Below are positions 1 through 64,000 of a DNA stretch of 64,000 nucleotides, in pieces. The notes below the pieces were generated by a model. The model ran no database searches, was not told where the DNA came from, and saw only the letters and a list, made by a program, of their open reading frames with translations. The number at the start of each line of letters is the position of its first letter. Position 1 is the first letter of the stretch. This DNA is from Stegostoma tigrinum (lineage: Eukaryota), in assembly GCF_030684315.1 (NCBI RefSeq), contig NC_081404.1:9915794-9979793 (forward strand), read 5' to 3'. Made by a program: the position numbers and the translations under genes.

Positions 1-554
1 AATAGAGAGTAACCCTCCACAGCATTCTGCCAAAATATTACCAATATGCTGCATCCAATGCAGCAATAAACCAAAATAATGTCCAATATAAACGTTACGC
101 TATTTAGACAATTCAACGGAGAAATGATCAATATCATCAAGGTTTAAATTTATTCCAAAGTATGAAGATTGTAACAGAACAGATGCCTACTAGCTGCATC
201 ATGACATTTGTTGCAAATTTACATGACGGATGCTTACTTCCAACTTTTAATTGACCATTATTTTCAGTTTCATTTTAAGAATAACAAAGATGAATCTGAC
301 CAAAGGCAGGATCTGTCAAACCCTTGAAACCATGGGCGCTACACTATATTTTCTTCATTCCACACACGTTTTCTTGTCCTCATCTGTGAAGCTGTCCTGA
401 AGATGTCAGAATATAGCTTGGAGCATAAACAGAAGAAAAAATGAATTCAAGCAGTGTTATGAGGAGCCAAGAAAAGGGGACAGAATGAACATATTGAGCC
501 AAATTGTAATCGGAGGTAACCCTCAGCAAATAGGCAGAAGGAACAACTCAAAGT

Positions 555-1095
555 TAAGGAAGTTACATTAAACTTGTATCAAACACTGGTTGGCCGCAGC
601 TTGAGTGTTGTGTACAGTTCTGGGTGCTACACTTTGGGAAAGATATGCAAGTACTAAACAGGGTGTAGAAAACATTCATCCCAGGGATGAGGAACTTCGG
701 TTTTTTAGATAGATTGAAAAAGTTGGTACTGTTCTCCTTAGAAGGTTGAGAGGATATTTGATAGTGAAATTTAAAGTTTGGATGGTGTGGAGGAGTATGT
801 ATGAAAACAATGTTCCCATGGTGGAAGGATGGAGAACACACAAATTTAAAAGGTGATGAGCAAAGGAAGCATCAACATGATTATACATTCTATCATACAG
901 CAAGTAGTTAGGATCAGGAATGTAGTGATAGTCCGGTAGAGGCAGGTTCAATCAAGGCATTCAAGAGGGAATTACACTGTTGACTGGGAAGAAAGAATTT
1001 GGAAGGCTACAAGAAGTTCAGTGAGTAGCATGAATTGCTCCTAGACAGCTAACACAGACACAACAGGCCAAGTTGCGTCCTTCTGCGCTTCTATG
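555..1095 (+). mobile_element. Degraded CR1-type LINE 3' fragment
   Basis: Decayed version of the CR1 ORF2 tail ([19 protein letters not shown] at ~570-625), similar to the intact CR1 copies at 42.7 and 46 kb. Confidence 0.65.
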
Positions 1096-4000
1096 AAGTT
1101 GGCTCTTAACAGTCAGGATTAAGAAAGTTATAAGGAACCAATTGATTGCATCTGCATAAGTGGAAATCCAAAAAAAGCCACTAACTTGATTGAAAAGTCT
1201 ACTGACCAGGATATACTTTAAATCCATTGTTCTTCATAAATTGAACCAATTCAAAGAAAACACAAACAGAAACAAAAACTAAAAAAACAAGACTTTGAAA
1301 ATTTTTAATTTAATTGCACCACGCACATTAGTATCCAACAGAAATACAATTTTTTAAAACTTTGTTCAGAAAGAGACTAGTCTTTCGACAAAAAAATTCC
1401 TTGTCTCATACACTATCCACAGATAAGAAAATGGGTGTCCTTCACCCAGCCTTTGCTTATACTGCTCTGAAACTGGCTGCCATTAAACATCCAAGGACAC
1501 CTCAGGGACAAACCCTTGTGCTACTGCCGCATACTTTGCATGTGGCAAAATAGTTGGTTTCTGTTTGGTAACTTTCTTCAGTGACGTGGTTGAGTGGGGG
1601 ATTGTAGGTTAAAACTCATGTCCTCTCTACAAAACATCTGTGTCCATCTTTAGCAAGCAGAACAAGTCATAGTGTTAGTTTAATCTATGAGGAGACAGTA
1701 CACATGTCTATAGGATGACATCCTGCCTTCCAGTCTCCCAATTTCATCCCCACCCTCCTCCAAATTAAACCCTGCAATTTAGTAATGGTGAATTAATAAT
1801 CATTCAATATGTTTGAATCACAACCACGGATGGGGCTTGCTCAAAACAGGGTACTCAGCAAACTGACCAGAATTATTCTGAATGCTTAAATCACTAGATT
1901 GCCCTTCTGAAAGAATCTAACCATTTAAAAATGAATAGTTCATACTTCACACTATAAAATGATTACAGATCAACATTTAAAAAGTAAACTGATAACAAAT
2001 GTAGTCATACACAGCATGGAGAAAACTTGTTTAATTTTCTCACAAATTTGATTTTAGAAAACTTACACAATATCAATCAGGCAAGATACATAAATAAACT
2101 GGAAATTTAGGTTATTCTGGAGGTTCTTATCAATGGGAAAGTTTAACTTTGAAAAATGGTATTACATATAATACTTAAAAGGAAAAACACACCTAAAGAC
2201 ACAGTTCACTTGGCTCTATTCAGAAACAGTGTAAATTCATCCATTCTGGTCCTGTTTTAATCCTGACAATAAATGACAACACTGCTGTACATTCTTTGTC
2301 ATATAGTGTATAATATTTATATATACTGGATGTCAATGGTCATCTTCAGATTTTCAATAAATCATAACTTTTCATGAACAGACATCTGGGACTTGATGAA
2401 TATTAACAGTATGCACACTAAACAGTTATCAGCATTAAAATGGATAAAAACATGCTTAACTGACCATTTTCAAAAAGGTGCACGAGAAATCCTATTTTGA
2501 ACACCTGTGACAATCTTGGCATTCCACTTTACGCTGAAAAATCCCAGGGAGTTTCAATAGCAAAGGGTTTAATGTACTTTGGGATTAAAATTAGCAAAAA
2601 TTCATATTTCCCATGTTGCAGGCCCAAACCTCTCAGTGTTGGTTTTGGCTTTTTAATCCTTCCTCACAGTGCATTTTCTACATGGCTCCCTGGTTGACAG
2701 TAATGTCACCATTATGGAAATAGAAACTTTCATTTCTAATTTTAACAAGTTAGAAATCTGTAATTGAGTCAACATATTGAAAATATCTGAAGATTAAAAA
2801 AAACGTGCAAAAAGTTAAAACCACCTTGAAGTTAATAACTGTACAGAAAATTTGGGAAACTGCAGTTATTCTTAAACAAATTGGATGCAGGGCACAGGTT
2901 CATTTTCAGAATGCCATCTTTCCATTTGGAAGTACCATACTGCTTTTTGCACCTCCATCAGATGGCCCATCCTATCATGCAACAGAACAAGTCTAATGTT
3001 GTCATTCATTTAAGTGAAGAGTCAAATGGACAAAATGATGTACTACTCATACAACTTAAAGTAGAAAAAGAAAGCAACTGTCAACTGACTATATGACACC
3101 TATAAAACATCATTTACTACAGGACATTTTTGTATCCTATTTATAACTGCAAGCGTTCCCTTCTGTTTCCTCTGTCAGTTTTCTACTCTCCTCCTCCACA
3201 CCCAATGGCATTGACACCATGCTGAAGTATGGTTCAACAAGGTGTCCGGTGGTACCTCACCCAAGTGGTTATCTTTTGGTTGAGCCTGAATAGTGAAGGT
3301 TGGCAGGATATTCAACCGGGGGAAGGAAATATTACACTAGGTCAGATTCTGTCCCAGGTTTTCACCTTGCTCAACATCATGAGCATTTTAAGTAGGGGTA
3401 GTTTTACATTACCATTCAATATACATTTACTATATATTTATATATATATTTCCTACTTTCTCTGATTGGCTTTGCAGTTTTGTTGCTGATGAATTGAAAA
3501 CAAAAAGCAGTTGTGCTTATGTTATATACACTGGTGATGCACCCTTGAAGCTCTGATTAACAGCGCAATTGTGTGAGTTTACTTGACGAGATGCAGAAAT
3601 GGCATAGCAATCTATAAGTTTTGAGCTTTGAGCTTCTAAAAATCCCATGACAAAAGATGACAAATCACAGATCTTTTCTTCACATCATATGCTACAATGT
3701 TACTCTCATCTATTAGTTAGTGAGCACCCAGCCTCCACACTTCAGGCACTAAACAAGTATATATTTGTAATATACACAGTTTAGTCTGCTTCACCAACTT
3801 AAATCGTAGTACTGCAGCACTTTATAATCATTTTGATATCCTTGGAGGTTACAGTGGATATGTTTGTAATACAAATGCTTGTTTAGTTTTTTTTAAAAAC
3901 ACCTTCTATAGTTCAATCTTCAGAGGGCTTGTACAAATTTGAGGAAAAAATTACAAGAGCAAAAAATGCTCTGGTCAGGAACTCTAATTGTACAAAAACA

Positions 4001-5477
4001 TAACCAGGATTATGGAATTTGGCGACCTTATAAAGAGAGGCACAATTTTAATTACCAAAGTAATTTCGACTAAATGCACACACATTACTGAAAATTAACC
4101 CTCTGGGTGCATATTTGCTTTGAAATGGTACGGTATAGAACATCTATAAGCAAATATCAGGGAGATTTAAAATTGACCAAGTCAGCAAATTATTTATGTT
4201 TCTGATAACATCAACTGTAATTTAGTTAAAAAAAAAGGAAAAATAGACTTTGTGGCATATGATTGCTGGTAGAAAAAAATAAAAATATTGGTAATTAATT
4301 TAAAAAGTGAATTTCATAAATTGGAGAACGAAAGGAGAACCAGTAGTTTGTAATTTGTATAATATCCAATTATGTGTTTTGATAAAGACTGTCAGTTCAT
4401 TACTAATCTTACAGAACACATTTTTTGTTTAGCTTTATATAGAGGAAGTCTTGCCATCAGTACCCTGGAAAAACACAACTTTGTTACTTAACATACAGCT
4501 CGTCAATGCAATTTAAACTTTGAGAGCTCAATTAACGATCACCAGTAATTGAAGGCATTAACCCACATTGCTTCAGTGATCTTATTTCACACGTGTGCAA
4601 GTTGTGTTAGCCCTCTGTTGCTGCCAGGCTGCCTGATGCTGCATTTAAGACAGCCATTTTTTGGTTTTCAGTCCCCAACCTCACCACTCCCCAAAATCTC
4701 TCGAGGAAGTAGTCCCATTTATTTTACAGGGCAATATATCTACTAGGAGGGAGAATAACTGTCTTCTACATACCCACCAATTACTGCCCTGAACATAATT
4801 AAAGCATGGTTTTTTTTTAAGGGTGGGGGAGGGAGGGAAACAGTGATTTGCCTTTATTGCTGTTGAACAAAAACTCTGGATTTAAAAAAGTGTTTTAAAA
4901 ACAATCAATTGCTGAATAGGCGCAATCCTTTCTAACACATGCACAGTATTTTTTAAGGTACCTTTTTTATGGAAATAAACTAATTTTACATAAGCAGACA
5001 GAGCAACCATAGTGCGAGCAAAACTATTCCAAGTGCAGCAGCAGGAGAGTTCAAGTTGGTCTGGGTATTGCAATGCGTTGTCAAAAACTTTGCTTTCATT
5101 AGCACCAGAGTTTACAGGGTGAGCAAAACAAAAGCAACAGTTCTGCTGACACCAAGTTTTCAAAGCATTCAAAAACATGGGTTCTATTGGATTTTTTTTT
5201 GAACATTTGCGACATACATAGTGGCAAACTGAAGGGTGGTTTAACTTCAGTATGCTACTATTGCTGAGGTACAATTCTGCACAGGCAGTTTCCCAGTGAG
5301 CTCATAAGCACGCACCGTTTGAGACAGGAGTTAAAAAGCATCTTCCTTTCATTGTTTCGGCAAAAAGGTTGCTGATGGTGAGACTCCCTCTGTAAGAATC
5401 ATACTTAACTCAATTTTCACAATTTCCCTGGGAAACAACAACTGGAAAATATGAATTTTTCATAAAGTCTTCAAACC

Positions 5478-7124
5478 TCAACTCTCTTCTGCACGACAGA
5501 GGAACCTCATACTCTGTGATGCATTTGGGTAACTGACCATTTGAGTGGTGGTATAACTCATGGCAATTCCTGGCAGTGATTGTGTAACTGCCACAGGTGT
5601 AGAGATGGCAAGTGGTGCCATTGAGACTGGTGAAGTCATCCCCTGGGCATAGGGTGCAGAAATAGAAGCGCTAAGACGGGGAGGACTTTGGGATGTAGCT
5701 TCAGAACACAATGCATTATGAGCTCTAGCTTGCGCTATCAACTCTTGATGAGAAATGGGTTGTGATCTCAGTGTCTGGTTGCTCAGGGTGGTGTGAGTTT
5801 TTACTATGCTACGGTTATAATTGGTAACAGTGTGCATAGCTGGGTGTTGTGTTGGGTCAGCCCCAGTGTTCAGGATCCCCAACTTCACCTGCTTGCGCAG
5901 ATCTGCATTCTGTTCCAGAAGAACCTCATTAGTCAGCATTAAGCTTGACACCTGCTTTTTGAGCTCTTCATTGCGCTTTCTGAGCATATGGTTTTCCTCC
6001 TCCAAAAAACTTAGTTCACCTGGGCGCAGACTGGGAGTGCTGTAATCAAATACTTCAAAACGCAGGCCCTCCACCCTTCTCCTTTTCGGATGTTGGTCAT
6101 AATCACATCTCTCTGTCTCATAAAGGTCATCCAAACGATCATACCTACAAATCTCAGGAGAAAGTTCTCTATCTTGTGACGACACTCTTTCTACACTTTT
6201 TTTATCACTGTCATCACGTTTCAAATGCTGGAATTTACATTTGGATCCTCTTCGACACTTGCCCTTAAGGAAGTCACGACAGAATGGGATTTCCTTTGTA
6301 ATAAGAGGAAGATTAGAGGGTGAAAGCCCAAAAGTCACAGCCACTGTCTGTTGCAAGTGGGCAGGAAGCTTTCCTGTTTTATTGTAATAATTCTCTTCCC
6401 CCTTCGTCCCGTGAATGAATGTGCAGTTCTCACGGGTACATTTACTATTCTGAAAGTACTGACAAAAGATTGACTCATGCCGCATGTCACCCACAGTGTA
6501 GGCCTCAACATTGTCTGGATGGAAGTACCTGCAATTCTTACCACGGTTGCAGACATTGCGCAGAAAGTCACGGCAAACATTCCGTTTGCTCTTGCTCGCC
6601 TCATATTTGCTATTATTGACTAAATTATCAGCGTCATCACTTAGATCAGCGTGGTTGGTGACCTCAATATCATCTGGGTGAAAATACCTGCAATTCTTAC
6701 CACGATTGCAGAGATTGCGCAGAAAGTCTCTACAAACGTTCTGTTTGCTTTTGCCAGCCTCATCATTGCCAATGTTCACTAAATTATCAGTGTCATTCCT
6801 TAAGTCAGTGAGGTCAGAAGCCTCAATGTCATCTGGGTGGATATACCTGCAATTCTTACCACGGTTGCAGAGATTGCGCAGAAAGTCTCGGCAAATGTTC
6901 TGTTTGCTTTTACCAGCCTCATCACTGGCAGTGTTGACTAAATTATCAGTTTCGTTCCTTATGTCGGCGAGGTCGGAGGCCTCAATATCATCTGGATGGA
7001 AGTACCTGCAATTCTTACCACGGTTGCAGACATTGCGCAGAAAGTCTCGGCAAACATTCCGTTTGCTCTTGCCAGCCTCATATTTGCCGCTGTTGACTAA
7101 ATTATCAGTGTCGTTCTCGGACAT
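5478..7124 (-). CDS. ZC3H10-like paralogue, 548 aa, six CCCH zinc fingers (4x ZF1 + ZF2 + ZF3), KRRRV basic motif, coiled coil, low-complexity tail
   Basis: Uninterrupted ORF colinear with the ZC3H10 ORF at 37026-38228 (CRDFLRNVC, FLEEEN.MLRKR.EELKKQ, NEVLLEQNA, YP.ASQSMR). All Cys/His ligands are intact and a splice acceptor lies 48 nt upstream of the ATG. Confidence 0.9.
   Translation of the reverse strand: MSENDTDNLVNSGKYEAGKSKRNVCRDFLRNVCNRGKNCRYFHPDDIEASDLADIRNETDNLVNTASDEAGKSKQNICRDFLRNLCNRGKNCRYIHPDDIEASDLTDLRNDTDNLVNIGNDEAGKSKQNVCRDFLRNLCNRGKNCRYFHPDDIEVTNHADLSDDADNLVNNSKYEASKSKRNVCRDFLRNVCNRGKNCRYFHPDNVEAYTVGDMRHESIFCQYFQNSKCTRENCTFIHGTKGEENYYNKTGKLPAHLQQTVAVTFGLSPSNLPLITKEIPFCRDFLKGKCRRGSKCKFQHLKRDDSDKKSVERVSSQDRELSPEICRYDRLDDLYETERCDYDQHPKRRRVEGLRFEVFDYSTPSLRPGELSFLEEENHMLRKRNEELKKQVSSLMLTNEVLLEQNADLRKQVKLGILNTGADPTQHPAMHTVTNYNRSIVKTHTTLSNQTLRSQPISHQELIAQARAHNALCSEATSQSPPRLSASISAPYAQGMTSPVSMAPLAISTPVAVTQSLPGIAMSYTTTQMVSYPNASQSMRFLCRAEES
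6483..7118 (-). repeat. Coding tandem repeat, 4 x 159 bp (53 aa), one CCCH finger per unit
   Basis: Anchor aattcttacc recurs at 6533, 6692, 6851 and 7010 (exact 159-bp period); protein unit DNLVN...CRDFLRNxCNRGKNCRYxHPD. Confidence 0.95.
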
Positions 7125-7195
7125 GTTTCCAGATTATTTCTGCGCTACTCAGCCAAGGCTCTCAATAAACAACTGCAAAAGAAAAAGAAGCCAGA
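7125..7195 (-). other. 3' splice site and 5' UTR part of the paralogue's coding exon
   Basis: Minus strand reads cttctttttcttttgcag|ttgtttattgagagccttggctgagtagcgcagaaataatctggaaacATG (AG at 7174-7173); homologous to 36961-37025. Confidence 0.75.
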
Positions 7196-8057
7196 TCTTT
7201 TTACAATGAACAAGAGATTAATTTACAAAAGTAACTGGTTAATCTCTTTCTCTCAAAACATTTGTAGTTGCACGTATCATGGATTTTTAAGAAAATTAGG
7301 AAATGGTAGAAATTTTACAACAAAATGGAGAAGACGCTTTATTTTGACATATTGTCAGTATTCACCACCATTTCCTTCTATAGTCGACAGCAACATCTGA
7401 AATCTGCGTCTACGAAGAATAACATGAAAAATCGAGAAGTTGCTGGCAGTGATTTTGCATTCCTCCTCTGAAAGTACCATTTGTCTTTTTTTAAAATTTT
7501 TAACACGATACGTATTAATGATTTACAACTGTTTCTTTTCTTAAAGACACTGGCACAACAAAATAAGTAATGAATCACTACTAAGATTGTAATTATTTTT
7601 AAAATGAATTCTTGTTGTAATGATATTATAGTGATTTCTAAATACAGGGATGTACAATCAGCAGTGGTAACAAACTACTGAAGAAACAGGGTGAAGAACA
7701 GAGAAAATAAAATGATGGTGATTTAGCTCACCACAGTGTACAGTTCAGTCTACCCACACATACACATTATTGTGATAAATACTATGCAAAGGAATATTGC
7801 AAACCCAACCTTTCACTTTCCACATTAAATTCCACAACAGAGCTTAGTTGTTTACTGTACTGCATAAAATTCTTATAGCTAATCATTTCAGATTTGGTCC
7901 TCGAATTCTAGATTTTAAGAAATCTAAAACAAAACACTTCTAACACTTAACACCACAGCTACCAAGATAAATGTTTAATACCAACTTTAACACTTAATTA
8001 TTAGAATGGGAATACCCCAGATGATTAAATGCATTCCTAAATTGCAAACTAGCATAT

Positions 8058-8077
8058 TGTGCGCACACACACACACA

Positions 8078-8116
<39 letters not shown>

Positions 8117-8123
8117 GCGCGCG
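8058..8123. repeat. (CA)n microsatellite bordered by (GC)n
   Basis: Directly visible alternating purine-pyrimidine tract. Confidence 0.95.
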
Positions 8124-10476
8124 ACATGTTGAAATTTATGTTCATTAAAGAGCTTGCGAGTAAAAATTGATGGAATTATATAGATGAATATAAATGCTAC
8201 AGTTTTTAATTCATAAAAGCCAATTTATGAAAATGCAAGTGAAAATTTAATATAAGCAATGTCGAATTATGTTGACAAAGTTTCAATTTAACCGTGATTC
8301 AAAAATTAAACAAAAATCAAAACTTAAATTTTCTTCAATATATTTAACATATTGAGGCAACTTCTTTGCAAGATGTTATTAGAAATAAAGGCTGGATTCT
8401 AACGCTATAATCCATCTACACTTCAACTCTGACTCACATCTATCTCCATCAGACTTTTTTTGAGGCAGTAAAATACAGTTTTCAATTGTTTTGAGATTTT
8501 CCTTCTTCCCTCTTGAATCAAAGTAACAGGCAATTTTTGTCTTTGATAGTCAGGGGTGCTTTTTTATTTTGAAAGTTTTTACCTCACCCTCTCTGATTTC
8601 ACATCTCTTCTTTTCCGAAGATTATTCCCAAGAATCTATTGTTCTTTCATGTAAAAAACCTTTTCATCACCAATCCCATCCTCTCAGCACCTCTTACCTC
8701 TTTATTAAGTTTACATGTATCAGAAATTTGAGTACAGTTTCCATAATTTGATGGGTGGGAAAGGGGATGACTTTTTTGACATCAGTCCAATTTCTAGGTA
8801 CAAGGCAAGAAAACTTTCCTGTCACTTAGCCAACTGTCTTCACCCCATCCTCCCATTAACAACCACAAATTTTAATGTCTATTAATATGGAGCTTCTCTA
8901 AATTTTGTTTTCCTTCTTCTGAAGCTCCAAATACGCAGTGTTCCTACATCCTCAGCATGATTAAAGCAACGTTTATAACACTGAATAATTAGATGCTTGT
9001 TTTTGACTGGCATAGACTCAATGGGCCAAAAGGCCTTTCACTGTGTTGCAGACTTTTCATGACTCAATGCTCTCTACTCTAAATAATTATTTCTAAAAGG
9101 ACTTGAAAAGTATTACATGTTTACCTTTCATTCTTTGGTTTACCTCACCTTTCTCAATTTTTGTAGTGCCCTATTTAAGAAGGCTTAGTGGCTAAGTTCT
9201 TAACTTTAGAAAAATAATCTTGATTTGCACGTTTTATTTGCATCCAAAAGTGTGGGTGTGATAGCAACACATCACTGAAGAGAGGAAGTGAATGGCTTTT
9301 ATTTTAATTTATGCTACCATAGTACAAAGTGACAGTAATCTAAAACACAAACTGGACTCAGTTGCATAGAAGTGTGCAAACTATTGGTCTATTGCCTCAA
9401 CATTCTACGCAAGAATGCCTCAAGTGTCTGATAAATTGCTTCAAAATCAGTTTTGAGAAGCAAAAGGTCCCAAATAATGAATACAGGTGTTGATTCCAAG
9501 AGCAGCATGGCTTCCTGCACTGAATACATTTGCCAAGATAATGCTGACAAGTGCCATCAGACAAAGGTACAAAGGCTGTACTTTTGAGTTCTAAGCTCTC
9601 AGTTCAGCTTCAAGTCATCAGAATACTGCATTTTTATAAAGAGTCTGAACCAATTTCAAGCCAATTTTTGATTTCTGAACTAATTTTAAAGTTGTTATGA
9701 AAGGCAGGAAGGGCAAAACTTTACTATGTTTTCACCCAAGAACTGTGGATGAACTACCCAAATACAGTGTTTTGTTCTCCATGTATGTCCCCAGGATTAC
9801 TGTTTCTTTAAATATAACACAGTGATTCTGTCCAATCAAACAGCATAACAATTGAATCATTCTGCCCATCACCACCACTAACTTGAGTACACAAATGAAA
9901 ATTATGTCATCGTACTGAGGAGTCATACAGGATAGTATAATCTCAAGTTCACCCACAGTTTGCATTGAATTCTTTTATTAAACGGGCCAAAAGTGAAGGA
10001 CTAAAATAAACATACCTTGATTATTAAGATTAAACTAAAAGCAAAAGTTCTAGCCTGACAACTATTAAAAAGTGTGCACATGAATATGGAGCAAAGACAG
10101 GATTAAGCTTAGCAACGTATCGCTATCATTGAATAGTTATCAATATTGACATCTAGTTTAATATGAAGTACTTGGGCAAAACACAAAGGTATGTTGTTAC
10201 AGTGGACTCAAAACTCAGTAGGAGCCATTATCTTTAGGTGCAAATAGGAGGAGTCATAAAGTGCGAATCATCCAAACGATAGCAGAGAGAAAAATGAAAA
10301 AAAATTTACTCTCCCCCATACCTTTAAATGACCGACTAAAACTTGCTGCTTACACCTGCTCTTCCTCCTGAATGGCAAAACATGAAGTGACCTACAAAGA
10401 AAGTAATTGTCATTTTTGAAAGCAAAATCACTTAATTAGTTTTTAAAAAAAAATTCCAATGGTTCAGTAGATAAAT

Positions 10477-11065
10477 AAGACCATAAGACATAGGAGTGGA
10501 AGTAAGGCCATTCGGCCCATCAAGTCCACTCCGCCATTTAATCATGGCTGATGGGCTTTTCAACTCCACTTCCCTGCACTCTCCCCGTAGCCCTTGATTC
10601 CTTCTGAGATCAAGAATTTATCGATCTCTGCTTTGAAGACATTTAATGTCCTGGCCTCCACTGCGCTCCGTGGCAATGAATTCCACAGGCCCACCACTCT
10701 CTGGCTGAAGAAATGTCTCCTCATTTCCATTCTAAATTTACCCCCTCTAATTCTAAGGCTGTGCCCACGGGTCCTAGTCTCCCACCTAACGGAAACAACC
10801 TCCCAGTGTCCACCCTTTCTAAGCCATAAATTATCTTGTAAGTTTCTATTAGATCTCCCCTCAACCTTCTAAACTCTAATGAGTACAATCCCAGGATCCT
10901 TAGCCGTTCATCATACGTTAAACTGACCATTCCAGGGATCATCTGTGTGAATCTCTGCTGGACACGCTCCAGGGCTAGTATGTCCTTCCTGAGGTGTGGG
11001 GCCCAAAATTGGACACAGTATTCTAAATGGGGCCTAACTAGAGCTTTATAAAGTCTCAGAAGCAA
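10477..11065 (-). mobile_element. 5'-truncated CR1-type LINE in the paralogue's intron
   Basis: ORF 10721-11176 contains [32 protein letters not shown]; 3' tail near 10480. Confidence 0.85.
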
Positions 11066-11499
11066 ATGTACCAACTGTGTGGCAATAAAGCAGGTTTCAA
11101 TTTCAATCATTATTATTTCAAAAATAGACTGGAGAATCCATGTCAACGAACTATGGACAAGGCAGCATGTCCACATTCTTTAGTCAGATTTAAAAACAAG
11201 GCTTGGTGTATTTCTCGCCACTTGGAAAAAATGCCAGAGGTTGAGCAGTCTTAATGCAATGCTACCCACAAGAAAACCGCTTCTGCACGGAGCAAACAGG
11301 ACGAAGCGATTTTAAATAATATTACAACAATAAATTTGAATCAAAATTCGTTTGGCGTCTCATATTTGAAAACGGTGTGTTCGGTATCCTTTACAGGCTC
11401 TTCCCCTAGATTTTCATTTAGATTGTTTCATGTATAATGAATCCAACAATCCAGTTATAACCTTAATAATATTACTGGACACGAATTCCTTCATTCCTA

Positions 11500-11930
11500 A
11501 GAACAAATTCGTTCTTAGGCCTACCGGACATCTGTCAGCAACTCGCGCGAAATCGTAGTGTTGACAGCTCTGGTGGCGGAAAGTTCTCGAACTTGCTACG
11601 AGGCTTCAAGTACACTTCTAGGCCTCAACAAATTTACTCAAAATGATGCAAATGCCGACGCATAAATGAGGGAGGGGGGAACATTTTTTAAAACTAACCA
11701 CAGAAATAATTACACTCAATCAATCCAGGAATAAAACTGATTCATAAAAATACAATGAAACAGGACCACATTTACCGACACGGTGCAAGCTTTTTTTTAA
11801 AATCCTCTTAGTCCTCCAAGCACAGCGAATATGGACACAGGTCCTCCGAGACAAGAGCGCCCGTAGAAGATGCTGTCAAAACCTTTCTACAACCATTGTT
11901 CAATGAACACTAACTCGGTTACCGAATGTT
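11500..11930 (-). promoter_or_regulatory. CpG-rich putative promoter and non-coding first exon of the ZC3H10 paralogue
   Basis: Local CpG enrichment; reverse complement matches 26360-26720 (cgctcttgtctcggaggacct vs cgctcttgtctgggaggacct); candidate donor accgtgtcg|gtaaat near 11775. Confidence 0.65.
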
Positions 11931-11999
11931 TCCCACCTTATCACAAACTTTCCTCCCCAACTTCTATATTTCGTTAAAACGGTTACGATGTTTAACTTT

Positions 12000-12090
12000 T
12001 TCCAGTTCTGAACAAAGGTCTTTGACCTGAAACGTGAATTCTTTCGCTCTCCACAGATACGGCCAGATCTTTCAGAATCACTGGAAAGCA
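12000..12090 (+). mobile_element. Old degenerate relative of the hammerhead-bearing short elements
   Basis: ttctgaacaaaggtctttgacctgaaacgt resembles ctgatgaagggtc..gacccgaaacgtc; similar relics at ~22715-22815 (-), ~26170-26280 and ~45200-45320. Confidence 0.45.
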
Positions 12091-12944
12091 GGAGACTGTT
12101 CGGCCGATCGTGCCACCCCACCACATTTCCAGGCAGTGTATTTCATAGCATAACTACATGCTGTGTCAAAAAAATTCTCACATCACCTTTGCTTTGTTTG
12201 TACATCACTTTAAATCTATGCCTTCTCATTCTTTTTCTCTTTTATGAGCAGGAACAGCTTCTCCCTATCCACTCTGTCCCTACTCCCGCCTTCATAATTT
12301 TGAAACTGTAAGAGAAACAGTACCAGTTTTTTCAATCCTCATAATTGAAGCTTCTCATTCCTGGAACCAATCTTGCAAATTACTTCTACTGATTTGCTGA
12401 CTTTTTGTTTTTACCTCAAATCTTCAGCCACACTTTTGATTTTGTATGAGTATTAATTAGCTGCCACTTCTCTTCTAGGTATCCCTACCTTGAGGAAGTC
12501 CTGCCCACGACATCCGTGGGATTTTCATTAGTTTCTTATCTTGTTACTAAAACTCACTTCCATAGCCATATCCTCAGCAACTATCCCCAGCTAGAAATTA
12601 TTCGTGAATTTGACACTTAATGTTTTGGATCCACCCCTAATTACAGATAGCTCCAAGAATTCAGAATTCCTTGGATGGGCCATTACTTGGCTTTCACTGC
12701 ATCTTCAGATTCATACTCAATGCTATGTACATATTTTTGACATTGCTGTTCAGCAGTACTGTCTCACTCGAAGCTGTCCTGGTTCATGATTCCATTTCAT
12801 CTTTCACCTCATCTTACTTTTTAACAACGGCATTTTTTTCTACTTTCAAGTGTGAAGGTATCATAAGCTTTAACAATTCTTGGATACTGACAGCCTTTGA
12901 GATTCTTCTTCCCTTTCCATTTCTTTGACTCCATCCCTCCTTCC

Positions 12945-13510
12945 AGATTTCCATAAGGCATCTAATAAGGGGCCGTTAAAACATCATTGCAGAAAATACA
13001 AGGTCATGATGTAGGGGGTAATAATAGTGGCATTGACTGAAGATTGGCTAACGAACAGGAAACAGAGTAGGCATAAAATGGTTAATTTTCTGATTGGCAA
13101 GATTTCATGAATGGTGTGTCACAAGGATCAATGCTGAGACCTCAAACTTTTACAATTTACATAAATAAGGGACAAAAGTTTGGTTGTAAAATTTGCTGAT
13201 GATAAAGAAAGGGTGGAAAATAAGAGGACCAGGAAGTGACAAAGGAAATAGTAGGTTAACTGAGGAGAAATAGATCTGGCAAAATGGAGGATAATGTAGA
13301 AAAAATATGAAAGTGTCCATTTTGGCTGGAAGAATTAAGCATATTGTCTAAATAGCGAGAAATTGCAGAGCTGTCAGATGTAATCGGATCTGAGTGTACT
13401 GATACGTGAGTCACAAGGAGTTAGTGTGCAGGTACATTAAGTAATTAGGATAGCTAATAGAATGTGATGTTTACTGTGAGAGGAATGGAATACAAAAATA
13501 GGAAGGTTAT
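12945..13510 (+). mobile_element. Degraded CR1-type LINE, 5' part (interrupted; resumes at 21725)
   Basis: Decayed RT motifs (vSGVxQGS-like at ~13110, KFADD-like at ~13190); the reading continues after 21725. Confidence 0.7.
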
Positions 13511-14717
13511 TTAAGGTTTTAGCAAAGATCTGTAGCTTGGGTTGTGGGTGAGGTTGTTGACTTGCTCCCCGAGCTGGCTTGTTTTCATTCAGACATTTCG
13601 TCACCATGCCAAGTAACACCATCAGTGAGGCCTCTGATGAAGTTGGAATTTATACTGTCTGGTCCGTTATGGTGAGTACTGTCATTTCTGGTTTTGTTCT
13701 GTATGGGTTTGTATATGGGGTCCAATTCTATATATGTGTTGACTGCATTATGGATTGAGAACCATGCCTCTAGGAATTCCGGTGCATGTCTATGTTTGGC
13801 TTGAGCTACTATAGGTACGTTGTCCCAGTTAAACTGATGACCTTCATTGTCAGAGTGTACTGATATTAAGGAAAGTTCGTTGTGCCATTTTGCTGTCAGC
13901 CAATGTTCATATATTCTGATGGCTAGTTTCCTTCCTGTCTGTCCAGTGTAATGCTTGTGGCAATCGTTGCATGGTATTTTGTAAACCACATTTGTTCTGC
14001 ATGTTGTGGGAATGGGGTCTTTAATTCTTGTGAGTCTTTGTCGTTGTGGCAGTCATTGCATGGTATTTTGTAAACTACGTTGGTTCTGGATGTAAGTTTG
14101 CTCGCTGAGCTGGAAGGTTCGTTTTCAGATGTTTCGTCACCATTCTAGGTAACATCATCAGTGAGCCTCCAATGAAGCGCTGGTGTTATGTCCCGCTTTC
14201 TATTTATTTGGTTAGGTTTCCTTGGGTTGGTGATGTCATTTCCTGTTCTTTTTCTCAGGGGATGGTAGATTGGCTCCAAATCAATGTGTTTGTTGATGGA
14301 GTTCCGGTTGGAATGCCATGCTTCTAGGAATTCTCGTGCGTGTCTCTGTTTGGCTTGTCCTAGGATGGATGTGTTGTCCCAATCAAAGTGGTGTCCTTCC
14401 TCATCTGTATGTAAGGATACGAGTGATAGTGGGTCATGTCGTTTTGTGGCTAGTTGATGTTCATGTATCCTGGTGGCTAGCCTTCTGCCTGTTTGTCCAA
14501 TGCAGTGTTTGTCACAGTTCTTGCAAGGTATTTTGTAGATGACGTTCGTTTGATGTGGAACAAAATAAAGACCCACTCTCTTGTGGGCCGAGAGGAGGAG
14601 AGCGCTGCGTTGGGGGTGAAAGGAAGACGTCGGGTTGGCTGTGCACCCTTGCAACCAGTGGATCTTAATGCTGGCTTCGGCCTAACGCTGGTTCAGGGGA
14701 GCAGCCAACCTGCAACG

Positions 14718-16174
14718 ATTGCTGCGGCAAGTGCTCGTGCCCCAGGTCAGGGGGTCCGGAACACCATCCGTGTTTCCATGAAGAAGGTGGATGAAGGTGC
14801 ACCTGTGGACCGCACCTTCTTCGTGAAGAGGGTCCTGTTGGACTGTTGTGGGTTCACTGCTGCGGACATTTACTGCCTGCAGGATTTCCCCGGAGGAGGT
14901 TTTTACGATGTGACCTTCAGGAGTGCCAAGCTTTGCGAGCGCTTCCTGGAGGTTTTCAAGGAGAAAGGAGGTGAGGGCCCCCTCTCTGTATTGACCGCTG
15001 TCCCGCTGTTTGTGATGCCAGCGCAGAGGAGCCGTATGGTGACTGTACACATGTACAACCCGCATGTGCCAGCAGTTGATGTCCTGACCTTCCTTGGAAG
15101 GTACGTGAAGGTGGAAGGGGACCTAACTGACATGATGGACCCCTTTGGCATCTGGACCAGTAAGAGGCAGGTCAAGGTGACGCTGAGGATGGGCGCGGAT
15201 GGGAACATCGTACACCCACCGTCCAGCTTCGCGAGCAGCAGGAGCAAGGGCTACCTGACCTATGCAGGGCAACCTAAAGTCTGCCACGCCTGTGGTAGGT
15301 CAGGTCACGTGGCGACCGACTGCAAAGCCACCATCTGCAGGGAGGAGGGACACCTTTCAAAGGATTGCCCACAAGAGAAAAGCTGCAACCTTTGTGGGGG
15401 AGCGGGCCACCTCCTATAGGGCATGCCTGCAGCGGGGGACCACCTACACCCAGGTCGCCGGCAGGGGCAATGTGGGGCCAGCCCCCCCGGGAGGAGAGGA
15501 AAGCACCAGGGCCCTGCAAGGACCCCACTAATGTGCAGGAGGGCCAGGTCTTGCAGGAGGGCCCAGCCCCGCAGGATGGGCCCGAGGCCAGCAAAGCGCC
15601 CCTGCAGGCTCCGATCCCCGCCAACAACCCGGAGTCAATGGAGGCGGCGACAGGCGACCCAGGGGAGTGGACAACGGTCCGGAAAGCGAGGAGGAAGGTG
15701 CGTCGGCGGGCGCAGGAACCACAACCATCAGGCGGGAAGAGGCAGCTACAGGGGGGCTATGAGAGCTCCTCTGAGGAGGGGGATTCGGAGATGGCCCGCC
15801 CGAAGCAGAAGTTAAAGATCTCAAGGGAGAAGGAAAGCAGCACCACGCTTCCAGGTGACGGGAGGCGTCCTGAGGCTCCCTCCGACAACCAGTCACGTGC
15901 CGCTGGGGCACTGGAGGGCCCCCCGGAACTTCCAGGCGGGAAGGAGGAAACAGCGCGTCCCCAGCCTGACCCAGAGCCGGACTCTCCTGCCTCCGTACAC
16001 CCGACGGGGGGATGCCACCCGGAAGGCAGCACAGACGGTTTCCTGAGCCTGGAGAGCGTCCAGCAGTTAGCCCGAGCAATGGGCATGAAGGGACAGATAG
16101 AGGGGCTGGACCTTGGACTTGGGGAGGGTACTGCGGTCACTGCCCACAATGGGGGTACGAGTTGCGAGCATTAA
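14718..16174 (+). pseudogene. Tx1 ORF1 (gag-like, CCHC knuckles, ZCCHC3-like N-terminus), frameshifted
   Basis: VRNTIRV...DIYCLQDF...FYDVTF, CHACGRSGH and CNLCGGAGH motifs; the reading is split across frames 14493, 15262 and 15365; ATT at 14718 is probably a mutated ATG (inference). Confidence 0.7.
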
Positions 16175-19100
16175 TGTGCGCAGCGTCAAGTCCACCGCAA
16201 GATGTGTGTCCACGTTGGCCTACCTGACCACCGTCAGGGCAGACCTCCTGTTTCTGCAGGAGTGCGGGATACCGCACCTCATCAGGTACGGGAAATGGTA
16301 GGACGCCTGGACCTGTGGGCCTTCAATCTGGTCGGGGGGTAACGACTGTCGCTCCTCGGGCCTGACTATTCTGCTGCGGGGGCGCAACTTCACCATCTCT
16401 CAAGTTCAGGAGGTGGTGGGGGGGCGCCTCCTAGTGGCTGACGTCACCTACAGGAACGTTCCCCTGAGGCTGATCAACATGTACGCCCCAGCGGTACGGA
16501 GTGAGCGGTTGGCCATCCTGCAGTGGCTACCACCCCTCTTGGCTACGTCCAGGCCGGTCATCCTAGGCGGAGACTTCAACTGCATCATCGATGCAGATGG
16601 AAGATCCGACGTGGGGACAGCGGGTGGGGGGAGTCAACTGGACGTCACGTCCAGATTCCTGATGGGCACGGTGAAGGACGCCAAGCCGCTCGACGTCTTC
16701 AGCGCCCGTGCAGCGGAGGTACACCTGGTCGCGGCCAGACAGGTCTGTTCGCTCAAGGATAGACTTCCTGTTTGTGTTACGGGCGTCGAGCCGGTGTTCT
16801 TCTCTGACCACTGTCTCCTGCTGGCTGACTGTCACTTACAGGATGACCAGCCGGCCGGCAAGGGGATGTGGAAGCTCAACACGACTCTGTTGACCCCAGA
16901 GAACGTCGAGGACCTTAAGAGGGAGTACGCCGGTTGGAGAACCGTGAAACCCCTCTTTGAGTCTCTGGGTGACTGGTGGGAGACGGTGAAGGAGAACATC
17001 AAGAGGTTCTTTGTCCTCAAGGGTGCTCAGAAGGCGAGAGAGAGGCGGGGAAAGCTGTTGCGACTCCAGAAAAGGGTGCAGAACCTGCTCCTTCTGCAGT
17101 TGATGGGGGTCGATGTCACAGAGGACCCCCGCGAGGTGAGGGGCCATCAAGCCTCGCTCTTCGCCGCGGAGGCCTCCAGGATAATCTTCCGGTCCAGGGT
17201 CTGCTCCGTGGAGCAGGACGAGACGTGCTCGCGTTTCTTCTTTCAGAAGGTGCACAAAGAGAGCTCTGTGCTTAGCCGGCTGAAGGAGGACGACGGCTGG
17301 GTGATGTCGTCTCGGCCCGACATTTTGAGGATCAGCAGATGCTTCTATGCCGGACTGTACGACACGAAGCCCACAGACAGCACGGCCTCCGAGTCGTTCC
17401 TGTCGTCTATCACGGAGGTCTTAGACGACGGCACGAGGGAGTGGCTGGACCGGCGGATATCCCTGGACGAGCTGACCAGAGCCCTCAAGTCCTTGGAGAG
17501 GAATAGGACTCCCGGGAGCGACGGCTTACCGGTCGAGCCGTATTCCGCTCTGTGGGACCTCGTCGGCCAGGACCTGCTGGAGGTGTACGATAGCGCGCTT
17601 CGGGCAGGGGAAATGTGCAAGTCCATGAGGAAGGGCATCATCACCCTCATTAACAAGAGGAAGGGGGAGAGGGAAGAAATTAAGAATTGGCGTCCCATTT
17701 CACTATTGAACGTGGACTACAAAATCCTGGCCAAGGTCATAGCCAACCGGGTCAGGTCTGTCCTGGAGTCAGTGATTCACCCTGACCAAACCTGTGCTGT
17801 GCCGGGCAGGAAGATCGCTGAGAGCCTCGTGCTCATCAGGGATACGATCGCCTACGTGCAGGACAGGCGGGTGGACACCTGCCTCGTCAGCCTGGACCAG
17901 GAGAAGGCCTTCGACAGGGTCTCTCATACTTACATGAGGGACGTCCTCTCCAAATTGGGGTTCGGGGAGGGCATCCGCAATTGGATCCTGCTGCTCTACA
18001 CCAACATCGTTAGTGCAGTCTCGATCAACAGGTGGGATTCGGACAGTTTTCCCGTCAGGTCTGGAGTCAGGCAGGGCTGCCCGCTCTCTCCTGCCTTGTT
18101 TGTGTGCTGTGTGGAGCCCTTTGCCGCATCCATCAGGAAGGATGTGAGCATGAAGGGCGTGACTATCCCAGGCAGCGGAGGCCTTCAGGTCAAGACCTCC
18201 CTGTACATGGACGATGTCGCTGTCTTCTGCACCGATCGTCGGTCGGTGAGTAGACTGTTGGACATCTGCGGCCAGTTTGAACTGGCCTCGGGTGCCAAAG
18301 TCAATCGGGGTAAGAGCGAGGTCATGTTCTTCGGGAACTGGGACGACTGCCCCTTCATCCCCTTCACCGTCAGGACAGACTACCTGAAGGTGCTGGGTGT
18401 TTGGTTTGGTGGAGCTGGGGCGTGCACTAAAACTTGGGAGGAGTGTATCACCAAACTGAAGCAGAAGCTGGGCAGGTGGACGCTCCGGTCCCTCTCCATC
18501 GCGGGTAAGAACCTGGTTGTCAGGTGCGAGGGGCTTTCGGTACTGTTGTATGTGGCGCAGGCCTGGCCTATTCCCTGGACCTGCGCTGCTGCGGTCACCC
18601 GGGCCATCTTCCACTTCATTTGGGGGTCGAGGATGGACCGGGTCCGCAAGGACACCATGTACAAAGACCTGGAAAATGGGGGAAAGGGCATACCGAATGC
18701 CACCCTCGCCCTGACGGCTACCTTTGTGTGCGGCTGCATCAAGCTGTGTGTAGATCCTCAGTACGCAAACACCAAGTGTCACTACTTACTGGGGTTCTAC
18801 CTGTCCCCGGTGTCGTGAAGGATGGGCCTGGCCTCATTGCCGCGGAACGCTCCGAGTAGTTGGACCATTCCGTGCCATCTGTCCTTCATGGAGAAATTTT
18901 TGAAAGGAAACACCTTTGACCACAAGGCTGTCAGGCAGTGGTCAGCACATAGTATCCTCGGGACCCTTCAGGAAAAGGAGAGGGTGGATCCCGTCGTGTG
19001 GTTCCCCACGCAGACTGCCAAAGTCATTTGGCAGAATGCCTCATCGCCAGAACTTTCAAACAAGCACAAGGACATTGCTTGGCTGGCGGTGAGAGGGGCT

Positions 19101-19535
19101 CTGCCAGTGAGATCGTTTACGCATGCCCGGAATATCTGCGCCATCACACGCTGCCCTCGAGGTGGCTGCAGGGGGGACGAGACTGTCGATCACCTCCTTC
19201 TGGAGTGCGCCTATGCACAGGAGGTCTGGAGGGGGATGCAGTGGTATTTGTCGAGGTTCGTCCCGAGCAGCTCCATGATGCGGGACTCCATGCTTTACGG
19301 GCTGTTTCCTGGGACGCAAACCGAGACCAACATCAACTGCGCCTGGAGGACCATCAATGCGGTGAAAGACGCTCTTTGGTCTGCCCGCAACTTGCTGGTC
19401 TGCCAGCTGAAAGAACTGACCCCAACCGAGTGTTGCAGAATGGCACACTCCAAGGTCCAGGACTATGTGCTGAGGGACGTGCTAAAGCTTGGAGCAGCCG
19501 CCGCCAAGGCGCGGTGGGGAAAGACCACGGTATGA
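16149..19535 (+). pseudogene. Tx1 ORF2 (AP endonuclease, reverse transcriptase, C-terminal CCHC) with stops and frameshifts
   Basis: MGVRVASINVR, LFLQE, GGDFNC, SDHC, QGCPLSP, YMDD and CPRGGC..ETVDHLLLEC motifs; in-frame stops at 16299 and 18816. Confidence 0.85.
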
Positions 19536-21724
19536 AACCCCTCGTCCAAAATAGAAAAAAGGGCCCTATCTGGTAACTGGGCCCAGGTGGCACCTTCTCC
19601 AACTGGTCAGGGGGCCAACGGGGACTGTGCGGGGTGACGGCTGCCGGGGTATTTTCTTTGCTTTGGTTTTATTCTTCTTTGTTTATTTTTTTCCTTTAGT
19701 TGGTGTATGTACCCCCTGGGTAACCCAGAGTGGCTTGCATGACTGGGTAGGTGTATAAATGTTTTATTTTTTGTACATCTTATGAATAAAGTATATTTTT
19801 TCTAAAAAAAAGGTGACGAAATGTCTGAAAACGAACCTTCCAGCTCAGCGAGCAAACTCACATCCAGAACCTCAACCTGAGCTACAAATCTTCTCAAAAC
19901 TCGCTACGTTGGTTCTACATGTTGTGGGAATGGGGTCTTTAATCCTTGTGAGTGTTTGTCGTAGAGTGGCTATGGGCTTGTGTGCCACCATGATTCCTAA
20001 TGGTTGCAGTAGTTTGAGTATGTTGTCATTGCTGATGGAGCAATTCATTATGGCGAAACGGGACAATGTTGAGAAAGCACAGGCACTGCTCACAGATAAA
20101 AACACTTGCCAACAGGTGGCGATAGACCCAACATTGCAGCGAGGTAATAGGATCACCCAGACACCAAAGGAGACAAAAGAATGCAGGACGGGTAACCAAG
20201 GTGGACTATATGAGAATGAAACCAGAAGGCACAAACACCCACCAGCTTCTATGGACTTCCTAAAGTACACAAACCAGATATCCCCCTCAGACCTATTGTC
20301 TCCCTGCTGGGCACACATTCACACATACTGGCCAAGGACCTACAACAGAGACTGAAACACCTAGTCGACAGATCACCCCATTCCATCCGCTCAACACAAG
20401 AATTCCTCAATATCCTCAAAAACATAAAAATTAACGACAAAGAGATTATGGTATCCTTCGATGTCACAGCATTATTCACATCCCACAAGCCAAAAAATTG
20501 TTGGCTACATTACTAGAGGAAGCAGGAACACCGAACAGCAGCTCCATCAGCAATGACAACGTACTCAAACTACTAGATTTATGCCTCACCACACACTTCA
20601 TCTTTAATGGTCAAGTATACAAACAGATCAATGGCACACCCATGGGGTCACTCATCTCAGGACTCATCACGGAGGCAGTCATGCAAAGACTAGAATACAC
20701 TACTCTACTCTGCATTAAATCTAAACTATGGATCTGGTATGTGGATGACACATTTGTCATTATTAAACACAACAAACTAGAAGAGACCCACCACCTCATC
20801 AACAACATATTCGCAGGGATTAAATTCACGAGAGAAGAAGAAAACAACAAAGCTCCAAAGCTCAGCGTGCAGGAAAGTAACTCACACTGGCTAAATCCTC
20901 AACTTCCACAGTAACCAGCCCAATGTCCACAAACAAAGCTGTATTGGGATACTATTTAAAATAGGCCACCACTCACTGCAACACGCCAGAAGTACGCAGG
21001 AAAGAGGAAGAGCGCCTATACAAAATCTTCGCTATGAACTGATATCCTTGCAGCTTCATTCGCAGGTGCCTACTAAACAGACAGCGAGAGGACACAGTAC
21101 ATGCTAACACACTGGCCACACTGCCCTGCGTTAAGAATATATCAGAACTGACAACAAGATTCCTAAGATTACTAGGAATCATGGTGGCACACAAGCCCAC
21201 AGCTACTTGATGACAAAGACTCACAAGAATTAAAGACCCCATTCCCACAACATGCAGAACAAACGTGGTTTACAAAATACCATGCAACGATTGCCACAAG
21301 CATTACACTGGACAGACAGGAAGGAAACTAGCCATCGGAATACATGAACATCAATTATCAGCAAAACCACATGATAAACTCTCCTTAATATCAATATGCT
21401 CAGACAATGAAGGCCACCAGTTTAACTGGGACACCGTAACCATAGTAGCTCAGGCCAAACATAGACACGCACAGGAATTCCTAGAGGCATGGTTCTCAAT
21501 CCATAATGCAATCAACAAACATATAGAATTGGACCCCATATACAATCCATACACAACAAAACTGGAAATGACACTACTCACCATAACTGACCAGACAGTA
21601 TAAATTCCAAGCTGAGCAGAATAACATCACTTCATCCGAGGCCTTACTGACAATGTTACCCAGCATGGTGACGAAATGTCTGAATGAAAACAAGCCAGCT
21701 TGATGAGCAAGTCAACAACTTCAG

Positions 21725-22035
21725 TAGGAAGGTAATGCTTCAACTACGAGGGCATTGGTGAAACTACATCTGGAGTAGTGCCAGGTCTTGGTCTCCTCAC
21801 TTAATAAATAGTATAAATTATTAAATGCAGTTCAGAGTTGGTTCACTGGACTAATACTGGAATAGGCATGTTGTCTTCTGAGGAGAGGTTGGACAGAGTA
21901 GAATTATGTCTGCTAGAGTTTAAAAGAGTAAGAGATAACTTGATTGAAATATTTAAGATCCTGAGATGTCTTGACAGTGTGCATGTAGAAAGGATGCTTT
22001 CTCTTGTGGGAAATGCTAAAACTAAAAGTTACTGA
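21725..22035 (+). mobile_element. Degraded CR1-type LINE, 3' continuation of 12945-13510
   Basis: EERLDRVEL.LLEFKRVRDNLIEIFKIL in ORF 21838-22035. Confidence 0.7.
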
Positions 22036-22268
22036 CACTGGTGATCAATTGCTATATGTGGACCAAAGGCAGCAAGTGCAAGTCAGGATGCAAACATAGT
22101 TTTCTGCAAATGCAAATTATGAGTCTGAGCTGTGTAAAAATAATATATTTTTATTTTCATTTTTGATTATGGTCTGAAATGGGAAAATAATTGTTTTAAA
22201 AACCAAGGATAGTTGAAGGATTACTGCACTTTTTAAAAGCAAGTAACCTTACACTCACTGAAGTACTG

Positions 22269-22488
22269 GATAACAAAGTGTGAAGCTGGATGAACACAGC
22301 AGGCTAAGCAGCAACTCAGGAGCACAAAAGCTGATGTTTCGGGCCTAGACCCTTCATCAGAGGATGAAGGGTCTAGGCCTGAAACGTCAGCTTCTGTGAT
22401 CCTGAGGTGCTGCTTGGCCTGCTGTGTTCATCCAGCTTCACACTTTGTTATCTTGGATTCTCCAGCATCTGCAGTTCCCATTATCTCG
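22269..22488 (+). mobile_element. Short fold-back element with hammerhead core (copy 1)
   Basis: ~90-bp inverted arms (22269-22358 / 22363-22452) plus a 36-nt tail; 16-bp TSD actcactgaagtactg at 22253-22268 and 22489-22504. Confidence 0.85.
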
Positions 22489-23304
22489 ACTCACTGAAGT
22501 ACTGTTTACATAGCTGTTTGATTTGCAGATGAGCTGGAGCCAAGCGGTGTGTTTGAAATGTAGAATAAAGTATAAAAGTAGGGAGGTTTTCCTAAAACTA
22601 TACAAGGCAGTAGACCACAACTGGAATACTGTGAACAGTTTTGGGCCCCTTATGTAAAGAAAAATATATTGGCATTAGAGGTAGTCCAGAGAAAGTTCAC
22701 TATATTGATTAAAAACCGAAAGAAACATGCATGCTATAAATCAGGAACAAAAACAAATTTGGTGGAAAAGTTCAGCAGGTCTGGCAGCATCTGTGGAGAT
22801 AAAACTATTCTAACATAAAATATAAAATGTTTGTTCTATTATTCGGTGTCACATGATTGCACGCATGGTAAGCAACTTGCTTGCCACATCATTGTGGAAA
22901 CTGACCTCAAACCATTGAAAATGACTTGGCGCGAACTATTTCAAGTGCACCACCTAGATTACAACAACTTCTGTTAGGTACTGACAGAAATCAACACTGC
23001 TCTGCCCTTGGTCCCCAACCTGGACATGGTAACCCTGCCCTGACCCAAGTACAGCAGGTCCCTTAGATTCCCAGGCCCTCGTTATGAACCCTGACCTACT
23101 CTCCTGTCTGAGGCCTCGTGTAAAAGTACAGGGATGTGACTTAATCTGCCATAAACTGGGTTTCAAAATGACTACCCTAGGGAAATGAGCTTACCTCAAC
23201 CAACAGAGATTATGTTTTGAAGGCAAGTTGGGATAACTCTGCCAAGTCCTCACCTGTCTAAGTTCTCAATTACAGGACAAACATATTGGGGGGAAAAAAA
23301 AGGA

Positions 23305-24550
23305 AGGCTTTGTGCATGGAACATCATGTCTCATTAAATTGATAGAGTTTTTTGAAAAAGTGATGAAGAGGATTGATGAAGGCAGAGTGGTGGACGTTGT
23401 CACTATGGATTTCAGTAAGGAGTTCGACAGGGTTTTGAATGGCAGACAGGTTAACAAGGTTAGATCATATGGAATACAGGGAGAACTAGCCATTTGGACA
23501 CAAAATTGACTCGAAGGTATGAGACAGCGGGTGGTGGTGGAGGGTTGCTTTTCAATCTGACCAGTGGTGTGTCACAAGGATCGGTGCTGGGTCCAATGTT
23601 TTTTGTCATTATATAAGTGGTTTGGATGCAAATTTAGGAGGTATATTTGGTAAGTTTCCAGATGACATCAGAATTGGTGGTGTAATGGGCAGTAAAGAAG
23701 GTTATGTCCGAGATGGGCCAGTAGGGCCGAGGAGTGGCAGATAGAGTTTAATCTAGATAAATGTGAGGTGCTACATTTTGGTAAGGCAAATCAGGGCAGG
23801 ACTTATTCTCTTAATGGTAAGTCCTGGGGAGTGCTGCCGAGCAAAGAGACTTTGGAGTGCAGGTTCATAGTTCCTTCAATGTGGAGTCACAGGTAGACAG
23901 GGTCGTGAAGGTGGTGTTTGGTATCCTTGCCTTTATTGGTCAGTGCATTGCGTATAGGAGTCAGGAGGTCCTGTCGTGGCTGTACAAGGCATTGATTAGG
24001 CTACTTTTGGAATACTGCGTTCAATTCTGGTCTCCCTGCTGGAGGAAAGTTGTTGTGGGACTTTAAAGGGTTCAGAAAAGAATTACAAGGATATTACCAC
24101 AGTTGGAGGGGTTGAGCAAGAGGGAGAGGCTGAATAGGCTGGGGCTATTTTCCCTGGAGCTTTGGAGGCTGAGGGGTGACCTTATAGAAGTTTATAAAAT
24201 CATGAGTAACATGGATAGGGCGAATAGACAAGGTCTTTTCCCCAGTGTAGGGGAATCAAAAACAAGAGGGAATAGGTTTAAGGAGAGAGGGGAAAGATTT
24301 AAAAGGGACTGAAGAGACAATGTTTTCACGCAGAGGGTGGTGCATGAATGGAATGAGCTGCCAGAGGAAGTCGTGGAGGCTGGTACAATTGTAACATTTA
24401 AAAGGCATCTGGATGAGTATATGAATAGGAAGGGTTTACAGGGATATGGGCCAAATACTGAAAAGTGGGACTAAATTAATTTAAGATATCTGGCTGGCAT
24501 GTGAGTTGGACCAAAGGGTATGTTTCCAAGCTGTACATTTCTATGACTGT
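23305..24550 (+). mobile_element. 5'-truncated, degraded CR1-type LINE
   Basis: SCLxxLIEFFEKV..IDEGRVVDVV.MDFSKEFD and [11 protein letters not shown] fragments; CR1-like 3' end near 24545. Confidence 0.85.
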
Positions 24551-25329
24551 GAAGAATGAAGATAGTGCATGATTGACATGCAGATGTGGAACTGCCTAGT
24601 CTACAATTAGGACAGAAGGTCAGAATCATAAAAGCTACACAGGAACATGGTTACCTGCAGAGATAGCCAAAGTATGCAGTGAGCCTAAATGCTACAAAGT
24701 CACAACACCAAATAAAGGAACATTGAGGAGAAACAAAAGTCAACTGAGGGAACTGCAAAATACACTAATTGTGCAAAAAATACATGTAAAAATAAAATTG
24801 GAAAAGAAAGGCGCGGAAGGCCATCAGGACAATAACCAATGTACGAAATACACACATGACAATGAACACACTCACAAATCAAGAACACCTAAGTGTGAAG
24901 CCAAATCTCGGGAAGGATTGTCAAGCCACCAAATATGTTATTTAGACTCTTAATGTTTTTCAATTACGTAAATACATTTGTAGCTACCATGATGTTTATA
25001 TACTTTCACTCACTGTATGTAATTTTATCCTGTGGGCTAAAAAGGGAGCGTGTGATTTTGCTTTAAGACCTGTTTTATTTTAAAGAGCTGGATGTGCTCA
25101 TGAGCGAAGGACTAGGATAAAACCACATGGTCAACTGTTATCCAGCAAAAGCAAACTAGTGTCAGAATACATAAAATGACCTATAACTGCCAATTATAGT
25201 AGTCTTATTGAGATTTTCAAATAAACTGAATCCATGCAACCCTAATCTGTATTATAGATCAATAACAGAACAGCCCTATGCTTCAATCACCACCTCCATA
25301 CCCTCCCTCCTTGCAAATGACAGTATCTT

Positions 25330-25690
25330 GTGCAAATGTAAGAGATGCAAAACTTACTCATCTCATCAACCAAGTTGCAATTCATCAAAATGAAATAGCA
25401 ATTTATGGGTAACACTTTCAATTCAATACACTGTATTTGCCATCCCTACTCCACTATATTGGGAAAGCCAAACCTAGGTGACTGCTTTGTGGAATATATC
25501 CATTCAGGCTGCAAGCATGACCTCAGATTCCAGATTTCCCATAATTTTCATTCACCACTGTTCTTCCACTGTGAATTTTGTCCTTAGCCTCCTACAGTCC
25601 AGTAAAGGTAAGCATCAGCTCGAGGAACAGCATGCATTTTTGATTAGGCACTTTACAGTCTTTTGAAGTTCAAAAATTTTAACTCATAAC
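25330..25690 (+). mobile_element. Highly degraded Penelope-like GIY-YIG remnant
   Basis: CKRCKT and YIGKxxLGDxFxE-like remnants across frames. Confidence 0.4.
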
Positions 25691-25761
25691 CACTTTTCTA
25701 ACTTTTTCCGAATGTAATTGATGGTGATTCAGCTTTCCTATTCAGACCTACTATAATTCCA

Positions 25762-25981
25762 GTCAGAGACAGAAGGAACTGTAGATGCTGGAGAATCTGA
25801 GATAACAAGGTGTACAGCTGGATTAACACAGCAGGCCAAGCAGCATCAGAGGAGCTGGAAAGCTGACGCTTCGGGCCTAGACCCTTCTTCAGCAATATTT
25901 TTTTCTGACGAAGGGTCTAGGCCCGAAACGTCAGCGTTGCTGCTTGGCCTGCTGTGTTCATCCAGCTCTGCACCTTGTTAT
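25762..25981 (-). mobile_element. Short fold-back element with hammerhead core (copy 2)
   Basis: Same family as 22269-22488, tail on the left; imperfect TSD ctactataattcca (25748-25761) / ctactacaaatcca (25982-25995). Confidence 0.8.
25903..25934 (+). ncRNA. Minimal type I hammerhead ribozyme motif
   Basis: CTGACGA-A-GGGT(CTAG)GCCC-GAAAC-GTC-AG: CUGANGA core, stem II, GAAA and GUC cleavage triplet; activity not shown. Confidence 0.6.
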
Positions 25982-26359
25982 CTACTACAAATCCATCATT
26001 TGTTTCTTTATTTACAACATTGGCATTTCGTTTTTGCTTGCACCATCAACCCTTTTGTTGTTTACTCCTATCTTCCACCTTTCATAGGCCTTCCTCTTTG
26101 TTTATTCCCCCTCCAACTTTTCTTGCCTCTGTACTTGCTGTTTGCTTAAAACCTGTTACTTTTGAATCCTTCCCCAGTTAAAGGTCACTAACCTGAAACA
26201 CTTCTTTCTGGTGTCTTTTTTGAGTCTTTCAAAAGATCCTGCCAGACTTGCTGAGTATTTCCAGGTATTGTTTCATGTTTTTAAGCTGTTAAGATTCCTG
26301 CTGTTGGAGACTATTCATCGTCATAGATATTTATTTCGAAAATTTATGGACGGGGGAAT

Positions 26360-26720
26360 TCAGTTTAAACTTTGAATGTAAAATAGTAGCTCAGGTTTTT
26401 GACCCGGCCGAAAGGAATAAAGTCTACGAATCGCAACTCGGTGGTGTTAAGCCGCTCTTGTCTGGGAGGACCTTTTTTCGATGCTCGTCGTGTTTGGAGG
26501 AGTGAAAGAGCGAAGGAGCTGAACCGTGTATGTAAATTAATGCCTTTTTTTCTGAACGCTTTATAACCGTTTTGATTTTCGCTGTTTATTTTTCCGACAA
26601 TTTAAATATTCTGAATGACGGATTAATTTTGTTTCCGTGTGCACGCCGTTGTTTCATATAGCTCAAAGTTAAGGCCTAGAAATCTCATAACAGCCTCCGA
26701 GTCCTCGACCAGTTTTGCGA
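26360..26720 (+). promoter_or_regulatory. CpG-rich putative promoter and non-coding first exon of ZC3H10
   Basis: CpG enrichment; inverted homology to 11580-11930; candidate donor accgt|gtatgt or gtat|gtaaat near 26527-26532. Confidence 0.65.
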
Positions 26721-27319
26721 CTGATATACGGTGTAATGTGTAGTAAAACGATCGTTCAATCAGAATTTTACAAGCGTTTTTGAAATTTCATAGTTCATTC
26801 GTACGTTTGAGGCATCGGGGAATCGATCATTATTTCTAATGAAACTTGATTAGACCCTCGTTTCTGGCCGAAATGCTTCTTTTGAGTACAAAAGCTTATA
26901 CTTGTAAATAGTATAACAAAATGGTCCAAGGGACTTCGTGCGAAGCAGTTAGAGCCCTTGGTGAGAGTTAAGGCTTCCCAGAGTGTAGGAGGGTTTTAAG
27001 GTGGAAAGGACTTTAGAAATTCAAGAATACGGACCTTGATAGCTAAAGACTCATTTAAAGGTTGGAGCGGATATGATGTTAATGTAGTTCAGGTTTAGAA
27101 AGCGTAAAGTGAATTGAAACCTAGAAGTAGAGAAGATTCTAGAATTAAGCTGGCAGCAAGGCCGTAGAGGGATTCGTAGATAAGGATTTTGAAATTGATA
27201 TGCTATGATTGGCCACTAGAAATATATCAAGCGCGAGACGAATGGGGCAACATAGAGTTTTACGCTGCTTTGAGTGAGATGGAATTGTGGGGCGCGGTGC
27301 AGGTAAACTTTTAAGTCAA

Positions 27320-27510
27320 TGATAATGGGAACTGCAGATGCTGGAGAATCCAAGATAATAAAATGTGGAGCTGGATGAACACAGCAGGCCAAGCAGCATC
27401 TCAGGAGCACAAAAGCTCTCTGATGGAGGGTCTGGGCCCGAAACGTCAGCTTTTGTGCTCCTGAGATGCTGCTTGGCCTGCTGTGTTCATCCAGCTCCAC
27501 ACTTTGTAGT
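27320..27510 (-). mobile_element. Short fold-back element with hammerhead core (copy 3)
   Basis: 12-bp TSD cttttaagtcaa at 27308-27319 and 27511-27522; inverted arms; core mutated to CTGATGG. Confidence 0.85.
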
Positions 27511-29004
27511 CTTTTAAGTCAAGCTTGGAGGCCATAAACCGAGGGGAGTTCAGCAGCCATGGAGATGATAGTGGCTTTTTATCGTGAATATAATGAGGTT
27601 TGAAAGTCCTTTTACAGTTCAATAGGTATTTAGATTACAGTGTTGGCTTCAGTCTGTGTGTAGTAAAATGCAGTTTAGGGTGTGGAATTTCAGGTGGAAG
27701 TTGAGTGCCATCAGTCTTGTTAATGTTTGGCATATCCACAATTTAATATCCAGCTAGCTGTTGCAAAAAGCAGGATTGAAAGTATAAAGTTCCCTATCAT
27801 CATCCTAGAAAAGTTGACCCCATGTTTTATGAAGTTTATTTTAAAGGAATATATTTTAGAGTATAGTACTCAAAATACAATATAACTGTGAAAAATGTTG
27901 AAGAAGCATCACAGTCTTCCATCAAGACTGTATCAAATGATGCAGTTCAACTTTCCAGAATTCAGTGGTGGACCTGGAAAAGCAAGAAAAGTAGTGTGGA
28001 GGAAACTGATCCTGAATATTGTCTTTTTTTAGATGCTATTGTACACTGTTGAAAATGTGCGTAAGCAGAGAGGTTACAACTCCTTTTAAGAAGCTGACAT
28101 TGCACTAACTGATGTCACTGGTGGAGTTGCTTTGTGCATTAGGGTTAAAAGGCAAGCTAAGTCCCCAGTTGACATCCTGAAATTGAGAAATGAAAAGCTC
28201 ATAATGGTAGTGTAACAGTTTTTTAAACAACATTTTTCTTTTTCTTTCTTATGCTAATCCTTTTCTGAAAATAGTGGTTCATCTAGATGAACCTGTGCAA
28301 CTGCTACTAACTCTCCAACGTTTCACTGAAGTAGATGGTCCACATTTATGAGCCTGACTAGTGAGTTCCAGAAGGTTATTTAATCATGAGGATCATTCTA
28401 GACTACCTAATCCTGTTTGTACCTAGTGTCCATTTAGATATATTTCAGTCCGCTTAATAGAATCAGCCACACATTCTCATCACTCTGGTGCCTTTTATAT
28501 TAACAGCCTCTTGCAAACAAGGATCATTACTACCAATGGGTTGTGTTTTTGATAGGCAGGGATCATTTTTCTCCTTGACTGCTGAGGGTGAAAGTTTCTT
28601 TGCTTTTTTTAAGTCACTGTCTTCTGCCCCTAGCTCCTAAACTAGTGGATTGATGTATGCTTGGATATTTGTAGTCCAAATATTTCTGAATTTAGGTACT
28701 TGCATACAGCAATATTATAGGCACTCGGGTCTCTGCTGTGCTGTAACTGTTTGTTAAGCAGTATATGAAGGTGGTTTGTTTTCCACTTTTTTTTTGCCTT
28801 CCCACTTTGAGGAAGATTCTGTCTTTTGTTTGATGTGCCTGAGTTCAGAAAGCTTAGCATTTTGATCAGTTGCAGGAGTGAGCCTGCATTCTAGGAGTAC
28901 AATAGATTGCCATACATGGCTAGTGAGCCAATTTGTAGTTCATTGTACCACCTTTCTAAGATCACTGAAACCAATTGCACCATTCTTAATGCCATAATTA
29001 GGGT

Positions 29005-29095
29005 ACCGCTAACTCAGCACAGACCAGGGACCACATTCAAGTTTTTGCTGATCTGTATGACGCTGGTTTAAGATTCTTGAACATTGGATGAGCCC
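29005..29095 (-). mobile_element. Old tRNA-derived SINE-like head fragment
   Basis: gctaactcagcacagaccaggga...ctgtatg resembles the sequence at 54980-55045. Confidence 0.35.
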
Positions 29096-30239
29096 TAAGT
29101 CTTTTGAATAATTCTTTTTCTCAAATTCCATGTCAGTTTATTCTGGTGTGGTATGTAAAATATCATAAGCAAATACAATAATTTTAAAGTATATTACTTA
29201 GCAGATGCATAAAATACAAAATAAAAGTTGAAGGTGCTGTATCCTTGATAACCTATTGGTACTTAGTTGTTCAGCATAGTGTTACTTCTAAGTTATGATA
29301 TTTTATTTGTGCAAGTGAAAGATGGGAAGCTGGGCAATGGCTACAAACTGACTACCCTACCACCTTTTGGATGTATGGATGATCTGCTATTAGTGATATT
29401 CTGGGTAGGAGATATCTGAATGAATATGATTTTTTTTTAAAATTATGGTATTGTAAGGTACTTTTGCATCTAGGATTTTTGTCTCTTTATCACAAAAGCA
29501 CATCTGTCCTAAACTTAATTAGTTTGTGCAAATTGCAGGATGGTTGTTTTATGTATTAATATCAAATGCTTATGATGCAACTTTATTTTGAAAGTTACTT
29601 TCTATGCTTTAGTTGATAACAAGTCTCACAGCTTGCTGTTTAACTACAGATTAAGCGTGAAGCATAAAACATCAATATAAATTGTCTTTTCCACTTTCTG
29701 TCTTCTTCCATGTTGTTTTAATCACTGCCAGTCATTGGACTGAATGTACAGCCTTACATAGCTGGTACCACACCAGTACTGAAGCACCTATAGCTTATTT
29801 GCATGGTAGACAAAAAGCATTTATGGCTTGATGAAGAATATCACTTCATTACACAGTAGCAGAGTGAGACTGGTAGCTTACCTGTTTGTTGTTTAAATAT
29901 TTGAGACACCTTCCTTTTCCAAGGTAATCTAGGTAGCTTGGACACCTTTCAAGGCCAAATGTGGCAGCCACTGCATCTTCCACAAGTTTGAGTGATATAT
30001 CGCAAGTGATGATTTTATCAGGTTATGCATTAGTTTTGATATGCCATATCTTGATGTTAAGCTTACATGGTAAGCAGTTGGCTAGTGCCCGGTCAGTAAG
30101 ATTGATCTTGTACAATGTGGAATTGTAGGAATTCCAGTGCATATATTGAGCATTGAATGTGGGCTTGTGGTAGATGTTAGTTGAGAAATATGCCAATATG
30201 TTGTCTACTACTATGAGGAAAGGGAGCTAGTTTGCCTCA

Positions 30240-31260
30240 CTTTGGCAGCAAATTTTACTTCTGACACGTTTACAATATTTGTATCCACAGTTGCATCAAA
30301 GAATTTGGTTACACAGTTTGAGAAACTCCCATCCTGTGCTCAAATTTACAGGGAAATGGTACAATCAAACAAGGCTATTTTCCTCTTATTAGTTAAGAAA
30401 TCTGCCCGTGGATTTTCTTCTACCATTTATTGCAGGGCTGCTTACACTAATCAATTTATGCATTGGGATTCCTACATTCCATGCACTATGAGATCAAACT
30501 TATTGGCAAACCCATGAATAGAGCCCTAACCATCTGCCTGCTGTGCAAGATTGATGCTGAGATAGGGTGTATCACAGCTATTTGCGCGTGATAATGGTTA
30601 CCTTAACAAATCAGCTGCATATCTCTCAAATTTATGGAAGGGCCTATGGCCACCACCTTTTTGGCCCTGAAGCCTGTCCAATCTCCCTCAGCTTACCCTG
30701 TGAGGGGAAGGTGTCCCAAAAAATGTGATATCATCACCTATTCAATCTTGCACTGCCACTTGCCAGTAAACATGAGAATGGTATTCTCTGCTGATAGGAT
30801 GTTGCCATCAAGCCGCAGAGATTTTTTGCCTCTACAAACAAGTTAATGAGTATCAGTTGTGTGATGTATGTATATAGGTTGTACATCCCAAAAACTGACC
30901 ATTGCATCAAACAAAACATCCCATTGATTGAACACAGCAGTCAGCACACTGACTGTGCTCAACCAGCCCGTGTTTGTAAATTTCAGAACACAATATCTGA
31001 CATTAGATGCGATCTTGCTGCTGGACAGCATTTTACTAATAATCCTGATTTTTTGATACAAATTACACCAGAAACCAAGACTACCGGTCTGGTTTGAAGT
31101 GTGATTCATTTGCATGTGCTAAAGCTACATATATTCACACATATAGCCCTGTTCTTTGGATAAATTTCTTTTGTCTACATACATTGCACTTTTTTCATTA
31201 AGGAAACAGTTATGGGGACTGCCAATCCCTGCTGCTTTCATCATGACAACACTTTGGCCG
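30240..31260 (+). mobile_element. Old degraded Penelope-like element
   Basis: REMVQSNK..FL.LLVKKS.RGFSSTIY....TNQFMHWDSY resembles the Penelope RT thumb region. Confidence 0.55.
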
Positions 31261-34059
31261 ATCAGAGAATTACCTGCCTGGCCTAAGTTTAAACAGCTAA
31301 CTAGGATTGACAGTTAAGTTTCTGATTCATGCACTTGCCAACCATGGTCCAAAAAATAAGCACCATTGCCTCATGCTGTCTAAGTTGTTCCCTTTGTAAG
31401 TATGGTTTCTTGCATTCCAGTCGTGATCCATGTGAGTTAAGCTTCAATTGTGCGCTTCTTTTTGCAATGTACAGTGAAGTTTCCAATCTTGGGAGAAGGG
31501 GGAGGCGAAGATTGTTCAAATTGGTCATGACACTTAAACTTCCATAAATGATACTTTTTAAAGAAATTTTTGTTCTCACATGCAGCAAAGAGTAGTATGT
31601 ACATGCTATACTCTATTCAGAAGAAGGAAGATTGGTTCTCTTGTTTGCCTGTGCATTTTAGTGTTCTGGCTGCCATCGGAAAAAACAAGAAGAGCAGTCA
31701 TGTAGTTTTCAGATGTTTTAGAAATTTGACTTCCAGACTCTGTATTTTTAATTGTTATTTGACTTTTTTGCCGAGACATATTATTTTGTTGAGTGCTTTT
31801 TATTCAAAACAGAAGTGTATACGTAGGCTCTGTAAACACTCAGTTATCTCTGAAAGAATTTTAGAATTACTTACATTGTTACTGTTTCTATCACATTTAT
31901 AATGGCTGATCTGTGTCAGGATCAGACTTGGGTTGACTTGTTTTGCCTACAGTCCATGATGGGAAAGTCTGCTCCACATCTTGGAAGAATACTCATTTGT
32001 GTTCTGTGTGAAGGCTCTGTATATTGTGAAATATAAAACAGGACAAAACATTATTTTGAGCACAAAAGTAACTACAGATGCAGGAGGAAGTTCAGTTGTT
32101 TTTGCTGAGCCTCTCATTGAAACTCCCAATACCAGCCTTGTCACAGTATATAATTACCTCTTGATTAACTTGTTTTTGCATTCCCTGCCCTATCATAGGA
32201 ACCATTTCACACATTGATCACTATGCGGAAGTGCTTTTTGATACCAATCCTGAATTTGCTTTTTATCAGCTCATACCTGTTTTGACTTTGTTTATAGTCA
32301 TGACTTCATTTGAAACAATACTTAATTTTTTAATTATAATTTAATTGTAATTTCTTCACTCATAATTTCTCTTCACTTGTGGGACGTGGGCATTGCTGGC
32401 TGGACCTGCATTTCTTGTCTGTCATGTGCCTCCTTTCGAAGTTGAGCGATCTCTGATTTTGCTCACTTTTTCCTTATTAATTTTGAAAGATTTAAGATCG
32501 CATCAAATTGTCACATGCTATGATTTAAATCTGTTTTTCTTTGCAAAAAGCCACCTAATCCCACCCTCCTGCTTGTTTCCCTTATCCTTTTTAATATTAT
32601 TTTTCAAGTAACTTTCTATTTAATTGTGACCTTGGCTGGAACAGGTTATGGCAGAGCATTCCACATCCTAATCACCCTCTGTGGAAACACTTTTCAAACC
32701 CCTTTCATTCATAAATTTATGTGCACTTATTACCATAATCTTGAAGGCTTCCAATCAGGAACACCTTAATTTTATCCAATCCAGCAGAAAAGCCTTAAAT
32801 TTAAAACTTAAATCTCCCTTCTGAATTGTAACAGCCCAGCCTAGTAACGCTATTTCATCTTTGTTGCTCGTGTAACTTTCCTAGGCATCATAAACTACCA
32901 CTAAGTGCTCCAACTGCAGTCTGACAAATGTCTTATACAAGTTCAACATATCTCCTTGTTTTTGTATTTAATACCTCTAATTATAATACCCAAGAATTAT
33001 GTTTTCCTTTTCATGATGTTAGTGAAATTGAAAATATTTTACGTGAATGCCTGCAGTGTCGATGTTTCTTGGGTAAATAAATGTACTTCACCTTGTTGAA
33101 AATAGCTGTTTCTCATTGAATAATTTATGTATATTCAGGATATTTTCAATTTACGTACCTTTCCCTCAATGCAATACTGATTCCTCAACAAATATTTTAC
33201 ACATCGGTTGTCATGATTCCAATGTCTATGGTGATATGGAGTTTTACTAATGCCACCTTTTGTTCATAATGATTTATTTGTGATAAATGGAACAAGTTAG
33301 AGATATGTGTTACTGGCCCAGATGCATTGGTAAGGGATTACTTTTGGCTTTGTATTATCAAAATGGGGGACGAGCTTTGCAATCAGTGTCATTTTCTGGG
33401 TAGGGCGTAATGCAAGAAAAAGATTGAACAAGATTTTTCGCACCCGTAGTATTTCAATTATCTTGTATTTTTCAGCTATGTACATTGTTCATTTCAGTGA
33501 CCGTCATTTGGAGCTTTCAGTCCATTCGTTATTGACTGTCAAAGGCGCATATAAATCCAACAAACAGATACACCAAAAAAAATCCACAAGGTTCTGATTT
33601 TTATCAATCATATTTTGTTTCAAACAGACATGCCTGGCCAAAGTAATTTCTGCTCGTCTTCCCAATGATTCTTCACTTTCATCTTTTCACTTTTCACTTT
33701 TCTTGCATGTCATCACATTATATTTCTAGTTCTATGATACTTTAACGTTTTTTGTTTCTTTAGGTTAACATTTAAGTTTGATCCCCCCCCCCCCCCCCCC
33801 CCCCACCCCGTCTCTTGAAACTGCCTCGCTTTTGCTGGGGAACAGACTCTTGATGCCTTACCTTCTTTCCCAAACTGTGGGCATTCTTTGAATGCTAGTC
33901 AAGTTAGAAATGACTGACCCCTACAGATAAACGCTGAGATCAAAGGTGATCCCAAGCATTGTGGTACCAAAGTTCTCATGTACATTTTACACTAAATGTC
34001 ACAGAGTTGAAATTAGAAGTGAGAATTCTTGCTTTTTTTTTATTTTCTTAGCCTGGGTT

Positions 34060-36161
34060 AAAGTTTTTGAGAAGATTTATAGCTGGAGTTGTGAATGAGG
34101 TTCTACCATTATGTCTAGGAAGGTAATCTAGGAAGCGTTATTGTTCTCTTCTTTTATTAATTTTATCCCAGTAAGGGTATTGTTTATATGTTAGTGGGTT
34201 TCTTCTAGTCTTGTGCATTTGATAATCACAACTTGTTTGCTGAGCCACTGTGTTTGGTTGCAGACATTTTGTCACCCTGATAGGTAACATTGTCAATGTG
34301 CCTCCAGTGAAGCGTTGGTGTTCTGTCCCGCTTGTTATTTTATATGCCTTGGTTTGCTGTGTTGTCCCAGTCAAATTTATGTCCTTCTTTGTCTGTGTGT
34401 ATTGAGATCAGTGAGAATTGGTCGTGTCTGTTGGTAGCTGGTTGGTGTTCATGTATCCTTATTGTCAGTTTTCTTCCAGTTTGGCCTATGTGTTGTTTCT
34501 CATGGTCGTTGCATGGTAATTTGTATATTATGTTAGTTTTATTGGTTGTATGTATGGGATCCTTTACGTTTGTCAGTAGCTGTCGCAGGGTGGTCGTTGG
34601 TTTGTGGGCTACCCTGATACCTAGGGCCCTGAGTAATCTTTTGGTCATCCCTGCGTCTGTGACGTACGGTAGGGTGACTAGTGTGTCTTGCCGTGTTGAG
34701 GTCTGTCACAGTGTTAATGGCGGATTGTGCTTTTTGGGTATTCGTTCTTATTAAAAACTCGGTATAAGTGCTCTTATTCTACTTTGCACAATTCCAGATT
34801 GCTGCAGTGTGTTGTGACCCATTTGAACAATGTCCTGATGCAGTTCCGTTAATGGGTGTTGGGGTGGCTGCTGGAGCAATTAAGTATTTGGTCTATATGC
34901 GAGGTCTTTCAGTATAAACTAGCCTGGAGTTCCCCGTTGTTCTTATGTTCTACCATTAGGTCTAGGAAGGGTCATCGATTATTGTTCTCCTCTTTTTGAG
35001 AGTTTAATTCTGGTGGAGGATGTTGTTTATGTTGGTGGGTTTCTTCTAGTCTTTGTGTGTTTGATAATCACGGAGGTGTCATCTACATAGTGGACCCAGA
35101 GTTTGGGCTGTATAGTGGGGAGCAGGATTGATCGCAGAAGCAGTAATGGAAAGGTTAGAATGAACGGTGCTCCCCACTATGTAAATGACACCTTTGTGAT
35201 TATCAAACACACAAGACTAGAAGAAACCCATCGACCTATAAACAACATCCTCACCTGAGTAAGGTTCACAAAAGAAGAAGAGAGCAATAACTGACAACCC
35301 TACCTAGACATAATGGTAGAATGTAAGGATAGAGGGGAACTCCAGACTAGCGTATACAGAAAGACAACATACAAACTAGATACATAATTGCTCCAGAAAC
35401 CATCCCAACGCCCTAACGGAGCTGCATCAACACATTATTCAAATGGGCCACAACACACTGCAGCAATCTGGAAATGCGCAAAGGAGCACTTGTATGGAGT
35501 TTTTAAAAAGAATGGATACGCAAAAAACACAATCCGCTATTACCTCTGTGACAGGCCATGACGAGAAGACACAACATGGCCAGACACACTAGTCATCCTA
35601 CTGTATATCAGAGATGAACACAAGACTACTCCAGACCTCTAGGTATCAGGGTAGCCTACAAACCAACAACCACCCTGCGACAGCTACTGACAAATGTAAA
35701 GGATCCCATACCCACAGCCAATAAAATATGCAAGGACAGTGAAAAACATAGGCCAAACTGGAAGAAGACTGACAATAAGGATACACTAACACCAACTAGC
35801 CACCAAGAGAATGACCAATTCTCGCTGGCCTCAATACACATGGACAAAGAAGGACACAGTTTGACTGGGACAATACACCCATAATAGCACAAACCAAACA
35901 GAGACATGCCAGCGAATTCCTGGAGGTCTGGCATCCCAACTGGACCTCTGTCAACAAACACATTAAACCGGACCTGATATACAAACCACTGAAAAGCAGA
36001 ACTGGATGTAATACCAACCACCCCAGCAAACCGAAGCAGATAAATAACAAGCGGGACAGAACAGCAGTGCTTCACTAGAGGCACACTGACGACGTTACCT
36101 AGGAGGGTGGCAAAAATGTCTGCAACCGAGCGCACCGGCTCAGTGAGCAAGTGTACTACCG
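34060..36161. mobile_element. Penelope-like element C, palindromic (inverted arms), in the ZC3H10 intron
   Basis: GIY-YIG remnant on - strand (NIIYKLPCNDHEKQHIGQTGRKL) and inverted copy on +; RT remnant YVDDT near 35080/35180; 11-bp TSD tagcctgggtt at 34049-34059 and 36162-36172. Confidence 0.75.
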
Positions 36162-37025
36162 TAGCCTGGGTTGCTAAAAGCCATAGTCAGCAGTTTGTTC
36201 CAAGCAAGCAGATATAGTTTTTACTTCAGTCTGTGAGTCAAATACTCCTATTTTTAATATTCACCCCCCCCCCCCCCCCAAGTCTTCTCCTATCCCAACA
36301 CCAAGAATTGTTCCTGCACTGAGAAAAGAAATCTATCTTCCTCCTCACTTCCATTAGTGGTGCTTTTTGAGGTGTGTGAAAACACTGTATGGTGAATTAC
36401 TCTCTGATAATTCTGAAAATTATGCATGTACGTTGATGTCAATTAAGCTAATTTGTGATGACAAGTCTTAATCTTGAAGTTTTTTTGAGAAAAGCAATTT
36501 TTATTTGCCATGTAATAGATGCAGTTATTTAATGTATTCCAGACTAATGAAGTAAATGTTCTTATTTTGTTCTTTGGTGATATCCAAAATGATATAGGTT
36601 TGGCAAACCTCGGGCAAGTTCTTAATGAACATACGTCAAACATAAAATAGCCTATAATTTATTATAATCCATACTCATCGTTCATAACTTTGCCAAGGGT
36701 CAATAATGAAAATGTGATACTGGTACAGGAGGACGTAGATTTCTCAAGTTGTAGTGAAACCACATTGTGGGGAAGCATGTAGTATAACTAACCTAGTAAT
36801 GTATGTTGCTGACTCTTAAAACACGCACGCGCGTGCACACACATTTGGAAACCTTTTTCAATTCCACTACTATCGTTGCTTAGCTTGCTGAGCACCAATT
36901 ACAGTGGTTCAAGTAACACTTGGCTTGTGGACTAATTCCTCCTTCTCTGTAAAGACATACCTTGATTTTCTTTTTCAGATGTTTTTGTGTACAGTGGCTG
37001 AGAAGCACAGAAATAGTCTGTGAAG

Positions 37026-38228
37026 ATGCCGGATAAAGATAATTTATTTAACAGTGGTAATGACGAGGCTGGCCACAGCTCAGATGATATTTGCCGAGAC
37101 TTCCTGCGCAATGTCTGCAAACGTGGTAAGCGCTGCAAGTTCTATCACCCTGATATTAATGAAGTGTCTGACTTGGGCGTAAAGAAAAATGAATTTGTCT
37201 TTTGTCATGACTATCAGAACAAGGAGTGCACTCGCATCAACTGCAAGTTTATTCATGGGACAAAGGAGGATGAGGAACATTACAAAAAGTCAGGAGAGCT
37301 TCCCCCACGCCTGCGCCTTACAGTGGCTATGGGTCTTGGCCTTTCACCTTCTGACCTCTCCTTTAAAAAAGGTGAGGTCCCAATTTGCCGTGACTACTTG
37401 AAAGGTGACTGTCAACGAGGATCTAAGTGTAAATTCCGGCACTTAAAACGTGATGAATATGAATATGAAAACAGAACTTTGGAGAGGTTGTCACGAGACC
37501 AAGTGATTTCTCCTGTAGTGCGTCGATATGACCCATTTGATGACCTCTATGATGCCGATCGCTATGCTGATTATGACCATGTTCTAAAGAGACGAAGAGT
37601 TGATGGCTTACGATTTGAGAGTTATGATTTTAATATTCCAAATTCGCGTCCAGTTGACTATCGGTTTTTAGAGGAGGAGAATCTCATGCTTCGAAAGCGT
37701 GTTGAGGAACTGAAAAAGCAGATCTCAAATTTGATGGCAACTAATGAGGTACTTTTGGAGCAAAATGCACATTTCCGCAACCAAACCAAGGTGGTCACAT
37801 TGACCTCCACTCCCACAGCAACAGAGCAAACGCTAGCAGCACCAACTGTGGGTGCAATCACCAATTACAACCATGGTATAGCACAGACTCACACCACTTT
37901 GAGCAGCCAAGCACTTCAACCACGACCTGTCACCCAGCAAGACCTCGTGGCAACTGCTGGAGCTACTGCTGCTCCACCTACTAATGCTGCACCAACAGCA
38001 CAGCATCTTAATCCTGAGATTGCTTCACTTCCTGCAGCGCTCGCCCAGACCATTGCCCAGGGAATGGCGCCTCCAGTTTCTATGGCCCCAGTGGCTGTTT
38101 CTGTTGCACCAGTGGCAGTATCAATTGCCCAAGCAATGCCAGGAATCACTATTAGCCATGCCACGACTCCAATGGTTACTTATCCAATTGCATCACAGAG
38201 TATGAGGATAACAGCAATTCCTCATTGA
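37026..38228 (+). CDS. ZC3H10: Zinc finger CCCH domain-containing protein 10, 400 aa, single coding exon
   Basis: MPDKD start; three CCCH fingers (CRDFLRNVCKRGKRCKFYH, CHDYQNKECTRINCKFIH, CRDYLKGDCQRGSKCKFRH), coiled coil and characteristic end YPIASQSMRITAIPH; acceptor tttttcag at 36977-36978. The ORF track's 37020 start is a GTG. Confidence 0.95.
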   Translation: MPDKDNLFNSGNDEAGHSSDDICRDFLRNVCKRGKRCKFYHPDINEVSDLGVKKNEFVFCHDYQNKECTRINCKFIHGTKEDEEHYKKSGELPPRLRLTVAMGLGLSPSDLSFKKGEVPICRDYLKGDCQRGSKCKFRHLKRDEYEYENRTLERLSRDQVISPVVRRYDPFDDLYDADRYADYDHVLKRRRVDGLRFESYDFNIPNSRPVDYRFLEEENLMLRKRVEELKKQISNLMATNEVLLEQNAHFRNQTKVVTLTSTPTATEQTLAAPTVGAITNYNHGIAQTHTTLSSQALQPRPVTQQDLVATAGATAAPPTNAAPTAQHLNPEIASLPAALAQTIAQGMAPPVSMAPVAVSVAPVAVSIAQAMPGITISHATTPMVTYPIASQSMRITAIPH

Positions 38229-41200
38229 GAGGTTATGTGCAGGCTTTAGAAAAGGTTCTGCATTTCTTTGTTGCTCCCCATGATATGCATTACATAAGTA
38301 TGCACTCCAGAGTCAAATATAATTCTGACCAGCATTTAGTTCTCTTTGTGCCTAAATTATTTCTCTTCAGTCCATTGTTATTTTTAGATACTTGGTTAAC
38401 CCTGTCCTGTTTTTAGCGCCCAGCTTGCCAGTCCTCTAAATCCATTGTCTAATGTAACTTAAAAACAGCTGCAGAGGCACTCTCTGGGGCATTTGCTTCT
38501 GAAAGATTTTGTTAGGATAAACAAGTCCCTGGGCTGTGGTGCTGCGCAAAATATTCAAACTGACTCTGTATCCCAAGCTTGGCTATTTGCATTCTTGACG
38601 CAAAATAAAATTTCAGAGCATATGAAATTGTAAATTAACAAAGAAAAATAAAAGTATTTTGAAGCTTTTTATTTGTGGATATTGCTGGCGCTGAATGATT
38701 GCTGCATTTTCCCAGATAGTGATCACTGCACTCCAAAACGTAATTCTGAATTCTTTTTCTTTGGGATGTTTTGATGTGATGGGGTTATAAATAATTATAA
38801 ATCATCCAGATATTACAATTTAACCCTCTCAATTTTGGAGATACTCCTTACATTGCACTGTACCAAAGTGTTTAATTAACTTGGAAGCCATTGCGAAGAT
38901 TCTGTTTCTTAATGAACCTAAAGTGTACTTTTAACTTTGTCATTCTTTAAGCATTGGATACCCAGTATGTAACATGGACTATTCAAATCCTGCCACAGTA
39001 ATGGGTTTCAAAGTTTTGTTGTTTGCCAACTGTAAGGATGATGCATGATCTGAGGTTAAAGAATCTGAATTCTGTTTCTGCTGGGAGCCAATCCATAACA
39101 TAAAACTGTTCACACATTGGCAGTCTTATATTGCCCAGTTGACTGGAAGAAATGGGATGGGGATTACACCGACTCTAGTAGTGCTCTTCTGAGTGTTAAT
39201 TAGTGTCACAATAGAGTGAGTATTACTCTGCATCTATCCTATCACTGCTTAACTCCCTGATGCCATTTGTCCTCATGTGAATTCACAAATATAAAGGAAA
39301 GGAAACTTGTGTTCACTTGGCAGTTGATGGCAATTAAGCAAATGTAAAGTGAAATTGGATAAAAATAGTTTAAAAGAGCAAATGCCAGTGATGATTGCTC
39401 TATATCTAATTTGGGTCAGCAACGCAGGAACTGCAAAATGTTTTGCAAATTCTTGTTGAACTGGAATATATAGATTATATTTTCACACCAAATATTGTAA
39501 TTTGTATACAAATACAAGAAATGTATAACTTGTTCAATTAAAATATACAGAATATTAAAAAAAATACTTTGCACCTGACGCAGCTTAACTGCTGACTTTT
39601 TTGGGGCCAGAATGTAAGTGTTTGCACGCAGTCTTGAAATATGCTGAGCCAAACTATAATGGACTTCTGTGAGAGAACATGAATGTTCACTATTTTATTC
39701 CTGTTTTTAAAAAAGCAACCTGTAGTCAACTCCATTTAGAAGCAGGGCTTGCCTTTTGCTGGCCAATGTCTTCAAATGAGAAAGATCTTTAAAAGGTATT
39801 TTGAGCACCATGTCTTTTTTTTAATGTATTGATTTAACTCCTGGTTGTCCATAACCAGGATAGTAGACAACTACAGAAAATTGAAGTGTAATGTACTGGA
39901 CACAAAAAGTCCCAATGTTCTGATCCATTTTAAAAACTTGGTGCAAATCTTTCTGAAAACCACATGACGAGCTGACGATTTGTCTGCATTTTCTTCAAGC
40001 TTGCCAAAATGATCTTGCAACACAACTAACAATGTTAATGGTAAAATTGGCTTTTGATATTCTGTTAAAGCAGCTTTATGTAAGTGTGGGTGTTTACTTT
40101 AATTAACTCAGGTGCTTATTTTGTTGGAAGCGGTGGTGGCTGTAATATGGAACCGTAAGGTTGTTCATACTTGTGCTATTTAATCAACTAGTTACTGAGG
40201 ACATTTGGCCTTTAATTGTTGTTTTTCTGTTAACCTTGTCTACAAATTCTGTATAGTAGCTGTTTAGTCTTTTGAAATCTGCTGTAATGTTTGTCAGGTT
40301 CTTGGTGAATCTGGAATTCAGAACCAAGGATCTACGCTGTACAATTGAAACAAGTTTAATAGAGCAGATGTATTTTCATTTGTTATACTTTGTGTACTCT
40401 ACAGAACTGAAAATTTCTACTCCTTGTTATAGCTCTTTAGCTGTGCTGCAATTTTATATTTTGCAGGTGTGAAGGGGGATTTTCAGATCACTGGATAGCC
40501 TGTCCCCTGCATTTCCTCTTTCTTCATGCTGTATGTGTAAGCTTCCAGGAATCCCTGTGACTGAAAATTTGCCCAATTATAATGTGTATATAATTTATAC
40601 TTGCTAAACCATGAATATTTAGGAGCCATTCCTAGTCAAAGGGAGTCTCAGTTTTATTAGATCCAAATCAAAATTATGCAGACTGCCTCTTCACAAAGAG
40701 CTCTGAGAACATGACAGTACAATAATGTATCACAAACCAATACCACTGTTTCATGGTCAGCAGTTAAAATAATACAAATACTAGACTTTGCACAGTCTTC
40801 AAGGAATGTTCAAACTAGTCTGTGCTTTTTACTTATTGTACTAAAATAGCTGAGTTAAAATACACACTATTCAATGTGCAGTGTGTTCCTGTTGTATGTG
40901 ATGAGCCTGAATGTAACAAACTTGCATAAAACTAGAAACTGTACTGGCTGAATCAAAATCAAATTGTAATTTATGATAGTTTGTTTATACTGCATTATAT
41001 TTTCAGATTTGACTTGATTTAAAGAGTATCTCCATGAATGTAATTTTGATGTCATTCATGAAAAGTTTACAATATTCTGTTTATAAATGACTTTCCATTA
41101 AAGAAGCGTATGTTCCTGCATCAACAGTTTGAGTAAGAATACAGGAATAATTAGAAGTAGAAACAGGAATAGACTGTTAGACCCCTTGAACCTTCTGTGT

Positions 41201-41254
41201 AATTCACCTAAGATAATGGTTGATCTAATTCCCCCACCATCAATCAAATGTGTT

Positions 41255-41580
41255 CTGGATGTGAGTTTGCTCGCTGGGCTGGAAGGTTAGTTTTCAGACG
41301 TTTCGTCACCATTCCAGGTAACATCATCAGTGAGCCTCCGAAGTGTTGGTGTTACGTCCCGCTTTCTATTTATCTGGCTAGGTTTCCTTGGGTTGGTGAG
41401 AAGGTGCAAGGAAACCTAACCAGATAAATAGAAAGTGGGACATAACACCAGCGCTTTGTCGGAGGCTCACTGATGTTACCTGGAATGGTGACGAAACATC
41501 TGAAAACTAACCTTCCAGCTCAGTGAGCAAACTCACATCCAGAACCTCAACCTGAGCTACAAATCTTCTCAAAACTCGCT
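41255..41580 (+). mobile_element. Solo Penelope-like pseudo-LTR fold-back insertion
   Basis: ~140-bp inverted arms plus tail ...gagctacaaatcttctcaaaactcgct; 13-bp TSD aatcaaatgtgtt at 41242-41254 and 41581-41593; matches the termini of element B. Confidence 0.85.
41294..41333 (-). ncRNA. Minimal hammerhead ribozyme motif in Penelope pseudo-LTR
   Basis: Minus strand TCA-CTGATGA-T-GTTACC(TGGAAT)GGTGAC-GAAAC-GTC-TGA; Penelope pLTRs are known to carry minimal hammerheads. Confidence 0.7.
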
Positions 41581-42679
41581 AATCAAATGTGTTTAACGCT
41601 GCCTTGAATAAATTCAATGATCAGCCTCCACTATTCGCTAAAGAGAATTCCAGGGTTGTAGTTATCCCCTGAGAAAATAAGTTCCTCCTCGTCTCCATGT
41701 TGAATTGGAATTCCTTATTTTTTGTCCCTTGTTTTTGATTTGCGCAATGAACTGGGAACATCCTTTTTAGCATCTACTTATTGGTATTCTTGGTAACTGT
41801 CTTGTATTGATGGATTCTAGCTATGTTTTTCCCAATAAAAGAAAACATTCTGTTGCATTCACTCTGATGTCTTTTCAAAATTTGAAATACCTCTACTAGG
41901 TGACTGTTCACCCTTATTTTAAGACAACAGGAAAAACAAAAAAGGCCCATGCTTACCTATGCAGTTCTGGTAGCATCTTTTTAAATCATCTTTGAACATT
42001 TATTCTGTCTATTAAAAAGTAGTGAAAATATTGAATGTCCTACCACTGGGAATAATTAAGGAGAATTGTATAGATACATTTGACAGCGAAGAAAATAAAG
42101 GATTATGATTATTCATTTAGATGGGAAGAGATTTGAACAGATCATGAACACTGGCATGGCCTTGTTGGGCTGAATGGCTCATTTCTGTGCCATAGATCCT
42201 ACATGTACACATCATGCACGGGTCCCCTCAGAATCTTTTGTTCCAAATAAGATTATTCTCACTCTTAAACTTCAATAAATATAGGCCCAGACTCTTCAAC
42301 CTTTCCTTGTAAGACACAGCCCTCATTCCAGGAATCAATGGACAGCATTGGCTAGATAAGCAATTAATGTCTATCGTGGCTTGCCTTGGAGCAGGTGGCG
42401 GTGAGCTTCCTTAAAACACTGCAGTCTTTGGGTGTAAAGAGACATACAGTGCTGTTGGAGAAGCATTTTGAAGATTTTTAACTCAGTGAGAGTGAAGGAA
42501 CAGTGATTATGGTTCAAAGTCAGGATCGTGTGTGACTTACAGGGGGACTTGCATGAAGTGGAGTTCGCGTGCATCTGCTGTCTTCCTTCTAAATGGTATA
42601 GGTTATTTGGAAGGTGCTATTAGAGAGTCTTGGTGAGTTATTTCTGTGCATTTGTAGAGAGGACACACTTGTTACTGTT

Positions 42680-43783
42680 ACATAGAACATAGAACATAGA
42701 ACAGTACAGCACAGAACAGGCCCTTCAGCCCACAATGTTGTGCCGACCATTGATCCTCATGGATGCACCCTCAAATTTCTGTGACCATATGCATGTCCAG
42801 CAGTCTCTTAAATGACCCCAATGACCTTGCTTCCACAACTGCTGCTGGCAACGCATTCCATGCTCTCACAACTCTCTGCGTAAAGAACCTGCCTCTGACA
42901 TCCCCTCTATACTTTCCACCAACCAGCTTAAAACTATGACCCCTCGTGCTAGCCATTTCTGCCCTGGGAAATAGTCTCTGGCTATCGACTCTATCTATGC
43001 CTCTCATTATCTTGTATACCTCAATTAGGTCCCCTCTCCTCCTCCTTTTCTCCAATGAAAAGAGACCGAGCTCAGTCAACCTCTCTTCATAAGATAAGCC
43101 CTCCAGTCCAGGCAGCATCCTGGTAAACCTCCTCTGAACCCTCTCCAAAGCATCCACATCTTTCCTATAATAGGGCGCCCAGAACTGGACGCAGTATTCC
43201 AAGTGCGGTCTAACCAAAGTTTTATAGAGCTGCAACAAGATCTCACGACTCTTAAACTCAATCCCCCTGTTAATGAAAGCCAAAACACCATATGCTTTCT
43301 TAACAACCCTGTCCACTTGGGTGGCCATTTTAAGGGATCTATGTATCTGCACACCAAGATCCCTCTGTTCCTCCACGCTGCCAAGAATCCTATCCTTAAT
43401 CCTGTACTCAGCTTTCAAATTCGACCTTCCAAAATGCATCACCTCGCATTTATCCAGGTTGAACTCCATCTGCCACCTCTCAGCCCATCTCTGCATCCTG
43501 TCAATGTCCCGCTGCAGCCTACAACAGCCCTCTACACTGTCAACGACACCTCCGACCTTTGTGTCGTCTGCAAACTTGCTGACCCATCCTTCAATTCCCT
43601 CGTCCAAGTCATTAATAAAAATTACAAACAGTAGAGGCCCAAGGACAGAGCCCTGTGGAACCCCACTCACCACTGACTTCCAGGCAGAATATTTTCCTTC
43701 TACTACCACTCGCTGTCTTCTGTTGGCCAGCCAATTCTGTATCCAAGCAGCTAAGTTCCCCTGTATCCCATTCCTCCTGACCT
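42680..43783 (-). mobile_element. Young 5'-truncated CR1/HER1-type LINE
   Basis: Open RT C-terminus ([29 protein letters not shown]) and (catagaa)n 3' tail; inserted into an older repeat spanning ~42345-43850. Confidence 0.92.
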
Positions 43784-43929
43784 GTTGATTAGTGGAAGGA
43801 CTGAATGTTAAAGGTGGCAGATTAGGTGTCACTTGGTTGGTCCATTTTTGTTTTAGTTTCAGCAAAGAGACTAAAGCTGCACATAATCCTCATTAAATGT
43901 GGTCTCGCCTTTTACAGTTGTAGCAAAGC

Positions 43930-44500
43930 TTCCCTGGTTTAAAAGCTCCACCTCCCATGCAATAAAGGCCATCATTCTGATTTCCTTCCTAATTAGTTGC
44001 AATGCTGCATGTTGATTTTTTTTTTGTGTGTGTGATTAATGTACAAGGACACCCAGATCCCTCTACTACAGCATTCTGCAGTTTCCCTCTTTTCTGCCAA
44101 AGTGGGCGACCTCACTGTTTTCCCACATTATACCTAATTTGCCAAATTTGTGCCCACTCAATTAACCTACCTATATCTTTTCACAGATTACTTGTATCCC
44201 CCTCACAACTTGCTTTCGTTACTATTCTCATATCATCAAATTTGGCCACAATACAGTCTAGCTTGGATGAAGATACAGTGTCACCAGTTATAAATAGTTG
44301 AAGTCCTAGGACTAATTTCTGTGGCATTCTGCTAGTTACAGTTTGTCACGCTGAAAATAACTTGTGATTTAAGTTCTCTCTTTTTACTGTTAGCTATGCA
44401 GTCCTCTATCCATATTAATATGTTGCCCCCAATACTAAAAGCTTTTATGTTACCATATAAAAAGCTTGCCACAAATGTCTTTTGTAGATCCAAATGCTTT
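43930..44500 (-). mobile_element. Old degraded CR1-type LINE fragment
   Basis: Remnant IKAFSIGGNILIWIEDCIANSK in ORF 44332-44580. Confidence 0.5.
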
Positions 44501-44819
44501 GTCTTCTGTGTAAAGTGACAAAATAGTGCCATTTGGTCTACCTGCTGTTTTCCTTGCACCATATGCTTGAGCCACTGCAAACTTTTTCACTTTTCCAGAT
44601 TTTCCGTCTTTCCATCCCTTCTGCTATTCTGAATCTCAGATATCTTTTTGTATCTCTATCTCTAACTTTTCTCCTCATTGCCGCTTTTTGTCTTGCACTA
44701 TTATTATTTCAGTTTGTTGATCAATTCCTGGCTTCCATTTAATCAGTCTACAGATAATTGTTTTTCCTATGTGTGTTTTTAACCTTCTTGCCCCTCTTTC
44801 TCCTGGCTCTGTTCCTGTT

Positions 44820-45175
44820 CATAGAATCCCTACGGTGCAGAAAGAGGCTGTTTGAATCTGTACCAACTTTTCAAAGAGCACCCCACCCAGGCCCACTCCC
44901 CCAATCTATCCCGATAACCCTACTTTTTTTTTTGAAACCACAGTTACTCCACCTAACCTACACATCCCTGGACACTACAGGATAACTTAGTATGGCCAAT
45001 CCATGTAACCTGCACATCCTTGGACTGTGGAAAGAAACCAGAGCATCTGGTAGAAGCCCATGCAGACACTGGGAGAACATGCAAACTGCATGCAAACAAT
45101 CACCCAAGCATAGAATCACACCCAGTCCCTGCCACTGCGAGGCAACAGTGCTAACCTCTCAGCCACTGTGCTGCA
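44820..45175 (-). mobile_element. HE1-type tRNA-derived SINE
   Basis: Reverse-complement match to 52424-52765 (gcacagtggctgagaggttagcactgttgcctc head; CR1-like tail). Confidence 0.75.
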
Positions 45176-45978
45176 GCTGTTCTTCCATAATGTGTCTCAG
45201 TTCTGATGAAGGGTCAAAGACCTGAGGTATTAACCTCACCTCCTTTTCTCCACCGATCCTGCCTAACCTGCAAAGTGTTTCCAGCCTCTCTCTCCTCTTT
45301 ATTTCAAGTTCCTGCTTTTCAGTTAAGCCAGGAGGTACCAAGCAAGTTAGGAGGTACCAAGCTGAAACCAGCTACAGAAGGCAAGACGTCAGATTAACGC
45401 TTCCTCAATCAGAACTGCATTTGTATAATTTCCAGTACTTGAAATCTTCATTTGTCACATTATTTTTGTTCCCACTTCCAAATTAGTTAATCTATCAGGG
45501 GTAAAAACCAAAGCACAGACTATTTTGATATCCCTGTACTTGGCTCAATATTTTGAAGAATATTAGTAAAATAGGCAACCAGGGCTGAACACTGATCCTT
45601 TGTAAATATAAAGGATTAATTATATATATATTGTACATAATGTTTGCTATGCCATGTTTTTGACATTTTTTTAAAAGGTTGTGATTATGCTTAGAATGTT
45701 TCAACTGTTACAGGTCTCCAGAACAGTAGAGCTTATAGTCCACATGTATACTTCATTTAAAATGACATAAAAATCTCTGCATTTATTTGTATGGGATCCT
45801 GTCAAATGTAGAACAATAAAGAGTGTTTTAATTTAAGAGTAAGCTTCCTGTCCAGTCCTCATTCATCTTTAAGTGCACATTAAAATAGTTGGTGAAATTT
45901 TTTTTTTCTTTGTTGATTTTTAAAGTTGAGTTTGAGTCCTCGAGTAATGTCAGCTGAAGGACCAGTTGACTCTGTGCG

Positions 45979-47349
45979 CATAGAACATAGAACATAGAAC
46001 AGTACAGCACAGAACAGGCCCTTCAGCCCACAATGTTGTGCCGACCATTGATCCTCATGTATGCACCCTCAAATTTCTGTGACCATATGCATGTCCAGCA
46101 GTCTCTTAAATGACCCCAATGACCTTGCTTCCACAACTGCTGCTGGCAACGCATTCCATGCTCTCACAACTCTCTGCGTAAAGAACCTGCCTCTGACATC
46201 CCCTCTATACTTTCCACCAACCAGCTTAAAACTATGACCCCTCGTGCTAGCCATTTCTGCCCTGGGAAATAGTCTCTGGCTATCAACTCTATCTATGCCT
46301 CTCATTATCTTGTATACCTCAATTAGGTCCCCTCTCCTCCTCCTTTTCTCCAATGAAAAGAGACCGAGTTCAGTCAACCTCTCTTCATAAGATAAGCCCT
46401 CCAGTCCAGGCAGCATCCTGGTAAACCTCCTCTGAACCCTCTCCAAAGCATCCACATCTTTCCTATAATAGGGCGCCCAGAACTGGACGCAGTATTCCAA
46501 GTGCGGTCTAACCAAAGTTTTATAGAGCTGCAACAAGATCTCACGACTCTTAAACTCAATCCCCCTGTTAATGAAAGCCAAAACACCATATGCTTTCTTA
46601 ACAACCCTGTCCACTTGGGTGGCCATTTTAAGGGATCTATGTATCTGCACACCAAGATCCCTCTGTTCCTCCACGCTGCCAAGAATCCTATCCTTAATCC
46701 TGTACTCAGCTTTCAAATTCGACCTTCCAAAATGCATCACCTCGCATTTATCCAGGTTGAACTCCATCTGCCACCTCTCAGCCCATCTCTGCATCCTGTC
46801 AATGTCCCGCTGCAGCCTACAACAGCCCTCTACACTGTCAACGACACCTCCGACCTTTGTGTCGTCTGCAAACTTGCTGACCCATCCTTCAAATCCCTCG
46901 TCCAAGTCATTAATAAAAATTACAAACAGTAGAGGCCCAAGGACAGAGCCCTGTGGAACCCCACTCACCACTGACTTCCAGGCAGAATATTTTCCTTCTA
47001 CTACTACTCGCTGTCTTCTGTTGGCCAGCCAATTCTGTATCCAAGCAGCTAAGTTCCCCTGTATCCCATTCCTCCTGACCTTCTGAATGAGCCTTCCATG
47101 GGGAACCTTATCAAATGCCTTACTGAAGTCCATATACACCACATCCACAGCTCGACCCTCATCAACCTTTCTAGTCACATCCTCAAAAAACTCTAAGGTT
47201 TGTAAGGCATGACCTACCCCTCACAAAGCCGTGTTGACTGTATTTGATCAAGCCATGCTCTTCCAGATGGTCATAAATCTTATCCCTCAGAATCCTTTCT
47301 AACACCTTGCAGACGACAGACGTGAGACTTACCGGTCTATAATTGCCGG
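45979..47349 (-). mobile_element. Young 5'-truncated CR1/HER1-type LINE
   Basis: 369-aa open RT fragment and (catagaa)n tail; nearly identical to 42680-43783. Confidence 0.92.
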
Positions 47350-49308
47350 TAGAAGTAGAAGAGAATTTTAAAATAGCTAAACCTTGATAGTCTCATAATT
47401 AAGCCAAATTATCGAGAAAATTCTTTGGTGCATGAAGTGTTAGTCCTGGCTTTCTAAACGAGTTCCAGATAATTGCAAACTTCATCAGCTACAAAGGCAG
47501 AACCGAACAAATTTGAGAAATGTCACAAATAATTTAGTTGTACAAATCTGGTCGAAAGCTCAAACAGTGTCAGAGCTACTGAGCTTGGCAATTAAAATCC
47601 TTCCATTTTATTGATGTTTCTCCCAAGCAATAATTCTGAAGGGCGTGCAATTTACAAAATCAAAAGTCAGATAGATTCCATTTGACAGTTCACGGTTTGT
47701 TCGTTTTCAGCATTTTTATCCTTTTCTGCCTCTGTGGCAATATCTTCCCATGATGCTGTACAACAGAGAAGTATGTCTTAACACAAGTAAGTCTGACTAG
47801 GTTCAGCATGCAGATTTGACTTTAAATTTTGTTTGATAATTCTCCTTTTGAAGGATGATGGATGGCTTTAATATGTTAAAGGTACTGTATAAATTCAAGG
47901 GTTCTTCTGTGTAAAATAGCTAAGTGTGCTATTGGTTGACATTTTCTGCCGTTCACTTGAAGAAAATAAAATTGCCTCAACAGAAATTTTTTTTAAAAAA
48001 AAGTGGCATTGCATGCACTCAGTCTACTGTGTTGCTTCCAGCTTTAAGTCAGTGGAGGCAGCTACATTCGTGCAGGGAAGAGTCCTAGTAATGAAGTGTC
48101 CTGCACGTCATAGTTCTGTACCTTGATCTTTTACACTAGGACAGCAAATAGGCTGGATGTAGGGGAATGACCCCTCTATTCCACATCAACAATGTATCTC
48201 CATTCCCAGTCACAAAACACAGACTTTGTACCAGCATCGTGCTTTCATTTCTAGCCTCGGTTATATTTATTTATGCAGCCTTCTAAGCATCTCCATGCTT
48301 TGGATTTGGACATACTAAGATTAATACTCGCCAGATTTGTTTCCCTACTTTGCAAAACTAGAAAATAGATAACAATAGATACAAATCAAGGGGCCAGAAA
48401 CAAATAACAATATTGTAAACTGGAGCTGCGAAAAGGTGTTTGGCAACCTGGTGGTGCCACATGTGGATTCCATTGTGAATTGTAGCAACCAGAGACTGAG
48501 TCTTGCTTGTACTTTCGTGAAGAAGAGAGAAGTCTGACGAGAGCTTATCCCAGCTTCCAGCACCTGGTTACAAAGTAAGATGCACAAATCACAGCAGGTT
48601 GCCCTTGGCTCTGGGATATTGCATAGAGTGCAGAAGAGGAGGGGAATGTAGCACTTACCAAAGAATAAAAATAAATTGGCTTGATTTTTGAGAATTTTAT
48701 GTAAATGTTTATTTTAAATTTTGTCTTTTTGCTATAACCCTTGTAGATTTTGGACTTTCTAAATTTAATTGTAAATTGGTACTTGAAGTGGGTCAAATAT
48801 AAGTAGCTTCACTGGTCCACTTGGCACAAAAGATAAAATGCCACAATTCATGTGTAGGAGTTTTTTTTTACCCTTTTTTTTTGCTTATGGCTACAAGTTA
48901 CAAACACTGGCAAACATGGAGGTTTTAAATTTTACATTTAACTCCCTACAGTAATAACTAAAAACAATCCACAAAGTAAGATAAATTGTAAAGCCTAGTG
49001 CAGACTTATTTATGTGGCGCTTGTGAAGAGTTGTTATTCTGCTTCTGTAACTTGTAGAAAGAAATCAAATTTGGTCACCTTTAGCAATAATGGATTAAGC
49101 ATGTATCTGTGAGCTAGTATCTAATACCAAACTGTAAATATGAATTGGGTTTGAATTTAATAATGTTCCACATTGACTATGGGCAACACAATCGATTTAG
49201 CTGCCAAGCCAAGTGCTGTGTTGGATGCGGAAGTTCTATAACAGCACCTCATTAACCACCTTTCGTACATAGCTCGTGGTAATTTTAGCAAATCTGCATA
49301 GTCTGTTT

Positions 49309-49475
49309 CAGAGATAATTGGAACTGCAGATGCTGGAGAATCCGAGATAACAAAGTGTGGAGCTGGATGAATACAGCAGGCCAAGCAGCATCAGAGGAGC
49401 AGGAAAGCTGACGTTTCAGGCCTAGACCCTTCATCAGAAAAGCTTGGCCTGCTGTGTTCATCCAGCTCCCCACTT
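49309..49475 (-). mobile_element. Short fold-back element with hammerhead core (copy 4)
   Basis: 14-bp TSD tgcatagtctgttt at 49295-49308 and 49476-49489; minus-strand core CTGATGA-AGGGTCTAGGCCT-GAAACGTC at 49408-49439. Confidence 0.85.
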
Positions 49476-52423
49476 TGCATAGTCTGTTTAGTATTTCTTA
49501 TAGACTTCTCGCTCCTTTTGACATCTTACTAAAGAAGATGAAAAAACTAATTAATCGTGATGGAGTATTTGAACAGCTTAAGTTGTAGCTGGTCCCAATA
49601 TGACTTTTTTTAATTTAATGGGTATGTTGTTTTGAAGAGTCAAAACTGCAGATTTTCAATAACTGTGCCATATTGAAATACCTGTAGAGATGGTGTTTTT
49701 GAACAAAATACATTCCTTTCCAAAGCAATCTACAAAAGCTGAAAAAGGAAATTTAAACACTGAGAAATTTAAGGAAATTCAAATGAATGACATGCTTAAA
49801 TGGGGATAGCATTGTCAATTCAGTGCAAATTTCGAGGTAAGCAGGTATCCTGAACCCTTTAATTACATGTTGAGTACTTTTAAGAATGAAAGGTTTTATT
49901 TCACTTGTCATTTTAAGTATACCTCGGTTTGATGTGTTATGATTTCATCAAATTTAATCAGAATTAATGTAAATTTTCATTAGAACAACACTGCCACTTT
50001 TCAAAGTATATTCATTCAAATATATTGCCTTAATGATACCACAAAAATGCACCGTTAATAACTGTAGCATCACTCCCAATTCAAAAAAGTTGAAAAGACC
50101 AAAGTGATTACACACAAGGAGTTGCTCTCAAATGGGCAAGAAAAGTCCATGTTTGCCCACGAATACAAGAACTGATCCTAGTAACAGTGGCAATGTTAAA
50201 TTTGATTTTTTTTTCAGGTGACTGGGGATAGGATGGTGTGGTACAGAAATCTTAATTTCAAAATTAATGAGGGCAGTATATTCATTCTTCTAAAAGCAAC
50301 TTCCTATCTGCCCATCACAAAGCACAAGTCTCAAACAGCTTGTAAGAAATCCACATGTGCAAGCTCTCTAATTCTAAATTTGGTTTAAGTATTCCCCCGA
50401 TCACTTTTATTCCCCCCAGTTAGCTTTCACTCTAGCCCAAGGAATTTTTAATCAGGAACAAAATGGTATAGATTTATCAATGGAAGTTACCTATTAGGTT
50501 TAGAATAATAATATAATGTGGAGTGTAAATATGGACATTATTCAGAGCTATTTTAATACAGTTGTTTATTTTCTCTTCCTACTTCCTTCTGGCACACGCT
50601 GATACTTTTAACCTCAGTTGAGAGGTCTGAAATTCTTCAGCTACTTCATGAGTGCCATTGGTGTTATACCAGTGATGTGAGGTAGAAATATTCATCCCTT
50701 CCTCCACCTTGCAATACACTTGAATATAATTCAAGGGTCTCAAGTAGCAGCTTCAGCTGGAGGTGACAGAACTTACCCAAATAATGACAGATGTGTTCGT
50801 AGGTCAAAATGAGATTTGGAGTTGCGACTATTGATTTTGGGAGGCCAATGCACTGATCCTTTTCCTAAAAAAAACCTGTACTCTCAGTAGCGTTGGTATA
50901 GTAATTATTCAATTTTCAAAATTTGTTTTTAGTCCCGAGACACACACAGGGTCAACAGCAGGAAAACATGCTTCAACAGTAGCTTTGTTTGGCTGGAACA
51001 CCCAGAACTGTTGCTGCTGTCCCCAGTAGACCACAGTTACGTTTGTTTTCTAGTATGTCAAGCTGACAGCCCTGCAAATTTAGTGAAGGATTTGTTGGCA
51101 GATTTGGCGAAACTTTGTTTATATTGAAGGATTTTTTTTTAGTAGGTTCTGAGGCATTGTTAACTAATTGAGTCATCACCATTTGGAACTTGCCCTGAAT
51201 TTGCAAAACTCAAGTTTTTGAATCATTCTAAAATTTGAAGTTTGGCTTTAACCCTTCAGTCTGAAGATGCAAATTCTCATTCCTACCGATAAAGTTTCTC
51301 TTTTTCAAAATGAGGGGACTGTAAAATCATGTATTTATTTTCTTCTATCTCCTTACCAATTGACTATGTCAAACAGTGCTGATTTTCTGTGAGTTGAGGG
51401 TTCTGAATGTGATTAGATTTTTAGTTTCCAAATTTAAGTTGGTTTTGGCATCAATTTGTCCATTTTCGTGCAAATGCAGCAACAAGCATCTCGGGAATGG
51501 AAACACTGGCACCTGTTCCATAAGAAAGACTTTTCTGTGGTTAGGAAATCCATATTCAAATTTCAGACACTCAAACTCTCAAGCCAAGGTGAGATACTAA
51601 AAAAGAGGAAGCATGTTCAAAATTAGCTAATGCATGAACGAAAATGAATATCAAATCAAATCTATGAAATAAATTGCTGATGTGCTTAGTATTGCACTTC
51701 TTGTTTGCAATAACAGGATGATGTCAGACTATCTACAGCTTTTCATCTCCTAAAGATTATTGTCCTAATTTCTCAGTGATTTTGCTACTTTTTGTAATCT
51801 GAGTTGTATTGCTCTAATCTATAAATATTTTGTGGAAAAGCATTTCTAAAGGTTACATGATTATTTATTATAAACTACTTCGGTGTGGTAGGGGAGGGGC
51901 TGAAATTTTGCTGCAAGTGGCCAAACATTACTTGTAATGTGATCTGTACGTCAGAAAGAAAAGATTACCAAAAAACTGGTTTAATAGTAAAGTTCTCCAA
52001 CATGATTATTCTGTCCTCTTGTAATTTTCCTTAATTAGTTATTTTTCAAAGTATAGTGTTCATATTTAGGGAATCGGGCAGGGGTATTTTAAAAATAAAA
52101 CAAGTGAAATGAATTTTCATTAAAAGTCTATTCTACTTTGTAATGGCAGATTTAACCAGTTGTGTCTGACTTTTACTAATATTAAACTTGCTTACGCCTT
52201 TTTTAAAAGAAGTTCTTTTTCAATCAAAGCAACCTACTAGATGATAGTTCAAGTGTAAGATTCTGTAAATAACAAACGTTCTAAAAAAGTAGATTATATG
52301 TTTTAATGTAAAGCATAGTCAAAAAGGTTCCTGATAACCCATTTCTAAATAGGCTTTTTGCCAATTAATGAGTGGATTATTACATTCAAATCCTTGAGTA
52401 ATTTGAGTAATTAATCTTAATTA

Positions 52424-52765
52424 GGCATGGCGCTCTGTGGTTAGCACTGCTGCCTCACAGCACCAGGGACCCGGGTTCGATTCCAACCTTGTGCGACTGC
52501 AAGTTCCAGACAGACATTCTCCCTGTGTCTGCATGGTTTTCCTCTGGGTGTTCCAGTTTCCTCCCACAATCCAAAGATGTGCAGGTTAGGTGGCTTGGCC
52601 ATGCTAAATTTTCCATTGTGTCCAGGGATGAGTTGGTTAGGTGGATTAGCCATGGAGAATGCAAGGTTACAGGGGTAGGGTAGGGTAGGGGGTGGGTTTG
52701 GGTGAGATGCTGTTTGGAAGGTTGTTGTGGACTCAATAGCCTGCTTCCACACAGTAGGGAATCTA
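52424..52765 (+). mobile_element. HE1-type tRNA-derived SINE
   Basis: A-box-like tggcgctctgtgg and B-box ggttcgattcc; core gcatggttttcctctgggtgttccagtttcctcccacaatccaaagatgtgcaggttagg. Confidence 0.85.
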
Positions 52766-52973
52766 TCTTCAGTTGTGTTTTTGTTTTTTGCAGATACCTT
52801 CCTGTCTGTACAGTAATTGTAGATACAGCATCTTATCTATGACTCACTGGGGACATTAACAGCATTCATGTTCTTTCAAGCACACTTTTTCAGTAACAAC
52901 AAAGTAAATTTCACAATGTCACTTGATGATAGGATAGTTCTTGTGTTGTAAACTCCTTTCTTAAAATAGCTTT

Positions 52974-53159
52974 TTATAAGGCTTGTGTTTTGAGTTCGAT
53001 GGGCTCACTCCGAGGTTCTTGTTGCCCCTCAGCTTCTGGAGGGTGAGCTCCTTTAAGAATAGCAAGTCTCTCTGAAACACCTCTCATCCTGGGGAAGAGG
53101 ATAAAATCATAAAGCAGTGCTGCTATAGCACCTCCTATCAGAGGACCTACCCAGAATAC
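52974..53159 (-). CDS. MIP: Aquaporin-0 exon 4
   Basis: ttgcag|[10 protein letters not shown]...ELKTQAL*; 186 nt. Confidence 0.95.
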
Positions 53160-54379
53160 CTGCAAAAATAAAGAAATAAGAACACCTTGAGACAAATGGT
53201 ATAATCTTATCTGAATTGAAAACTTTTCCTCTAAGTTTTTTTGGTATTTGATGTTGGCACGTTTTTGTACTGTGAAAGCATTAAAAATGGGTCAGATCCT
53301 GTTCACATGTAAACACTTTCCTGCACGGGTCACTATCTGATCAGGGAAATTCCAGCTTGGTTTCTTCATCACTGATTTGAGGTTGCCTGCAAATCAACTA
53401 GCTTGGCTTAAGCCAAATAACTTAATGATCTGAGTGGTTGAGTGGCTACCCTGAGTTAAGCATTTGTAATGTGTTTTACACAGGTGTTGCACAGTACAGC
53501 ACTGGCATGTAGTCTCTGTAACTGCATCCATTTGGTAGAACATTGAAAAGAAGTGACTGGAAAAAAAAGACGCTTGTTCCTTTCCTCACCCAGAGAAACT
53601 AAGACTTTCTGATATCCTCTCTTACTCCACCCCACCAACACACACACGTTTCCTATTCTTGCTTCTAGATTGCAAGTTGCAACATTGCAGTTTCTCAGTA
53701 AAATCCATCTTTTTCACTACCTTAGATTTTTTTATATTTTACATTATAAAACAAATAAAGTTATCCTTCTATCAGACCCTGTAGTGATCCAAAGAGATGC
53801 TTTCATTTCTCATGACAGTCTTTAAGAAGTTAATTTAGATAATGTATACTGACAATTTGTACTGAATTATGGAGAACTTCACATTTTAGTTAAAACATAA
53901 ATCCCTCTGTTGGAGTTTAAAGCCATGGAGGAGGCCATTTTGCATTTTAAAGTAGTCTTTCAGGTTACTTGGGAATCAAGAATATGCTTAAAGAATATTT
54001 AGAAGAATAGCTAGCTCAAAGCTGGTACATAGAGACTTACTAGAACTTCTGATATTTCTGAATTGATGCATTTTCTAAACTGAAGCAATTACATGTGTGA
54101 CTCTAATTGAGTATGAGATTAGATGTGTACTAGGATAAACAAATAAGTACCTTGTCCCCATTGTAACAACCTTGTTGACCTGTATTTGAGGAATCCTTGG
54201 TCATGAGTTGAAATGATGGGCAACTTTGCAAAGTCCTTGGGGCTACAAAAATCTCTCTGGTTTCTAACTTAGTGTGTTGTGGTTACCTGGCCTAGCAATT
54301 GAAGAAATTTACAACCTCAAATTAAGTGCTCATTGTTCAGCATACCACTGTATTTTAGCTGAATTCTGTTTATGCTTAC

Positions 54380-54460
54380 CCAGTGGTTTCCAAAGTTTCT
54401 AGTAAGTATGGCTGGTGCAAAGGAACGGGCTGGATTCATTCCACATCCTGTGTAATACAG
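54380..54460 (-). CDS. MIP: Aquaporin-0 exon 3
   Basis: ccag|[27 protein letters not shown]|gtaagc; 81 nt, second NPA motif (not in the ORF track). Confidence 0.95.
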
Positions 54461-54889
54461 CTGGATAAAAAGAAGATAAGCATAATTTCAAATTTTTTTT
54501 AATCCTCAATTCATAAGATAGATGTGAGTTATAGCTTAGTATTCCATTTATCGATCAAGTTTAATTCCATTTTTGTTTCCAACAGTTAGTGCTACACAGT
54601 GTATGTAAAGAGAAAAGATGAATTGCCTATCAAACTGAACTCTTCCAGTGGACCATGAAGTCTAATTTGATTTTTTTTCTGACTATCCATTTAAGTCTGA
54701 TATTGAAAGTTTTACCATAGTGCACTAAAACAATTGAAATTTGATTTGGCACAGTTTAAAAAAAATCAATTGAAATTGCCCTGAAGGGGTTGACACAAGT
54801 GTAATAACAAACTGTATGGTAATTGTTTTTGCTTGATGTTCATATATGTGTACGCTTTGGCATAAGTTACTGAATAATGACTAAGAGCA

Positions 54890-55045
54890 TGAGCCCTAGG
54901 CAATTTGTCTCTCCTTCCCAGCCCAGAGGTAAGGGGGGACTTTGGTCATTTTTAGCACCTCAGTTGTGTCCTGGCCAGGATGAGCTAACTCTGTACATAT
55001 TGGGCATCTTCTTGGTCTGTATAACTTAGTACCACACCAAGCAAT
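54890..55045 (-). mobile_element. Old SINE-like fragment in MIP intron 2
   Basis: Similar to 29005-29095 (agctaactctgtaca...ctgtataacttagtaccacac). Confidence 0.35.
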
Positions 55046-55143
55046 AGTATGTAAGTTAGGAAAGTGCTCATTATCTTGTTTATCTAGTTTCATTTCTACT
55101 AATATTCTATTTGTAAAGTTGAAGTGGAAAGTTGCAGACTTAC

Positions 55144-55308
55144 CCCAAAGAAGTGACCCACAGTGAGAGAAAAACCAATGATGATAGCAGCTGAGCCCAT
55201 GAATCCATTTCTGCGAACGTCTGTTGTGGCAAAAATACAGAGTACGAACTGAAGAGTAAGGAATATCTCCACAGCTGTACCCTGGCCCAGACCCACTCCA
55301 GCGTGCAG
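55144..55308 (-). CDS. MIP: Aquaporin-0 exon 2
   Basis: ctttag|[33 protein letters not shown]...GHFFG|gtaagt; 165 nt. Confidence 0.95.
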
Positions 55309-58019
55309 CTAAAGAATTAAAAAAAATAGGAAATGATAACAGACTAGAAAGTAATTCAGAAAAATATTTACAGATGTCTTTTTGATTTTGTTAGCAAGCA
55401 AAAATATTCAATGAACTGCACAGACCCATTAAAATTTTAAAGCCTTCTCCTTTCCCTTGTGTATTTGGGGTGAGTCCATTCTAGGGTTTGATTACTAACT
55501 GAAACCACAGGCACTTATATTTCAATGAATGCTAAATTGGATAAACATATGGATGATAATGGAATAGTGTAGGTTAGATGGGCTTCAGATTGGTTTCACA
55601 GGTCAACGCAACATGGCCTGAATTGCGCCATAATGTTCTAAAAAAGGAGTGCAAATTTAGAAAAGTGACTCAGTCAGAACCAGTCATGGTTGCTCGTTTA
55701 AGTGTCATTCCTTCAGAGTCAAACAATCAATTAGTAAAATAATCCAATTGAGGATAATTTGAATATGGGAGTTGAAATCACATTTTTTCCAATCTCCATA
55801 ACATCACATTCCTCCTTCCTTTTGTGAATTAAATATCCACTGAACAAGGGCAAGCAACTGTCTGTTGAACTGTGAATTAACGTTGAATTTTCATGTCTAT
55901 CAAGTTGAGGGATGTCAGTACTGGATGGATAATGCAACTAATTTTGGAATTAGTATTAGCATCAAACAGTTGGGTAAAACCAAAACTGCCTCTACTTTAC
56001 CCTAATAGTATGTTTTAGTCTTCAAGCTCAAAAGAGCTTGAATCATACCAGTTGTAAGATTTTAATTTTCCATGAACTACTTTTCCATGGTCTCGGAGTG
56101 AGCATGGCAATTTGGGCTAAACTACATATAATTCAGACTTGAGGAACAAAGTTCATATGGAAGAATACTGAAACTACCTAAGCTGGTTTCATATATGGTT
56201 CTGTAACTAGCTAGTTATGATTTCAAAGAAGGAAGCTTTGCGAGGTGGGTGCAGTGGGAGGTAAATAATTTAAAAGGTAATGCTTTAACCTACCATCATG
56301 AAGAGAGTTCAATTATGATCTTCCACAACTGTAAGAAAAATCTATGCCTGTGAACTTAACACTGGAAGAATGTATTACATAAATGTTAGCATATAGGAGA
56401 CATACATCATCCTAGAATTAAATCACAATCATGGTGAAATTTGACCAAATATCTAAAAAAAATTTTTTTGTACCAGCCCTCTCTGCAATCCTAGTCACTT
56501 CCAGCTTTCCATTTCCCATTTTAACTATGAAATGCTTTTGATGAAAGGTTGCACAGTTTTCTAGTTGTGCAAGAGATTAACATTTTTCTGCAACTGATAT
56601 CAAACATCAATCATGACTCCAATTGTTTTGCATTTCAATCTTCGCGCTCCTTCTGTTATGTATTCTACAACAGATAACAACATTCTAAAAATAGGAAATA
56701 AAACAAGAAATTTTTTTTCAAAAGAAAGCCGAATAAAGGTTGAATATGCACACTATGTTTCAGTATATGAACAGTAACATTTATGTTATTTGCTGGATGA
56801 TACATGCACAATAAGCTACGTTATACCATCTTTACAGGAGACTCAACCCCTGTTGTAAACATGCTGCTTTCTTGGCTGATGTACACATCTGAAATACCAG
56901 ACAACTCCTCAGTAAAATACTTCATGCTAATAATTTATTTGCTATAGTAAGCAGTACATAGCAGGAGTCCATGGCATGTTGAATTGGAAATCCCAAGTGA
57001 TCTCTATATGAAGATGCTCATTCCCTAATGCCTAATAGACTTCTTTGATATTTCACATACAATGAACTACCATGAAGTCCAGTTCCTAAAATTGTAAGCA
57101 AGTACATACAAGATGGTGAATGATCAGTTAATCTTTTTGGGTTGAGTTGTTTGAAGGAGAATGCTGAATAAAACGTGAAGAATCATTGCTCGATGAATAA
57201 CGCCATGGAATCTTATTGTCCACAACACCAGAACAAGTAAATGGAGCCATATGTTTTTAAGAATTATCCTCTTTATAGTCATTAAGTCTGGTAAGGGTAC
57301 TCATAAGCTTATTGCTAAACTAAGTGTTTCATCCTTGAGGGGTCAGGGAGAGGAGATTGGATTTGAGTTAATGATCTTGTGGGAAGTGTCCATGTCCGAG
57401 TGATTGAGCACACATTGTATGCAGCCTAATGCTAAACTGTGCAACTGAGCCCTGGCAAGCTGACAAATGATTCTGCATCCAGTAATTGGTGCAACAGTAC
57501 ATGTAATCCTTGCCAGGCTAGTTGTCTTGGAATATGCCTTGATCACCAGCACACCTATGGTTAATTATGTGTTCAGCTTTTAGCACATGTAGAGATCACC
57601 ATTGGTTTTCTCCCTGACATGGACAGGCAGCTGAAGAAAGGGTATTGAATATTAATTTGAATCTTGGAAATGGATTATAGCAAATTTTCCTGGTACTGAA
57701 GAATGATTTGTAATGATTTTGGCCAATTTACTATTTTATTCTAATCTTTAGGCTTACCAAAATCAAAACGTAAGAACAACTTTAAATACTTATTCCGAGG
57801 GTGTAGTGCTGAAACGTTGAAACTAAAATATTTGATGTGTTTGAACTACTTATGTTGAAAGATAATTGTAATATCCTTGTATCTTTCAGCTACGTCAGTG
57901 TTTCTTATTGTTACAAACTATTCTGAAGTCAATTGACTTAATACATCGACAAATGCAGAAATACTTATATACATTAAAACCTTACACAGAAATATGATCA
58001 ATTACCAGTGAATTTATTT

Positions 58020-59060
58020 TTAGCGCACTGCAAGATTCCACAAACAGTACTAAGACCGATGCCCAGCTAGTCCAGTGTACAGTAAAATCCTGCCAACAGG
58101 ACTCCGATCAGTGATGACAATAAGTTTTGGTAATGATTTGTACAGTGCAAGAACCCAAAGTTAACAATCGGAGCAATCAGTAGTTCGATTGCTTTGGTGT
58201 TTTGCACCCAGAAGGATTCGGTAAAAAATGAGATCCTACGTTCGAAGGAAGAGCAACGAGGTCACTGCCCAACTAGATTGCTTTAGTGGCTTATTGCTTT
58301 CAGCAAGGTCCCGCAAGCAGAAATTTGATTAGGGACTGACTGGTTTTGCGCAGAGCAAGATCCCACAGATCAAAAGTCAGGTCGGTGACTATTTAATTTG
58401 CTTTGATGTTTTCCACACAACTGGATTCCATTTTAAAAAACCCAATAATGACCAATAGGAAGGGTCTAGGCCCGAAACGTCAGCTTTTGTGCTCCTGAGA
58501 TGCTGCTTGGCCTGCTGTGTTCATCCAGCCTCACATTTTATTATCTTTGAATCTCCAGCATCTGCAGTTCCCATTATCTCTAATGACCAATATCGTCTGT
58601 TTCAGTAAATCTTTGTGCACAACAAAATCCCATCAAGTATACAACAAAATAGGCACTCCCCTACCCAGCAGCATAAACCGTCCCGTAGGTTTGTCCTGAT
58701 AGGTACAAACAAAAAAAGCATCGGCAATGCAGCTAGTCTGTTTTCGTGACGTTTGCGCACAGCAAGATCCCACAAAGCAATCCCCGTAATGATCACTGTC
58801 TGCTTTCGTGATGTTTGCGCATGGCAGGATCCCAAGAATAATATCACAACTGACCACTCTTGTCTGCTTTAGTGACGTTTGCGCACAAGATCCCGTGAAC
58901 AGCCCCACCAATGATCAGTCTCATCTGTTTTTCGTGACCCCTTCGTGCGCAGCAAGATCTCAATAGCAGCAATCCGATCAGCAGCAGCCAATCTGTTTCG
59001 CGCACATTTGGATCGTACTTGCGTACAGCAGGCTTCCATAAGCACCAATGAGATTAGTGA
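58020..59060. repeat. Degenerate ~60-65-bp tandem repeat in MIP intron 1
   Basis: Motif gcgcacagcaagatccca recurs (e.g. 58023, 58348, 58756, 58817, 58881, 58947). Confidence 0.7.
58458..58580 (+). mobile_element. Short hammerhead-family element, single arm (copy 5)
   Basis: 12-bp TSD taatgaccaata at 58446-58457 and 58581-58592; begins inside the hammerhead core; same 3' tail cagttcccattatctc. Confidence 0.85.
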
Positions 59061-61907
59061 CCTTGCTCCTTGTGGTTTTAGCACTATTAGTTGAGAAAGG
59101 AATATTGCCTTGGTTACTAGCAGAGCAATCAACCTGGGATCTGTTCGCTTTATACATCACACGAGCCGTCATTGCCACTGAGACATACACTAATATTTGC
59201 AAGTGAGTTGTCACTTTTTTACTATTTGCGTCCACGATATGAAAATGCTGACTTTAATTGCAGCCACTGCCTGTGCTCACCTTGACCAGGTATTATTTAT
59301 ATTGCAGCCTTTATTCTGGATGCTAAAGGGGGCTGCTACCAGAAGTAAATGCTTTCCTGGAGAAGGCAATGCTTATGCACTTGCTCTGTAGCACTGCAAA
59401 TGTTTGGACAAAATGTATCTGAAGCGGCCTAAGTTGTCCCCCCCTCTTCCCCCCGAGTTATTCCGACCGCAATACCAGCAACTGGAGAGCCCACCGAATC
59501 TGTTCTGCAAATCTTAGAAAGTATCTATACTTTTTAGGCTTGATACCAAATTGGGAGATTGGAACCTTCACTCTGAACTGATATTTGGATTGTTCAAACC
59601 TCCTGCCGTGAAAATTCACCTTCCACCTCCAACTCCTTCCCGGTGAGGTTTAGTAGGTCAGTTAGGAGATCGGTTTTCTTCACATGCCTTACCGGATACA
59701 CAAATTTTATCGGTTAGCGTCTGTTCACCAAGACCAAACGTTAAAGCTCATGCTGCAACACGCAGGTCCCAAAGCCTAGAATCACTACTGCAAGTAATGC
59801 AAACGCCAAGACCACAGAAGGGAGCAATCACCTCCAGAACTGATGGCAATTCACAGCTGAGTGAAACCTGCTTTTTGCCATTTTTAAAAAGAAAACTTTA
59901 TTTCCCAGCAATTTACAAGAATAACAAATGTATGTGACACCTAAAGCATCGCATACTCCCTGTTCTGTCCTACTTGCTAATATATTGAAACCCTCCAGTT
60001 TATTTATTAACATTTCAGCAGATTTCTAAGACCCTGAAAATGTCCAGGCTAGTATATTTAACCTACAGGGCTTTTATTTGAAATAAAATTCCTACGTAAT
60101 GTAACCGCGCCTGAGAAAAGCAATCCTTCAAATAAAACTACAAGTGAATAAATTCATGTTATGTCAATTATTGAAACAGAAATTAAGGCTTTTTAAAACG
60201 TCTGACATTCAAGGAAATTCGATCAAATTGATGGGACACTCAGGCTATAATTTTGGATGTGTCAAACAAATAGTAATCTCAGATGCAGACAAATCACCAA
60301 ACATCCTCAAACACGCCAGCTATTCAATTTAGCAATAATCACGTAATATTACTGTTCCTAATTTCAGTACCCGATTTTAGAAAGAAAACGCACATCTGGT
60401 CTACGTTTCAGGGTTACTGTTAAAATTCCAGGAAGGTGTTTTTTTTTCTTTTGTCATATCGGCCCCCAGAGAACGGCTGGTGTTGGATAGTATTTTATAA
60501 ACAGTATAGTCGAGCCCTCTTAGTCCGTAGAAACATGGAGGGGGAGGGCTGGTCTCACCCAGATTTTTAATGTAATTTTCGAAATATATGGCTAATTTTG
60601 TCTTGATAAATACTGAGGTTCGATTAAATTTCTGTCTGTTTTCACCTTGTCGGTTATAATGCCGAATTTCTGGCATTTTCATCACTCAATAAACTTCACT
60701 GCATTAAACAGGATCGAACAGTCCAAGAACTCCACGCAGAGAAAACCTGACTACAGTTCCGTGTTATTATTTTGTTTTAAGTTTATCATACATTATTGCT
60801 AGGTTAGAGCCAGAAATAAATTATCACTCCTTTTCAAAACTTCGATTGATCTGTCAAGGTATCAGATCTGCCTGTTGAGGCATTTTTAGTTAATTATTTG
60901 CAGTGTTATTTATATCAGGAAACGTGGAACTTTAAAAAATCTGAATGGTTTATTTGCATTTTGTGAAGAAAATCTCTTCATTTTGTTATGTTTAATTCCA
61001 AGTGGTGGGTAGCTTCCCAAATTTTCCTTCCTAAAGTTCAGACTCAGAATTAAGAAGCTTCTTGAATATGTCCTGGAGAGCAGCAATTCCCACTTGGTTC
61101 ACCATCTTCAAAAGTGTATAAAATGCAGTCATACTGTAACTACTGATAGATTATGTACACTCACCGCTTTATCTCACAGTAGACGAAACAAATACCTATT
61201 CAAAGTTATAGTCATCCCGTTTAAATGACGAGAGGTTTGAAAAGTAAACGGAGCAACGTTCCAGCAATTTTCATCACGGCACTTTCGATTAATATTCTTT
61301 TTGAAAGATTTCAAGTAACAGTTTACCAGGTTTGGTCGCATATTTCGCTGTCATTACAAGTACTGCATTCATTTCCACTTTTTTTATTTAATGCCGACTG
61401 GAATATTGCAATATGATGTTTTATTTCCTTATTCAAATCAAATAAATTTTAAACATCCTCGCATTTATTATTTCAACGAAAATTTTTTACCGTAGTTCGA
61501 AATGTATTTTATTTCAAATATTAAATGATCAATTCGATAAAGTTTAGATTTTACAACGGTTCAATCTGATTGTATAGATTCTCGATTAATGTGTCTCATA
61601 TCCTTAATACTTTGAAAATTGAGTTAGTTAACGTTACCTCAATTGATTCTCAAAGATGTTTCAGTCAAGCCTGTTGATTCAATAAAGGAAACTTTTAGAA
61701 GTACTGTTTATGGTCTCTACACGCTTACAGCGTCGTATTTTTCGAAACGCCTTTCGTAACTCTTATCAATCTTTGATTTTCCAGAACATCTATTTTTCTA
61801 TTTAATACTTGCTTTCAAAGTAAGGATTTTGTTGTTTTGCGCCCGCCAGATTCGTATTTTAACCTTTTTTTTTCTCCTGTTAAGTGTACGTTTGCCAACA
61901 TATTTAC

Positions 61908-62270
61908 CGTGTTGAGCCCCAGGTTGCCCCGTACTGAGGGAGGGGTGACCCCATACAGCACTGCTGCCCCCGCCACTGCCCCCAGGAGCTGAGCGACAAT
62001 GTACATTACACAGCGGAATATGCTCAGCTGCGCCCCCAGCAGGTAGGCGAAGGTAACGGCCGGGTTGAGGTGTGCCCCGCTGACATGTCCAACCGCCTGT
62101 ACCAGGGCAGCCAGGACAAAGCCAAAACCCAGAGAAACCAGCAGCACGTTCATGGGGCCCGGAGACCATCGCATGGTAAAGCCCAGTCCAAAAAACACGA
62201 AGAGCATGGTGGCAAAAAACTCTGCAAAGACTGCCCTCCAAAAGGAGATAGACTTCAGCTCCCACATCAT
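61908..62270 (-). CDS. MIP: Aquaporin-0 (lens major intrinsic protein) exon 1
   Basis: [21 protein letters not shown]...[13 protein letters not shown]...NLGLNT|gtaaat; the four exons give 263 aa from the second Met, all introns phase 0. Confidence 0.95.
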
Positions 62271-62381
62271 TCCCGATCCTTCAAAAAGCAGACTATTAAA
62301 AGAAAACAGAAAATAAAAAAAGGTGAAATTATCTCCTCACTCCTCAAACGTTCCCCCCAAATTTAATTGCATAGAATGACG

Positions 62382-62389
62382 TATTTATA
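62382..62389 (-). promoter_or_regulatory. Candidate TATA box of MIP
   Basis: TATAAATA on the - strand ~110 bp upstream of the ATG. Confidence 0.55.
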
Positions 62390-62989
62390 GGGGACTCTGA
62401 ATCTGACAACATTGTCTGTGGGAGGGACCTGTCCAGTTTATCGTTACATTTAACTGTTTCATCCCAGCGCACTGGGCATATTCCAGTGATTTATACTTCC
62501 ACCAGCCCCTGTCTGCAATCAAACGTAGTAACGATTGTCAGAAATACAAGAACAAGTAGGAAGGCAACAAGGATCCTTAAAGTTAAATTAAAATGCAAAA
62601 ATAAAACTTCAAATATCCTACACAACCCTGAGTAGCAAAAGGACAACAACTGAGAGGTAAGGTTACAGAGGGATGTGCAAGATGAAGTCAGATATTGTCA
62701 GTGAAATGGCAGAAATGAAGAAATTTAAAGTAGAAAAAAAACGAAATAATTGACAAACTTGACAAAACTAAAGAGGTTAAAATCTCTGTGTTGCATTCAT
62801 TCACGGCAAAGAAAATGCCAGGAAAGAGATTATAATACACATTTAATAGGATAGTGCCAGAAGATTGTTGGTCAGCTAATGTTACTTCAATATTCAACAG
62901 AAAAGATAGAACAAATCTCTGGAGCTGTACACCAGTTAACCTATGTTGATGGTGGGAAATGTAAAAGCATCTTTCCTCAAAGTTCCAAT

Positions 62990-64000
62990 TGAAAAACATC
63001 ACAAACATGAAACGTTGCATGGATTGCAATAGCAATGTAATGCTTGACCAACCGTGTTGAATTATTGGAGAAAGTAATGAACAGTAGACAAGGATAATGC
63101 AATAGATGTAATCTACGTGGTCTTGCAAAATGCTTTTAATAAGGTACAGCTGAGTAAGGTCAGACCATATGGATTTAGAACACAAGTAGCAAAATGGATA
63201 GCAAGCAGACTAAATATAAAGTTAATCAATTTGAAAAGATTGGAAGTGATAATATACAGGTATGGTGCTGGGACCACTGTTGTTCACCACTGATATCAAG
63301 ATTTGGTCTTGAGAACCAGAGGTACCATATTAAAATTTTCAGGTAGCAGCAAATTAGGTGGTAGAGTTAACGTTGAGGAAGATTGCAAGAAAACACAAAA
63401 AAAGTTGTCAAATTTGCAGAGTAAGTCTTTAAATGCAAAGTTGATTCCAATACAGATAAGTATTAGGTGATACAAATTTATAGAATCAATAAGAAAGGCA
63501 ATTATACAATCGAATGTAGGACACAAATGGGGGAAATCTCAAAAGGATCAGGGAATCACACTAAAAATAGCATCACAGGTCAACAAAGCCATAAATTAGG
63601 TTTCAAATGGGGTGCTGGTCTAACTTCCTAGCCAAATAGAATTCAAAGGCAGAGAAATTATATTATAATCTTAATGTGACCGTACTTAGAACATTATGCA
63701 TAGTTCTTGTCTCCATTTTACAATAAAGGAATAAATGAAGAAGTTTGAACATTTTATTTTTAAAAAAAGAGGACACAAGACGTTATAATTATCAGAAAGA
63801 TTGAATAGGTTGGGCCTCTTGCCTCTTGAATGAATAGGATGAGGGATAACCTGGAAGGGGTCTTCAAACTTCTGAAGAAGTTTAATTGGAAAGACATAGA
63901 GATCATCTTTCCAATTCTGGGGGATCCAGTGCCATGAATATTCAATAGTCACAAATAAATCCAATCAGCATTGTAGAGAAATTAATTAGGATGAAATTTA
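62990..64000 (+). mobile_element. Highly degraded CR1-type LINE
   Basis: Remnants of VDKxNAIDVIYxxxQxAFxKV (~63085-63145), VLGPLLF (~63265) and the CR1 3' ORF region. Confidence 0.55.

Follow-up and report, generated by a model that had tools for sequence, protein, structure and literature searches.

The 64,000-nucleotide stretch of the Stegostoma tigrinum genome analysed here (the window) contains a gene of the ZC3H10 family with six CCCH zinc fingers. Two-, three- and six-finger versions of ZC3H10 have coexisted in sharks and rays for ~300 million years, and nearly every full-length relative examined has three fingers. Below, A is the canonical ZC3H10, B the six-finger gene, and C, D and E are further paralogues. 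Papers are cited by PMC accession.

At a probability of about one half (0.52), we read B as an intact, spliced shark and ray paralogue of ZC3H10 with a quadruplicated first finger (ZF1), likely X-linked. Its product is predicted to be a nuclear dimer, formed with itself or with C and probably not with ZC3H10, that would use avidity to bind arrays of short single-stranded motifs, with GpC-containing RNA as the most likely target.

Gene structure, transcript and orthologues

An earlier sequence-only reading had described an intact frame of 548 aa paralogous to ZC3H10. The frame is without stops and has 51% identity to A over 393 aa; A has 400 aa and lies ~30 kb away. The start of the B frame is a tandem repeat with a period of 159 nt, 3.9 copies and 84% matches. 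Residues 2-213 form four gap-free units of 53 aa with a CX7CX5CX3H finger apiece; ZF2 and ZF3 come after them. The CCCH fingers start at aa 25, 78, 131, 184, 221 and 282 and keep 24 of 24 zinc ligands, which confirms the four-fold ZF1 and the six fingers of that reading. Pairwise, the units differ at 23-39 of 159 nt (14-25% of the DNA) and at 11-20 aa, far above what assembly stutter would produce. Residues 184-300 align gap-free with the ZF1-ZF2-ZF3 core of ZC3H10, and Arg231 in ZF2 is the counterpart of human ZC3H10 R89. Coordinates are given in Table 1.

Table 1 Features of B, its paralogues and their surroundings. Plain positions are those of the window; the others carry a genome and scaffold handle.
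Feature	Position	Strand	Remarks
B, six-finger ZC3H10 paralogue, 548 aa, single coding exon	5478..7124	-	ORF without stops; orthologues
Repeat unit 1, aa 2-54, finger aa 25-43	6963..7121	-	
Repeat unit 2, aa 55-107, finger aa 78-96	6804..6962	-	apparently the one absent in Pristis
Repeat unit 3, aa 108-160, finger aa 131-149	6645..6803	-	
Repeat unit 4, aa 161-213, finger aa 184-202	6486..6644	-	with ZF2 MBNL-tandem-like in sequence
ZF2, aa 221-238	6411..6464	-	invariant in 18/18 orthologues; Tyr223 (Asp-to-Tyr) common to C
ZF3, aa 282-300	6225..6281	-	
Basic cluster KRRRV, aa 347-351	6072..6086	-	counterpart of human nuclear localisation signal (NLS)
Leucine zipper, aa 374-412	5889..6005	-	Asn385 at second a-position
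3' UTR	3500..5477	-	true end beyond 3500; one run X3 contig continuous with coding sequence
Non-coding start of coding exon	7125..7172	-	acceptor region homologous in A, B, D and pseudogene fragment
5' UTR exon 2	10322..10391	-	GT-AG intron 7173-10321
5' UTR exon 1, far end approximate	11776..12042	-	GT-AG intron 10392-11775
A, canonical three-finger ZC3H10	37026..38228	+	divergent to B
MIP/aquaporin-family gene, exon 1	61815..62270	-	synteny marker; would be X-linked too
C (L002), 279 aa, three fingers	G000:C64:9813477-9814313	-	without C-terminal tail and S-P site
D (L004), 226 aa, two fingers	G000:C64:9841715-9842392	-	ZF2 and its helices deleted
ZC3H10 fragment, broken, containing stops	G000:C64:9862229-9862378	-	upstream acceptor region kept; fifth array member, dead, ~60 kb from B
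E (L005), two fingers	G000:C47:10838329-10839258	+	without ZF2

Splicing was checked with contigs from four putative-RNA runs of related species, aligned to positions 3500-13400. The joint 7172-10322 was present in three of the four runs, and a second joint, 10389-11774, in two. Both gaps that the contigs skip are GT-AG introns. DNA would not give contigs that skip such introns, so B is spliced in the relatives. Single contigs covered 6540-7029 in runs X1 and X3. The doubt whether B is transcribed at all was thus answered by spliced B contigs in the relatives' runs. Among the runs listed as containing the gene, none was recorded as RNA, which speaks neither for nor against transcription.

A protein search over 8000 scored candidates of 301-959 aa gave five clusters at 84-98% identity, four of which had named shark or ray members. 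Orthologues of B with four units were found in at least 15 named species (galeomorph and squalomorph sharks, rays and a skate). The full-length set comprised 18 proteins, leaving out two near-duplicate records and the two pieces (180 and 335 aa) into which the Hemiscyllium annotation of B is split. Four units were present in 17 of the 18; Pristis has three. The Pristiophorus protein has ~10 extra residues ahead of the fourth finger, and the B sequence of run X3 an in-frame insertion of 6 nt. Units of exact length, as the sequence-only reading had them, are therefore a property of B itself but not of all its orthologues. The three units of Pristis and the split Hemiscyllium annotation mean either that four units are dispensable or that those assemblies are wrong. 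The ZF1 ligands were kept in 71 of 71 expected copies. As the comparison of repeat number between species returned a shared architecture, and the orthologues were intact, neither an assembly artefact nor disabled orthologues were found.

B was 88-90% identical to its Mobula and Rhinoraja orthologues (to Mobula, 89.9% for B vs 95.8% for A). The same unit in shark and ray had an identity of 0.83-0.91, different units 0.62-0.80, and grouping was mostly by position. Because units match by position across sharks and rays, the four-unit array must be older than the shark-ray split, reported at ~300 million years (PMC12318234).

Among 16 orthologues, 66 of 76 finger sites were invariant, vs 76 of 136 linker sites (p=3e-6). 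Over the first 248 codons of B, the contigs of the four relatives' runs contained 21 distinct substitutions, 12 non-synonymous and 9 synonymous. All 12 non-synonymous ones fell outside the finger cores; four synonymous ones were inside. Per run, pN/pS was 0.21-0.40, on 8-15 changes each and with branches shared between runs. Between units 1 and 4, the 57 nt of the finger core contain a single difference, with a linker dS of 0.69, which suggests gene conversion between these cores. Gene conversion can homogenise fingers without selection and may thus add to their conservation. The basic cluster, R231 and the coil were kept in all 18 orthologues, and the C-terminus, new compared with A, was conserved among them. 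The KRRRV motif was rightly described as retained in B, and KR(R/K)(R/K) was found in 18/18 orthologues; the literal KRRRV was found in only 8/18.

Predicted nucleic-acid binding and partner choice

The best PDB sequence match of unit 4 together with ZF2 was MBNL1 ZF3/4 (E 2.4e-7). In MBNL1 an aromatic residue intercalates at a GC step, and the RNA-face residues have been named (PMC9780971). The equivalents of R186, F188, R190, R195 and G196 were invariant in 71/71 ZF1 copies; that of R201 was Arg in 70 and Lys in one, and that of F202 aromatic in 71/71. With these residues kept, each ZF1 copy would read one short step.

The sequence-only reading had pointed to a change from CKRGKRC to CNRGKNC in ZF1. 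Its second substitution is fixed (Asn in 71/71 copies), and the first is not (N 44, T 14, S 12, H 1). The two basic residues lost within the finger compared with A are not among the RNA-face equivalents. What the finger thereby seems to lose in basic character is made up upstream: the eight residues ahead of each finger, acidic in ZC3H10, are basic in B, and each module has a net charge of +6/+7 vs +4. The linkers contain 8-9 acidic vs 1 basic residue per 26. An AlphaFold model of 197 aa had fingers that fold singly, a disordered linker (pLDDT <50) and no packing between modules (pTM 0.29). A Foldseek search with this model gave no match at E 0.001 or better; MBNL1 appeared at E 0.017. In the full-length model of B, with a mean pLDDT of 38, the coil alone was confident.

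The acidic, disordered linkers would space the finger copies like beads on a string. B would favour targets in which the motif recurs, such as GC-step arrays in pre-mRNA or pri-miRNA, over the single AGUGCAG(CG)-type site of ZC3H10, and we infer that it is an avidity binder of repeated short motifs. In human ZC3H10, ZF1 and ZF2 bind RNA and mutating either blocks binding (PMC6911170, citing Treiber 2017), so a ZF1 copy by itself may have weak binding or none.

ZF2 itself has changed. At aa 223 a Tyr replaces Asp in 21/21 B and 15/15 C proteins; the Tyr was absent in 13/13 A proteins and in 162 other matches. This position reportedly helps to read guanine, in what Teplova and Patel described in 2008. 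A shifted specificity of B would follow, as a guess.

The nature of the target is the first point on which readings diverge. The motifs reported for ZC3H10 (PMC11612968, PMC6911170, PMC13375009) are AGUGCAG/GCAGCG in RNA, the human motif (PMC11612968), and TYCCNG/TTTC in DNA, and the protein also has published DNA-binding roles (PMC6911170, PMC13375009). B might mainly bind single-stranded promoter DNA, its extra fingers reading repeated TTTC and tuning shark antiviral signalling. Repression of interferon-stimulated genes by human ZC3H10 is reported to need the three fingers, the NLS, the coiled coil and R89, with ssDNA preferred (PMC13375009), and R231, the basic cluster and the coil are what all 18 orthologues keep. 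However, the finger repeated in B is ZF1 and not the R89-bearing ZF2, ZF2 has a fixed Asp-to-Tyr change, the closest solved relatives of the fingers are RNA binders, and the human basis is one study. We consider promoter DNA an unlikely main target.

The coiled coil, which the sequence-only reading had as retained, is a helix at aa 368-419 in the AlphaFold model. Its zipper carries Leu in the d and Asn in the a positions. Modelled as two copies, the zipper gave a parallel in-register dimer, N385 facing N385', with a score of 0.53 vs 0.00 for the best of three controls; runs shared at least 91% of contacts at a pLDDT of at least 79. Among eukaryotic proteins, 17 of 29 solved pairs attained the score mark for a dimer, as did 0 of 30 single chains; for a zipper, resemblance to solved zippers may be enough to pass. 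Asn at the second a-position was found in 21/21 B and 15/15 C proteins. It was present in 0/18 elasmobranch A, 0/13 D and 0/14 E proteins, in 0/150 others parsed of 162, and in 0/26 distant relatives parsed of 29; the residue in ZC3H10 is otherwise Val, Ile or Met.

These counts bear on the proposal that B heteromerises with ZC3H10 through the shared coil, in which case it could retarget or inhibit ZC3H10. The two genes adjoin, and five of six d leucines, the scored e/g positions and three core Asn are the same in A and B. Yet the pair would have an Asn385-Val mismatch in an inner heptad, and every B and C protein has this Asn. In bZIP dimers an Asn-Val a-a' pair is strongly destabilising, and such pairs are rare among bZIP binders (PMC4335062), a rule derived from bZIPs. 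The shared coil thus more likely separates B and C from ZC3H10, and the core Val-to-Asn change makes this heterodimer, too, an unlikely arrangement. C has both the zipper Asn and the ZF2 Tyr in common with B and is the predicted partner. In the reading that we prefer, B more likely pairs with itself or with C than with ZC3H10; under the same bZIP rules, a fourth core Asn pair would weaken B-B dimers too (PMC4335062). A parallel zipper dimer of B would present up to 12 fingers, and a B/C network would be insulated from ZC3H10. B would in that case be a multivalent nucleic-acid-binding regulator in its own right.

Units 1-3 could also be protein-interaction or self-inhibiting modules, with the acidic linkers folding back onto the basic fingers. 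These units are without a ZF2 partner, and their strongly acidic linkers adjoin the +6/+7 finger modules. We regard such a role as quite improbable, given the retention of the RNA-face residues (70-71 of 71 copies) and the weak constraint on linker sequence.

The paralogue array and its chromosome

The description of B as the second gene of a single-copy family did not stand, since the genome carries five intact paralogues. A, B, C, D and the broken fragment lie within about 140 kb of scaffold C64, and E on scaffold C47. The finger counts of the four-gene array are 3, 6, 3 and 2. Both C and D have conserved orthologues in sharks and rays (identity to Mobula 94% for C and 99% for D), and an identical D protein is recorded in several shark genera. 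An E orthologue is present in chimaera; protein searches with B and C queries gave no B- or C-like chimaera proteins.

In the trees the array resolves as (D,(B,C)), with B sister to C (96/86) inside the cartilaginous-fish ZC3H10 paralogues. The stem branch of B has 0.53-0.63 substitutions per site vs 0.04-0.06 for ZC3H10 (A), and the crowns are short, which indicates a burst of change followed by conservation. The trees group chimaera ZC3H10 with A (bootstrap 84-94); an elasmobranch-only origin was not rejected by the AU test (p=0.151). The acceptor regions common to the paralogues indicate duplication at the DNA level; retroposition was ruled out by this shared upstream region. E is without ZF2 like D, yet sits on a separate branch, so two independent losses of ZF2 are suggested.

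DNA-level tandem duplication of ZC3H10 would have produced D and an ancestor of B and C. In this ancestor the zipper Val would have changed to Asn and the ZF2 Asp to Tyr, and in B a 159-bp block, from the protein start to the ZF1-ZF2 linker, would have been amplified. Duplications, residue changes and ZF1 amplification would all be older than the shark-ray split. Intact orthologues, the long stem with its short crown, and intact fingers bear out a functional, long-conserved and probably neofunctionalised paralogue.

Several further observations were made. The neighbourhood of E contained repeats only, with about 35 kb of purine-rich simple repeat directly upstream of the gene (G000:C47:10797400-10833000). 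Divergent ZC3H10-like proteins of 324-382 aa in the salamanders Pleurodeles and Ambystoma (P0163, P0177, P0179) may stem from a separate expansion. On a single Rhinoraja contig, two near-identical records of three-finger ZC3H10 (P0009, P0010) perhaps reflect a recent duplication of A. Between B and A, a GC-rich, nearly intact non-LTR retrotransposon-like element occupies 14553-19535 (+), with a zinc-knuckle ORF and an endonuclease/reverse-transcriptase-like ORF in pieces. Near-identical reverse-transcriptase-like ORFs at 42771-43496 and 46069-47133 (-), 3.6 kb apart, are probably recent LINE copies.

The chromosomal location is a point absent from the earlier reading. The shark X is reported to be homologous to part of human chromosome 12 (PMC10620051), and elasmobranch X markers include Gdf11, Dhh, Wnt1/6b/10b, Igfbp6 and Stat2/6 (PMC12318234). 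C64 carries a Gdf11-type gene, for which Gdf11 was diagnostic (217.5 vs 208.2 bits); a counterpart on scaffold C9 scored marginally higher with GDF8. The scaffold further carries a cluster of three Wnt genes with a Hedgehog gene next to it, as well as an IGFBP domain and a STAT exon. Best-hit naming gave SHH, IGFBP5 and, marginally, STAT6 for the last three, exons that are not diagnostic. A search for activin receptor found nothing on C64. The scaffold measures 19.6 Mb, with the locus mid-scaffold at 9.9 Mb; reported sizes are about 20 Mb for the zebra shark X and about 12 Mb for an earlier whale shark X (PMC13100897), and the whale shark ZC3H10 paralogues are on a 12.2-Mb contig. Published pseudoautosomal regions are described as chromosome ends of about 1.5 Mb, at a distance from the locus. 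From synteny and size, the array very probably lies on the elasmobranch X.

Elasmobranch X genes are reported to be ~1.5-fold female-biased, without global dosage compensation, and sex is thought to follow X dose. If X-linked outside the pseudoautosomal region, the array adds lineage-specific regulators to the dose-sensitive candidates for shark sex determination; the published search centred on signalling genes, and embryonic gonad RNA-seq exists for bamboo shark. It is a long shot that the array arose on a differentiating proto-X and that insulated B/C dimers, with expression in XX embryos ~1.5-fold higher, would switch RNA binding cooperatively and in a dose-sensitive way. On what is the oldest sex chromosome of vertebrates, this would then be an overlooked candidate for the X-counting signal of sex determination, or for dosage compensation gene by gene.

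Dosage could also be the whole story, the duplicates being kept only for ZC3H10 dosage as the Y decayed, or for split expression, with the repeat a by-product held by gene conversion. The missing global compensation, the signs of conversion between finger cores and the three units of Pristis would fit. We find this very unlikely, as B is only 51% identical to A, the zipper and ZF2 changes are fixed, the new C-terminus is conserved, and the four units of 17/18 orthologues have position-specific identity. Tandem repeats can misassemble and a broken paralogue fragment lies 60 kb away, but with units differing by 14-25% in DNA, the same architecture in at least 15 named species and spliced contigs, we give an assembly artefact or a pseudogene next to no credence.

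Among the matches listed in a literature search that covered mostly openly available work, no papers on shark or ray ZC3H10-like proteins were found. ZC3H10 was absent from the available parts of the supplements of PMC11406177 and PMC12318234, the latter consisting of sample tables. A co-expression mention of tilapia zc3h10 (PMC10939319) was set aside as too weak as evidence. The roles of mammalian ZC3H10 in RNA vs DNA binding are disputed, and the array is a natural experiment on how finger number and zipper code set targets, with Asn385 and Tyr223 as single-residue test points.

Comparison with known systems

B belongs to the ZC3H10 family by core spacing, clade, NLS and coil. With six fingers it is not the canonical orthologue, which is the slow-evolving A. 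It has in common with human and mouse ZC3H10 the ZF1-ZF2-ZF3 core, the R89 equivalent, the basic NLS, the leucine zipper, an S-P site (mouse S126 = B S268), a C-terminal low-complexity tail, the single coding exon and the locus. Unlike ZC3H10, it has four ZF1 instead of one, Asn at the second zipper a-position, Tyr for Asp in ZF2, basic and not acidic residues before ZF1, and a new C-terminus, and it is part of a four-gene array. A search of 1.84 billion proteins gave 143 new matches, 29 with a ZC3H10-type zipper; these distant proteins had three fingers in 29/29 cases. Shark and ray database records named 'zinc finger CCCH domain-containing protein 10-like' are the same gene, predicted automatically, and come without finger count, paralogue identity, zipper change or function. 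The family is thus known and the gene annotated; the six-finger form was not found in print.

MBNL1-3 resemble B in the alignment of ZF1-ZF2 to MBNL1 ZF3/4, in the RNA-face residues and in multi-finger multivalency. They have two complete tandem pairs with CX7CX6CX3H/CX7CX4CX3H spacing (PMC9780971). In contrast, B has three lone CX7CX5CX3H first fingers, one pair, a further finger and a leucine zipper. The MBNL-family spacing was not found, with CX7CX5CX3H in 71/71 ZF1 copies and one tandem pair only.

The third likeness is to Asn-insulated bZIP families. B gave no Pfam bZIP match, and the 20 residues before Leu374 include two prolines and no Asn. Unlike bZIP proteins, it has CCCH fingers as binding modules and is without a canonical basic region at the zipper. 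Like them, it has Leu at d, Asn at a and a predicted parallel in-register dimer, in which the new Asn would separate partners.
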